Assembly: GCA_027460535.1 (NCBI GenBank)
Contig: JAPZAR010000018.1
Span: forward strand, 1-32,000
Length of the DNA: 32,000 nucleotides
Reading direction: 5' to 3'
Origin: Candidatus Methanoperedens sp.
GTDB taxonomy: Archaea; Halobacteriota; Methanosarcinia; Methanosarcinales; Methanoperedenaceae
Part shown: positions 1 to 32,000 of the stretch, in pieces
How the letters are laid out: each line of letters opens with the position of its first letter
How positions within the stretch are numbered: position 1 is the first letter of the stretch
Position numbers and translations under genes: made by a program
The notes under the pieces: generated by a model
What the model was told of the DNA's origin: nothing
The model's database searches: none
The model's input: the letters and a program-made list of their open reading frames with translations, nothing else

Positions 1-130
1 GAGGGCAACAGGTTAATCTACGGGAACGGATCCCAAACGCAATGTTTGTTACCCTCTCGACCTACTTTTATGTAGGTGCAAGAACGTTTTTATATTTCTC
101 GCATGGATGTTGTATATACGAACGCAGATA

Positions 131-260
131 AACGCAGATTTATAGTCTCGCTTTTCATAACACTCTTCTATTGCTCCGAATATTTATAACTCTGTAATTA
201 TTAATTTCCCGGCGCCGATATGTTCCCGAAGCAGCAATATTCAACAAGAGCCGAAGCCTG
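131..260 (+). repeat. Interspersed repeat family, copy 1 (long form). Layout: GAACGCAGAT motif, TTATAACTCT, GGCGCCGATATGTTCCCGAAGC, AAGCCTG
   Basis: It aligns by eye with 422-540 as a direct repeat, with 11053-11178, and in reverse complement with 5578-5638, 5406-5449 and 4212-4252. Confidence 0.8.
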
Positions 261-269
261 ATTTCCTGA

Positions 270-445
270 AAATAAAAAACCGCAGATGAAGGCGCCCAGA
301 GTCACGAGCCTCCCGAGTCGCGCCTCGGGAGGGCGCACCCACGCATGCCGCAGGCATGCGTGTATACCAAGTCGAGAAGCGTAGTTTTCGGTCTGAGAAC
401 CCGCAGGGTTTCGGCATTGATGAACGCAGATTTATAGTCTCGCTC
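270..445 (-). ncRNA. Candidate structured small RNA between repeat copies 1 and 2
   Basis: This GC-rich stretch sits in an AT-rich context. It has nested stems: 292-297/331-336, a 9-bp stem 309-317/324-332, a 10-bp stem 340-349/353-362 with a GCA loop, and 397-402/406-411 with a GCA loop. On the minus strand it lies downstream of the TATA-like TTATAAG (470-476) of repeat copy 2. It ends in GCGGTTTTTTATTTTC, with the T6 run at 274-279. The ends are approximate. Confidence 0.3.
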
Positions 446-540
446 TTCATAGCACTTTTCTACTGCGCCTTATAACTCTATACTCCCGGCGCCATCCCCG
501 GAGCAGCAATATTCCATTAGAGCTCGAACTCCCGAAGCCC
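422..540 (+). repeat. Interspersed repeat family, copy 2 (direct repeat of copy 1)
   Basis: GAACGCAGATTTATAGTCTCGCT(C/T)TTCATA...TTATAACTCT...CCCGGCGCC...GAGCAGCAATATTC is shared with 131-260. Confidence 0.8.
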
Positions 541-572
541 GCGTTGATGGGATGGGCTAAGGTAGGATTAAC

Positions 573-1820
573 CTACCTGACTTCTACAACCGTGTCAAGC
601 AACATGGTGTTGGATGGTATGTGAACGAGTTTAACATCATACTTACCCCCAGACGATAACGGCAGACCTTCTGACGTAGTGGTTATTATTATCTGATTTC
701 CAACAGCAAAATCACTACCTTGATTATTAAACCATGGCGAATTTCCAACAGGAACAATTGATAACTTCCAGTCACCTGCTTTCAATGTATCTCCGCCTTT
801 ATGTTGTATTTTCATGTCAGGGCTTGTTGTGTCAGGGTTGTTCGCTATGGATATACTCACTGTCGGAGCTGCTATGGAAGTTGAAGTCTGTGTTTGTATT
901 GGATTAGGTGTTGGATTTGTTATTTGCGGGCTGCTACTGCCCCCAGTTGTGGAAATTACATCAAGTATATTTGATATTTTTTCTTCCTGTTTTTTCGCTA
1001 ATAATAAAAGAGTTTCAATTTTAACATCTGGAGTCGATACCACCAGAACTATAATATTATTTTTTCTAAATATTATATACGATCCTCCTGCCACTACGGT
1101 CGTTTTTTCGTTTTGCGAACCAACAATAGAATATAGTTCACCCTCAGTATCCCCTATATCTACTCTATTGACAATTACTTTAAAATTCTTTTGTGATTCT
1201 GAAGCTAATGATTGAGAGACACCATTTGCTGCGTCTATAGTAGGAGATACATAGAGCCAGATTGAAATATTAGGGTTACCATATTCTGCATAAATACCAC
1301 TTAATACATGGTTTTGTATTGTCTCTGGAATGATTCTTTGTCCCTTTTTCGTTAAGTCAGTTCCTACTAGTTCTTTTATCTCAGTGTCAGTAAGAATAAT
1401 TTGTTCAGCATGTAAGTTAATTATTTTTAAATCATTTGATTGAGTCCCAGATTTTGGTGTTGTTTCTGATGATGCCTCACCACTGCCTGTTGTTGTAGAA
1501 CAGATTACTATCTGATTTTCAGCGTTAATCCACGATACAACCTTTAAATTTCCTTCACTTACTGTCGCTTTATACATATTTATGGGCGTTATAGGCTTAT
1601 CACATTGTTGGCTAATTTCTTGAGATGATTGTGCTACATCATCTTTTGACCAATATGTAACTGTTATTTTAGCATCTGGATGCTCTTTCATAAATTGTTG
1701 TACTTCAGGCAAAGCTTTGAACGCTGAAGTAACATCCTGACCACCTACGCAACCGGAAGCAATAATTGATAAGATCAAGGTTGCTATTATTATTAATATT
1801 TTAAAATCATGTTTCGCCAT
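573..1820 (-). CDS. Secreted lipoprotein with a Ser/Thr/Pro-rich linker and a C-terminal archaeal pilin-like (HxGGD) domain
   Basis: 415-aa ORF. The N-terminus has a signal peptide plus lipobox (LILSIIASGCVGG). A low-complexity linker (TTGGSSSPQITNPTPNPIQTQTSTS) follows. The C-terminal IQHKGGDTLKAGDWKLSI resembles the H-x-GGD motif of archaeal DUF1628/pilin-like proteins. Confidence 0.8.
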   Translation of the reverse strand: MAKHDFKILIIIATLILSIIASGCVGGQDVTSAFKALPEVQQFMKEHPDAKITVTYWSKDDVAQSSQEISQQCDKPITPINMYKATVSEGNLKVVSWINAENQIVICSTTTGSGEASSETTPKSGTQSNDLKIINLHAEQIILTDTEIKELVGTDLTKKGQRIIPETIQNHVLSGIYAEYGNPNISIWLYVSPTIDAANGVSQSLASESQKNFKVIVNRVDIGDTEGELYSIVGSQNEKTTVVAGGSYIIFRKNNIIVLVVSTPDVKIETLLLLAKKQEEKISNILDVISTTGGSSSPQITNPTPNPIQTQTSTSIAAPTVSISIANNPDTTSPDMKIQHKGGDTLKAGDWKLSIVPVGNSPWFNNQGSDFAVGNQIIITTTSEGLPLSSGGKYDVKLVHIPSNTMLLDTVVEVR

Positions 1821-1970
1821 AGTACCGCCAGAGTTTAATTAATTTTAATACAATATAAAACTATTTATTTTGGTTATAGATGAGAGGTAGAGATAGAGCC
1901 GTTTAGCTCTAACTCCATACATGTTTAATGTTAAATGACCGTTAGATTTACCTATTCTTTAATTTTTAAA

Positions 1971-3015
1971 CTAAGGCATATTTTCAATTTCCCGTATCAT
2001 TGGAAGGCTTTTATATTCAAGCGGATTAAGTACAAACATAAATTCATTCAAAGCAATATCAAAAGCATTATCCTTGAATGTCATGCTCATTTTATCATCT
2101 GTAAAAGTGAAATCAGTGGGTTTTATTCTTAATCCTAAAATCATCTCAATAACCTGTTTATCAATCCATACACGATAAGGCTCTATGAAGTCATAAACCA
2201 GAATATTCCAGTAAGGCTTTTGTGCTTCATTCTGATCCATAAAGCCAATACTTAACTCAAAACCACGTTTTAATAATAGTTCACTCATTCTTTGAGCCAA
2301 CAGAGAATAACCCAAATTCAATATTGCATTTACCGGATCAAGTGCATTTTTATTACCGGATGCTTTTTCTGCCTTTCCAATCCCATTCTTTATTAAACAT
2401 CCATTGTTTAAAGTAGATATTTGATGCACCGGCTTCTACTTGCATAATCTCTTTTATATCCCGTGCCTTGTTAAGTTTAGGGATATAATCTTTCATGTCT
2501 TGGGATTCCAATTTTAATTTTATCAAATATTTGGTTATCTCCAATGCTTTACCGTTAATCCTTGATTCCACTTGTTTTATAATCAATGATGGTCTTTTAA
2601 AATTGAACGGTAAAAAGCTTGCATCAACTTTACCCTTGCTGTCAATCCAGTATATTGCTATCGAATTGGCTTTAGCAAAATCAATAAAAGCAGTTGATAT
2701 ATACCCTTTACCCATTGGAGTTATGATAATTCTTTCAATATTATGAAGGTCTATTGGATAATCCTTCTTAACCTCTATCTTTTTGCTATGTTCTCTCAAG
2801 AATTTTAGATACAATTTACCATGATGTTTAATCTTCTTATCTGGTAATCCAGCTTTGTTATCACGTTCTAATTGCTGGCTTATTAATTCGTCAATTTCAC
2901 TATCGGTATAAGGTCTTTCTGTGTACGAAATGTACGTAAATACAGGTTTTAAATTCTGCTGTCTTAATGCAAATTCAGAGTTTACAATAATCGAATGTGA
3001 GTAAGGTCTTGTAGA
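1971..3015 (-). pseudogene. cas1: Solo cas1, decayed: one frameshift, no canonical start, catalytic His replaced
   Basis: The N-terminal-domain ORF (2353-2814) contains IERIIITPMGKGYISTAFIDFAKANSIAIYWID and EAGASNIYFKQW. The C-terminal ORF (1971-2429), in another frame, contains NALDPVNAILNLGYSLLAQ, SIGFMDQ and LVYDFIEPYRVWIDKQV. The frames switch near the A5/T5 run at 2364-2368. The reading frame is open upstream to 3015 without ATG/GTG/TTG. Confidence 0.8.
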
Positions 3016-3330
3016 TTATTATTCATATATGGTCTTCGCAATATTAAATACGTATCAATACAATATAATCTTTGCCTATCCCTTAAAATATGGTCTTCGC
3101 AAACTATTTTTTTGGGATAGGTACTTACATTTTTGGCATTAAGAAATCGTTTCAATTGATGTTGGTAGTTATTCCAATGTGCAATATATCCCTAAGGATT
3201 GGTCTTAAAACGTTTATTACTTTGTGTATTGATCACATTTATAATATTTTTTATTTATTCAATAAATATTCTTTTATTCTATTGGAATTTTTTTTTTATA
3301 TTTAAAAAATAGCAAAAGTATTGTAACTCG

Positions 3331-3912
3331 TCATTTATGGGAGCTGTTTAATGCTTCTATCTCGCTCTTGAGTTTTTCATTCTCAGCTTTGAGTTTTAAC
3401 ATCTCGTCAACTTTAGCTTTTAACACTTCTAGCTCTGCTTTGATTTCGTCGTCAAATTTTTGTGGAGGCTCTTCCAATTTTATTATTGTTGGGAAATTCC
3501 CTACTATCCAACTGATTAATAATTGAAACGTAATAAGTCCTAACGCAATAAATGGAGAAATAGAGTTATCATAATTAAATGTATTTTTTTTCAAGATATA
3601 AAAAAGCATAAAACTTGGAATAACAGTATTAGATAAAGAAGATATTTCTATTGCATGTTGATGGAGGTAACCTTTTGTGTAATCCTTATTACCAACCCTT
3701 TTCTCCAGAAAAACTATAGAAGCAGTCGTTATAGGAATGCTAACTCCAATGGATAATAAAATTCGAGTAACTAAATCTAAACTAATAAAGTTCTGCTCGT
3801 ATGTGACAAATAAAATTATATAACCAACCAAAAAATAACCACATAAAAAATAAAAAATTTTATCTAACTCACCTTTTTCAAAGCTTTTAGATAGAGAATC
3901 TATATAATTCAT
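3331..3912 (-). CDS. Hypothetical membrane protein (about 4 TM) with a C-terminal coiled coil
   Basis: 193-aa ORF with hydrophobic segments (FYFLCGYFLVGYIILFV, ILLSIGVSIPITTASIVFL, IPSFMLFYIL, FIALGLITFQLLISWIV). The tail is heptad-like: AELEVLKAKVDEMLKLKAENEKLKSEIEAL. I recognise no family. Confidence 0.65.
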   Translation of the reverse strand: MNYIDSLSKSFEKGELDKIFYFLCGYFLVGYIILFVTYEQNFISLDLVTRILLSIGVSIPITTASIVFLEKRVGNKDYTKGYLHQHAIEISSLSNTVIPSFMLFYILKKNTFNYDNSISPFIALGLITFQLLISWIVGNFPTIIKLEEPPQKFDDEIKAELEVLKAKVDEMLKLKAENEKLKSEIEALNSSHK

Positions 3913-4018
3913 ACAGCGAACAATCTGTTCTTTCTTAATATTTAAATTTGATTACCAAAATCAGCCATAATAATTGGTCAATCAATTCTTATGCCCCAAG
4001 ATATTCCGTTACGGTTTT

Positions 4019-4090
4019 TTTGTGTGTGTGCGTGTGTGTGTGCTGTCTGTGGTGTGAAAGAAAGAGAGAGAAAGGATAAGAGGATTAGAT
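4019..4090. repeat. Imperfect TG-rich microsatellite followed by an AG/GA-rich tract
   Basis: The sequence TTTGTGTGTGTGCGTGTGTGTGTGCTGTCTGTGGTGTG is followed by AAAGAAAGAGAGAGAAAGGATAAGAGGA. Confidence 0.9.
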
Positions 4091-4211
4091 AAAGATTGTA
4101 CAAATGTACAAAAAAGCAAGAGAGCAAAAGAGCGATTGTAAACCAGAATGAGTGTACAATTGTACAAATGTATAAATAATAACATTAATATATAGATGCG
4201 GGGGGCGTGGG

Positions 4212-4252
4212 CTTATCGGCGCCGGGGAATTAATATTTTTGAAGTAATATAT
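4212..4252 (-). repeat. Interspersed repeat family, copy 3 (core only)
   Basis: TATCGGCGCCGGGGAATTAATATTTTTGAAGTAATATAT matches copies 4 and 5 and the reverse complement of copy 1. Confidence 0.7.
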
Positions 4253-4438
4253 GTCTCCAAGTCGACATTTTGAACCTGATATGCTCCTTTCTTATTAAAC
4301 GTCTCAAACTAAGATTGATAGTTAACAGGTGAATAATAATATATTAATAAGATTCTGATACACGCCGACATGTTCATTTACAGGGAAAATAATATGTATA
4401 TTATCAGAAATTAATACCTTTGATCAAGGGAATTATAT

Positions 4439-4738
4439 ATGTTAGATTTTGAAACAGATTTGCTGGAAGCAACTTCAAAACTTGGTTATGATAAAGGGGA
4501 AATACTGCACAGTGCTCTTAAAATGTATCTGGACGCCAATAAGGAGCTAAAGGAAAGACTTGCCGTAGAACTATATAAAGATGGCAAAATCAGTCTTGGG
4601 AAGGCAAGTGAAATAGCGGACATATCGTATGAAGAAATGAAAGAGCTTTTAATTAAGAATAATGTGGAGATTAGGAGGGGACCTGTATCTCTCAAAGAAC
4701 TGAAGAAAAGGGCAAAAGAATTAGCAGAAATATTATAG
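4439..4738 (+). CDS. UPF0175-family antitoxin-like protein
   Basis: 99-aa ORF. AVELYKDGKISLGKASEIADISYEEMKELL is typical of UPF0175 HTH proteins, which pair with DUF3368 PIN-like genes. The partner gene lies immediately downstream. Confidence 0.8.
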   Translation: MLDFETDLLEATSKLGYDKGEILHSALKMYLDANKELKERLAVELYKDGKISLGKASEIADISYEEMKELLIKNNVEIRRGPVSLKELKKRAKELAEIL

Positions 4739-4779
4739 CTGATACCGGTTTCGTAAGCTCTCTTCTGAAAATCGACCGT

Positions 4780-5193
4780 TTGTATATAATATCCAGACTT
4801 GGAAGGGTTAGCATTACCACAGAGGTATACGAAGAGCTAACAAGGTGCAGGCATCTGATAAAGCCGCTCATTAATGAAATTCAAAATGGAAATATCGTGC
4901 TAATGGAATCGGGTGATTACTCAAATTTGCAGAAAAAATATCCCAAGCTTGGGGCAGGCGAACTCAGCGTAATCGCTTCTGGAGAGGACATGATAGCTTT
5001 TATAGAAGATAGGGACGCTGAGGCAGCCGCAAGAAAAGAGGGCTTGAAGGTGTATAATATTCCCGAAGTGCTGCTTGCATGCAAAATGAAAGAACGAATT
5101 AAGAGGTCGGAGATTGTAGAAATAATCAACGAACTCAGGGAAAAGGATGGATACGCATTCAAGGAAGATATTGAGATGGAATTGATCAAATAA
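4780..5193 (+). CDS. DUF3368/PIN-like toxin partner of UPF0175
   Basis: 137-aa ORF from TTG 4780. The PIN-like N-terminal similarity (NIIADTGFVSSLLKIDRL) continues in frame upstream to about 4729. The frame opens at 4675, and no ATG/GTG/TTG occurs before 4780. The gene may therefore be start-less, damaged, or use an ATT/ATA start. Confidence 0.7.
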   Translation: MYIISRLGRVSITTEVYEELTRCRHLIKPLINEIQNGNIVLMESGDYSNLQKKYPKLGAGELSVIASGEDMIAFIEDRDAEAAARKEGLKVYNIPEVLLACKMKERIKRSEIVEIINELREKDGYAFKEDIEMELIK

Positions 5194-5405
5194 TATTTGG
5201 TCAATCTGGTCTTTTGCCAAAAATTCGCGGCGAACAGGGTCTCCAATCAAAATAAGACCATAGCCCTTCAAATCCAGCAGCCCCATCACCCTCTTTCTCT
5301 CGCCAGCCATCTTGAATCTATAGCAGCGCTGTCGCCCAACTAAGCAGGCCGATTCGGGCCGGGCGGCGGGGGGTTTGAGGTGGGGTGGTTGCCAGGAGGT
5401 ACATT

Positions 5406-5449
5406 GGCGCCGAGGGATTAATATTTTTGAAGTGATAAATGTGTGGCGC
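5406..5449 (-). repeat. Interspersed repeat family, copy 4 (core)
   Basis: GGCGCCGAGGGATTAATATTTTTGAAGTGATAAATGTGTGGCGC. Confidence 0.75.
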
Positions 5450-5577
5450 TTTACACCGCCTTTATCTGCGGCTTCTTTTATTTCCTGAGAAGGTCGCCAT
5501 GCTTCCCTGCTCATCTCCACAGAAAATGCAGGGTATTCAATTTACGCAGGTTGTAGCCTTTCATAGAACGAGAGGTT

Positions 5578-5638
5578 GCTTCGGGAACATATCGGCGCCG
5601 GAGGATTAATATTTAAAGAGTTATAAATTGTGGGCGCC
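5578..5638 (-). repeat. Interspersed repeat family, copy 5
   Basis: GCTTCGGGAACATATCGGCGCCGGAGGATTAATATTTAAAGAGTTATAAATTGTGGGCGCC is a near-exact reverse complement of 175-235. Confidence 0.85.
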
Positions 5639-5810
5639 TTTCTTTTATATCGAAGAGGGACATGACTACATTTTAAAATCCAGCGTTCACTACATCCGCG
5701 AGTGAATATAACCTTTGTGCATAATCATATAAATAAGAATCCACCAATCTGATAAGTGAGTATACCATGCATATCGAATATCCTATATCCCTATTGTCAA
5801 GGAGGCAAGA

Positions 5811-6047
5811 ATGCAAAAAAGATTGATCATATCTGACCCCAAAGTGATGATGGGCAAACCGGTCATCGAAGGAACCCGCATTACAGTTGAGATGATCCTG
5901 GAGAAGCTTTCTGCAGGCGAAACAGTGGAACAGATACTGGAAGCCCATCCCCGACTAATGGAAGAGTCAATAAGAGCGGCTCTTGCATTTGCAGCGCGGG
6001 CTTTACGTGCAGATGTGGTATATCCGGTCGCTGAGGCCGTTTCGTGA
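5811..6047 (+). CDS. DUF433-family antitoxin-like protein
   Basis: 78-aa ORF with GGAGG 5 nt upstream of the ATG. ISDPKVMMGKPVIEGTRITVEMILEKLSAGETVEQILEAHP is the typical DUF433 signature. Confidence 0.8.
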   Translation: MQKRLIISDPKVMMGKPVIEGTRITVEMILEKLSAGETVEQILEAHPRLMEESIRAALAFAARALRADVVYPVAEAVS

Positions 6048-6172
6048 ACGTCCTGGCAGATGAGAATGTTGATGCGATTCGTGCTAAATTTTCGCCATGG
6101 TGGAGCGGATCATATGCAGGCAATAGAGCTTCTGGGCAGTCTTTGAGAGATCTGAAATCGAATCAAAGCTGA
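6044..6172 (+). pseudogene. Stump of a DUF5615 (Mut7-C/PIN-like) partner of DUF433
   Basis: The GTG start overlaps the DUF433 stop in a GTGA overlap. The N-terminus VNVLADENVDAI matches the usual (M)xxLADENV start of DUF5615. After about 12 aa the similarity is lost, or moves to another frame (FRHGGADHMQAIE). The ORF stops after 42 aa. Confidence 0.35.
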
Positions 6173-6384
6173 AACAAGCAAGAAGGATCATGTCATTGAA
6201 GAACGCCGCTGTAGGTGAAGACAGGCTGATCAAGCAAACTGAAGCACAAGAAATGCTAAAGGATGCGGCTTGTTGAATGGGTCGAAAATAAGCTTGGAAA
6301 ATAATCCACAAAATAAAAATATTTCTTGCAAAGTATTATTATTCAGGACGTATTCTGTAACCCTATTAAAACGGTGATGTATAT

Positions 6385-9300
6385 TTGTTAAACTCCCTCC
6401 TCTCCTCCCTAAAACCGCGCCAGCTCGAAGCCATCAAACACACCCAGGGTCCCCAACTGATCCTCGCAGGCGCAGGTACAGGCAAGACCACGACCATCAC
6501 AGCCAAGATCGCGAACATGGTCGAAAAGGAAGGCATCGACCCCTCCCAGATACTAGCCCTTACCTTCTCCAAAGAAGCCGCAAGGAACATGCGCGAAAAA
6601 GTCGAGAAACTCCTTCAGGGAAAGGAAGTGATCGTTAAAACTTTCCACTCATTCTGCGCCGAGCTCATCAGGGATAATGCTGACAGATGCAAAGTTCCCG
6701 GCGATTTCAAGATATTCGAGGAAATTGATTCAGCCATTTTCATATTCAGGGAACTCGGGACAGATGCAAGGACCGCCAGCCTGTACGCGAATACGATCGG
6801 AAAATCCAAAGACCTGAATATTTCAATGGACAAATTCAAAGAATTTCTTGAAAAGCTTAAAAAACAAGTTCAGGATATCGAAAAAGATGAGAGCAAGTGG
6901 AAGGAACTATATCGCCAATCCAAATTCAAGCTCAATACCTTCCATCTTCAGGAATACAAAGACAAAGAAGATAAGAAGGCAAAACAGGCAGAGAAAAAAC
7001 GATATTCTGAATTCATAGACCTCTATGAAGAATACCAGAAATATTCAAACTTCATATCAGCATGGGAGAAATATGAAGAAAAGAAATCAGCTATAGGCGC
7101 ACTGGATTACGGCGACCTTAATAAGATTGCACTCTGGTATCTTGATGTGTACGGCACGCAGGAGTTGAACGACACATTCCGCTACATCATCATTGATGAA
7201 TTTCAGGATACCAACTATGTCCAGTTCGAGCTGATCAAGAAGCTCACAGCGGCGGATAATAACATAACAGTGGTGGCAGATCCAAACCAGGCCATCTATG
7301 CATTCCGCGGAGCATATACCAATAATATCGATGAGTTCAAAAAGCAATTCACCCTTTCAGACAAAGACATCGTATCTCTGGATGTCAGCTTCAGGTCGAC
7401 TAATAAGATTCTCAGAGTCGCCCACACTCTGATCGAAAAGAACTATAGAGAGGAAAAAAAGAAAGATTGCCAGCTTCTAAAAAACCACAAAGATATTGAA
7501 GGTGAGAACGTCCGTATCATTGAAACAGAGGACGATAACGAAGAAGCAAGAGCCATAGTGGAGAAGATTGAGTTTTTCCTGGCACAGGGTATTCCTCCAA
7601 AAGAGATCGCCGTATTATATAGGACTCACGCCCAGGGACGAAAGGTGAGGCAGGCTCTTGAAAACAGGGGTTTGCCTTTCCGGGTCAAAGACGATACCGA
7701 TTTCCTGAAGCAGCCTGAGATAAAGACTGCGCTGGCTTATTTGTATGTGATCAACAATATCTCCCATCCCGCAGCCCGCGGGACAGAGGCATGGTGGAGG
7801 ATATTCCATTACAATAATGCATTGAGCCAGGAAGATTCCATCAGGATAGGAGAATACCTCAAGAAAAAATGGGTCTCGTTCCAGGAAGCCATTTATCACC
7901 ATATTGGAGAACTCGGACTTTCAAAGAGCGGTCTTGAGACCATAAGCAACGTTAAAAAGAGGATAGATTCGCTTTGCGGCAAGAAGAACCTTGATGTATC
8001 AGACCTGATCCTTGAGGTCTATGACCTGTCAGGTCTCTCAAGGCAATTCGCCCACACTGACACAAAGCGCAGCAGGGAAGCGCTTTTGAACCTCAGGCAG
8101 CTTCATGAATTGGCCAGTAATTTTGAGGAGTTCCATGGAAAAGACCTGAGCCTGTTCATAGATTATCTTGAGATACTTGATGAGATGGACGGTAACCCGC
8201 CGCCTGCAAGAATAGCGGATGAGGATGCCATAAACCTCATGACCGTACATGCTGCAAAGGGGCTTGAATTCAGCGTGGTATTTCTCACGAACCTTGCAAA
8301 AGATAAATTCCCTCTATACCGGGGGGGCGCAGAGCCGCTGGTTCCTCCTGAACTGATGGATCAGTACAGGGATATCTTTGAGGATAAATCCATCAAAGAT
8401 ATTGAGAAAGCAGTCAGGGAGCGGAAAAGGGAAATAAAAAAGGAAGAGGAGAGGCGGCTTGCATATGTAGCGCTAACAAGAGCAAAAGAACATCTTTTCC
8501 TGACACTGGCGACCAGATACACAGAGGATGAAAGAGAGCCCTCCGAGTTCCTCACGGATATTGGATACAACAACTGGAGAGCCGGGGGGAACATCAAAGT
8601 CGGGGATCTCAATTATTTCAGGGATACCGATACCAAAGTCAGGGAGATGATAAAGGATAGCGCGCTTGAACGGGAAAAGGCAATGCGTAAGAGGCTTCTT
8701 ATAGAGTCGCTTGATTCAGGAGATTTTAATGAAATCATGAAAAATGCGCTGCTGTATCAGGCTCTGAAGGTCGAGGGTACGCCGGATTTTAAGGAGCTTA
8801 TTGATTCCAGCTGGCCAAAAATAGACCCTACCGATGATGCTGACAGGATTTTAGCGAAGATAAAGGAAAAGAAGAACGGATTGAAATTCAATCCCGCAAG
8901 TATGACTTTTAGCTATTCCTCAATAAGTACCTATGAGCGATGCCCGCGCCAGTATGAACTCGCGGAGCTTCTCAGGATGCCTGCACGCGATTCCGAAGAT
9001 TCTACCGGAGCCATGAGAAGGGGGAATTTTGTTCATAAGGTGCTTGAGATAGCAGTGAGTGAAAAGATTGCCACAAAAGAAAGGTTGTATGAGATAAGAG
9101 ATACAGTCGCAAAAGAACCTGATTTCAGGGGCGTTGACATTGAAACTGCAACTGCAGCGCTCGATGTATTCTGGGAGCGGAACAAAAATAGAATGGCAAA
9201 TAACCTGATGGTTGAGCAGAGATTCGCTGTACAGCTTGGAGGTTTTACTTTCAAGGGGTTTATTGACCGGGTGGATCTAATCCCCGGGACAAAGGATGAG

Positions 9301-9648
9301 ATCGAAATCATCGATTACAAGACAGGGAAATCTGAACCTGGACCTGCTGAGCGCTCCCGACAGCTTTTGCTGTATGCCCGGGGTATAGAGCATGTTTATC
9401 CAAAATACAGGGTGAAAAGACTCACTCTGGAACAGCTCGGTCTTCCCAATCCCAGGACTTTTGAACTAAAGGATGGGAAGTTTGAGAGCGCGGGCAGTTC
9501 ACGGATGGAAGGGCTTGATGGGAATGCTATTATTGATATGATTGAGATCGCAAAGTCGATAGCACATGATTATGAACATGGGTTTGAGAGGACGAAGGAT
9601 GAGAAAGCTTGTGAAGAGTGCGGATTTAGGTTGTATTGTGGAGATTGA
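6385..9648 (+). CDS. UvrD/PcrA-type SF1 helicase fused to a C-terminal 4-Cys PD-(D/E)XK (Cas4/AddB-like) nuclease
   Basis: 1087-aa ORF with a TTG start and GGTGA upstream. Helicase motifs: LAGAGTGKTTT, IIIDEFQDTN, VVADPNQAIYAFRGA, SFRSTNKIL, MTVHAAKGLEFSVVFL, RRLAYVALTRAKEHLFL. Nuclease motifs: YERCPRQYEL, GNFVHKVLE, GFIDRVDL..IEIIDYKTGK, RQLLLYA, CEECGFRLYC. Confidence 0.93.
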   Translation: MLNSLLSSLKPRQLEAIKHTQGPQLILAGAGTGKTTTITAKIANMVEKEGIDPSQILALTFSKEAARNMREKVEKLLQGKEVIVKTFHSFCAELIRDNADRCKVPGDFKIFEEIDSAIFIFRELGTDARTASLYANTIGKSKDLNISMDKFKEFLEKLKKQVQDIEKDESKWKELYRQSKFKLNTFHLQEYKDKEDKKAKQAEKKRYSEFIDLYEEYQKYSNFISAWEKYEEKKSAIGALDYGDLNKIALWYLDVYGTQELNDTFRYIIIDEFQDTNYVQFELIKKLTAADNNITVVADPNQAIYAFRGAYTNNIDEFKKQFTLSDKDIVSLDVSFRSTNKILRVAHTLIEKNYREEKKKDCQLLKNHKDIEGENVRIIETEDDNEEARAIVEKIEFFLAQGIPPKEIAVLYRTHAQGRKVRQALENRGLPFRVKDDTDFLKQPEIKTALAYLYVINNISHPAARGTEAWWRIFHYNNALSQEDSIRIGEYLKKKWVSFQEAIYHHIGELGLSKSGLETISNVKKRIDSLCGKKNLDVSDLILEVYDLSGLSRQFAHTDTKRSREALLNLRQLHELASNFEEFHGKDLSLFIDYLEILDEMDGNPPPARIADEDAINLMTVHAAKGLEFSVVFLTNLAKDKFPLYRGGAEPLVPPELMDQYRDIFEDKSIKDIEKAVRERKREIKKEEERRLAYVALTRAKEHLFLTLATRYTEDEREPSEFLTDIGYNNWRAGGNIKVGDLNYFRDTDTKVREMIKDSALEREKAMRKRLLIESLDSGDFNEIMKNALLYQALKVEGTPDFKELIDSSWPKIDPTDDADRILAKIKEKKNGLKFNPASMTFSYSSISTYERCPRQYELAELLRMPARDSEDSTGAMRRGNFVHKVLEIAVSEKIATKERLYEIRDTVAKEPDFRGVDIETATAALDVFWERNKNRMANNLMVEQRFAVQLGGFTFKGFIDRVDLIPGTKDEIEIIDYKTGKSEPGPAERSRQLLLYARGIEHVYPKYRVKRLTLEQLGLPNPRTFELKDGKFESAGSSRMEGLDGNAIIDMIEIAKSIAHDYEHGFERTKDEKACEECGFRLYCGD

Positions 9649-9733
9649 AAATAAAAATTTATCAAAAGAACCTATCAATCTATATATAAAGAAATCATAG
9701 ATATATTCCTAAAAATATGATGCTGTGAACAGT

Positions 9734-9838
9734 ATGGAAGAAATAATCGTAGATGACACTTATAAAATCCATTTCTCAAAAAAATTAGTAGATCGGCTCA
9801 ATATTAAGCCCAGAGATAGGTTATACGATAACGTATAA
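9734..9838 (+). pseudogene. Possible truncated AbrB/SpoVT-type antitoxin fragment
   Basis: The 34-aa ORF MEEIIVDDTYKIHFSKKLVDRLNIKPRDRLYDNV resembles the 'xIxIPKxIRexLgIKpGDxL' half of a swapped-hairpin domain. It is too short to be complete. Confidence 0.25.
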
Positions 9839-9869
9839 CTTATATGTGTGTAAATGCATTGTTATTCTT

Positions 9870-10076
9870 ATGTGCCATGCTGCCGTAGAGGTTAAAAAAT
9901 GGGGTAATTCCCTCGGAATAATCATCCCAAAAGACAAAATCACTGAACTGGGATTATCTGAAAAGGATATTATCGATATAGATATTTTAAGAAAAGAAAA
10001 AGTAAGCGGATTTGGTATAGCGAAGGGGAAAAAGCCGTTTGAAAGGGAAGAAACCGAACATGAAGACCTCTGGTGA
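9870..10076 (+). CDS. vapB: AbrB/MazE/SpoVT-family antitoxin (VapB-like)
   Basis: VEVKKWGNSLGIIIPKDKITELGLSEKDIIDIDI is a typical MazE/AbrB motif. The ORF opens at GTG 9846, but ATG 9870 is the more plausible start. The stop lies 1 nt before the vapC ATG. Confidence 0.8.
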   Translation: MCHAAVEVKKWGNSLGIIIPKDKITELGLSEKDIIDIDILRKEKVSGFGIAKGKKPFEREETEHEDLW

Positions 10077-10077
10077 T

Positions 10078-10464
10078 ATGGTGTACCTGATAGATACCTA
10101 TGCCTGGATTGAATATTTCACAGGTTCAAAAAACGGGGAGAAAGTTAAAAAAATAATAGAAGATGAGAACAATATCATCATCACTCCTGAATGCTGCCTC
10201 GCGGAGATAAAAGGTTGGGCTATCAGGGAAAACATGGATTTTGAGGAGCTATATACAATCATAAGGAAAGTTTCCAATATCCAGTGTATCTTGACTCAGG
10301 ATTGGCTGGAAGCTGCAGCCATTCGAAGTGAGCTTCGAAAAACCAGAAAAGGCTTTGGTATGATAGATGCTCTTATCATCGCTCAGCAGAAAAGATTGGG
10401 CCACAAAGTAGTCAGCGGCGATCCTCATTTTGAACATTTAAAAGATGTGATCTATATAAAATAG
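10078..10464 (+). CDS. vapC: PIN-domain toxin (VapC)
   Basis: The N-terminus MVYLIDTYAWIEYF carries the first PIN acidic residue. ITPECCLAEI, GMIDALIIAQQ and SGDPHF fit a PIN fold. The ATG at 10078 follows the vapB stop directly. Confidence 0.85.
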   Translation: MVYLIDTYAWIEYFTGSKNGEKVKKIIEDENNIIITPECCLAEIKGWAIRENMDFEELYTIIRKVSNIQCILTQDWLEAAAIRSELRKTRKGFGMIDALIIAQQKRLGHKVVSGDPHFEHLKDVIYIK

Positions 10465-10535
10465 ATAAATGTGCCTTTTAATATGCTGACATATTCTTTA
10501 AGCTGTTCAAGTTTGGATGCAATCTCATCATTCAC
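10452..10535 (-). pseudogene. 27-codon stump of a HEPN (DUF86-like) toxin partner of the MNT gene
   Basis: The GTG start overlaps the MNT stop in a GTGA overlap, as in intact MNT-HEPN pairs. VNDEIASKLEQLKEYVSILK resembles DUF86 N-termini. The ORF ends after 27 aa, running 13 nt into the 3' end of vapC. No Rx4-6H motif region is present. Confidence 0.4.
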
Positions 10536-11002
10536 GTGAAACCAACCTCGGCAATCCTTTTCAGGGTTTCTTCCGTATGCCTATTTATGTAATATTTTTG
10601 ATCCATATACATAGAAAGGATTTTTGTTTCAAACTTTACTCTATCTATCTCATTGGATTTTAAAATAATTCCATCTTTTATAATATTATGTGCCAAAAGC
10701 AGAGGCGCATCGTTTAAAACAACCAGATCTATTTTATTTTTCTTAATTAAAACCGCTATTTCACTAATTAATTTTAATTCCAGATCGAAGCGGTCTTTTT
10801 TAGACAATTTTTCATCCAGCAGGACTCCAATATCAACATCGCTCAATCTACCTGTATCGCCCCTGACCGTTGACCCAAAAAGATAAGCAAGTTTTATGCT
10901 ATCTTTGCTGCTGAAATATTCTGTTAGTTCTTTTTCATATTGTATCATGAATACTCTATAATTTGTTTTTGCTAATATATGTTCTTCGCTCATGTGCAGC
11001 AT
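10532..11002 (-). CDS. Nucleotidyltransferase-domain protein (MNT-type antitoxin)
   Basis: 156-aa ORF. LAYLFGSTVRGDTGRLSDVDIGVLLD is the GS..(D/E)xD minimal nucleotidyltransferase signature. Confidence 0.85.
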   Translation of the reverse strand: MLHMSEEHILAKTNYRVFMIQYEKELTEYFSSKDSIKLAYLFGSTVRGDTGRLSDVDIGVLLDEKLSKKDRFDLELKLISEIAVLIKKNKIDLVVLNDAPLLLAHNIIKDGIILKSNEIDRVKFETKILSMYMDQKYYINRHTEETLKRIAEVGFT

Positions 11003-11052
11003 CTTCAGGCGGGAGTATAACAGGCGCAGGTATCGGTGGGGTTTGTATTGGG

Positions 11053-11178
11053 TTATAACTATTTAAATCACGGCGCCGATACGTTCCCGAAGCATCCTCA
11101 TTCCTCAAAACCAAAGCCTGCCAGGTCACACATATAATACAAACCGCAGATGAACGCAGATGAACGCAGATTTGTTAC
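11053..11178 (+). repeat. Interspersed repeat family, copy 6 (long form ending in a 3x GAACGCAGAT-type tandem)
   Basis: TTATAACTATTTAAATCACGGCGCCGATACGTTCCCGAAGCA...AAAGCCTG...AAACCGCAGATGAACGCAGATGAACGCAGATTTGTTACC is collinear with copy 1 (186-297). Confidence 0.8.
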
Positions 11179-11420
11179 CAGGGAATCGCATATCTCTACC
11201 ATTATTTTACCTATGTTTCAATATCAATCAAAATACCGCGCCGCCGTCCTCCTCTTCTTTCCCGCAGGTGTGACAGCAAGAAGGGGAGGATGTACTTGCG
11301 AGCAAGATTGTTTGGGTTGATGAAATAGTGCTTGATTATTTCTTTTTCGATTAACTATTTTCTGTTCATCTTCCATTCGGGCAGCGATTTGCATTTGACC
11401 GCTGTTGACATCCTAAATAT

Positions 11421-12950
11421 TTAATTGTTTGAAATAACTTTTATTATATTTGTAGGGCTTTCAGAAATCTTCCAATTGTCACCGTTTGCAAGAATATATG
11501 TATGGTCTGATACTTTTTCTAATCCCCCAGCAGTATTATTACCTATTATTATCGTGAATATTCTCGCATCATTTTCATTCTTTAATTGATTCCACTTTTG
11601 GATAAGCATTTCTTCGCTTATTTGAGAAAGCCCATCTGTAATAAATAATAAGTCAGCACTTTTCCATTTCTTTTCTTCTGTAACGTTGATTCCAGAAGCG
11701 AGTGCTGTGTTGAAGTCTGTTCCACCCCCAAAACTCATACTCATAAAATTGAGGAATTCCGATGCCATTTTTGTCTTGTTTGTTAATTCTATTTCATGGG
11801 TTTGGTTTGTTGATGAGAATAAGATTACCTTTACATCACGATCTTTTTTAAGCATTATTCTCACAATTGAAAGCATAAGAGCTTTCGCTAATATTTCTGG
11901 CTCTCCGTGCATCGAGCCAGAAGTATCCACTAAAGCTACAACAGGTCCACGTTTCCTTTTCTTAGGGGGACCACCAGCCCAGTATTTTCCCCTTAACTGA
12001 TATGTTAAGAGTTTTCCTTCACTATAATTAGCGAAAAATACGTTTTTCAGAATATTATCCTTAAGTTTGACCAACTCTATTGGGAGTATGTGTTGAATGT
12101 CTTTTGATATTCCAACGGAGAATACTTCTGAAGATCCAAAGTTAGTTATTGTAAGCCTCTTTGAACCGTATTCTAGTTCGATTCTGCCCAATAGTTCTAT
12201 CATTTTCTTTATTTCTCTGCTGTGTTCTAATATGCGCGAATATTGTGTAATATGTTCTAAGTATTCTCTATGTAGATCAACTAGCGAATAATCCCAAAGC
12301 CGTCCGGGGAACAGAAGATAAAGTAGTTCTATGGTTTCAAGCTCTTCTCTAATTTTTTCTATTTCCTGTGATATTTGATTAATAAATCCGATTTGAACTA
12401 TCTCGTTTAACATTTCTCCAGATTTTTCTTTTGCATGGAAGTCGTTGAAGTATGAGGATAGGATTTCTCCTTCTGGTGGTATGCCCTCTGTTCTTCTTCC
12501 CCAAAGTTTCAATGTTTCTTCTACAATTTTGCTGAATTCCTCAAGTAGTTTTTTTAAAACATTATCCGTTTTGTCTTCCATTTCCTTTTGATATTTTATG
12601 AAGTTCTCCATAAGGTCGAATATTTGGTTAAGAACTGCTTTTGCTGCCAGAATAGCGGTGATTTTGTTTTGACCAGCCAATTCCTTTATCTCTGTCCACA
12701 GGAGAGAATTTTTTATCGTTGATAGAATTGAATAAAAAGCACCGTATCTCTCAACGAATTTCGGAAGATCTTTAATTTCGATTGGAGCAGCATTTATCAA
12801 TTCTCTGATTACAATTTCAGATATTTCCTCCCTCATTCTCCGTGGGATTTCTCTTGGCGTGGCGATAAATGTGTGCATTTCTTCTTCTGCCAGTAGAGAA
12901 CGAACTGACCATTCGGGTGTATCGATTTCATCCGTGGTTTCTTCAGGCAA
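11421..12950 (-). CDS. viaA: ViaA-like von Willebrand factor A (VWA) protein
   Basis: 509-aa ORF. The TTG start has AGGAGTGG 7 nt upstream, 18 nt after the ravA-like stop. ViaA-like blocks are GRLWDYS, ILPIELVKL and LLTYQLRG. The MIDAS site is intact: VALVDTSGSM, FGGGTDF, LLFITDG. Confidence 0.9.
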   Translation of the reverse strand: MPEETTDEIDTPEWSVRSLLAEEEMHTFIATPREIPRRMREEISEIVIRELINAAPIEIKDLPKFVERYGAFYSILSTIKNSLLWTEIKELAGQNKITAILAAKAVLNQIFDLMENFIKYQKEMEDKTDNVLKKLLEEFSKIVEETLKLWGRRTEGIPPEGEILSSYFNDFHAKEKSGEMLNEIVQIGFINQISQEIEKIREELETIELLYLLFPGRLWDYSLVDLHREYLEHITQYSRILEHSREIKKMIELLGRIELEYGSKRLTITNFGSSEVFSVGISKDIQHILPIELVKLKDNILKNVFFANYSEGKLLTYQLRGKYWAGGPPKKRKRGPVVALVDTSGSMHGEPEILAKALMLSIVRIMLKKDRDVKVILFSSTNQTHEIELTNKTKMASEFLNFMSMSFGGGTDFNTALASGINVTEEKKWKSADLLFITDGLSQISEEMLIQKWNQLKNENDARIFTIIIGNNTAGGLEKVSDHTYILANGDNWKISESPTNIIKVISNN

Positions 12951-12968
12951 TGTTAACCACTCCTAACA

Positions 12969-14420
12969 TCAGAACCCGGAATTTCTGTGCACTGGCTTTA
13001 TAATAGGAATTTCGATTTTTACTTCATTTACGGTGATACCATTTTCTATTCTTTTTAACGTCTCCTCTACTTTGTGCACCGTTTTTATTTTATCATCGTA
13101 ATTCATCATAATGTCATGTCTATCCTTATGACTTAGCCATATGTTTGTTTCCATTAGCTGTTTCAAGCGTTCTCTTTCGCTGAATATTTTTTCTTTGACT
13201 GTTTCAAATTGCTCTTTTATTTCATTCATTTCTTTTTTATAACGTTTTAGTTGTGGTTCTGGTATTGTGGAGCCGAAATTCCAGGAGTGGTTTTCTTTTA
13301 ATTCTTTTATCAAGTCATTAAAATAAAATCTACGTATATTGTATTCATGTTTATTTTTGTCGGAGTATGGATTATTATATGTTTCATCAGGGTTTTTTGA
13401 TACGTATTCTTCAAGTTCTCTCCAACTGTTGAATTCTTTCTTCTCGTCCTGGGTCTCAATTGTTTTTGGGAATGTGTAATCTCTTGATTTTTCAGTTAGT
13501 GATTTGAGTTCCTCAGCGTCCTTCATTAATTTATCAAGGCTTACCCCCCCAGATATTGTTAAATCGATTAATAAATGCCTTATTGCATCTTTTTGTTCAG
13601 GTTTATCCCACGTCATATGCTGGAGTAATGGAACCATGGTTCTGTCTACAGATTCTCTTCCAATACTAACAGAAGCGATTTTTAATGCTTTCAGCATTTT
13701 TTTCCATCTTCTATCGGAAATATGGTGATTCATGGATCGAAGATTTTTCCTCAGCGCTAAAAGTGCATCAAGAACATCTTCTTCTATTTTAGCCTCATTT
13801 GCCTTTGTTTGAATCTCGTTGATAAATCGGATAGTTATTTTGCTCTGAATGTTCATCTTTTCAGTGTCACCAAGCAATAAATCTCTGAAATTAGTTTCAT
13901 CCTGAATGTATCCCATAGAATATCGAAATAGGAATCTGTCATATAATGCCTCTAAACTCTCATCCTCTTCAGGAAGTTCGTTGGACGCTGCAAAAACCGT
14001 CAGAAGAGGCGTGTCAATAAGTTCTCTTCCATTATGGAATTTTCTCTCGTTTAATAGTGTTAGCAGACTGTTAAGAATGGAGCTATTTGCTTTGAATATC
14101 TCATCTAAGAAGCATATATGGCTGGTTGGAATGTATCCCTCTATTTTCCTTTTGAATTCATCTTCTTGAAGGGACTTGATAGATAACGGTCCAAAAATCT
14201 CATCTGGGGTTGTAAATCTTGTCAAGAGATAGTAAAAGAAATTTCCCCCATCAATGGATTCGCATAACTTGAGTGCTAAGAGACTTTTTGCTGTTCCAGG
14301 AGGTCCCAGGAACAGTATATTTTCTCCAGATAAAATGCTCAATAATGCTCCAGCGATTTCTTCATCCCTCTCTTTGAAATTTTTCTCAAGGTTCAATTTT
14401 ATTTCTCTTAGATTTTGCAT
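12969..14420 (-). CDS. ravA: RavA-like MoxR-family AAA+ ATPase
   Basis: 483-aa ORF that is collinear with E. coli RavA through the AAA+ core. Shared blocks: ILFLGPPGTAKS (Walker A), YLLTRFTTPDEIFGPLSI, CFLDEIFKA (Walker B), VFAASNELPEEDESLEALYDRFLFR, ISDRRWKK. The C-terminal half is divergent. Confidence 0.92.
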   Translation of the reverse strand: MQNLREIKLNLEKNFKERDEEIAGALLSILSGENILFLGPPGTAKSLLALKLCESIDGGNFFYYLLTRFTTPDEIFGPLSIKSLQEDEFKRKIEGYIPTSHICFLDEIFKANSSILNSLLTLLNERKFHNGRELIDTPLLTVFAASNELPEEDESLEALYDRFLFRYSMGYIQDETNFRDLLLGDTEKMNIQSKITIRFINEIQTKANEAKIEEDVLDALLALRKNLRSMNHHISDRRWKKMLKALKIASVSIGRESVDRTMVPLLQHMTWDKPEQKDAIRHLLIDLTISGGVSLDKLMKDAEELKSLTEKSRDYTFPKTIETQDEKKEFNSWRELEEYVSKNPDETYNNPYSDKNKHEYNIRRFYFNDLIKELKENHSWNFGSTIPEPQLKRYKKEMNEIKEQFETVKEKIFSERERLKQLMETNIWLSHKDRHDIMMNYDDKIKTVHKVEETLKRIENGITVNEVKIEIPIIKPVHRNSGF

Positions 14421-14491
14421 TTTTACTTCTCCATTCGGACATATTTCTGATAGCTAATAAAATGTAATTCTGAGTCAATTTCGGAAAACAT

Positions 14492-16954
14492 TTATCCCCA
14501 TACCTCAGCAATCTTCGCCTTTATCTTCCCCTCGAAAAGCTCGATCAGTTTCTTATTCGCATCGACCAATTTCTGCTCCTCTTCAATTCGGGCAACGATT
14601 TCCTTTTGTATTTCTATTGCAGGAATACTTATTTTTATAGAGGTTATCATATTTTTCGTTAAATATCTAGTTAACCCGCCTATTGATTGTTGCTTTAGAG
14701 ATAATAGACTATTTTGCAAATAATAATTTAATAAAGGATAGGTTAACTTAGTCTTAAATTTGTCTTTAATAGTTATTATATAAGTTCTCTGATACGCATT
14801 AAATTTACCTTTACAATATTTAACATCAAAATCCCCAGACGCATTATTCCCACTTAATAAAAGGGCTTCACAATCAAATGCATAACTGTTTATCCTGAAT
14901 ATTTCTGTTTTTGAGCATGTAAAAAAAGGATATATTCCATCTCTTTCTGCTGCATTAGCATCAAGTTTCCCAGTTTCTATTTCACAAGCATCCCCTAAAT
15001 CCACCACCTCCCATCCCTCATCCACCTTAATCCTCGGCTTATAGTTCTCCACCACCTGCCGCGCCCCATCTATTATCTTCTGGTAGCCCTCGATCTCAGC
15101 CACAATCTCCTGCTGGACTGACAGGGGCGGGAGGGGGATTTTAATTTGTTTGAGTTCTTTTACAGAGACAACATTTTGAATAGCTGCACCAGAAGTATTT
15201 CTAAAATACTTTTGTTGAATATTTTCTTCTTCAAGAATTAATTTTAAATAGATAGGCAAAATTTTTTCAAATTGAGGTGTGATTTTTAAAAGTGCTTGAT
15301 TAATAATACCCTTTTTTGCACTTTCAGGAACAATCGCAACTTTCCCCATAGTCCCTGAACAACTAATTATAATGTCGTTTGGCTTTATTGCAAAGCCGAT
15401 CATTTCATTGTATTTGGCTTCATCAATATAATAATCTCCAATTTCAAAATTATTATTTATTGCGTGTTTTTGTTCATAAACTTTATAACCGTCCTTTACA
15501 AAAATTTCTTTCTTAAGAGAACCGCCAAAAGGACCTCTTTTAAAGAATGTCACCTCCCCCAATTCCACCATCGGCCAATCTTTATGCGAATGAACCACAG
15601 TATCCCTGTACCTATCTCCCGATAAGTAATAATCCCCAATTCCAGCGATTTTTGTCTTTAAAACCCTGTGAGCTAATTTGCTTTCATCCTCACTAAACTC
15701 ACATTCCTTCCCTTCTTGCAAACTCTTCTTATATCTTAAAATCACATCAAGCGCTCTTGGAAAATCATTCTTATCAATCGCTCTTCTCTGCGCGCCAAGG
15801 TCAAATCCCTCATTTTCAATTTTCACAAAAAGAACGTCCTGCGCCCTTTTAGCCAGGCTTTTATCCATCAGCAAAATACTTGTCTTAACCCCTGAATACG
15901 GCTGGAAAACTCCTTGTGGTAAAGATACAACCGCGAAAAGATAACCGCTTTCCACAAGCAGTTTGCGAAGCGCTTTATATGCATTCGCAGACTGGAAAAT
16001 GATTCCCTCAGGCACGATAACTCCCGCCCTTCCGTTTATGGTAAGATGTTCCATGATATAATCCACGAACAGGACTTCCGAACGGTTCGCCTGGACTGAG
16101 AAGCGTTTATGCGGACGGATTCCGCCCTTCGGCGTCATAAAAGGCGGATTTGCCAGAATCACGTCATAGGTCTCGTTCCATTTCTCCTCGCTCGTGAGCG
16201 TATCGTATTCGTAAATTTTCGGGGTCTGGAAACCGTGCAGATACATATTCACAAGCGAAAGCCTCACCATATCAGGAGAAATGTCATAACCTACAAGGCT
16301 GTTCATCAATCTTTTGCGCTCATCCATGGTCAAACAATCCCCTTTTCTCTCCTTCGTATTCTGCTTGAGGATGTGCTTGTATGAGGAAATCAAGAATCCG
16401 GCTGTAGCACAGGCCGGGTCAAGGATTGTCTCATTTTTCTTCGGGTCAACCACTTCGACTATGAAATCAATAATATGCCGTGGTGTCCTGAACTGTCCCG
16501 CATCACCCTGCGAGCCAAGCACTGACAGGAGATATTCAAAAGCATCCCCCAGTTTCTCGCTATGGTCATATTTGAACTCGTTTATTTCTTTTAAAAAGCT
16601 TTTCAACGTTTCTGGATCGCGGTATGGAAGGAAGGCATTCTTGAAAATATCTCTGAAAAGCTGCGGGATATTCTCGTTATGGTTCATTTTGGCGATGGCT
16701 TCGCTGTATAGTGCTATGAGTTCAAATCCTCCCAGACGCGGGTCAAAAATGCGCGACCATGTGAATTTCTCGAATTCTCCGGTGAAGAATGCTGCTTTAC
16801 CTCCGAGCTCCTGCGATTCTTTATCCATGTCGTCCATGAACTTGTAGATGAGCGCGATTGTTATTTGCTCGACCTGTGATTTCGGGTCTGGCACTTTTCC
16901 TACAAGGATATCGCGGGCGTTATCGATTTTTCTTTTTGTTTCCTGATCTAACAT
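14492..16954 (-). CDS. hsdM: Type I R-M methyltransferase fused to the specificity subunit (HsdM-HsdS fusion)
   Basis: 820-aa uninterrupted ORF. HsdM part: N-terminal KSQVEQITIALIYKFMDD, FRTPRHIIDFIVEVV, ILDPACATAGFL, ILANPPF, C-terminal tail GDYYLSGDRY. The HsdS part follows directly. It has two target-recognition domains (from WPMVELGEV and WEVVDLGDA) separated by the conserved helices LPPLSVQQEIVAEIEGYQKII and IPAIEIQKEIVARIEEEQKLV. Confidence 0.9.
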   Translation of the reverse strand: MLDQETKRKIDNARDILVGKVPDPKSQVEQITIALIYKFMDDMDKESQELGGKAAFFTGEFEKFTWSRIFDPRLGGFELIALYSEAIAKMNHNENIPQLFRDIFKNAFLPYRDPETLKSFLKEINEFKYDHSEKLGDAFEYLLSVLGSQGDAGQFRTPRHIIDFIVEVVDPKKNETILDPACATAGFLISSYKHILKQNTKERKGDCLTMDERKRLMNSLVGYDISPDMVRLSLVNMYLHGFQTPKIYEYDTLTSEEKWNETYDVILANPPFMTPKGGIRPHKRFSVQANRSEVLFVDYIMEHLTINGRAGVIVPEGIIFQSANAYKALRKLLVESGYLFAVVSLPQGVFQPYSGVKTSILLMDKSLAKRAQDVLFVKIENEGFDLGAQRRAIDKNDFPRALDVILRYKKSLQEGKECEFSEDESKLAHRVLKTKIAGIGDYYLSGDRYRDTVVHSHKDWPMVELGEVTFFKRGPFGGSLKKEIFVKDGYKVYEQKHAINNNFEIGDYYIDEAKYNEMIGFAIKPNDIIISCSGTMGKVAIVPESAKKGIINQALLKITPQFEKILPIYLKLILEEENIQQKYFRNTSGAAIQNVVSVKELKQIKIPLPPLSVQQEIVAEIEGYQKIIDGARQVVENYKPRIKVDEGWEVVDLGDACEIETGKLDANAAERDGIYPFFTCSKTEIFRINSYAFDCEALLLSGNNASGDFDVKYCKGKFNAYQRTYIITIKDKFKTKLTYPLLNYYLQNSLLSLKQQSIGGLTRYLTKNMITSIKISIPAIEIQKEIVARIEEEQKLVDANKKLIELFEGKIKAKIAEVWG

Positions 16955-17016
16955 TTTTTAACCTTCGTTTAATAATTTGCAGAAATAATTACAAACATTA
17001 TGCTCATTCATAACCA

Positions 17017-19536
17017 TCACACGAACTTATAGAGAGAAACATAATCTTTCACATACTCAGGTATCATCTCACACCACTTTCTCACTTCCCGGAACTCCTC
17101 CATCGAAAACTGGGAATTTGTCGCAAAACGCCCGAATTCTTTTGATTCCATAATATCCCTCACTTCATGGTCTATAATATATGCTTTTATAAAATTCCTT
17201 ATGAGCGGTACTTCCCTGCTTTCCGGTTTATAAATAGATATGAATCTCTCAACTTCCTCATCAAGCAATTCCTCTTTCGTCTTAAATACAGTAATCCTTC
17301 CAAATATCTTCTCTATGATCTCCCGCAAACTCAGGCGGCGGTCAATTCTCAACGATTTTCTCAACTTCTCAAGATTATAGAATTCTTCAGGTTTTTCAAA
17401 AATCTTACTTTTTATATATTCTTCAATGGCATCGAAATTTTCTTTTTCAATATTCTCTTTTATGAAGATATTATTCCTCACAGTATTCTCGAATTTATCA
17501 AAGAACATACGGTCTATTTTCATTCCATCCATGCCGATAGCGTATTCCTCAAGGCTTGTTAGAGGGTCGAAACTGAGATTCTCATATTCACTTGTCCTTT
17601 CCTCACCCTCACCGCCTCCTGTATATGTAGTCCTTGGAGGCAATTTCAAAACTTCATTATAATTATATTTCTCTTCAAAGTACTCGCAATTCGCAAAAAA
17701 ATCAAAAAGCTTGAATTTTTCTTTAGCTTTCTTTATGATTTCGTTATCGTGCCCATTTTTCATGGAAAATGCAAAATCATACTTTCTTGTACCCCTTCCT
17801 TTTATCTGGATAAAATCCGTTGGTGAAAATATAGGGCGCATCAAGCATATATTCAAAATATCCTGGCAGTCATAGCCTGTCGTCATCATTCCAACGGTTA
17901 CGCATACCCTTGTTTTGCTCGTTTTATAACCTTCCAGAAACCGCGAATTGCCGGATAGGTTATTACTTGTATCGGTAAAATTGATAGTAAATTGCTGCGC
18001 ATCCTGAACGTTTGACGTTATCTGAAGAGCAAAATCTGAATTATATTTTCCAGGATATAATTTATCTGCAAACTCATTCATTACCTGTGTTATTTTTGAG
18101 GCATGGTTCTGGCTTACGCAAAAAACAATGGTTTTGCCAATCTCTCCACTTATTGGATCTCTGAGAGCATTTTCAATGAAAGTCTTGCAGAATATTTTGT
18201 TTGTTTCTTCAGAGAGAAATTTGTTCTCAAAATCCTTATGAAAATATATCTGCTCTTCTTTTATTCCTTCAGTATTTTCTACGATGATAGAGTAACCTTT
18301 TTCTGAAAGTAACTGTGTGGTGATTTCGGTTCGCGCATCAACAGCAACTGGGTTCACAAGATATCCATCCCTCACAGCGTCAATAAGACTGTAGCGAAAA
18401 GTCGGATTCCCGCTCTCGCAGCCAAATGTGATATAGGTGTCCCTAAGCTGTCTTCGTTCCCATTCGCGCGGGTCTTTCTTACTTACTTTATCAGGGTCTA
18501 AATACTTCAGATAATCTTTAGGTGTGGCAGTAAGACCGAGCTTATAGCCAACAAAATACTCAAAAACAGCCCTGCTGTTCCATCCGATCGAGCGGTGGGC
18601 TTCATCCGAAATCAATAGGTCAAAATCCGTGGGTGAAAAAAGCCTCTGATATTTATTGTCAAAAGAAAGGCTCTGGACGGTGGAAACGACAATCTCAGCT
18701 TTTCGCCAATCGTCCTTATTTTCTTTATAAATTATAACTTTGTAATCATTTTTTAGCCATTTAATAAAATTTTTCTTCGCTTGGTCTTCAAGTTCTAATC
18801 GGTCAACAAGAAAAAGCACCCTCTTTGCATTACCTGATCTTAAAAACAGTTTGATAACCGCGGCTGAAATCAGAGTCTTTCCTGTTCCTGTCGCCATTTC
18901 AAAAAGGAACCTGTCGTTCCCATCTTCTACAGATTCCTGCAAAGCATGAACCGCATCCAACTGATACGGTCTTAAGAATTTCAGTCCGGATTCATGTATG
19001 TAGTCTGCTCTTGTTTTGTCATTATTCCAGCGCGGGTCTTTATCAAAAAGAGGGTTCTGGATTCGGGTAATGTAATCCTCTCCAACTATTTCGCTTACAA
19101 GAGTTGAAGGATTGGGCGCAAAAGAAGCTGTATGATAAAGCGATTCTAATGTTGGGAATTTTGTGATAACACTGGGATTTCCACGCTCTAAATCCCAGAA
19201 ATAATGCAAATTGCCATTTGAGAGTATCACGAATCTCACATTTTGCGATTGCGCGTATTTCCTTGCCTGCTCTTTCCCATCAAGAGGATTTTTATCTTCA
19301 GATTTTGCCTCTACTATTACAAATGGGAAGCCCTTTTCATTTAGAAGAAGAAAATCTGTAAATCCATTTTCTGTTTTTTCAAAATCATTCCCAAATTCAT
19401 CAAGGTTTTTTCTGGTGATTTTGACATTATTCTCTAAAACGATATTGGCTTTTCCTTTTTCATCATCAAAAAACCTCCAACCCGACTGTTCAAGGAGTTT
19501 ATTGATCTTAATGCGCGCTTTTGCCTCTTTTTGCAT
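17017..19536 (-). CDS. hsdR: Type I restriction enzyme R subunit (HsdR; PD-(D/E)xK + SF2 helicase + EcoEI_R_C-like tail)
   Basis: The ORF opens at TTG 19548, but ATG 19536 has GGAGG 6 nt upstream. Nuclease motif: FTDFLLLNEKGFPFVIVEAKS. Helicase motifs: MATGTGKT, LLISDEAHRS, QIKGRGTR. Confidence 0.92.
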   Translation of the reverse strand: MQKEAKARIKINKLLEQSGWRFFDDEKGKANIVLENNVKITRKNLDEFGNDFEKTENGFTDFLLLNEKGFPFVIVEAKSEDKNPLDGKEQARKYAQSQNVRFVILSNGNLHYFWDLERGNPSVITKFPTLESLYHTASFAPNPSTLVSEIVGEDYITRIQNPLFDKDPRWNNDKTRADYIHESGLKFLRPYQLDAVHALQESVEDGNDRFLFEMATGTGKTLISAAVIKLFLRSGNAKRVLFLVDRLELEDQAKKNFIKWLKNDYKVIIYKENKDDWRKAEIVVSTVQSLSFDNKYQRLFSPTDFDLLISDEAHRSIGWNSRAVFEYFVGYKLGLTATPKDYLKYLDPDKVSKKDPREWERRQLRDTYITFGCESGNPTFRYSLIDAVRDGYLVNPVAVDARTEITTQLLSEKGYSIIVENTEGIKEEQIYFHKDFENKFLSEETNKIFCKTFIENALRDPISGEIGKTIVFCVSQNHASKITQVMNEFADKLYPGKYNSDFALQITSNVQDAQQFTINFTDTSNNLSGNSRFLEGYKTSKTRVCVTVGMMTTGYDCQDILNICLMRPIFSPTDFIQIKGRGTRKYDFAFSMKNGHDNEIIKKAKEKFKLFDFFANCEYFEEKYNYNEVLKLPPRTTYTGGGEGEERTSEYENLSFDPLTSLEEYAIGMDGMKIDRMFFDKFENTVRNNIFIKENIEKENFDAIEEYIKSKIFEKPEEFYNLEKLRKSLRIDRRLSLREIIEKIFGRITVFKTKEELLDEEVERFISIYKPESREVPLIRNFIKAYIIDHEVRDIMESKEFGRFATNSQFSMEEFREVRKWCEMIPEYVKDYVSLYKFV

Positions 19537-19629
19537 TACTGCCTCCAACCATCATATCTTAGATTTTAGTAAGGTCTATTTAATTCTTGTTGATATTATA
19601 TATTGTTACTTGCCGCACGGACAATAAAT

Positions 19630-19658
19630 AATCCGTGTAAATCCGTCAAATCCGTGTT
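19630..19658 (+). repeat. Three tandem 9-10 bp units (AAATCCGTN)
   Basis: AATCCGTGTAAATCCGTCAAATCCGTGTT lies in the hsdR upstream intergenic region. Confidence 0.7.
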
Positions 19659-19794
19659 CTAAACCCAATAAATACACGTGGACTTAATTCCCCACATAAA
19701 ATCCGCAAATCTCTTCTGCCTCACCCCGTCGCTCTCGAACAGCGACCAGTATTTTCACCCACCCACAACCTCACTCCTCCCCAAAAAATCCTTA

Positions 19795-20040
19795 TCAAAG
19801 GTCGCTATCTTCATAATTATATAAAATTTCATCGACCTTTCCACTCAGATTTCGATGCTGGTTACCAAAATGTTCAGGTTTGATTTCTAAAATGCTTCTT
19901 TTCTTTTTTTCTCCAAACCTTTCACTAATTTCATTTGTCACTCTTTCTCCAATGGATGCCCCGCAGCCTTTAATTTCTGCCCGCATTTTTTCTAACGCCC
20001 TTTCACCTTCATCGCAATTCTCTTCCCAAACTCCCTGCAC
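19795..20040 (-). CDS. Small ORF, possibly a PF02697-like orphan antitoxin remnant
   Basis: The 81-aa ORF overlaps the flavodoxin 3' end by 49 nt; an alternative start, MRAEIK, is at 19986. The pattern E..L.K.....GASIGERV...I..R.GEKKKRSILEI...FGN loosely resembles archaeal VapB-like antitoxins. There is no toxin downstream. It may be non-coding. Confidence 0.25.
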   Translation of the reverse strand: MQGVWEENCDEGERALEKMRAEIKGCGASIGERVTNEISERFGEKKKRSILEIKPEHFGNQHRNLSGKVDEILYNYEDSDL

Positions 20041-20423
20041 TTCTCTAACCCTGCCTCATCAGGCTTTTCATGTATCAGAAGCCCTTCTAAAGTCTCCATT
20101 CCATAACCCTTCAACCTGTTCGTGATCAGGTCTACGACTTCGGGGGACCAGCCATAAGAACAGAAGGCTGCTCCAACTTTGCCTTTCAAACCCACATCTT
20201 TTGCCTGATCCAGGAAAACCTCAAGGGCCGGCATTATTTCATGGTGGTAAGTACCAGAACCAAGAACCACACCATCAACGTTTCTAATATCCTCTATCTT
20301 CGCCTCATGGACATGCGATAGATTCACATCCACTTTTTCTGACTTTATTCCTTCTGCTATCGCTTTTGCCATCGCCTCGGTATTATGCGTTGCAGAATCG
20401 TATATTATTGCCACTTTTGCCAT
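19992..20423 (-). CDS. Flavodoxin-like protein
   Basis: 143-aa ORF. MAKVAIIYDSATHNTEAMAKAIAEG is the FMN phosphate-binding loop S-x-T-x-N-T. VVLGSGTYHHE and AAFCSYGW also fit the short-chain flavodoxin fold. Confidence 0.85.
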   Translation of the reverse strand: MAKVAIIYDSATHNTEAMAKAIAEGIKSEKVDVNLSHVHEAKIEDIRNVDGVVLGSGTYHHEIMPALEVFLDQAKDVGLKGKVGAAFCSYGWSPEVVDLITNRLKGYGMETLEGLLIHEKPDEAGLEKCREFGKRIAMKVKGR

Positions 20424-20445
20424 ATTATTTCCCCATTTATCAACA

Positions 20446-20503
20446 CTTTGCGCTCTTTGCGTTCTTTGCTCCGTTCACCGCAGAGGTCGCAAATTTCGCA
20501 AAG
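20446..20503. repeat. Tandem CTTTGCG units plus inverted CGCAAAG copies (hairpin-forming) in the gap between the IscU-fusion gene and the flavodoxin gene
   Basis: CTTTGCGCTCTTTGCGTTCTTTGCT (20446-20470) and CGCAAATTTCGCAAAG (20488-20503). The reverse complement GAACGCAAAG is a variant of the GAACGCAGAT motif. Confidence 0.6.
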
Positions 20504-20528
20504 ATTATTTTTACTGTGATTTCAATCC

Positions 20529-21863
20529 TTAACGCCAATAAGGTTTTCTTAATTCAATGTATGCGTTATGCGCCACCGTGGCACCATGCGCCACCGCGAC
20601 CACTACGAGCTGGAGGTCAGAGGCTATGTCGCCGACTGCGTATACTCCATCGATATTGGTCTTCTGCGTCTTATCGGTCTTCAGGTATCCTTTCACATCC
20701 ATTTCAAGGCCGAGCTTCTTGAATATCTCTGTGTTCGGTGTCATGCCCACGGCCAGAACAACCGCGTCAACTACCTGCTGGATGGTTTCATCTTCCTTCA
20801 GATCCTTCATTATGACTTTTTCGACCTTGTCTGTTCCTGCAATTTCCTGAACCTCAGTATTGTACAAAACCTTGATTTTATCGATAGCTTTCATGCGCTC
20901 GATCTTGTAGGGATCTGCTCTTAACTCATCTTTCCCGTGCGCTATAGTAATGAGGTCGGCAGTATCAGCCAGGCTCAAAGCTGCATCGACGGCCGAGTTG
21001 CCCCCGCCCACGATAAGAACCCTTTTTCCTGTGAATTTCTCGGGATTTGTTACGTAATAATATACTCCGCGCTCGCCCTTGCCGAATTTCTCTTCACCCT
21101 TTATGCCACCTGCTGCCGGAGAGCTGCCTGTGGCCAGAACTATTATCTTTCCCTTGTATTCACCGCTTTCCGCAATGATCTTCCTGTCCTGAGTGATCTC
21201 ATTCACACGTTCTTTTTTTAATTCCACCTTCAATTTCTTGGCTTCATTCACCCACTGGTTGACAAGGTCCTGGCATGTTGATTTCTCACAAAGCCCGGGG
21301 AAGTTCTCGATCATCTTGTTAGGACATAGCCATGAGAGTATCCCGCCCCAGTTGGAGGCTTCGAAGATGGCGGTTTTGAGGCCCCTGTACGCACACAATA
21401 TCCCTGTGGTCAGCCCTCCCGGGCCGCCTCCCACGACTATCACGTCAAAATCATATTTCTCTCCCTCGATCTTGGCACGCTCTTCCTTTTTGTTCATGTA
21501 ATCCTGGATGGCGGCATGAAGGGCATCTGCAGCGAGGTTCGAGCAGTGCATCTTGATCGGGGGAAGACCGTCAAGCTCCGCTGCCACATCACCGCGGGTG
21601 ATCTTGAGCGCCTCTTCAAGCGTTTTTCCGATCGCCATTTCTGTTATCATGCTGCTCGTAGCGATCGCAGAGCCGCAGCCGAACGTCTTGAATTTCACGT
21701 CTTTCAGGATATTATTCTCGACCTTTATCTGGATCTCCATCAGATCCCCGCATACGGGATTCCCGACCCTTCCTACACCGTCCGCATCTTTAATCTCACC
21801 CACATTCCGGGGATTCCTGAAATGATCCATTACCTTTTCTGAATATTCGAATTGTTCTGCCAT
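20529..21863 (-). CDS. IscU/NifU-type Fe-S scaffold fused to a thioredoxin-reductase-like FAD/NAD(P)H flavoprotein that lacks the CxxC
   Basis: The start is taken at ATG 21863, which has GGTGA 5 nt upstream. The longer ORF to 21926 would read through the intergenic repeat. IscU part: GNPVCGDLM, KTFGCGSAIATSS, KMHCSNLAADAL. Flavoprotein part: DVIVVGGGPGGL, GKRVLIVGGGNSAVDAAL, DGVYAVGDIA. The position of the TrxR CATC motif reads GVYYYVTNPEKF. Confidence 0.88.
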   Translation of the reverse strand: MAEQFEYSEKVMDHFRNPRNVGEIKDADGVGRVGNPVCGDLMEIQIKVENNILKDVKFKTFGCGSAIATSSMITEMAIGKTLEEALKITRGDVAAELDGLPPIKMHCSNLAADALHAAIQDYMNKKEERAKIEGEKYDFDVIVVGGGPGGLTTGILCAYRGLKTAIFEASNWGGILSWLCPNKMIENFPGLCEKSTCQDLVNQWVNEAKKLKVELKKERVNEITQDRKIIAESGEYKGKIIVLATGSSPAAGGIKGEEKFGKGERGVYYYVTNPEKFTGKRVLIVGGGNSAVDAALSLADTADLITIAHGKDELRADPYKIERMKAIDKIKVLYNTEVQEIAGTDKVEKVIMKDLKEDETIQQVVDAVVLAVGMTPNTEIFKKLGLEMDVKGYLKTDKTQKTNIDGVYAVGDIASDLQLVVVAVAHGATVAHNAYIELRKPYWR

Positions 21864-21890
21864 TATTTCACCTGGTTTAGTGATTATATC

Positions 21891-21955
21891 GAACGCGGAT
21901 GAACGCCGCAACAAATCTGCGTTCATCTGCGTTTATCTGCGGTTTTTTTATTTTG
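21891..21955 (+). repeat. GAACGCAGAT-family element forming an imperfect 16-bp inverted repeat followed by a T7 run
   Basis: GAACGCGGATGAACGC (21891-21906) pairs with GCGTTCATCTGCGTTT (21919-21934), followed by ATCTGCGGTTTTTTTATTTTG. The element lies in the 102-nt gap between iscS and the IscU-fusion gene. The T-run is on the strand antisense to the operon. Confidence 0.7.
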
Positions 21956-21965
21956 ATTCCCCTAT

Positions 21966-23141
21966 TTATTTTTTATGATAAAGCGGCGATAATGCCCTGA
22001 GTTTAGCAACTATTTTAGGCACTGAGTCAATAACATAATCAACATCTTCTTCCGTATTAGACCTGCCGAGTGTTAGCAGAAGCGAGCCGTGCGCCTCCTC
22101 GTGCCTTAATCCCGTGGCAATAAGCACATGCGACGGCTCAAGCGTTTTCGAGGAACATGCCGAACCTGTGCTTGCTGTTATTCCCAGATCGTTGAGCTGC
22201 AATATGATGCTCTCGCCTTCGATGAAACTGAAGCGAAAACTCGCATTGTTTGGAAGTCTCTTTGTCCTGTGACCTGTGAGATATGTATATTCCATTTTAA
22301 GGATATTATCTATCAACCTGTCACGTAGTTTTATAAGTCGTTCACCTTCCTCTACCATTTCCTTCTGGGCAAGCTCCGAAGCTTTCCCCATCCCAACAAT
22401 TCCGGGGATGTTCTCAGAGCCGCTTCTCATCCCGAATTCCTGCCCACCTCCAAGCATAAAAGGCATGAGCCTTACACCCTGCTTGATATACAGGGCTCCC
22501 GCGCCTTTCGGACCGTGCATATCATTTGATGAAATGGTTAAGAGATCGATATGCTCCTTTTCAGCATCAATAGGGACCTTTCCAACTGCAGCTGTCCCAT
22601 CCACATGGAATAATATTTTCTTATCAGATGCGATCTCACCTATTTCCCTGACCGGCTGCACGGTTCCTATTTCTCCGTTAGCGTACATTACAGAGATGAG
22701 AATGGTTTTGTCTGTTATTGCATTCTTTACTTGTTCAGCGTTCACCAGTCCATCTTTGTCAATGGGGACATAGGTCACCTCAAATCCGCTTCTCTGCAGG
22801 TCTTTCAAGGTATTCATTACAGACATGTGCTCGATAGAGGTGGTAATTATATGATTTCCCTTGTCTTTATACCGCAACGCTGCGCCCCTCAACGCAAGAT
22901 TATTAGATTCCGTGGCGCACGAAGTGAAAACGAGGCTCTTCGGGTTTGGCGCGTTTATCAAATCTGCAACTTTTTGCCTGGCTCCTTCAAGTTCTCGCTT
23001 GGCTTTCCTCCCGGAAGAATGGAGGGAGGAAGGGTTCCCGATATCTTTATCAAAATATGGCAACATGGCTTCAAGCACCCGCGCATCAACGGGTGAAGCT
23101 GAACCGTGATCCATGTAAACCTGTCTCATTTTTTCACTCAA
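21966..23141 (-). CDS. iscS: IscS/NifS-family cysteine-desulfurase homologue lacking the PLP-binding lysine
   Basis: It is collinear with E. coli IscS: VFTSCATESNNLALRGAA, TSIEHMSV, HVDGTAAVG, GMRSGSENIPGIVGMG, STGSACSS. The SGHK motif is replaced by ISSNDMHGPKG. The ORF opens at TTG 23141, but ATG 23129 (MRQVYMDHGS) is the more likely start. Confidence 0.9.
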   Translation of the reverse strand: MSEKMRQVYMDHGSASPVDARVLEAMLPYFDKDIGNPSSLHSSGRKAKRELEGARQKVADLINAPNPKSLVFTSCATESNNLALRGAALRYKDKGNHIITTSIEHMSVMNTLKDLQRSGFEVTYVPIDKDGLVNAEQVKNAITDKTILISVMYANGEIGTVQPVREIGEIASDKKILFHVDGTAAVGKVPIDAEKEHIDLLTISSNDMHGPKGAGALYIKQGVRLMPFMLGGGQEFGMRSGSENIPGIVGMGKASELAQKEMVEEGERLIKLRDRLIDNILKMEYTYLTGHRTKRLPNNASFRFSFIEGESIILQLNDLGITASTGSACSSKTLEPSHVLIATGLRHEEAHGSLLLTLGRSNTEEDVDYVIDSVPKIVAKLRALSPLYHKK

Positions 23142-23150
23142 TTTTCCTTT

Positions 23151-23312
23151 TTATATCCGCCTGTCCCTGCCCTCTGGTCCTTCGCATTCTGGTATATAGC
23201 AGGTCGCATCAATAAAAGCGCACGCCTCATTACAGCTGGGGCACCTCTCGGGAGGTGATGCGCTCCCTTCGAACTGGTAGCCGCACATGGAGCATTTCCA
23301 CTGGATATTCAT
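23151..23312 (-). CDS. Rubredoxin-like zinc-ribbon mini-protein
   Basis: The 53-aa product from ATG 23312 is MNIQWKCSMCGYQFEGSASPPERCPSCNEACAFID... It has CxxC...CxxC, like the C-terminal domain of rubrerythrin, plus 4 further Cys. It lies 10 nt after the dsrE-like stop and 9 nt before iscS. Confidence 0.7.
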   Translation of the reverse strand: MNIQWKCSMCGYQFEGSASPPERCPSCNEACAFIDATCYIPECEGPEGRDRRI

Positions 23313-23322
23313 AAGAATACTC

Positions 23323-23682
23323 TTAAAACCACATCGCTCCGTCAGCTTCCAGCACAAGGTCATTGAGCGTTGCAGCGCCCACGATCTCTGCCGCGGGAAT
23401 AAAATCTCCTCTCCCAAGGTTTATTAACTGCGTGCTTTGCTCGCACACCATGAGCTTTACTCCTGCTTTCACAGTCTGGTCCATTACCTCTTTAAGAGAC
23501 GGAAATTTCCCTATCTTTACCTTTTCTGCATTCCCTTTTTTCACAACAGTGATCCCCATACCCAGGAAATATATGGTGGCATCTATCCCCATTGCTTTCG
23601 CGGTCTGTGCCAGGATAAAAGGGGAATAAAGGCGTTCAGGTGTATCGACACCACTTGTCTGGACATATAGAATGTTAGTCAT
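23323..23682 (-). CDS. DsrE/DsrF-like (COG2044-type) sulfur-relay family protein
   Basis: 119-aa ORF. ILYVQTSGVDTPERLYSPFILAQTAKAMGIDATIYFLGMG...VKLMVCEQS...AATLNDLVLEADGAMWF fits the DsrE-fold pattern with a conserved Cys. Confidence 0.8.
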   Translation of the reverse strand: MTNILYVQTSGVDTPERLYSPFILAQTAKAMGIDATIYFLGMGITVVKKGNAEKVKIGKFPSLKEVMDQTVKAGVKLMVCEQSTQLINLGRGDFIPAAEIVGAATLNDLVLEADGAMWF

Positions 23683-23733
23683 GTAACCTCCATTATGTCC
23701 ATTTAGGGTTATGAGTAGATACGTTTTTCGATA

Positions 23734-24144
23734 ATGAATTCGAAGGTGTGGTATTTATTTCAGAAAAACTTAAGTCAAGTAAATATATTTATATTATTTG
23801 TGATTGAAATCTATTTTATATTTTTTTCCTTGACAATTGCAGCCATAGCGATCTATCTCTCATTGAGAAATTTGGCATGCTGGAAAAAGTTAGATCTGAG
23901 CACACTTAAGGCGAAGGTATTCCTGGACAGCTCTTTCTTGAAATACGATTTCAAACTTACAATAATAATGGTGGCGCTGTTAAGCTTTCATTTTATAACG
24001 GAGTATATGGAACTTGAGGGAGTCCTGCCTCAGTATATGGATATTGCTTGCCAATATTCGCTCCCGTTAGTTCTTCTGATCCTTGTGTTGATTCAGTACA
24101 AATGGTACACGCTTCTCCACAAGAAAATGCCTTTAAAAAACTAA
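23734..24144 (+). CDS. Hypothetical small membrane protein
   Basis: 136-aa AT-rich ORF with 3-4 hydrophobic segments (IFILFVIEIYFIFFSLTIAAIAIYL, LTIIMVALLSFHFI, YSLPLVLLILVLI). I recognise no family. Confidence 0.5.
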   Translation: MNSKVWYLFQKNLSQVNIFILFVIEIYFIFFSLTIAAIAIYLSLRNLACWKKLDLSTLKAKVFLDSSFLKYDFKLTIIMVALLSFHFITEYMELEGVLPQYMDIACQYSLPLVLLILVLIQYKWYTLLHKKMPLKN

Positions 24145-24500
24145 AGCGATTTTGTGGTGAGTCGCTCCGTCTCAACATTTTCCTGTATATCGTGATCCCG
24201 CCTGCTAAAAATTCACAACCTGAAGGCTTCATCGCCATGGAGCACATTGCAGAATCCTGAATGTTTAGACTTGATCAGGTCACCACTTTTGAATTCTTTT
24301 GCAGTATTTGTTTCGTTTTCCTACGTCGGTATACAAAGTCAAAGATTTCTGGACAATACAAATGGTATGTAAGAGCATGCTACTGAACCTCGGTTTAGCA
24401 AAAACCTGGGTTTCAATTGTGGTTTATGAGAAGATACTGAAAACCTTCCTAAAAAGATCAGTTTAGATTGGGATACTGCTTCTTTTTTCAAAGCAAAAGA

Positions 24501-24508
24501 TTTATATT
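24501..24508 (+). promoter_or_regulatory. Possible archaeal TATA box for the TRAM gene
   Basis: TTTATATT is preceded by the purine-rich AAGCAAAAGA (BRE-like). It lies about 135 nt upstream of the TTG start, implying a leader longer than 100 nt. Confidence 0.3.
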
Positions 24509-24642
24509 CTGTAAAAGTATTAATTCAATAGATTGAAGCTGTTGTGGCACGGGCTTAAAGCAGCAGTTATGGAAAGCAGTCTTTATCCATCCCTGCGAAC
24601 CTTTCCAGACAGACGGCAATCAAAAGTTAAGGATGTGTAATT

Positions 24643-24849
24643 TTGGTTGGAGATCAGGAGAAAAGTGCTCCGGTAACGGCCGGGGAAACCTACGACGTAT
24701 CGATAGAGGCAATAGCAAAAGAAGGCGACGGGATCGCAAGAGTGGAAGGTTTTGTAATCTTTGTACCGCAGACGAAAGTCGGCGACAAAGTCAAGATCAA
24801 AGTCACCAAAGTAATGCGAAAATTCGCGTTTGGGGAAAAGGTAGAATAA
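24643..24849 (+). CDS. Stand-alone TRAM-domain protein (archaeal RNA-chaperone type)
   Basis: 68 aa. GETYDVSIEAIAKEGDGIARVEGFVIFVPQTKVGDKVKIKVTKVMRKFAFGEKV is the canonical small TRAM sequence. The start is TTG. Confidence 0.85.
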   Translation: MVGDQEKSAPVTAGETYDVSIEAIAKEGDGIARVEGFVIFVPQTKVGDKVKIKVTKVMRKFAFGEKVE

Positions 24850-24869
24850 AAAGATTCTATTACTTATAT

Positions 24870-24897
24870 CATTTTTAAATATTTTTATTATTTTTTA
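24870..24897 (+). terminator. Oligo-T terminator region after the TRAM gene
   Basis: T5 (24872-24876), T5 (24882-86) and T6 (24891-96) runs lie within 50 nt of the stop. The site is convergent with the pyrC 3' end. Confidence 0.4.
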
Positions 24898-24924
24898 AGC
24901 TGGCAAGGCACCACTTTGTCTCGT

Positions 24925-26265
24925 TCAATCTATTTCAGAATTGATTTTCATAACGAACCCCTGGCCGGTTATTAATCTGCCTCTCCCTCTTTTTGCAATG
25001 ATCTCACCCTCTTCGGAAACTATTTCCCCCCTTGAGAGGGTCATTCTCGGGAAGATACCCTCGGCATTCTTAAATGGAGTCCATCCTGCTTTGCTGTGCA
25101 ATTTTTCTCTGCGTATCTTCTGCGTCTCGCCCACTATCATAAGGTCCGCATCATAGCCCTCGGCAAGCACACCTTTTTTGAGACTGAATATCATTGCAGG
25201 TTTCTGGCTTGATACCTCTATCAATCGTTTCAAGGTCAGAAGGTTCCTTTTTACCGCCATAAGCATGAGAGGCATCATTGTCTCCACACCGGGCACACCG
25301 GCTGGAGCGCTCCAGATATCTGCCATTTTTTCATGTTCAAGATGCGGGGCATGATCCGAGGCAATAATATCAATAGTGCCGTCGTTCAGTCCTGCCCAGA
25401 GGCTTTGCTGTGACTGGTAATCGCGAAGCGGCGGGTTCATTTTTCCAAGCGTTCCCAGGCGCCTGTAATCCTTTGAGGAGAGGAATAGATGGTGCGGTGC
25501 CACTTCGCACGTTACGCTCTTTTTTTCGGCTTTTGCCTTTTTTATGGTCTCAAGACTTTCGCGCGCGCTGATATGGCAGAAATGGAGCTTTGCCTCTCCA
25601 GCGAGATCGATCGCTTTTTCAACCGCAATTTTTTCTGATAACTGAGGGCGTGATTTCGAGTAAGATTCTGGTTCAAGATTTCCCTTCAACGCCTTAAGGT
25701 ACTTTTGTCTTATGTCTTCATCTTCAGCATGGATGCATGCCACCGCGCCAAGGTCTTTAATTACGGAGAGTGCATCCTCCAATATCCCGTAATTTACATT
25801 CAGCGAGCCTGTGGATTCTGCCAGGAATATCTCCCCGAATGCAATAGCACCGAGTTCCCACAGGCTCTTGAGAGATTTCAGGTTCCTCGTCACGCCGGCG
25901 TTGATACCGTAATCGATTATGGATTTTTTCGCTTCTTTTTTCTTTTTCTTGAAAGAGTCCGTGTCTATTGTGGGGGGAATGGTATTGGGATGGTCGATAA
26001 CAGTCGTGACCCCGCCTGCCGCAGCAGCACATGAACCTGTGTACCAGTCCTCCTTCTTTGTCATCCCAGGATCGCGGAAGTGGACATGGGCATCAATGGC
26101 GCCCGGGAGGACGAGCGCGCCCTTTGCATCAATGATCGTGTTGACATCCTGTGTTCCTATTATTTTCCCGATCTTTGATATTCTGCCGTTGTCTATCGCT
26201 ATTTCTGCTGGCTGGATAGCCTCGCCAATGAAAATCCTTGCATTCCTGATTACGAGGTCGGGCAT
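24925..26265 (-). CDS. pyrC: Dihydroorotase
   Basis: 446-aa cyclic amidohydrolase with GAIDAHVHFRDPG, GGVTTVIDHPNT, HAEDE, FCHIS and ASDHAPH. The pyrimidine context (carB nearby) supports the call. Confidence 0.85.
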   Translation of the reverse strand: MPDLVIRNARIFIGEAIQPAEIAIDNGRISKIGKIIGTQDVNTIIDAKGALVLPGAIDAHVHFRDPGMTKKEDWYTGSCAAAAGGVTTVIDHPNTIPPTIDTDSFKKKKKEAKKSIIDYGINAGVTRNLKSLKSLWELGAIAFGEIFLAESTGSLNVNYGILEDALSVIKDLGAVACIHAEDEDIRQKYLKALKGNLEPESYSKSRPQLSEKIAVEKAIDLAGEAKLHFCHISARESLETIKKAKAEKKSVTCEVAPHHLFLSSKDYRRLGTLGKMNPPLRDYQSQQSLWAGLNDGTIDIIASDHAPHLEHEKMADIWSAPAGVPGVETMMPLMLMAVKRNLLTLKRLIEVSSQKPAMIFSLKKGVLAEGYDADLMIVGETQKIRREKLHSKAGWTPFKNAEGIFPRMTLSRGEIVSEEGEIIAKRGRGRLITGQGFVMKINSEID

Positions 26266-26733
26266 ATCTTGATACTTTATTATAAGTTGGTACTTAATTA
26301 TGTTTCAATTGTTTGCTTGAACCACTTTTAGCTATTCTTATTGAACTGCTATAAAGACTGGATACCCGGAACTTCGACAAACTAGCCCATAAAAAACATC
26401 GAAAAAACCTTTAAAACGCATTTTATGGAACATATCGGTGAAGAGGAAAAAGGCAACATCAAGTATTCGAAAGCTATAATTATACTAATTATTATATATA
26501 ATTATCTAACTATTATATAATAAATAAAATGAAGAGCTCTTCATGGAAAATTAGTACCCCCCCATTGAAATTTCCCCATCATCGAAGAAAATGGCAGCCG
26601 TAACGCCTGATGCATCATCCACATCATGAAAAAATTCATATACTTTAAGCAATCAATACTTTAGTGGGCAGGTTAAATATTTTTTTCGAAAATACCACCA
26701 CTATTTTCCTCATATCCTGCCCACCCATCCTAT

Positions 26734-29214
26734 TCATGAATCTTTTCCTGTGTCATCATTTACCGGGCAGTCAATATTCCAACCTTTTCCCTGCACGCCA
26801 AAACTTAATAATTTTTTGATCTCCAGCAAGCCCACAATAAATATCATGGCAAGAGCAACGAATATGAGCTGAATAAAGTCGATCGGAGAAAGATTAAATC
26901 TATCATTCAAAAATGGAATATAAATTCCAAGAACAAGGAAGGTAACTGCCGCCACCGCCCAGAGGTTTATTACCCTGTTGGTAAATATTCCCAGGGAGAA
27001 AATGGATTCTTTATCAGAACGAGAGATGTAAGCCAGAAAGATATGACCGAACATCCAGGCCGAAAAAGCAAAGGTTTGCGTTTCTCTGAGGCTTAAATTC
27101 TGGCTTCGTGCGTAAAGGTACACAGAAATGACCCCTATAAACAGGATAGCACCTTTGGTCAAAAGGTCTTTGACAGCCCTATTATTGAGTATGTCTTCTT
27201 TCGGGTCGCGGGGCGGCCTGGAATAGACATTTTTTTCTTTTGCCTCGGCGACGAAACCTGCAGAAGCCGCCAGATCCATAAATAATTCCAGGAGGATTAT
27301 TTGAATAGGGGCGAAAGGCATTGGCAGAGCCAAAAGAACAGGCACCAAGAAAATCAATATTAAAGCAACCTTCACAGAAAGATAATATTTAATACCTTTC
27401 TGAAGGTTATCAAAAAATTTGCGCCCTTCAAAAATACCCCGGCTAATGGTCAGATAGTTATCATCAGTCACCACCACTTCTGCAGCTTCTTTTGCAACAT
27501 CCGTTCCCCTGATTCCCATTGCTATACCTATGTCTGCACCCTTTAAAGCCAGTGCATCGTTAATTCCGTCCCCGGTTACCGCTACTACTTCGCCATTCTT
27601 CTGCAATGCTTTTACGATACGATATTTATGTTCCGGCGTTGTTCTCGCAAAAACAGAATACTCTTTTACGGCGTTCTGCAATCCCTCATCTGTAAGATTA
27701 TCCAGCTCTTCCCCTGTTAAAACTTTATTTTCTGAAGTCGAAATCCCAACCTCTTTTGCAATGAAAACAGCGGTCACAGGATGATCGCCGGTAACCATGA
27801 TTGTCCTGATGCCAGCCTTCATGGCCTCGGAAATAGCTTCCTTGACTCCCTTTCTCGGCGAATCTTCAAAACTTATCAATCCCACAAAATTCACTTCCTT
27901 CTCGATCATGGCAAAATCGAGGCTCTTTTCCTCGGAAGTCAATTTCTTATAGGCAATGGCTATCACTCGTCTTCCTTTTTCAGTTTCTCTGGCTACGGCA
28001 GCTCTTGCCTCCTCGTTTATTTCAACGCAACTTCTAAAAATTTCCTCCGGCGCACCACTTGAAAATAATTCATATTCCAGCCCATTTTTTCTGATGACTG
28101 CTTTTGTTTTCCTGCCGTTCCCAAGATTTCTTGACCGGATCACCTGCGTCATCTCGGTTTTTAAATTCAATTCCGCGGCTTTGTTTTTGATCTCCCGCTC
28201 TATAGGAGACAGGGAATATTCGGTTAATGAACCCAGGGCTTTTTCAAGAATTCCTTTCTCTTTATTTTCAGGATATAATGAAATGATCTTCATCTGGCTT
28301 TCGGTGATAGTACCCGTCTTGTCAGTAACGATCACTGTGGCGTTGCCTAAAGTTTCAGCTGCTTTGATCCTCTTAACTAAAAATCCATTTTTGGAAAGAG
28401 TGTAAGCTCCCAACCCTAAAACCATTGTAATAATGATAGGAAGTTCCTCCGGGATAGTGGCAAAGGAGAGAGACAGGCCGGTTAAGATCATCATTTTTAT
28501 ATCCTGCCCCTGCAAAATCCCTAAAACGGGAATAGCAATGGAAAAAAACAGGGCAACAACAACCAATTTGCCCGCTAATGACCTCATTGCCAGCTGAAGA
28601 GGTGTTTTGGGCGGTTTGATTTCTTTGGCGGCAGCGGCAATTTTGCCAAGACGTGTATCATTGCCCGTGGCAAGAACTCGAGCCAACCCTTCTCCAGATA
28701 GCACAATTGTACCTGCAAAAATTTCATCACCATTATTTTTGTCCTGGGGAAGAGATTCGCCTGTCAAAGCAGAATCATCAAGCTGCATGCCTATGGATTT
28801 TTCTATTTTTGCATCAGCAGAAACTTTGGTTCCCGAAGTCAAAACTAAAATATCATCCGGTACAACATATTGCGATTCAATATCATTGACCTCACCATCC
28901 CTCAACACTCTTGTTCTGGGAGCTGCTATCTTTTCCAAAGAAGCTATTGCTTTTTTTGCACGAAATTCATTGTAGACTTCGGCTAAAACTAATAAAATTA
29001 TAACTAAAAAGATGGTAATTGCATCTTCAAGTTTTCCCCAGACGCTGTAGAAAAAGCCCACGACCAGTAAAAGAAGGATCATAGGCTCTGTAACTTCATG
29101 TCTGGCGATCCCAAAAAAACTAACTTTGGTCGGTTTAAAGATCTGGTTAGGACCAAATTTTAAAAGTCTATCCTTAGCTTCGCCCGAACTCAACCCGTTA
29201 ATATCTTGGCTCAT
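26734..29214 (-). CDS. P2-type cation-transporting P-type ATPase (Ca2+/Mg2+-ATPase-like)
   Basis: 826-aa ORF with TGES (ALTGESLP), PEELP (M4), DKTGTIT, MVTGDHPVTA and TGDGINDALALKGADIGIAMG. The C-terminal half is hydrophobic. Confidence 0.93.
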   Translation of the reverse strand: MSQDINGLSSGEAKDRLLKFGPNQIFKPTKVSFFGIARHEVTEPMILLLLVVGFFYSVWGKLEDAITIFLVIILLVLAEVYNEFRAKKAIASLEKIAAPRTRVLRDGEVNDIESQYVVPDDILVLTSGTKVSADAKIEKSIGMQLDDSALTGESLPQDKNNGDEIFAGTIVLSGEGLARVLATGNDTRLGKIAAAAKEIKPPKTPLQLAMRSLAGKLVVVALFFSIAIPVLGILQGQDIKMMILTGLSLSFATIPEELPIIITMVLGLGAYTLSKNGFLVKRIKAAETLGNATVIVTDKTGTITESQMKIISLYPENKEKGILEKALGSLTEYSLSPIEREIKNKAAELNLKTEMTQVIRSRNLGNGRKTKAVIRKNGLEYELFSSGAPEEIFRSCVEINEEARAAVARETEKGRRVIAIAYKKLTSEEKSLDFAMIEKEVNFVGLISFEDSPRKGVKEAISEAMKAGIRTIMVTGDHPVTAVFIAKEVGISTSENKVLTGEELDNLTDEGLQNAVKEYSVFARTTPEHKYRIVKALQKNGEVVAVTGDGINDALALKGADIGIAMGIRGTDVAKEAAEVVVTDDNYLTISRGIFEGRKFFDNLQKGIKYYLSVKVALILIFLVPVLLALPMPFAPIQIILLELFMDLAASAGFVAEAKEKNVYSRPPRDPKEDILNNRAVKDLLTKGAILFIGVISVYLYARSQNLSLRETQTFAFSAWMFGHIFLAYISRSDKESIFSLGIFTNRVINLWAVAAVTFLVLGIYIPFLNDRFNLSPIDFIQLIFVALAMIFIVGLLEIKKLLSFGVQGKGWNIDCPVNDDTGKDS

Positions 29215-29216
29215 CG

Positions 29217-32000
29217 TCAGCGTCCCGCATGGTATTCACCCATTGATTTAATGGTGATATCGCCTTTCTTCATGGCCTCGATGGCATCAGCAGCAGCAAG
29301 CGCCGCCTGTATCGTCGTAATATAAGGCACGTTGAAATCAACCGCAGCCCGGCGGATCTGGAACCCATCTTTCACCGTCTCCTTGCTGGTGGGAGTATTT
29401 ATTATGAGATCCACTTTCTTCTTATGAATGAGGTCCACGATATTTGGCGTGCCCTCACTCACCTTGTTTATGACATCTATCTTTATTCCGTTCTTTGAGA
29501 GAAAATGCGCCGTGCCCCTTGTTCCTAACAGGTGCAAACCTGCATCCTGCATCTTCTTTGCCACTTTCATGATAAGCGGTTTATCATCATCGCGTATCGA
29601 CATGAACACGGTTCCCGCAAGTGGAAGGATGTTGCCCGCACCCCATTCTGCCTTGAAGAAAGCCCTGCCGAAATCATAATCAATACCCATCACTTCTCCT
29701 GTGCTTTTCATCTCGGGCCCGAGCACCGGGTCTGCACCGGGAAGCTTATCGAAAGGAAGCAATACTTCCTTAACAGATACATGCTTTGTGACGGGGTCGC
29801 TTTTATATCCCAGCTCAGCCAACGTGTGCCCGGCCATTACGCGGGCAGCGATCTTGGCAAGCGGAAGTCCCACGGCTTTACTCACGAAAGGAATCGTGCG
29901 GCTTGACCTGGGATTTGCCTCGAGCACGTAGACTACTCCGTTCTTCGTTGCCATCTGGATATTCACTATCCCGACCACCTGAAGGGCAAGAGCTATCTTT
30001 TTCACATAATCGCGAACAGTTGCGAGTATTTCAGGTTTCAGGGATTGCGGAGGAATTACGCACGCCGAATCCCCTGAATGTATCCCTGCTTCCTCTATAT
30101 GCTCCATTATTGCGCCGATGAGCACTTCTTTGCCGTCGCATATTGCATCCACGTCTATTTCCGTGGCGTTATCAAGAAAATCATCGATAAGCACCGGATG
30201 CTCATTCGATACCCTGACTGCCTCTTTCAGGTAGCGCTCAAGGTCGCGCTCATCATAGACTATCTCCATTGCGCGCCCCCCGAGCACGTATGACGGGCGC
30301 ACAAGCACAGGATACCCGATCCTTTTTGCTTCATTGATGGCTTCGCTGTAATTAGTGGCGCATCCTGCTTCAGGCTGAAGAATTCCAAGTTTTTTCATCA
30401 TGGCATTGAAGCGCCCCCTGTCCTCAGCAATATCCATATTATCCGGTGTCGTTCCAAGGATGACAGTATTCAGGTCAGTCCTGCGGTCAAGTTCTCTTTT
30501 TAGAGGTATTGCAAGATTCACCGAAGTCTGCCCTCCAAACTGAACCATCACGCCGTAAGGACGCTCCCTGTCTATCACGTTCATGACATCCTCAAGCGTC
30601 AGCGGTTCAAAGAAAAGCTTGTCTGACGTATCGTAGTCTGTCGAGACGGTTTCGGGATTGTTGTTAATTATATGTGTCTCAATACCTTCCTCCCGCAGCG
30701 CTGTCACCGCATGCACAGTGCAGTAGTCGAACTCTATTCCCTGCCCGATGCGGATGGGGCCTGAGCCGATGATAAGGACTTTCTTCTTATTGGAAGGAGT
30801 AGCCTCGCACTGATCTTCATAAGTTGAATAATAATATGGCGTAGCAGCAGCGAATTCTGCAGCGCAGGTATCCACCATCTTATAAGTGGGAATAATCCCG
30901 TTCTGCCTTCGAACATCGTTTATCTCTTCACGTGATCTTCCACATAAGAACGCTATTCTTTCATCGCTTAATCCCATTCTCTTTGCTTTCCGAAGATTAT
31001 CCATAGAGAGTTCGATCTTTATCGATTCCTCGATATCAATGATGTTCTCGATCTTCCGAATAAAGAAAGGATCAATATTAGTAATCCTGCAAATCTCATC
31101 TGATGGCATCCCGTTACGTAATGCCTGGTATATGACGAACAACCGCTCATGTGTAGGATGGCGCAGGATGTCAATTATTTCATCGCTGCTCCATTCCCTG
31201 AACCCGAAGAACATATCTACTTCCAGCGAGCGGACAGCTTTCTGCAGCGCCTCTTCTATCGTTCTCCCTATCGCCATCACCTCGCCCGTGCTCTTCATCG
31301 CCGTCGTGAGATGCTTGTCCGCTGTCACGAATTTATCGAAAGGCCAGCGCGGGATTTTGACAACCGTGTAGTCGATGGTGGGCTCAAAAGAGGCAGGCGT
31401 TTTTTTGGTGATGTCATTCATGATCTCATCAAGCGTCATGCCAATAGCGATCTTTGCCGTGACGCGCGCTATCGGATAGCCAGTGGCTTTGGATGCAAGG
31501 GCTGAGGAGCGCGAGACCCTTGGGTTGACCTCAACGATCCTGACCTCGTCTTCTCGCACGGCGAACTGGATATTGCATCCTCCTTCAATACCGAGTGCCC
31601 TTATTATTTTTATCGAAGTGCTGCGGAGCCTCTGGTGATCGACATCCGATAAAGTCTGCGAAGGTGTAACCACGATGGACTCGCCCGTATGTATGCCCAT
31701 TGGGTCGATGTTCTCCATGTTGCATATGACGATGCACGTATCGTTCTTGTCACGCATGACCTCGTACTCGAATTCTTTCCATCCGATGATGCTCTCTTCG
31801 ATGAGTACCTGGTGTATCCGGGAGCGTTCAAGTCCCCGCTCTGTTATCTCAACGAGCTGCTCACGCGTATATGCTATGCCGCCGCCTGCACCGCCCAGTG
31901 TATATGCCGGGCGTATGATAAGCGGGAGGCCAAGTTCCTCGATCAGCGCCTCGGCTTCATGAAGTGAATTCACGGCTTTTGAGCGCGGCACCTTTTCGCC
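29217..32000 (-). CDS. carB: Carbamoyl-phosphate synthase large subunit (partial; N-terminus lies beyond the window end)
   Basis: Both ATP-grasp halves are present ([78 protein letters not shown]), as is the MGS-like C-terminal domain. The frame is open to position 32000. Confidence 0.97.

Follow-up and report, generated by a model that had tools for sequence, protein, structure and literature searches.

The window analyzed here (32,000 nucleotides, positions 1 to 32,000 of contig JAPZAR010000018.1) belongs to the genome of a methane-oxidizing archaeon, Candidatus Methanoperedens, and carries a four-gene minus-strand block encoding HsdR, a fused HsdM-S protein, a RavA-type MoxR AAA+ ATPase, and a ViaA-like VWA protein. 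The initial annotation had placed these genes at gaps of 62, 71, and 18 nt, and the ORFs were found exactly there (Table 1). In the mechanical ORF list hsdR is longer, extending up to a TTG at 19548. The surrounding TA-rich island was likewise present as described, with MazE/PIN, UPF0175/DUF3368, DUF433, MNT, a frameshifted cas1, and a UvrD-nuclease; it is a hypervariable TA/defense island of the Ca. Methanoperedens chromosome. The GC content of the block is 0.34-0.39 over most of its length, reaching 0.45 in a single 1-kb bin, against 0.46-0.51 for core genes, and the island is therefore considered to be acquired.

Table 1. Features of the four-gene block and its flanks (positions in the window).
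Feature	Position	Strand	Description
hsdR	17017-19536	-	839 aa; ATG at 19536 preceded by GGAGG
hsdR-hsdMS spacer	16955-17016	-	62 nt; TA modules inserted here in close relatives
hsdMS (fused)	14492-16954	-	820 aa
ravA-viaA cassette 5' region	14421-14491	-	71 nt; conserved
ravA-like gene	12969-14420	-	483 aa; RavA-subfamily MoxR AAA+ ATPase
ravA-viaA spacer	12951-12968	-	18 nt; carries AGGAGTGG
viaA-like gene	11421-12950	-	509 aa; VWA protein
Degenerate duplicate of hsdMS 3' conserved region	11330-11397	-	reads ...IAARMEDEQKIVN...
Interspersed intergenic repeat	11219-11329	.	after cassette, outside genes; marks variable junction

HsdR contains the Pfam domains HSDR_N, ResIII, and Helicase_C, corresponds to PADLOC REase_I (6.6e-55), and keeps its motifs whole (the D..EAK nuclease, GTGKT, and DEAH). 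It is a type I restriction subunit with an N-terminal PD-(D/E)xK nuclease and an SF2 helicase, which scores 241 bits, under the cut-off, against the NCBIfam EcoAI/FtnUII family. Relatives with 86-94% identity were found on other Methanoperedens contigs and relatives with 67-73% identity in Patescibacteria and Elusimicrobiota, the latter level of similarity being common across bacteria. The dN/dS of hsdR is 0.08-0.11. HsdMS combines N6_Mtase (5.5e-54) with two copies of Methylase_S, i.e., two target-recognition domains (TRDs), in Pfam, matches MTase_I (1.8e-97) and Specificity_I in PADLOC, and has an intact NPPF motif at residue 269. Compared with the homolog at locus L005, its M part is 87% identical and its TRD regions just ~64%, the usual pattern of TRD swapping. 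The proposed type I R-M system with hsdR and a fused M-S subunit is thus borne out by Pfam, PADLOC, and intact motifs. Judging from these domains and motifs, this first module is a complete type I R-M system of a horizontally mobile family, in which the fused HsdM-S would methylate a bipartite target and HsdR would translocate and cut unmodified DNA.

The RavA-like protein contains bpMoxR/AAA_5 and AAA_lid_8 (Pfam), Walker A GPPGTAKS (residues 39-46), Walker B D106-E107, and the arginines R162 (YDRF) and R237/R238 (SDRR). An AAA+ core and lid (1-291) are followed by a helical bundle (295-311 and 388-463) interrupted by an inserted alpha/beta domain (312-387) at the position of LARA in E. coli RavA. 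By both sequence and fold, RavA is by far its best PDB match: E. coli RavA was matched over residues 5-291 (E = 1.8e-59), BLASTP gave 40% identity to it across the AAA+ core and lid (2e-65), and the AF2 model (pLDDT 82.9) was aligned by Foldseek with full-length RavA at a TM of 0.64-0.65. In the ViaA-like protein, an alpha-helical N-terminal domain precedes a C-terminal VWA domain (Pfam VWA_2/VWA/VWA_CoxE) with a complete MIDAS (D342-x-S-x-S346, comprising D342, S344, and S346, together with T411 and D439); the protein is 28% identical to E. coli ViaA over ~290 residues (BLASTP, 7e-33; residues 216-490). All catalytic motifs previously reported for the pair (Walker A/B, Arg finger, and MIDAS) were therefore recovered. 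The description of the two proteins as clear RavA/ViaA orthologs holds for the AAA+ core, with its identity to E. coli RavA, and for the predicted full-length fold. It does not hold for the remainder, as LARA_dom and ATPase_RavA_C were not found in the RavA-like protein by a domain search that returned both for the E. coli RavA control, and both proteins fall far under the NCBIfam equivalog cut-offs (RavA, 238 bits vs 681, model positions 15-301 of 498; ViaA, 154 bits vs 500, model positions 87-472 of 487). Neither protein carries an effector domain in Pfam or NCBIfam and, as had been noted, no third effector gene lies beside the pair.

The viaA-like gene does start at a TTG with a ribosome-binding site, AGGAGTGG lying 6 nt upstream and directly 3' of the ravA-like TGA stop; the assignment of this start is backed by L005, L088, L006, and L089, which have ATG at the corresponding codon. 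The presence of this site in the 18-nt spacer suggests that the two genes are translationally coupled. The dN/dS of the RavA-like protein is 0.16-0.26, with its C-terminal domain evolving faster than the AAA+ core (0.21-0.39 vs 0.08-0.17). The C2H2 zinc ligands have been lost in the subclade of the window, whereas 27 other family members in the alignment keep them. Such loss, along with a patchy distribution and the deletion of the pair at locus L092, might indicate a decaying hitch-hiker with no present function in this genome. Nevertheless, this appears very improbable, given two full-length ORFs whose catalytic motifs are all intact, a conserved start codon and ribosome-binding site, and a dN/dS that stays in the same low range in four independent comparisons.

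The ravA-viaA pair is a discrete, self-contained two-gene cassette of ~3.1 kb. Its 5' region contains TCCGAAATTGA at 14475-14485, a TATA-like TTTTATTA at 14455-14462, and a Shine-Dalgarno GGAG at 14429-14432, and is conserved in 6/6 members of the 73-100% subclade, whether it is preceded by hsdMS, a remnant of hsdMS, another ORF, or unrelated DNA; between L006 and L089, divergence at synonymous sites has already reached saturation. We infer that this region is a candidate promoter or regulatory site of the cassette itself. Since the genes share a strand with short gaps and no convincing terminator was found in the 71-nt hsdMS-ravA gap, co-transcription of the pair with hsd in this genome is also possible. 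The duplicate of the hsdMS 3' conserved region behind viaA has a local alignment score of 61 (shuffle maximum 29; 0/1000 shuffles reach 61). It is also found in L005 and L097, is absent from L088 and L006, and is probably a scar left when the cassette arrived at the end of hsdMS. Copies of the adjacent intergenic repeat occur in L005 (two), L092, and L096 (two).

Close Methanoperedens relatives keep either half of the block without the other, which makes the adjacency look accidental. Locus L092 (HsdR 93% identical) is L005 without the final ~60 nt of hsdMS, all of ravA and viaA, and a further ~0.8 kb, and its truncated HsdMS C-terminus is a deletion scar; in L096, hsdR-hsdMS is followed by a UvrD helicase, without the pair. 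Conversely, in L097 (89%) all that remains of hsdMS before the pair is a frameshifted ~115-nt fragment, accompanied by an unrelated gene, L088 (89%) shares with the window 14501-11415 alone, which is exactly the cassette, and in L006 (74%) the pair is flanked by unrelated genes. Against L097 and L088, where hsd is gone, the pair has a dN/dS of 0.16-0.26 and is under purifying selection. The position between hsdR and hsdMS is occupied by HEPN-MNT in L005 and L092, by UPF0175-DUF3368 in L093 and L094, and by a split 5' part of hsdMS in L096.

We also examined a wider set of 58 archaeal loci from GTDB species representatives, whose RavA-like homologs are 41-59% identical. A ViaA-like gene lies directly downstream of the ATPase gene in nearly all of them, and hsdR/hsdMS homologs were detected within ±10 kb in none (0/58). 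Among their 150 non-redundant neighbors, no PADLOC/Pfam defense family recurs and type I R-M components are absent. The genes around these loci are housekeeping ones. Methanosarcina carries two paralogous, syntenic copies of the locus in such surroundings, with AhpC, ThiF, aconitase, citrate synthase, MarR/TrmB, and an ABC transporter as neighbors. The initial annotation had proposed a composite, R-M-coupled defense module and a census for enrichment near hsd or other defense genes. No such enrichment was found, the two halves separate both ways in relatives, and no PADLOC model matches either the RavA-like or the ViaA-like protein; the proposal is thus not supported.

Probably, therefore, the locus consists of two independent modules side by side, whose adjacency needs no functional coupling. 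It looks like a juxtaposition within a shuffled TA/defense island rather than a new combined defense machine, and we infer that coupling is lacking in vivo. Several observations run counter to this reading. The four-gene block occurs in two contexts, since L005 has the same junction and the same remnant in a chromosomal context other than that of the window, and the dS of the pair (0.28-0.33) is close to that of hsdR (0.36); thus, the pair and hsd have travelled together for some time. The hsdS 3' duplicate flanking the cassette may reflect a donor locus in which hsdS likewise preceded the pair. These features, along with the shared strand, short gaps, and lack of a clear terminator, would agree with a true composite, in which hsdR, hsdMS, and the pair are transcribed together and the R-M complex is the target of the pair, through assembly/remodelling or through restriction control/alleviation, as ClpXP reportedly does for EcoKI HsdR. 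However, the R-M relatives without the pair (L092 and L096) are 86-93% identical, the pair stays intact and constrained after hsd loss, no hsd genes accompany it in the wider clade, the cassette has its own conserved upstream element, and HsdR homologs at 67-73% identity are widespread in bacteria. Taken together, a composite seems improbable.

Another possibility is that the Methanoperedens subclade cassette is itself an accessory conflict/stress module, alone or in trans with defense neighbors, and has departed from the housekeeping chaperone role of its relatives in methanogens. Every context in the 57-100% subclade is variable and TA- or defense-like: hsd in the window and L005, a dGTPase-like protein (PADLOC 4.7e-29) and an AriA/PtuA-like ABC ATPase in L006, BrnTA and FitA/PIN in L097, and an HNH protein in L090. 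However, this sample covers only ~6 contexts, several on short contigs, and any accessory gene is expected to reside in islands. The cassette is rare: no relative above 59% identity was found in GTDB species-representative genomes, and a single contig (52%) was matched in JGI metagenomes. AAA+ cores of the RavA type occur commonly in phages, archaeal viruses, and plasmids, and it has been proposed that MoxR-vWA pairs form the core of conflict systems (PMC7159879). The loss of the zinc ligands and the faster C-terminal domain also point in this direction, but overall dN/dS is well below 1, and the pair has no effector domain, conserved third gene, or PADLOC model. The bpMoxR hit does not discriminate, since the housekeeping protein RavA of E. 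coli obtains the same score. A defense role for this accessory subclade is therefore unlikely, although less so than a composite with R-M.

With two independent modules as the favored reading, the cassette would have entered the hsdMS 3' end once, in a narrow Methanoperedens lineage, leaving the 70-nt duplicated hsdS remnant behind viaA. It would then have been co-inherited with R-M in some genomes, while one half was lost in others. It probably has its own promoter, and read-through from hsd is possible. By analogy with RavA-ViaA, NorQ-NorD, and CoxD-CoxE, the RavA-subfamily ATPase may form a hexamer, on which the alpha-helical N-domain of the ViaA-like partner would dock. As in characterized MoxR-VWA pairs, the VWA MIDAS would hold a client protein for ATP-driven remodelling or maturation; this client would not be LdcI, because the LARA domain is absent.

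Type I hsd loci may carry extra genes, such as that for the anticodon nuclease PrrC in the EcoprrI locus, where a functional link to R-M is established. The window hsd locus similarly gathers unrelated accessory genes, but those attached to loci of its type vary by genome. MoxR-vWA-centered ternary conflict systems (Kaur, Burroughs, Iyer & Aravind 2020, PMC7159879; iSTAND variants, PMC12839542) resemble the cassette in their MoxR AAA+ and vWA pair, Pfam bpMoxR hit, and defense-like island, whereas the window lacks a third component (such as a beta-propeller or iSTAND) and a vWA-fused effector. E. coli RavA-ViaA shares the order ravA then viaA, the tight spacing, the AAA+ module with helical bundle and inserted domain, and a partner with a helical N-domain and MIDAS VWA. 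In contrast, the window protein has neither LARA nor RavA_C, and no LdcI cage is therefore expected; its insert is a small alpha/beta domain, with a C2H2 zinc finger in most archaeal members. The present host is archaeal, and the E. coli clients, Nuo, Frd, and LdcI (PMC3893208, PMC9489729), are not implied. The pairs of Methanosarcina, Methanocella, Methanofollis, and Methanomassiliicoccales are full-length family members (43-59% and 30-53% identity) with the same two-gene unit and domain layout. They are annotated merely as 'AAA family ATPase' and 'VWA domain-containing protein'. These pairs occupy genus-level syntenic housekeeping contexts and keep CxxC...H...H, whereas the window subclade is accessory and island-borne and has lost this motif.

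All four minus-strand open reading frames that the initial annotation had placed at 11421-19536 were recovered, separated by gaps of 62, 71 and 18 nt, and an NCBI protein from Candidatus Methanoperedens matches the RavA-like protein with 100% identity. The viaA-like gene follows 18 nt 3' of the ravA-like gene as its downstream operon partner, and the TTG start proposed for it, with a AGGAGTGG ribosome-binding site right behind the ravA-like stop, was found as described, an ATG being aligned there in four relatives. The surroundings are GC-poor and proved to be as rich in toxin-antitoxin (TA) modules as had been claimed (MazE/PIN, UPF0175/DUF3368, DUF433 and MNT). Also in the island are a gene for a UvrD-PD-(D/E)xK helicase-nuclease and a cas1 with a frameshift, probably a pseudogene; housekeeping genes flank the island (flavodoxin, NifU-like, NifS, DsrE, P-type ATPase and carbamoyl-phosphate synthase). 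No GajA-like gene adjoins the helicase-nuclease gene, and an Rfam scan of the whole window gave no match and hence no known RNA element in the gaps. The coordinates of these features are collected in the table.

Several kinds of repeats were observed in the island. A 36-nt inverted repeat encloses a 10.7-kb segment comprising the four genes, the flavodoxin gene and the NifU-like gene, and units akin to its CATCTGCGTT motif occur elsewhere. A 10-nt-period array upstream of hsdR resembles these inverted-repeat units, and both could be regulator-binding or recombination sites. In addition, interspersed intergenic repeats lie between island modules in both orientations, and their GGCGCC palindrome and AT-rich box may serve as a common promoter/operator or mark the boundary of a cassette. 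An element of ~110 nt was seen at variable junctions in the hsd-associated regions of several Methanoperedens contigs.

Features of the window and of related loci (positions refer to the window unless a locus handle, L0xx, precedes them)
Feature	Position or locus	Strand	Remark
hsdR	17017-19536	(-)	
hsdMS	14492-16954	(-)	
ravA-like gene	12969-14420	(-)	
viaA-like gene	11421-12950	(-)	
hsdR-hsdMS spacer	16955-17016		
TA pairs between hsdR and hsdMS	L005 3895-4867; L092 6054-7026; L093 7089-7912; L094 2582-3405		HEPN-MNT or UPF0175-DUF3368
cas1, two overlapping ORFs (152 + 153 aa)	1971-2814	(-)	match Cas1 C- and N-terminal halves
UvrD-family helicase fused to PD-(D/E)xK nuclease, 1087 aa	6385-9648	(+)	PADLOC GajB-like, 7.6e-77
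FitA/PIN TA module remnant	19785-19908		upstream of hsdR; intact copies in L097 and L095 share 83-88% identity
Degenerate duplicate of hsdMS 3' conserved region	11330-11397		right after viaA
36-nt inverted repeat	11141-11176; 21910-21945		97% complementary; three 10-nt CATCTGCGTT-like units
Units akin to CATCTGCGTT	127-150; 269-293; 419-448; L092 between MNT gene and hsdMS		
10-nt-period array, ACGGATTT x3	~19640-19700		upstream of hsdR
Interspersed repeats, ATCGGCGCCGGRGGATTAATATTT...	182-247; 4214-4264; 5403-5452; 5572-5640; 11056-11108	both	between island modules
~110-nt element	11219-11329; L005 10701-10742, 11172-11331; L092 10231-10402; L096 18135-18210, 18783-18842		
Methanosarcina paralogous ravA/viaA-like sets	L036, L041-L052, L056-L058 versus L017, L023, L027-L031, L035, L038, L046		

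HsdR contains HSDR_N nuclease, ResIII and Helicase_C domains (Pfam), matches REase_I of PADLOC (6.6e-55) and has the D..EAK, GTGKT and DEAH motifs; it thus combines the PD-(D/E)xK nuclease and the SF2 DEAD/DEAH translocase of an R subunit. The M part of HsdMS qualifies as an HsdM by its domains (N6_Mtase, 5.5e-54, Pfam; MTase_I, 1.8e-97, PADLOC) and its NPPF motif at residue 269, and the specificity part has the two target-recognition domains (TRDs) of an S subunit, seen as two Methylase_S stretches (~457-640 and 646-804). These TRDs differ between relatives. M and S form one 820-aa ORF instead of separate subunits. Relatives have this fusion as well (812-813 aa; the copy in the related locus L096 is split into 185 + 613 aa); it is a variant type I architecture and no ground for exclusion. 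In the window, a single methyltransferase polypeptide bears two TRDs; the usual stoichiometry of type I methyltransferases is M2S1. Full-length HsdR homologues (P0132-P0240) with 67-73% identity were found in Patescibacteria (Yanofskybacteria, Magasanikbacteria and Paceibacterota) and Elusimicrobiota, which implies recent inter-domain transfer of this restriction-modification (R-M) family, and the dN/dS of hsdR is 0.08-0.11. The hsd genes have the look of a functional type I system, one whose family is very mobile. The short spacer between hsdR and hsdMS is a hot spot for insertions among Methanoperedens relatives, and the FitA/PIN remnant upstream of hsdR is further evidence of repeated rearrangement around the locus. 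An hsd locus that behaves in Methanoperedens like a landing pad, on which TA modules and other cassettes settle, is a modest by-product worth keeping.

The ravA-like and viaA-like genes (hereafter the pair) had been described as genuine RavA-ViaA, and this description holds for the RavA-like core, the fold and the pairing. Residues 5-291 of the RavA-like protein (AAA+ core and lid) match E. coli RavA in PDB with E = 1.8e-59, the next MoxR structure (2r44) reaching 5.9e-07 only; identity to E. coli RavA is 40% by BLASTP, and AAA_lid_8 is found, so that RavA is the closest among MoxR proteins. In a Foldseek search with the AlphaFold2 model (pLDDT 82.9), the top four hits were E. coli RavA (~480-515 columns, TM 0.64-0.65), and the model retains the RavA layout of AAA+ module, helical bundle and inserted domain. 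The C-terminal VWA region of the ViaA-like protein (VWA_2, VWA, VWA_CoxE) has the complete MIDAS that had been proposed (D342-x-S-x-S, T411 and D439). By BLASTP, this protein shares 28% identity with E. coli ViaA over ~290 residues, beginning at residue 216. The description does not extend to the equivalog cut-offs or to the LARA and RavA_C domains. RavA and ViaA are the nearest NCBIfam families for the two proteins, both of which score far under the cut-offs: 238 bits versus 681 for RavA (NF010054), with only model positions 15-301 of 498 aligned, and 154 bits versus 500 for ViaA (NF008230), across model positions 87-472. With regard to a candidate equivalent of the alpha-helical N-terminal domain (NTV), through which ViaA binds RavA, the two ViaA alignments differ in reach: the NCBIfam one begins at model position 87, the BLASTP one at residue 216. 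Neither LARA_dom (PF20265) nor ATPase_RavA_C (PF12592) was matched in the window protein or its Methanocella homologues, the same library giving 1e-39 and 1.8e-23, respectively, for the E. coli RavA control; the AlphaFold2 model predicts a different inserted domain where LARA would sit. To judge from these comparisons, the pair belongs to the RavA subfamily in the broad sense, which also includes archaeal-virus proteins such as ATV p618 (PMC3893208), and it is distinct from, not orthologous to, the LdcI-linked system of enterobacteria. A C2H2 pattern (CxxC-x12-H-x5/6-H) is present in the LARA-replacing insert of 27 of the 30 aligned members of the RavA-like family (alignment A1), and all four zinc ligands are gone from the window protein (residues ~318-350) and its two closest relatives (P0003 and P0004). 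A large unannotated archaeal RavA/ViaA-like family with a C2H2 zinc-finger domain in place of LARA is another modest by-product worth keeping.

The contexts of close relatives came from 12 exact-protein look-ups, a small set in which several contigs are short; within it, both gene sets occur together in two loci (one shared event), R-M alone in two and the pair alone in three. The locus that shares both sets, L005 (88% identity for RavA-like, 94% for HsdR), reads hsdR-HEPN-MNT-hsdMS-ravA-viaA in another chromosomal setting. L092 (HsdR 93%) is collinear with L005, minus the last ~60 nt of hsdMS, both pair genes and ~0.8 kb; its HsdMS ends early (...EQENKLEDIFI*), which reads as a deletion scar. 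L096 (HsdR 88%) has hsdR-hsdMS and then a UvrD helicase gene, which in this locus, too, lies near the hsd genes, directly 3' of hsdMS. L093 and L094 have a UPF0175-DUF3368 TA pair between hsdR and hsdMS. As for the pair, it is intact in L097 (89%), where only a frameshifted ~115-nt hsdMS 3' remnant and an unrelated 220-aa gene lie upstream and BrnTA and FitA/PIN lie downstream. In L088 (89%), the stretch in common with the window is exactly 14501-11415, which begins at the stop codon of hsdMS and ends 6 nt beyond that of viaA; the L088 DNA on either side is unrelated to the window. In L006 (74%), the pair lies among a CYTH protein, a dGTPase-like HD protein, a TPR protein and an AriA/PtuA-like ABC ATPase. 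Each half therefore occurs alone among relatives that are 74-94% identical. Moreover, the pair has a dN/dS of 0.16-0.26 versus L097 and L088, where hsd is gone, indicating that purifying selection persists after hsd loss; that the pair is a decaying passenger is highly improbable.

The pair with its own 5' region behaves as a discrete unit (~3.1 kb, hereafter the cassette), whose 5' 70-80 nt are kept in all six members of the subclade irrespective of the upstream DNA. In this region are TCCGAAATTGA and, ~35 nt before the ATG, a TATA-like TTTTATTA. Its conservation at the distance of L006 and L089, where synonymous sites are already saturated, suggests a non-coding element with a function, for which a promoter or operator of the pair's own would be the simplest candidate. 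We also considered whether it might be a remnant of an hsdS 3' end, which would imply an older hsdS-ravA link, and rejected this, as local alignment to four hsdMS 3' ends scored no higher than alignment to shuffled sequences (p ~0.04-0.9, 20 tests). The 71-nt gap between hsdMS and ravA has only a T4 run, not conserved in L005, so co-transcription of the four genes is compatible with it. The conserved region at the hsdMS 3' end has a degenerate second copy right after viaA (alignment score 61 versus a shuffle maximum of 29; 0/1000), which is common to L005 and L097 and absent in L088 and L006. The simplest history would be one insertion or recombination at the hsdMS end in an ancestor shared by the window, L005, L097 and L092, with independent losses later. 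Similar dS values between the window and L005 (0.36 for hsdR, 0.28-0.33 for the pair) fit co-inheritance since that event.

A wider census, with one genome per GTDB species, yielded 58 archaeal loci with full-length RavA-like relatives (41-59% identity) from Methanosarcina, Methanocella, Methanofollis, Methanoregula, Methanomassiliicoccales and a few Asgard archaea, in which genes were called by a simple longest-ORF procedure. A ViaA-like gene lies directly 3' of the RavA-like gene in nearly all of them. A test for enrichment of pair homologues near defence genes had been proposed, and absence of enrichment had been named beforehand as refuting the module; homologues of the window HsdR or HsdMS were found within +-10 kb in 0/58 loci (tblastn, E < 1e-5). 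Among 150 pooled non-redundant neighbours (+-4 genes), no PADLOC or Pfam family appeared in more than 1-2, and no type I R-M component was present. The census thus gave the outcome that had been named as speaking against the module. The close subclade is rare: GTDB representatives are all at <=59% identity, and JGI metagenomes gave a single contig match (52%). No close relatives of virus or Borg origin were found in the viral contigs scanned. Plasmid and phage matches to the AAA+ core are distant bacterial proteins in unrelated contexts and are uninformative on R-M coupling. The Methanosarcina loci form two paralogous sets, each in a housekeeping-gene context of its own that is syntenic across the genus (AhpC/peroxiredoxin, ThiF, aconitase and citrate synthase, or MarR, TrmB and an ABC transporter), and the ViaA-like proteins of this genus, ~550-700 aa, are longer than the window's. 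One further locus, L091 (1-6625, 8849-11419), has a 51% relative that is preceded by an orphan N6_N4 methyltransferase and by a small number of genes of an Ech/Mbh-type (complex-I-like) hydrogenase cluster; this context recalls the E. coli RavA-ViaA/Nuo link and may be a coincidence.

The proposed composite R-M and RavA/ViaA module is not borne out, since co-occurrence does not recur in the 58 wider loci and the halves are separate in close relatives. The two sets are probably in simple juxtaposition, without functional coupling, and a true coupling of the pair to restriction is very doubtful. Should it be real, an AAA+/VWA remodeller would join type I restriction, giving the RavA-ViaA pair its first defence role. 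The mechanism with the best support for the pair is that of characterised MoxR-VWA couples, by analogy with which its AAA+ ATPase would form a hexameric ring stimulated by the VWA adaptor, whose MIDAS site would hold a client to be matured or remodelled (PMC3893208, PMC9489729, PMC9976466). Every context seen for the subclade is TA- or defence-like, which favours an accessory, zinc-finger-less and island-borne subclade that itself acts in conflict or stress, a reading that we regard as unlikely. PADLOC-DB 2.0 gave no family at E <= 0.01 for the MoxR or VWA protein. The island-borne Methanoperedens subclade lacks the zinc ligands, has a promoter-like element of its own and is found only among TA/defence genes. 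It is conceivable, if quite improbable, that this subclade is an unrecognised two-gene MoxR-VWA conflict module, e.g. an ATP-driven remodeller that would control or potentiate nearby nucleases, HsdR for instance, in cis or in trans. With juxtaposition as the preferred reading, the adjacency of hsd and the pair is not a system, and the locus is a worked example that tight same-strand adjacency in a defence island is not evidence of one.

Ternary conflict systems centred on MoxR-vWA, in which a sensor is the third component and effectors are fused, have been proposed (PMC7159879, PMC12839542). Unlike these systems, in which the third component is sensor-like (beta-propeller, iSTAND or similar; PMC7159879), the pair has no such component beside it in the window, L005, L006, L088 or L097, in line with the initial annotation. 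In ternary systems, an effector (peptidase, nuclease, etc.) is fused or linked to the vWA protein, whereas no effector family of Pfam, NCBIfam or PADLOC matches within residues 1-330 of the ViaA-like protein. Both defining extras of ternary systems are therefore missing. A Pfam bpMoxR match was considered as a sign of a conflict system and set aside as non-diagnostic, E. coli RavA scoring alike (191 versus 194 bits). As had been claimed, literature searches gave no description of an R-M-linked RavA-ViaA unit. The components themselves are of known kinds, namely a type I R-M system in which M and S are fused, and a MoxR/VWA pair of the RavA subfamily.

Follow-up and report, generated by a model that had tools for sequence, protein, structure and literature searches.

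Five tightly packed genes lie on the minus strand at positions 19992-23682 of a 32,000-nucleotide stretch of Candidatus Methanoperedens DNA (hereafter the window), and encode, from upstream to downstream, a DsrE protein, a rubredoxin-like mini-protein, a lysine-less IscS, an IscU-reductase fusion and a flavodoxin (Table 1). The open reading frames reported in the initial annotation were all present, and with homologue-based starts the spacers between them measured 10, 9, 102 and 105 nt. The mechanical ORF of the mini-protein reaches a TTG at 23417, and its start was set by homologues, all of which begin MNIQW or MKIQW; that of the IscU fusion begins at 21926, and its start was set at 21863 by homologues beginning MAEQFEY. 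The flanking genes are unrelated, with a TRAM protein, an amidohydrolase, a P-type ATPase and a carbamoyl-phosphate synthase upstream, and a type I restriction-modification and defence island downstream.

Table 1. Coordinates of the genes, domains and non-coding features of the cluster in the window.
Feature	Position	Strand	Remarks
DsrE-family (DsrE3-like) sulfur-carrier protein	23323..23682	-	119 aa; candidate active-site Cys80; PF02635
Rubredoxin-like Cys-rich mini-protein	23151..23312	-	53 aa; two CxxC knuckles and three further Cys; PF21349
Lysine-less IscS (A. fulgidus IscS2 / MisS type)	21966..23141	-	391 aa; N206-D207 at His-Lys PLP site; Cys329 kept
IscU fusion	20529..21863	-	444 aa; NifU_N and Pyr_redox_2
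IscU (NifU_N) scaffold domain of fusion	21474..21863	-	residues 1-130; C38, D40, C63, H106, C107, LPPIK
Thioredoxin-reductase-like FAD/NAD(P)-binding domain of fusion	20529..21449	-	residues 139-444; YYVT replaces CxxC
Short-chain flavodoxin	19992..20423	-	143 aa; PF00258
IscS-to-fusion spacer with dispersed repeat	21864..21965	-	102 nt; read from sequence
Conserved stretch with T6 run (GCGACCTTTGATAAGGATTTTTTGGGGAGGA...)	19755..19805	-	likely end of transcription unit

Most of the spacer between the IscS and fusion genes, which is 4-63 nt long in relatives, is an inserted dispersed repeat, CCGCAGATAAACGCAGATGAACGCAGATTTGTTGC, carrying the inverted repeat GATGAACGC/GCGTTCATC. Copies were found at 11141-11176, 121-141 and 419-433 of the window and also in two other loci (L007 and L013). 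The same spacer contains a TATA-like GATATAAT about 20 nt ahead of the start codon of the fusion. A scan of the minus-strand intergenic spacers of the block with bacterial rules, the host being of archaeal lineage, revealed no terminator-like sites. Within the stretch with the T6 run, 38 nt match L007 8104-8141 at 95% identity; in L007 they follow an extra gene resembling ferredoxin:thioredoxin reductase (FTR-beta-like). We tentatively place the probable end of the transcription unit in this stretch.

The IscS protein scored 246 bits with PF00266 and 505 and 447 bits with the NifS/IscS models, both under the equivalog cut-offs. Its closest solved structures are 4eb5, 4eb7 and 4hvk (E 2e-144), and it shares 62% identity with the inactive A. 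fulgidus IscS2. The PLP motif reads SSNDMHGPKG, as compared to S[AGS]HK..GPKG in canonical enzymes, and lines up position by position with SSNDIYGPKG (Asp199) in A. fulgidus IscS2 (PDB 4eb5/4hvk). The PLP-site histidine is changed too, to asparagine, while the loop cysteine C329 (STGSACSS) is kept; the Asn-Asp pair (ND) is invariant in the IscS partners of all fusions examined. The lysine-to-aspartate change, from which a desulfurase-dead IscS had been proposed, is therefore real and common to A. fulgidus IscS2, and the protein is the lysine-less, A. fulgidus-type paralogue. The Asp199 IscS of A. fulgidus is reportedly inactive, and a cluster-bearing IscS-IscU complex of that organism is said to have been demonstrated, with an (IscS-IscU)2 crystal structure. 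The A. fulgidus pair (AF0564/AF0565) shares with the cluster in the window the SSND motif, the loop cysteine, the IscU ligands and a DsrE gene directly upstream. In contrast, its IscU is a stand-alone 153-aa protein without a reductase domain, and the A. fulgidus locus has neither a rubredoxin-like gene nor a flavodoxin; it is preceded by FeoB and a DtxR-type repressor, with an ArsR-like protein after it. Canonical IscS-IscU pairs, with His-Lys (HK), are found elsewhere in Methanoperedens (L020, L022, L026, L029 and L030). A further lineage with Asn-Gln (NQ) at this site is 49% identical to the ND form and 51% to HK, and hence no closer to ND than to HK.

Residues 6-127 of the fusion matched NifU_N with 168.9 bits and TIGR03419 with 209.4 bits, over its cut-off of 187.9, and the five ligand residues of the scaffold are invariant in 48 fusions. 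Residues 139-427 matched Pyr_redox_2 (145 bits) and the thioredoxin reductase (TrxR) model TIGR01292 (229 bits, under its cut-off of 343). The best solved structures for this domain are the TrxRs 7jyp, 4zn0 and 2q7v (E ~1e-42), whose CAAC/CATC aligns with YYVT. All 48 fusions retain the FAD and dinucleotide motifs GxGxxG and GxGxxA and lack CxxC. The TrxR-like FNRs, namely B. subtilis YumC (3lzw), B. cereus FNR1/2 (6gar/6gas) and the T. thermophilus enzyme (2zbw), likewise have a TrxR fold without CxxC and matched with E ~1e-33 to 1e-24 (about 1e-33 for 6gas, 3lzw and 2zbw), but the genuine TrxRs match the domain slightly better, and the domain in Methanoperedens is fused to IscU. TrxR-like FNRs reduce flavodoxins and ferredoxins. 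The initial annotation had described a scaffold with a fused NAD(P)H-flavin reductase; the IscU-flavoprotein fusion is borne out, as a CxxC-less member of the TrxR family, but the use of NAD(P)H is only plausible. It is plausible because GxGxxA is invariant, and unproven since the fusion in the window has a degenerate form (AHGKDELRA) of the HRRxxxR motif for the NAD(P)H 2'-phosphate, a motif that varies among fusions; the closest free-standing relatives of the reductase, also without CxxC, keep HRRDxFRA. The AlphaFold model of the fusion (pLDDT 87.5, with the linker 131-135 below 50) has a pTM of 0.60 and does not fix where the flavin domain sits with respect to the IscU site. Foldseek matched the fused reductase to TrxR and FNR folds only, and found no IscU-reductase fusion of this type among solved structures. 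The family is narrow, comprising ANME-2d, ANME-2a and some Asgard archaea.

The DsrE protein scored 63.9 bits with the Pfam DsrE model and 60.7 bits with DrsE_2. In its best solved match, 3mc3 (SSO1125, E 2e-12), a cysteine aligns with Cys80, which is invariant in 31/31 homologues, in agreement with the sulfur-relay protein of DsrE fold and conserved cysteine described earlier. It is 65% identical to the gene adjoining IscS2 in A. fulgidus and, at 60-81% identity across archaeal phyla, more conserved than IscS (55-63%). The CPxP cysteine of TusA, which accompanies DsrE elsewhere, is conserved in at least 90% of 36 sequences.

The remaining two genes are less constant. The mini-protein matched the rubrerythrin-type rubredoxin-like domain with 33.6 bits (cut-off 26.5), and its seven cysteines and C-terminal CYIPECEGPEGRDRRI are all kept in six other Methanoperedens loci. 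Its identity as a Cys-rich rubredoxin-like protein thus stands, but not a wider co-conservation, for the family consists of only six protein clusters, all from Methanoperedens, and occurs in 11 of 14 Methanoperedens-type loci. Because it matches rubredoxin-like domains best, electron transfer or metal binding is no less likely a role than sulfide delivery. The flavodoxin (66.6 bits with PF00258; PRK05568 and TIGR01753 matches below their cut-offs) is 87% identical to the gene at the same position in the closest relative, L007, where the FTR-beta-like gene follows it. The domain assignment holds, but it is not a constant member of the cluster: it follows the fusion in 2/12 Methanoperedens-type loci, ribonucleotide reductase being the commonest downstream neighbour (5/12).

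TusA and/or DsrE lay directly upstream of 38 of the 42 lysine-less IscS-IscU pairs as compared to 0 of the 18 canonical pairs among the sampled loci (Fisher p = 8e-12, with no phylogenetic correction; the loci are related by descent and were sampled via similarity searches, so that this and the following p-value overstate independence). The taxa include Hadarchaeota, Bathyarchaeia, Methanomassiliicoccales, Methanomicrobiales, Methanocellales, Methanomethylicia, Thermoplasmata, Asgard archaea and Aminicenantes. When the search started from DsrE, a lysine-less IscS-IscU pair was present in 22/24 informative metagenomic loci, in two gene orders, TusA-DsrE-IscS(ND)-IscU and IscS(NQ)-IscU-TusA-DsrE, with lysine changed to aspartate and glutamine, respectively. 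About 100 loci, from a wide range of anaerobic archaea and bacteria, show the link to the DsrE carrier. Conservation of the five-gene order across related genomes had been suggested as a check; what is conserved, far beyond Methanosarcinales, is DsrE with IscS/IscU, but not the order of five. Neither TusA nor DsrE was found near the lysine-less IscS in L002, L008, L040 and L063, and L120 and L159 have DsrE without IscS. These six exceptions, the degenerate 2'-phosphate motif, the flavin domain left unplaced by AlphaFold, the infrequent flavodoxin and the frequent downstream ribonucleotide reductase count against a persulfide relay with its electron supply on the scaffold. Ferredoxin, rubredoxin or flavodoxin genes flank 38/86 lysine-less modules vs 4/21 canonical ones (p = 0.046), and a Methanocellales MAG (L034) has the order DsrE-IscS(ND)-IscU-Fd-Fd-Fld, ending in a flavodoxin 42% identical to ours.

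The linkage is also present in organisms already studied, with DsrE-IscS2-IscU in A. fulgidus and TusA-IscS-IscU in Ferroglobus. The isc1 cluster of M. acetivorans (MA0806-MA0811) shares it, in the order MA0810 (SirA-like, i.e. TusA), MA0809 (DsrE superfamily), MA0808 (IscS1, without the lysine) and MA0807 (IscU1) (PMC7585200), but it contains TusA, and its 24 kDa IscU1 bears a different, shorter extension. Its extra genes were called 'of unknown function', only isc2 was studied experimentally, and no wider association of the isc1 gene set was reported there (Deere et al. 2020, PMC7585200).

We lean, with slightly better than even confidence, towards reading the cluster as a variant of the archaeal minimal IscS/IscU system (MIS, A. 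fulgidus type), in which sulfur would be delivered by a protein persulfide relay, instead of by cysteine desulfuration within the system, and the electron supply would be fused to the scaffold. The minimal iron-sulfur system (MisS/MisU) was reportedly defined by Garcia et al. 2022. As in MIS, an anaerobic archaeon here has an IscS/IscU-like pair with neither chaperones nor A-type carriers; unlike MIS, it comes with a sulfur carrier, and its scaffold bears a flavoprotein reductase. From gene context, the DsrE3-like protein (joined by TusA in most other lineages) would bear sulfane sulfur on Cys80, loaded from polysulfide, thiosulfate, a rhodanese or the canonical IscS encoded elsewhere in Methanoperedens genomes. 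The sulfur would move to the loop Cys329 of the lysine-less IscS, or straight to IscU; IscS would otherwise support IscU structurally and supply the fourth ligand of its cluster, as it does in the A. fulgidus crystal structure. The CxxC-less FAD domain would draw reducing equivalents from pyridine nucleotide and pass electrons, directly or via small carriers (the mini-protein and, in some strains, flavodoxin), for reduction of S(0) to S(2-) and/or reductive coupling of [2Fe-2S] units. A dedicated reductant path to a U-type scaffold, serving persulfide reduction to sulfide or cluster coupling, is also found in ISC (ferredoxin reductase - Fdx(2) - IscU) and NIF, and the redox-active central domain of NifU is likewise a redox module fused to NifU_N; in NIF, however, that module is a [2Fe-2S] ferredoxin-like domain and not an FAD/NAD(P)-type TrxR fold. 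DsrE and the Zn-ribbon protein had been proposed to deliver sulfide or persulfide. Of these, a persulfide relay needing a reductase fits the data better than sulfide delivery, because what DsrE and TusA carry is not sulfide but sulfane sulfur, as persulfide or thiosulfonate.

Of the alternatives, the one that fares best, though we consider it unlikely, is that the lysine-less IscS and IscU alone form an Fe-S machine working on free sulfide. DsrE and TusA would then buffer or detoxify reactive sulfur species, as proposed for DsrE4-group members (PMC11094781), or move sulfur to thio-cofactors, and the fused reductase would merely keep scaffold thiols reduced or perform reductive [2Fe-2S] coupling. 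The published A. fulgidus hypothesis takes sulfide as the source (PMC8918507) and requires neither relay nor reductase, MIS and SMS are able to use sulfide according to reviews (PMC13066941), and the six exceptional loci have one partner but not the other. However, free sulfide leaves unexplained why TusA/DsrE are linked to the lysine-less IscS and never to the canonical one in the sample, why the set of four genes is kept intact, in two orders, across archaea and bacteria, and it sits poorly with a DsrE more conserved across phyla than IscS itself.

We give little credence to the view that the module traffics sulfur for thiolation (tRNA s2U/s4U, molybdopterin, thiamine) and not for general Fe-S assembly, in which the IscS-IscU cluster would handle sulfur as an intermediate and the sulfur would leave via TusA/DsrE. 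The E. coli 2-thiouridine relay, which starts at IscS, includes TusA and the DsrE homologue TusD, and the families IscS, TusA and DsrE/TusD with their conserved persulfide-carrying cysteines are common to that IscS-TusA-TusBCD (DsrEFH-like) relay and the present module. In E. coli, sulfur runs from IscS to TusA, opposite to the direction proposed here, which counts against the persulfide relay. There the relay is fed by an active IscS and sulfur goes outward to tRNA, whereas the Methanoperedens IscS, predicted to be unable to mobilise sulfur from cysteine, would not be the source, so that sulfur flow must begin elsewhere; moreover, one DsrE3-like protein stands here in place of the TusBCD heterohexamer. 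In one locus (L087), a QueC/NAD-synthase-type ATP pyrophosphatase and FdhD are encoded within a few kb of the module, but clustering of flanking ORFs in 98 loci revealed no recurrent TusE/DsrC, MnmA/NcsA, ThiI or MoaD/MoeB beside the module, the recurrent neighbours being electron carriers and metal-binding mini-proteins.

Just as improbable is a system specialised for stress, with a SUF-like role in assembly or repair of clusters damaged by O2, NO or nitrite, where the reductase, flavodoxin and rubredoxin-like protein would provide redox protection or scaffold repair. It agrees with the persulfide relay on sulfur input, and differs on when and why the module is used. A flavodiiron protein, rubrerythrin and a PerR/Fur-like regulator adjoin TusA-IscS-IscU in L082, L006 has superoxide reductase and an AhpD-like protein upstream, the bacterial form has hemerythrin and Crp/Fnr after it, and FprA occurs in eight loci. 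Methanoperedens reduces nitrate and also has the canonical pair. Such O2-stress genes often flank the module and fit a specialised role as well as housekeeping; the association is anecdotal, however, and the window has none of them beside the module.

Very improbable is a separate redox unit (Fld - FTR-beta-like - RNR) serving ribonucleotide or thioredoxin reduction, comprising the flavodoxin and possibly the reductase domain and adjacent by mere synteny: ribonucleotide reductase follows the fusion as noted above and lies 1.9 kb away in L002, the FTR-beta-like gene comes after the fusion in L005 or the flavodoxin in L007, and most loci lack flavodoxin, but the reductase domain has no CxxC with which to reduce thioredoxin and shares one polypeptide with IscU in every member, and the related flavodoxin closes the Methanocellales cluster with no RNR visible, the contig ending shortly after.

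How the A. fulgidus IscS-IscU obtains its sulfur is a question raised in a review (PMC8918507), and MIS is described as free of extra components, its electron donors being a question raised in another (PMC13066941). The carrier link and the fused reductase bear on both, and the cluster suggests how anaerobes may supply sulfur and electrons for iron-sulfur clusters without cysteine.

The host of the window is Candidatus Methanoperedens (ANME-2d), and the IscU fusion encoded in it is 75-92% identical to proteins annotated from that genus. Five head-to-tail genes occupy positions 19992-23682 of the minus strand and are separated by spacers of 10, 9, 102 and 105 nt. Gene starts were set to match the starts of homologues, and the resulting ORF coordinates agreed with the block and spacer lengths in the initial annotation; profile searches bore out its domain calls for all five genes. 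The genes flanking the block on both sides are unrelated. Upstream are genes for a TRAM protein, an amidohydrolase, a P-type ATPase and carbamoyl-phosphate synthase. On the downstream side is a defence island, in which we read type I restriction-modification, MoxR/VWA, a nucleotidyltransferase/PIN pair, a UvrD-PD(D/E)XK helicase-nuclease and a split Cas1.

Coordinates of the five genes of the block
Gene	Position in the window	Strand
DsrE-like	23323-23682	minus
53-aa Cys-rich protein	23151-23312	minus
IscS	21966-23141	minus
IscU fusion	20529-21863	minus
Flavodoxin	19992-20423	minus

Two overlapping ORFs on the minus strand (1971-2814) share the Cas1 profile between them, its N-terminal part being matched by 2353-2814 and its C-terminal part by 1971-2429; the split probably reflects either a frameshifted pseudogene or an error of sequencing. 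Where the island is low in GC, short unannotated ORFs are surrounded by three or four copies of a 36-50-nt repeat (ATCGGCGCCGGGGAATTAATATTTTTGAAG...; 4215-4264, 5403-5452, 5591-5640 and 12840-12875). Divergent from dsrE, in an AT-rich stretch, is a 136-aa hydrophobic ORF (23734-24144, plus strand) with no Pfam match and no convincing homologue among the fetched loci, which may be spurious. No tRNA or Rfam element was detected in the window.

The IscS of the window showed the class V aminotransferase fold of IscS/NifS type in profile search (PF00266, 246 bits; NifS, 505 bits; IscS, 447 bits), the latter two scores being lower than the NCBIfam equivalog cut-offs of 531 and 643, respectively. It carries N206-D207 where canonical IscS/NifS has the catalytic His-Lys (SxHK). 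These residues and the sub-cut-off scores excluded its assignment as a canonical cysteine desulfurase. The closest solved structure is IscS2 of A. fulgidus (4eb5/4eb7/4hvk; E 2e-144), and the PLP-lysine motif SSNDMHGPKG of the window aligned with SSNDIYGPKG of that protein, in which Asp199 takes the place of the catalytic lysine; the engineered D199K protein (4r5f) reads SSNK and differs at exactly this position. The replacement of lysine by aspartate noticed in the initial annotation was thus confirmed; such an IscS was already known. Loop Cys329 is present in the window IscS (STGSACSS), as is the same cysteine in nearly all lysine-less homologues. A. fulgidus IscS2 has no desulfurase activity and forms an (IscS-IscU)2 complex, in the crystal of which the loop cysteine of IscS is a ligand to the [2Fe-2S] cluster (PMC8918507). 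How sulfur enters this complex is stated to be open, and free sulfide serves as the working guess (PMC8918507; PMC7585200).

The first gene of the block encodes a putative persulfide/thiosulfonate carrier of the DsrE/TusD sulfurtransferase family, judging from its match to PF02635 (63.9 bits against a cut-off of 22.7) and from Cys80, which aligned with the cysteine of 3mc3 and was invariant in 31/31 homologues. The CPxP cysteine of TusA was likewise present in at least 90% of 36 sequences. The closest structure is SSO1125, of DsrE3A type, and the score on the DsrE2 equivalog NF047629 was 47 bits against a cut-off of 210; the protein can therefore be called DsrE3-like, unclassified, at most.

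The survey took in 86 loci, each surrounding a relative of the fusion or of its IscU domain, and homologues of the window genes were placed in them by tblastn. Two classes of IscS preceded IscU: canonical with S[AGS]HK (18 loci), and lysine-less (42 loci), mostly with SSND but also with NE, WD, GD or NS at this site. TusA and/or DsrE lay directly upstream of 38 of the 42 lysine-less IscS-IscU pairs as compared to none of the 18 canonical pairs (Fisher p = 8e-12, uncorrected for shared ancestry), the usual lysine-less order being TusA-DsrE-IscS-IscU. Among archaea, such loci came from Hadarchaeota, Bathyarchaeia, Methanomassiliicoccales, Methanomicrobiaceae, Methanofollis, Methanocellales, Methanomethylicia, Thermoplasmata, Odin- and Promethearchaeota and Nitrososphaerota, and they were also found in Aminicenantes.

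The reverse survey, in which an alignment of DsrE homologues was searched against metagenome contigs, gave 24 loci with enough sequence on both sides, and a lysine-less IscS-IscU pair stood beside DsrE in 22 of them. Nine of these had the archaeal order, and the remaining 13 had the order IscS-IscU-TusA-DsrE on contigs which, since they encode a sigma-70 factor, are bacterial. In the 12 readable loci out of these 13, the lysine is replaced by Gln (GNQ). IscS of this Gln lineage shares 49% identity with the Asp lineage and 51% with canonical IscS, and so stands no nearer to the former. An earlier scan of downstream sequence only had left 46 of 70 DsrE loci apparently without IscS, a result overturned by the order IscS(NQ)-IscU-TusA-DsrE seen in the bacterial contig L118. 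Bacterial modules (L103-L150, e.g. L118 1918-5847, and L124) often have a single-cluster ferredoxin or rhodanese gene before them, and genes for a hemerythrin-domain protein and a Crp/Fnr regulator after them; in L124 the K->Q module stands in tandem with a canonical HK pair of IscS and IscU immediately upstream. Co-conservation of DsrE with the IscS-IscU core was thus established far beyond the range in which it had been proposed, and these conservation data reject a chance adjacency of the module genes.

The same linkage is present in organisms under study in the laboratory. In A. fulgidus, a DsrE gene whose product is 65% identical to that of the window lies immediately upstream of IscS2-IscU, and Ferroglobus placidus has TusA-IscS-IscU. 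The A. fulgidus locus (AE000782, 507338-518486) has FeoB fragments and a DtxR-type iron-dependent repressor before DsrE-IscS2-IscU and a 112-aa ArsR-like HTH protein after it, which hints at iron-responsive control of the module. In M. acetivorans, MA0810 (SirA-like) and MA0809 (DsrE superfamily) accompany MA0808 (IscS1, no lysine) and MA0807 (IscU1), as listed in the legend to supplementary Fig. S1 of Deere et al. (PMC7585200), whose main text describes the extra genes as 'of unknown function' and draws no inference from them. The minimal iron-sulfur system (MIS) is described as having no additional components and unknown electron donors (2026 review, PMC13066941). Its two-gene misS-misU unit has a counterpart in the pair of the window, which differs in being joined by DsrE and a fused reductase, and DsrE, with or without TusA, joins most lysine-less loci; these extra components do not touch the likeness of the window pair to MIS in how it works. 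We found no report in the open-access literature tying DsrE to IscS/IscU in this sense, and an earlier mention in the primary A. fulgidus papers or in Garcia et al. 2022 is possible. Within the literature we could reach, the near-exclusive linkage of TusA/DsrE to lysine-less IscS and the fusion of IscU to a reductase appear to be undescribed.

Unlike single-domain IscU of about 130-150 aa, the fusion is a protein of 444 aa. Residues 6-127 form a complete U-type scaffold domain (TIGR03419, 209.4 bits against a cut-off of 187.9), which contains LPPIK and the ligand residues C38, D40, C63, H106 and C107, invariant across 48 fusions. After a linker of about 10 residues follows a C-terminal flavoprotein domain of 306 residues with the low-Mr thioredoxin reductase (TrxR) fold. 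Its dinucleotide motifs, GGGPGG (145-150) for FAD and GGGNSA (286-291) for NAD(P)H, have glycines and alanine invariant in the 48 fusions. At the position of the redox CxxC it has YYVT, as aligned with 7jyp (CAAC), 4zn0 (CAIC) and 2q7v (CATC), and CxxC was found in no member of the fusion family that we examined. A true thioredoxin reductase was rejected on account of the missing CxxC; the TIGR01292 score was 229 against a cut-off of 343. The HRRxxxR site, which serves the 2'-phosphate of NADPH in TrxR, reads AHGKDELRA in the window and AYKEKN or VTTEES in other fusions. With invariant dinucleotide motifs but a divergent site here, a pyridine nucleotide is a likely ligand of the domain and a candidate donor. 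The closest free-standing relatives (39-51% identity) also lack CxxC and keep the HRRDxFRA NADPH motif and a C-terminal RPYW. At the C-terminus, where TrxR-like ferredoxin/flavodoxin-NAD(P)+ oxidoreductases have an extension with an aromatic or His residue stacked on the flavin, KPYW(R) is kept in the Methanoperedens fusions and the free-standing relatives and is missing from the ANME-2a and Asgard fusions. The genomic context of the closest free-standing protein, P0121, was uninformative, with MCM and HdrABC adjoining.

The fused domain is best described as a CxxC-less TrxR-like flavoprotein, and the idea of a scaffold joined to its reductase in the initial annotation holds up in this form. 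Among characterised proteins, TrxR-like ferredoxin/flavodoxin-NADP+ reductases come closest to it as functional analogues (E about 1e-33 to 1e-24); a TrxR fold without the disulfide is common to the window fusion and the TrxR-like ferredoxin/flavodoxin-NAD(P)+ oxidoreductases. AlphaFold modelled both domains with confidence (pLDDT 87.5), with a linker below 50 and a pTM of 0.60, so the inter-domain geometry is unreliable. Foldseek returned only TrxR/FNR fold matches and no solved structure with an IscU-reductase fusion. Clustering of a library at 50% identity put the full-length fusion into one cluster, with members from Methanoperedens, ANME-2a (Methanocomedens), other Methanosarcinales and Asgard archaea (Jord- and Freyarchaeia). 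A shorter form of 269 aa (P0129, P0130), in which only a degenerate remnant of the reductase's NAD(P)-binding subdomain, devoid of GxGxxG, follows IscU, may have arisen by decay of the fusion; it occurs in L057, L066, L078 and L079, from Aminicenantes, a Promethearchaeote and a deltaproteobacterial MAG.

The 53-aa mini-protein is a real, conserved gene product, all seven cysteines and the C-terminal tail being identical in six other loci and the knuckles C7xxC10 and C24xxC27, a Cys4 metal-site pattern, being kept in all homologues. Six protein clusters, all of Methanoperedens origin, make up the family, which was present in 11 of 14 Methanoperedens-type loci. Its gene lies between DsrE and IscS, in loci without the TusA that elsewhere precedes DsrE; a TusA gene was searched for across the window and was absent. 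The only match was to PF21349 (rubrerythrin-type rubredoxin-like, 33.6 bits), with none to PF00301, on which a true rubredoxin from another locus scored 89 bits. Since the family matches only rubredoxin-like domains, it is at least as probable that the protein carries electrons or binds metal as that it delivers sulfide.

The flavodoxin matched PF00258 (66.6 bits) and has the FMN phosphate loop SATHNT, with NCBIfam equivalog scores below cut-off (108 against 206 and 103 against 123). Besides the window, only its closest relative, L007, has this gene behind the fusion. The flavodoxin may instead belong to a thioredoxin or ribonucleotide-reductase unit: ribonucleotide reductase directly follows the fusion in 5 of 12 Methanoperedens-type loci and is the commonest downstream gene there. 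On the other side, in a Methanocellales MAG a flavodoxin of the same length and 42% identity closes a DsrE-IscS(ND)-IscU-ferredoxin-ferredoxin-flavodoxin cluster. The reductase (ATP-cone and RNR large-subunit domains) was seen in L003, L004, L005, L008 and L013, and 1.9 kb downstream in L002, an unrelated fusion locus. An FTR-beta-like gene (88-91 aa, CPC/CHC-type cysteines) follows the flavodoxin in L007 (7788-8063) and the fusion in L005 (7348-7614). It was searched for across the window and was absent; its position (19795-19986, minus strand) is occupied by a 63-aa ORF unrelated to it, for which Pfam gave no match and the fetched loci no homologue.

The whole five-gene order was not conserved among the fetched loci. 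Of the pathway drawn in the initial annotation, the link to a sulfur carrier and the scaffold-reductase idea stand. Neither delivery of sulfide by the Zn-ribbon nor membership of the flavodoxin was established, nor was a self-sufficient pathway of five genes.

The arrangement of the block is consistent with a single transcription unit from dsrE to the flavodoxin, as far as can be read from the DNA. Gaps of 10 and 9 nt are too short to hold promoters between DsrE, mini-protein and IscS. The 102-nt spacer between IscS and fusion (21864-21965), which measures 4-63 nt in relatives, consists mostly of a dispersed repeat, CCGCAGATAAACGCAGATGAACGCAGATTTGTTGC, containing a 9-bp inverted repeat (GATGAACGC/GCGTTCATC). 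Four further copies lie in the window (11141-11176, 121-141, 274-287 and 419-433), and others in intergenic DNA of other Methanoperedens contigs (L007 12002-12034, L013 6959-6983); the repeat may be a REP/MITE-like element or a regulator site. The spacer between fusion and flavodoxin has a triple GCAAAG(A) repeat of its own. A scan by bacterial rules, weakly informative for an archaeon, found no terminator-like site in the spacers of the block, and a stretch with a T6 run after the last gene is conserved between the window and L007.

Flanking ORFs of 98 lysine-less modules were clustered, and a tblastn recount of the neighbour types then covered 86 lysine-less and 21 canonical IscS-IscU pairs. 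Directly after IscU, 18-20 lysine-less loci, about a fifth, encode a Cys-rich TRASH/YHS-like protein of 54 aa with Pfam hits below threshold (e.g. L025 1096-1260), which stands beside 0 of 21 canonical pairs; it could be a metal (iron?) chaperone of the system. In the recount, ferredoxins stood beside 20 lysine-less loci and rubredoxin beside 4 (5 in the clustering), and the clustering gave a flavodiiron protein in 8 loci and rhodanese in 4. A small electron carrier was within reach of 38/86 lysine-less modules as compared to 4/21 canonical ones (p = 0.046), a suggestive enrichment. Matches to flavodoxin and Zn-ribbon beside TusA-IscS-IscU in L040, L059, L063, L069 and L082 were rejected as independent five-gene modules and not counted as module members, since in L082 they proved to belong to a flavodiiron protein (its flavodoxin domain) and to a rubrerythrin (its rubredoxin domain). 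Oxygen/ROS defence genes, viz. PerR/Fur-like regulator, flavodiiron protein, rubrerythrin, superoxide reductase and AhpD-like protein, are repeatedly found beside TusA/DsrE-IscS-IscU with lysine-less IscS in unrelated lineages (L082 2390-4561, L006 1814-2741, L040, L059, L063, L069).

By homology to the A. fulgidus complex, the pair of lysine-less IscS and IscU would be the site of assembly, to which DsrE (with TusA elsewhere) would carry sulfane sulfur, either to Cys329 or to IscU. The only chemistry of DsrE/TusA known to us is the carrying of sulfane sulfur on a cysteine. Since lysine-less IscS makes no persulfide from cysteine and the carriers are almost exclusively attached to it, DsrE as sulfane-sulfur donor is the simplest reading. 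Conversion of sulfane sulfur to cluster sulfide costs two electrons, and in the ISC system ferredoxin does this reduction on IscU; electron carriers beside the modules and, in a few lineages, a reductase fused to the scaffold may be understood from this requirement. The carriers might be loaded by a canonical IscS encoded elsewhere, and a canonical IscS-IscU pair does occur elsewhere in Methanoperedens genomes (L020, L022, L026, L029, L030); polysulfide, thiosulfate or rhodanese are alternative sources.

Direct use of free sulfide, with another job for DsrE/TusA, is a rival explanation which agrees with the working guess for the A. fulgidus complex and has to accommodate the near-exclusive attachment of these carriers to an IscS that makes no persulfide. 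The carriers might also serve a thiolation relay instead of Fe-S assembly. Finally, the system may be specialised for stress. Weighing these, we lean, though only slightly, towards a DsrE relay to lysine-less IscS and IscU with the fused reductase as electron supply. We are more confident of the functional coupling of DsrE with this pair, and less so of the direction of sulfur flow, the donor to the reductase and the roles of mini-protein and flavodoxin. Tentatively, and with rather more doubt than we attach to the model for the window, we suggest a widespread, unrecognised cysteine-independent Fe-S route in anaerobic archaea and some bacteria. In it, persulfide on TusA/DsrE would replace the lost desulfurase chemistry and feed IscU, and the two electrons per sulfur would come from co-encoded ferredoxin, rubredoxin or flavodoxin or, in ANME-2d, ANME-2a and some Asgard archaea, from the fused reductase.

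Methanogens, ANME archaea and related anaerobes rely on very many Fe-S proteins. A. fulgidus IscS2, lysine-less and crystallised together with IscU and a [2Fe-2S] cluster, has no known sulfur donor. Since DsrE/TusA occur almost always with a dead-desulfurase IscS, whether in archaea (A. fulgidus and M. acetivorans among them) or in bacteria and in either of two gene orders, they are a concrete candidate for this donor, clonable and testable in established laboratory systems. In mitochondria and bacteria the electron-delivery step needs ferredoxin and ferredoxin reductase, and the IscU-reductase fusion offers a natural one-polypeptide model of this step. The supply of sulfur and electrons to minimal IscS/IscU systems is treated as open in the reviews of 2022 (PMC8918507) and 2026 (PMC13066941). 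A cysteine-independent route, if true, would answer both the sulfur source of the A. fulgidus-type IscS-IscU and the reductant of MIS-type systems, and these two stated open questions become directly testable in existing experimental systems. If the relay is true, the sulfur source would be sulfane sulfur, instead of or besides free sulfide, with a bearing on ANME physiology and on models of early Fe-S biogenesis.

Follow-up and report, generated by a model that had tools for sequence, protein, structure and literature searches.

An IscU scaffold fused to a CxxC-less thioredoxin-reductase-fold flavoprotein in Methanoperedens, a candidate electron source for minimal Fe-S cluster assembly

Background

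What would a flavoprotein of the thioredoxin reductase (TrxR) fold do on the same polypeptide as an Fe-S cluster scaffold? This question is raised by a gene of Candidatus Methanoperedens sp. lying in a stretch of 32,000 nucleotides (GenBank assembly GCA_027460535.1, contig JAPZAR010000018.1, positions 1 to 32,000), called the window below. All Fe-S assembly pathways need electrons, both for the conversion of persulfide sulfur to sulfide and for the fusion of [2Fe-2S] units. Ferredoxin together with NADPH and ferredoxin-NADP+ reductase (FNR) passes electrons to IscS/IscU (PMC4547094), and in NifU a single polypeptide serves as scaffold, electron donor and carrier (PMC13066941). The electron donors of archaeal MIS (minimal ISC) systems are stated to be unknown in a 2026 review (PMC13066941), and the fusion described here, with scaffold and reductase in one chain, is a concrete and purifiable candidate for this role. 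A sequence-only reading of the window had known of no characterisation of the fusion, and full-text searches, including the ANME, Methanoperedens and Fe-S literature, indeed returned no description of an IscU-flavoprotein fusion.

Results

A single continuous gene

The fusion gene lies at 20529..21863 on the minus strand and comprises 444 codons and a stop, its translation passing through both halves without internal stop or frameshift (Table 1). A longer program-called ORF, extending to 21926, lacks support, since every orthologue begins M-(A/D/E)-EQFEYSEK. The sequence-only reading had placed IscU and flavoprotein in a single polypeptide and had singled out about 21480-21500 as the region where a frameshift might hide; the reading frame stays open across this region in the window, and likewise in about 40 Methanoperedens genomes, one of them a closed 3.3-Mb assembly, and in lineages further away. 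The motifs it had named are likewise all present, each at the window position given, on the minus strand, which it had left unstated.

Were the fusion an assembly or annotation artefact, in which neighbouring iscU and reductase genes had been joined by a sequencing error, the several public gene calls that give just a reductase of 303-326 aa (P0088-P0090, P0510, P0516, P0524) could be cited in its favour. These calls, however, begin at the internal Met123, and the DNA 5' of it stays in frame; the closed 3.3-Mb genome (L067) is one such case. Moreover, about 40 Methanoperedens genomes, each assembled independently, contain the same continuous ORF, as do ANME-2a, Asgard and other lineages, and by this recurrence a frameshift or two-gene origin was rejected. 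Thus, we regard the probability of an artefact as negligible and the fusion as real and conserved. Short 51-aa "cluster members" in the Asgard cluster were considered as a sign of recoding or of a split gene, and were rejected as unrelated short ORFs.

Full-length orthologues number at least 115 and come from about 40 Methanoperedens species genomes, ANME-2a, Asgard archaea and two unassigned groups; the contig scan used patterns of Methanoperedens sequence, which biases it towards closely related sequences and sets no limit to the taxonomic range. Conservation was counted over 116 fusions, and the standalone comparison over 120 CxxC-less relatives. Kept in at least 115 orthologues, representing four or more subgroups, are the three IscU cysteines, the FAD motif GxGxxG, the GG, ATG and G(D/N) motifs, and the GxGxxA of the second dinucleotide motif. 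Both halves are under strong purifying selection, with dN/dS of about 0.02-0.07 (roughly 0.04-0.07 for the reductase half) at saturated synonymous sites.

Table 1. Features of the fusion gene and its neighbours in the window
Feature	Position	Strand	Basis
First gene of the cluster: small DsrE-like sulfur carrier of 119 aa whose single Cys lies in LMVCEQS	23323..23682	-	Pfam DsrE 2e-17
Rubredoxin-like ORF, 53 aa, CxxC...CxxC plus three further Cys	23151..23312	-	Pfam RUBY_RBDX 2.6e-8
NifS/IscS-type (putative MisS) cysteine desulfurase, 391 aa	21966..23141	-	Pfam Aminotran_5 5e-73
NifS-fusion spacer, 102 nt	21864..21965	-	Inverted repeat, direct repeats, TATA-like element, RBS
IscU/MisU scaffold domain, residues 1-127	21483..21863	-	NifU_N 7e-50; TIGR03419 above cut-off
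PVC38GD40	21744..21758	-	Motif read from sequence
FGC63GS	21669..21683	-	Motif read from sequence
MH106C107S	21540..21554	-	Motif read from sequence
Linker, residues 128-138, ERAKIEGEKYD, continuing the IscU C-terminal helix	21450..21482	-	AF2 model
CxxC-less TrxR-fold flavoprotein, residues 139-444	20532..21449	-	Pyr_redox_2 3e-42; TrxR alignments
FAD motif GGGPGG, residues 145-150	21414..21431	-	Read from sequence
Cys180 codon, aligned with Tyr50 of B. subtilis FNR	21324..21326	-	Ungapped BLASTP alignment
YYYVTN at the CxxC site, residues 268-273	21045..21062	-	Read from sequence
NAD(P)H motif GGGNSAVD, residues 286-293	20985..21008	-	Read from sequence
HGKDELR (HRRxxxR position)	20919..20939	-	Read from sequence
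GD, residues 411-412	20628..20633	-	Read from sequence
C-terminal tail KPYWR of the flavoprotein		-	Read from sequence
Short-chain flavodoxin, 143 aa, 105 nt downstream of the fusion	19992..20423	-	Pfam Flavodoxin_1 3.5e-18

The scaffold half and its linker

The N-terminal half is a complete IscU scaffold domain, for which cluster assembly and transfer are predicted. Pfam NifU_N (PF01592) covers residues 6-127 at 125 of its 127 profile positions, and NCBIfam TIGR03419 (NifU_clost) reaches 209.4 bits with respect to a cut-off of 187.9. The residues that the sequence-only reading had listed are in place (Cys38, Cys63 and Cys107 as cluster cysteines, Asp40 in CGD, and His106 preceding the third cysteine); the three cysteines are invariant in all 116 fusions, and so is the MHCS motif with His106. 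The closest solved structure is 7c8m, annotated "Nitrogen-fixing NifU domain protein" (E 2e-59), which aligns end to end with residues 1-128 and shares the numbering of D40 and H106. As is characteristic of such scaffolds, a class-V aminotransferase cysteine desulfurase adjoins, NifS lying directly upstream here as in all subgroups.

In the AlphaFold2 model, a helix spanning residues 102-134 leads into a strand at 139-144, with pLDDT below 50 at residues 132-134, and among fusion subgroups the linker differs in length by 15-22 residues. The model holds no confident interface between IscU and reductase (pTM 0.58). Cys107 sits at the far end of the helix of about 33 residues that leads to the FAD domain, so that the predicted structure gives no sign of flavin and cluster lying close together in cis.

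A thioredoxin reductase fold without its disulfide

The C-terminal half is a two-Rossmann flavoprotein with the FAD GxGxxG and NADPH GGGxxA motifs of the TrxR fold. Pfam Pyr_redox_2 matches residues 139-427, and the best Foldseek matches are low-Mr TrxRs (E 1e-30, TMt 0.78-0.86). In HMMER alignments, YYYVTN falls exactly on the C-A-x-C of four solved TrxRs, just as the sequence-only reading had it, and none of the 116 fusions has a Cys at this site. A conserved alternative redox disulfide elsewhere in the reductase half, which the sequence-only reading had named as counter-evidence, is not evident and was rejected: no Cys of this half is invariant across the family, the most conserved being Cys180 (105/116), and Cys157, Cys192 and Cys197 are specific to Methanoperedens.

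Database names such as "thioredoxin reductase (NADPH)" imply an ordinary disulfide reductase fused to IscU by chance. The best PDB matches in sequence and fold are indeed bona fide TrxRs, such as those of Methanosarcina mazei (4zn0) and Thermosipho africanus (7jyp), with E about 1e-42 and roughly 33-35% identity, at 149 bits compared with 116-119 bits for FNRs, and TRX_reduct (TIGR01292) is the top NCBIfam match. Yet its score, 229.1 bits, is far below the cut-off of 343.45, and all homologues above 200 bits are CxxC-less, canonical CxxC TrxRs appearing only at 181 bits or less. The missing CxxC contradicts this reading, which we consider very improbable. The fusion has the FAD and NADPH motifs of low-Mr TrxRs, but neither their CxxC nor their shorter flavin loop, which lacks three residues.

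The reductase half is part of an archaeal CxxC-less clade having signature motifs in common with BsFNR/YumC, a member of the TrxR-like ferredoxin/flavodoxin-NAD(P)+ reductases (TrxR-like FNRs). These homodimeric enzymes (BsFNR/YumC, 3lzw; B. cereus FNR1/2; Chlorobaculum tepidum FNR) are likewise of the low-Mr TrxR two-Rossmann fold without CxxC, and they share with the fusion an ungapped "GG.L..L(Y/C)P.K" flavin loop, at which canonical TrxRs have a 3-residue deletion, as well as "(H/Y)Y(F/Y)V....KF.G.RV...GGG(D/N)SAVD" at the former CxxC site. Using a BsFNR sequence verified as that of PDB 3lzw, the loop GGILSWLCPNK aligns with GGQLSALYPEK without a gap (BLASTP), and VYYYVTNPEKF aligns with LHYFVDDLQKF. 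A neighbour-joining tree places BsFNR inside the CxxC-less group, the grouping with BsFNR having weak support (46%). However, identity to BsFNR is only 28%, and the C-terminal extension with its re-face stacking His/Phe is absent from the fusion. In BsFNR this extension lies over the flavin re-face with His324. The alignment to 3lzw stops at BsFNR residue 310, leaving 22 residues unmatched, while the window protein continues for about 10 residues (..YIELRKPYWR). Its terminal "PYW" was dropped as an FNR-like flavin-stacking signature, being present also in some canonical CxxC archaeal TrxRs and missing from the ANME-2a and Asgard fusions.

The sharpest fusion-specific substitution that we found is at Cys180. 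The equivalent Tyr50 of BsFNR stacks on the FAD si-face and touches the isoalloxazine ring (PMC10526003); at this position 105 of the 116 fusions (91%) have Cys, whereas Tyr is present in 119 of the 120 standalone CxxC-less relatives. Asgard fusions keep Tyr (11/116), and the two standalone proteins nearest to the fusions (P0123, P0128) also carry Cys. In the model, the flavin loop around Cys180 is the least confident part (pLDDT 67-80). The view that YYYVTN marks an FNR-type enzyme rather than a disulfide reductase stands in part: the CxxC-less relatives, the flavin loop and the YY(Y/F)V...KF signature speak for it, whereas TrxRs being the closest solved proteins, the missing C-terminal extension and the replacement of the stacking Tyr by Cys in most fusions speak against it.

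To the motifs listed in the sequence-only reading, the NADPH-specificity motif HRRxxxR has to be added. It reads HGKDELR in the window (HGK for the HRR of BsFNR), a rare variant even among close orthologues; most Methanoperedens have a basic HR(K/R/H)xELR. In the other subgroups the motif is lost, ANME-2a having the acidic VTDxDSF in its place and Asgard AYKEKD. Since it varies by lineage, no single donor is conserved. That ANME archaea work mainly with F420 and ferredoxin, and not with NAD(P)H, also counts against the electron-supply reading.

A minimal desulfurase-scaffold locus

Between 19992 and 23682 the genes for flavodoxin, fusion, NifS, rubredoxin-like protein and DsrE follow each other, a gene content corresponding to the definition of a MIS locus (PMC13066941); within this cluster there is no gene for a ferredoxin, a chaperone or an A-type carrier, and the flanking genes are unrelated. 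By gene content the locus is a minimal MisS/MisU-type system with a putative MisS. The desulfurase scores 505 bits with NCBIfam FeS_nifS, whose cut-off is 531. In each of the four fusion subgroups, and in nearly every locus examined, the gene immediately upstream of the fusion is NifS/MisS, usually along with DsrE and/or TusA. A DsrE gene precedes NifS almost throughout the Methanoperedens loci, and it does so too in ANME-2a, unfused Methanomassiliicoccales and bacterial short-variant operons. The NifS-fusion spacer of the window contains a 15-nt inverted repeat (arms 21892-21906 and 21919-21933), three direct ACGCAGAT repeats, a TATA-like ATATAAT and a GGTGA ribosome-binding site. In several orthologous loci it is just about 10 nt long, which indicates that NifS and fusion are normally co-transcribed.

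As for small electron carriers, the rubredoxin-like ORF, a possible one-electron carrier, lies between DsrE and NifS in about 28 of 40 Methanoperedens loci (tblastn) and is not present in the ANME-2a or Asgard contexts examined. The product of the flavodoxin gene scores below the cut-offs of the NCBIfam flavodoxin models. Of about 40 Methanoperedens loci, 9 have this gene directly downstream of the fusion, and another 2 have it within 1.5 kb. As an obligatory partner flavodoxin is thus unsupported, being adjacent in just 9-11 loci, about a quarter; for a reduction of flavodoxin by the fusion this adjacency is circumstantial evidence.

A large bacterial sister family of 257-aa proteins consists of IscU and the NADPH subdomain only, the FAD domain being absent and the dinucleotide motif degenerate, and is encoded in the same TusA-DsrE-NifS operon type. 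Its model, too, lacks a confident interface between the domains (pTM 0.52, disordered linker). As this short form is devoid of redox cofactor motifs, the module attached to IscU may have roles besides that of a reductase. In one context of the bacterial short variant (L070/L071), genes for rubrerythrin and peroxiredoxin (AhpC-TSA/Redoxin) stand beside the operon, and desulfoferrodoxin-type genes lie near an ANME-2a fusion (L066). The notion of a hard-wired electron supply is complicated by the change of Tyr to Cys at the flavin, by the lineage-variable NAD(P)H motif and by the motif-less NADPH subdomain of these bacterial proteins.

Discussion

We think it probable, if only just, that the fusion is a self-contained scaffold-reductase for Fe-S assembly within a minimal MisS/MisU-type system. 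In this model, the IscU domain would be supplied with persulfide sulfur by the cysteine desulfurase encoded next to it, the DsrE-like carrier possibly acting as a relay, and [2Fe-2S] and [4Fe-4S] clusters would be built on Cys38, Cys63 and Cys107. The FAD domain would most likely get hydride from a pyridine nucleotide, probably NADPH in Methanoperedens and perhaps another donor in other lineages, and electrons would reach the scaffold either directly from the flavin or via the rubredoxin-like ORF product or the flavodoxin of this strain. There they might reduce S0 to sulfide, reductively couple two [2Fe-2S] clusters, or both. TrxR-fold enzymes are homodimers, so that the fusion would hold two scaffold domains together and favour [4Fe-4S] formation. 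We infer that the protein binds FAD and NAD(P)H and dimerises, and likewise in which direction the electrons flow and that the reductase half delivers them to the scaffold as their target.

The proposed task is that of the ISC chain (Fdx/FDX2 with Fpr/FdxR), in which NAD(P)H electrons reach IscS/IscU for persulfide reduction and reductive coupling. There, however, the components are separate soluble proteins of other folds (a plant-type or glutathione-reductase-type FNR and a [2Fe-2S] ferredoxin), whereas the reductase of the fusion is TrxR-fold and tethered, with no ferredoxin gene in the cluster. The arrangement is also reminiscent of the A. vinelandii-type NifU, which likewise joins an IscU-type scaffold to a redox module of proposed electron-supplying function, with NifS adjoining (PMC13066941), although NifU has a permanent [2Fe-2S] domain and an Nfu carrier and the fusion instead a flavoprotein of about 305 aa and no Nfu; the three-domain NifU model TIGR02000 matches at profile positions 2-133 of 290 only (147.7 bits, cut-off 273.3). 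In gene content the locus agrees with the archaeal MIS system, which likewise pairs a desulfurase and a scaffold without chaperones, carrier or ferredoxin. Characterised MisU is a standalone protein of about 130 aa, to which the fusion adds its flavoprotein, and the operon of the fusion contains, in addition, the DsrE-like carrier, the rubredoxin-like ORF and, in this strain, the flavodoxin. In the presence of an adjacent flavodoxin gene the strain resembles the setting of TrxR-like FNRs; no characterised member of these is known to be joined to IscU, as the fusion covalently is.

A different chemistry, which we consider unlikely, would follow from Cys180. As a flavin/single-Cys persulfide reductase, the fusion would take up sulfane sulfur from MisS, DsrE or an IscU Cys at the FAD si-face, as Cys180-S-SH or a mixed persulfide, and two-electron reduction by FADH2 would free sulfide onto the neighbouring scaffold, akin to single-Cys flavoprotein (per)sulfide/disulfide reductases and not to FNR. 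In its favour are the Cys of most fusions at the Tyr50-equivalent, where nearly all standalone relatives have Tyr, and the ungapped alignment of this loop with BsFNR, whose Tyr50 touches the isoalloxazine ring; the conversion of S0 to S2- takes two electrons and suits hydride and thiol-flavin chemistry, and with DsrE and TusA the operon has several carriers of persulfide. The YpdA-type bacillithiol-disulfide reductases and CoADR/Npsr are relevant here as NAD(P)H flavoenzymes in which S-S bonds are reduced with no CxxC. The Cys of YpdA, though, is within the GxGxxG motif and not in the flavin loop, CoADR/Npsr form a different subfamily of the fold, and the match to TIGR04018 (YpdA) is weak, 97 bits being far under the cut-off of 340. 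We know of no precedent for a redox Cys at the Tyr50-equivalent in the low-Mr TrxR fold. The Tyr of the Asgard fusions, the Cys of the nearest standalone proteins and the low model confidence of the loop likewise count against it. More speculatively, and in our estimate improbable, the FAD/Cys180 pair might be a built-in persulfide reductase that turns S0 into sulfide on the tethered IscU domains of a dimer, with flavin-thiol two-electron chemistry in place of the ferredoxin step, and the bacterial IscU-NADPH-subdomain proteins would then be its degenerate descendants.

Rather doubtful, too, is that the appended module is no obligatory electron source for sulfur reduction and is mainly non-catalytic, as a docking or oligomerisation platform for desulfurase, carrier and clients, or else protective, as an NAD(P)H oxidase or diaphorase keeping nascent clusters reduced or scavenging O2 or NO in the vicinity of the scaffold. 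The very large bacterial family with its cofactor-less module in the same operon type would fit, as would the variable donor-specificity motif and the oxidative-stress-type neighbours mentioned above (rubrerythrin, peroxiredoxin and desulfoferrodoxin-type genes); as a nitrate respirer, Methanoperedens is exposed to stress by NO and O2, in line with a protective role. But in the archaeal proteins the FAD motifs and GxGxxA are invariant and the whole reductase half is strongly selected, which is unexpected for a purely structural domain, and the bacterial short form offers no confident domain interface either.

Coming back to the scaffold-reductase that we favour, the fusion may be the electron source of a minimal system for Fe-S assembly in archaea. 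It is conserved in Methanoperedens, which oxidises methane with nitrate or metals, as well as in marine ANME-2a and the Asgard archaea. If working as proposed, it would be the first case of an IscU scaffold that gets its electrons from a flavin and independently of ferredoxin, and a compact module for heterologous Fe-S protein production; were the persulfide-reductase chemistry true instead, it would show how ferredoxin-less MIS systems obtain electrons. The Tyr-to-Cys switch and the cofactor-less bacterial relatives provide two sharp hypotheses that can be addressed by mutagenesis. Even a merely tethered FNR would call for a correction of annotation, as the protein is entered in databases under "NifU" or else under "thioredoxin reductase", the IscU half being left out of some gene calls.

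Results

The IscU-reductase fusion is a real, recurrent gene. Its ORF lies on the minus strand, which the sequence-only reading had left unstated, and runs for 444 codons plus a stop with no interruption. Pfam matches NifU_N over residues 6-127 (E 7e-50) and Pyr_redox_2 over 139-427 (E 3e-42), and in NCBIfam the protein passes the Clostridium-type NifU equivalog (209 bits vs cut-off 188) and clearly fails that for thioredoxin reductase (TrxR; 229 bits vs cut-off 343). The residues on which the earlier reading had based a complete IscU half (PVC38GD40, FGC63GS, MH106C107S) and a TrxR fold (GGGPGG, 145-150; GGGNSAVD, 286-293; GD, 411-412) were all recovered. YYYVTN (268-273), which it had set at the CxxC site, falls exactly on the C-A-x-C of four solved TrxRs in HMMER alignments. 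In a structure model (mean pLDDT 85.8, pTM 0.58, alignment of 46 sequences), the IscU C-terminal helix 102-134 leads almost directly into the first FAD-domain strand 139-144; the folds of the domains are confident, their relative placement is not.

A search of 5.8 billion proteins retrieved more than 115 full-length two-domain proteins. Homologues with a source name at 75-92% identity belong mostly to Candidatus Methanoperedens, and a second set lies at 55-66%. Scanning one genome per species, we found the same intact ORF in about 40 Methanoperedens/Methanoperedenaceae genomes and also in ANME-2a Candidatus Methanocomedens; cluster look-ups placed one further subgroup in Asgard archaea (Jordarchaeia/Freyarchaeota, Sigynarchaeota). 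Since only one full-length fused representative remains when 15 billion proteins are clustered at 50%, the family is narrow but deep. Apparent standalone reductases of 303-326 aa are gene calls starting at the internal Met123 of the fusion (locus L067, 4627..5000; database proteins P0088-P0090, P0510, P0516, P0524 and P0527, from public annotations of several archaeal MAGs). They are named 'NAD(P)/FAD-dependent oxidoreductase', and the IscU half stays unannotated despite in-frame read-through of the DNA; in L067, a closed 3.3-Mb Methanoperedens assembly, the in-frame DNA 5' of Met123 encodes a normal IscU domain. Against nine Methanoperedens orthologues, the IscU half showed a dN of 0.03-0.06 and the reductase half one of 0.07-0.19, with dN/dS about 0.02-0.07 where dS was computable, synonymous sites being saturated. 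Judged by these substitution rates, selection maintains both halves.

The best solved sequence matches of the reductase half are genuine low-Mr TrxRs (7jyp, 4zn0, 2q7v; E ~1e-42), and its best fold matches are likewise low-Mr TrxRs (Foldseek E ~1e-30); the TrxR-like ferredoxin/flavodoxin-NADP+ reductases (FNRs) 6gas and 3lzw rank somewhat below TrxRs (E ~1e-33). Within a 1.84-billion-protein library, however, all homologues above 200 bits lack CxxC and stand alone at a length of about 320 aa, source-named ones coming from Thermoplasmatota, Methanofastidiosia and Hydrothermarchaeota, whereas canonical CxxC TrxRs appear from 181 bits down. BLASTP with Bacillus subtilis YumC (BsFNR; query verified identical to PDB 3lzw) aligned GGILSWLC180PNKMIENFPG of the fusion ungapped with GGQLSALY50PEKYIYDVAGF, a flavin loop that canonical TrxRs, unlike BsFNR, match only with a three-residue gap, and paired VYYYVTNPEKF with LHYFVDDLQKF. 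A distance tree grouped the fusions with one standalone protein, P0123 (62% bootstrap), and set BsFNR inside the CxxC-less group (46%). The TrxR-type FNR lineage suggested earlier is thus reasonable as far as loop, CxxC site and CxxC-less nearest relatives go; however, two features that define such FNRs are missing, as the fusion lacks the C-terminal extension that covers the flavin re-face and carries Cys180 in place of Tyr50, which in BsFNR stacks on the si-face of FAD (PMC10526003).

Of 116 fusions, 105 have Cys here and the other 11 have Tyr, with Tyr in the sampled Asgard-type (subgroup C) fusions and in 119 of 120 standalone CxxC-less relatives. In these alignments the Tyr-to-Cys change tracks fusion and is the sharpest fusion-specific position found. 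No Cys of the flavoprotein half is invariant across the family, a result that speaks against a redox disulfide elsewhere in it, which the earlier reading had named as a ground for refutation. The FAD motifs and the GxGxxA second motif are invariant across fusions, but the specificity motif varies by lineage: HR(K/R/H)xELR in most Methanoperedens (HRRxxxR, the NADPH-specificity motif, reads HGKDELR in the window copy), AHKEKEFHG in one unassigned subgroup, AYKEKDLVG in Asgard fusions, and an acidic VTDxDSF in ANME-2a, with GD changed to GN. The electron donor may therefore differ between lineages.

Features of the fusion cluster and of the defence-like island in the window
Feature	Position	Strand	Remark
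DsrE-like carrier	23323..23682	-	
Rubredoxin-like ORF, 53 aa	23151..23312	-	Pfam RUBY_RBDX 2.6e-8
NifS/MisS cysteine desulfurase	21966..23141	-	
NifS-fusion spacer	21864..21965		15-nt inverted repeat, 21892-21906 / 21919-21933
IscU-reductase fusion	20529..21863	-	
Cys180 codon	21324..21326		
Fusion-flavodoxin spacer	20424..20528		CGCAAAG repeats
Short-chain flavodoxin	19992..20423	-	
Defence-like island	6385..19548		directly downstream of flavodoxin
HsdR-like restriction subunit	17017..19548		in island
Type I RM methylase/specificity fusion	14492..16954		in island
MoxR AAA+ ATPase	12969..14420		in island
VWA protein	11421..12950		in island
Nucleotidyltransferase	10532..11002		in island
UvrD/PD-(D/E)XK helicase-nuclease	6385..9648		in island

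Virtually every Methanoperedens locus keeps the order DsrE-NifS-fusion. About 28 of 40 also have, between the DsrE-like gene and NifS, the rubredoxin-like ORF with its CxxC...CxxC plus three further Cys, whose product could be a one-electron mediator; the flavodoxin directly follows the fusion in only 9 of about 40 loci, and another 2 have it within 1.5 kb. In the other fusion subgroups the desulfurase likewise lies upstream: it adjoins the fusion in three of four contexts and is one gene removed in the remaining one, and in three of them DsrE and/or TusA come before it. Methanomassiliicoccales have an unfused DsrE-NifS-IscU operon. In archaea as well as in bacteria, sulfur-carrier genes (DsrE-like and/or TusA) stand ahead of the NifS-IscU pair (the window; L042, L063, L065, L066, L068-L071), which suggests that a conserved persulfide relay feeds such minimal Fe-S operons. 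Lacking genes for a ferredoxin, a chaperone and an A-type carrier, the window cluster fits the definition of the minimal Fe-S assembly system (MIS), whose electron donors are unclear according to a 2026 review (PMC13066941). The NifS-fusion spacer, merely ~10 nt in some orthologous loci, also holds three direct ACGCAGAT repeats; its inverted repeat is 93% complementary, and the repeats in both spacers may serve in regulation or termination. In L064, a locus of the unassigned fusion subgroup B, another Pyr_redox_2 protein (309 aa, 8281..9210), this one standalone, is encoded two genes downstream of the fusion, with an unannotated 220-aa ORF between.

Proteins of about 257 aa that make up a very large bacterial family (P0129, P0130, P0389-P0507; loci L068-L071, gene at 5001-5807 or 5001-5771), from TA06, WOR-3, Aminicenantes, Deltaproteobacteria and Clostridia MAGs, join an IscU domain to the TrxR-fold NADPH subdomain alone (about residues 253-372 of the window fusion). 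Their GxGxxG motif has decayed to VLDRGEKS, and neither segment of the FAD domain is left; AlphaFold and Foldseek confirmed the folds of both halves, joined by a disordered linker. These genes lie in the same kind of TusA-DsrE-NifS operon. Since the NADPH subdomain lies inserted in the FAD domain, this short form would most simply be a deletion derivative.

Discussion

We lean towards a scaffold-reductase, in which the tethered flavoprotein brings reducing equivalents to the IscU domain. MisS would load sulfur, possibly through the DsrE-like carrier, and clusters would be assembled on the IscU domain; the flavoprotein would import reducing equivalents, in Methanoperedens probably from NADPH, and pass them to the scaffold directly or through the rubredoxin-like or flavodoxin neighbours, where they would turn S0 into sulfide and/or couple [2Fe-2S] clusters. 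Were the reductase homodimeric, it would also keep two scaffold domains together. Functional analogues are the redox domain inside NifU and the ferredoxin/FNR pair feeding IscS/IscU (PMC4547094).

That flavin and Cys180 instead act as a persulfide reductase is unlikely; Cys marks most fusions, the Asgard-type ones sampled having Tyr. A mainly structural, docking or protective role of the appended module seems rather improbable too, and the short form shows that part of this module can persist without redox cofactors. An ordinary TrxR, the class of the best solved matches, is contradicted by the missing CxxC and very improbable, and the chance that the fusion is an artefact rather than a genuine single gene, against which its recurrence speaks, is negligible.

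Full-text literature searches and targeted reading turned up no account of this architecture, in agreement with the earlier reading, which was aware of no characterised case; in public annotations it goes by either 'NifU' or 'thioredoxin reductase'. Each of its component families is well known, and a scaffold-fused redox module has precedent in NifU. The fusion makes the MIS electron-donor question directly testable, and the Tyr-to-Cys switch at the flavin adds to its interest.

Other scaffold variants were also seen. In P0190 (504 aa), an IscU homologue is split by an intein-like element that sits precisely at cluster ligand Cys63 (..KTFGC|LPPK....VVHN|CGAAVATSS..). At loci L056-L061, in ORFs that begin at the match positions, IscU proteins of Planctomycetota/Brocadiia (CCLDETCDLC) and Nanoarchaeia (CHGCNKKC) end in short Cys-rich C-terminal tails, another route by which the scaffold has gained a possible metal or redox site.
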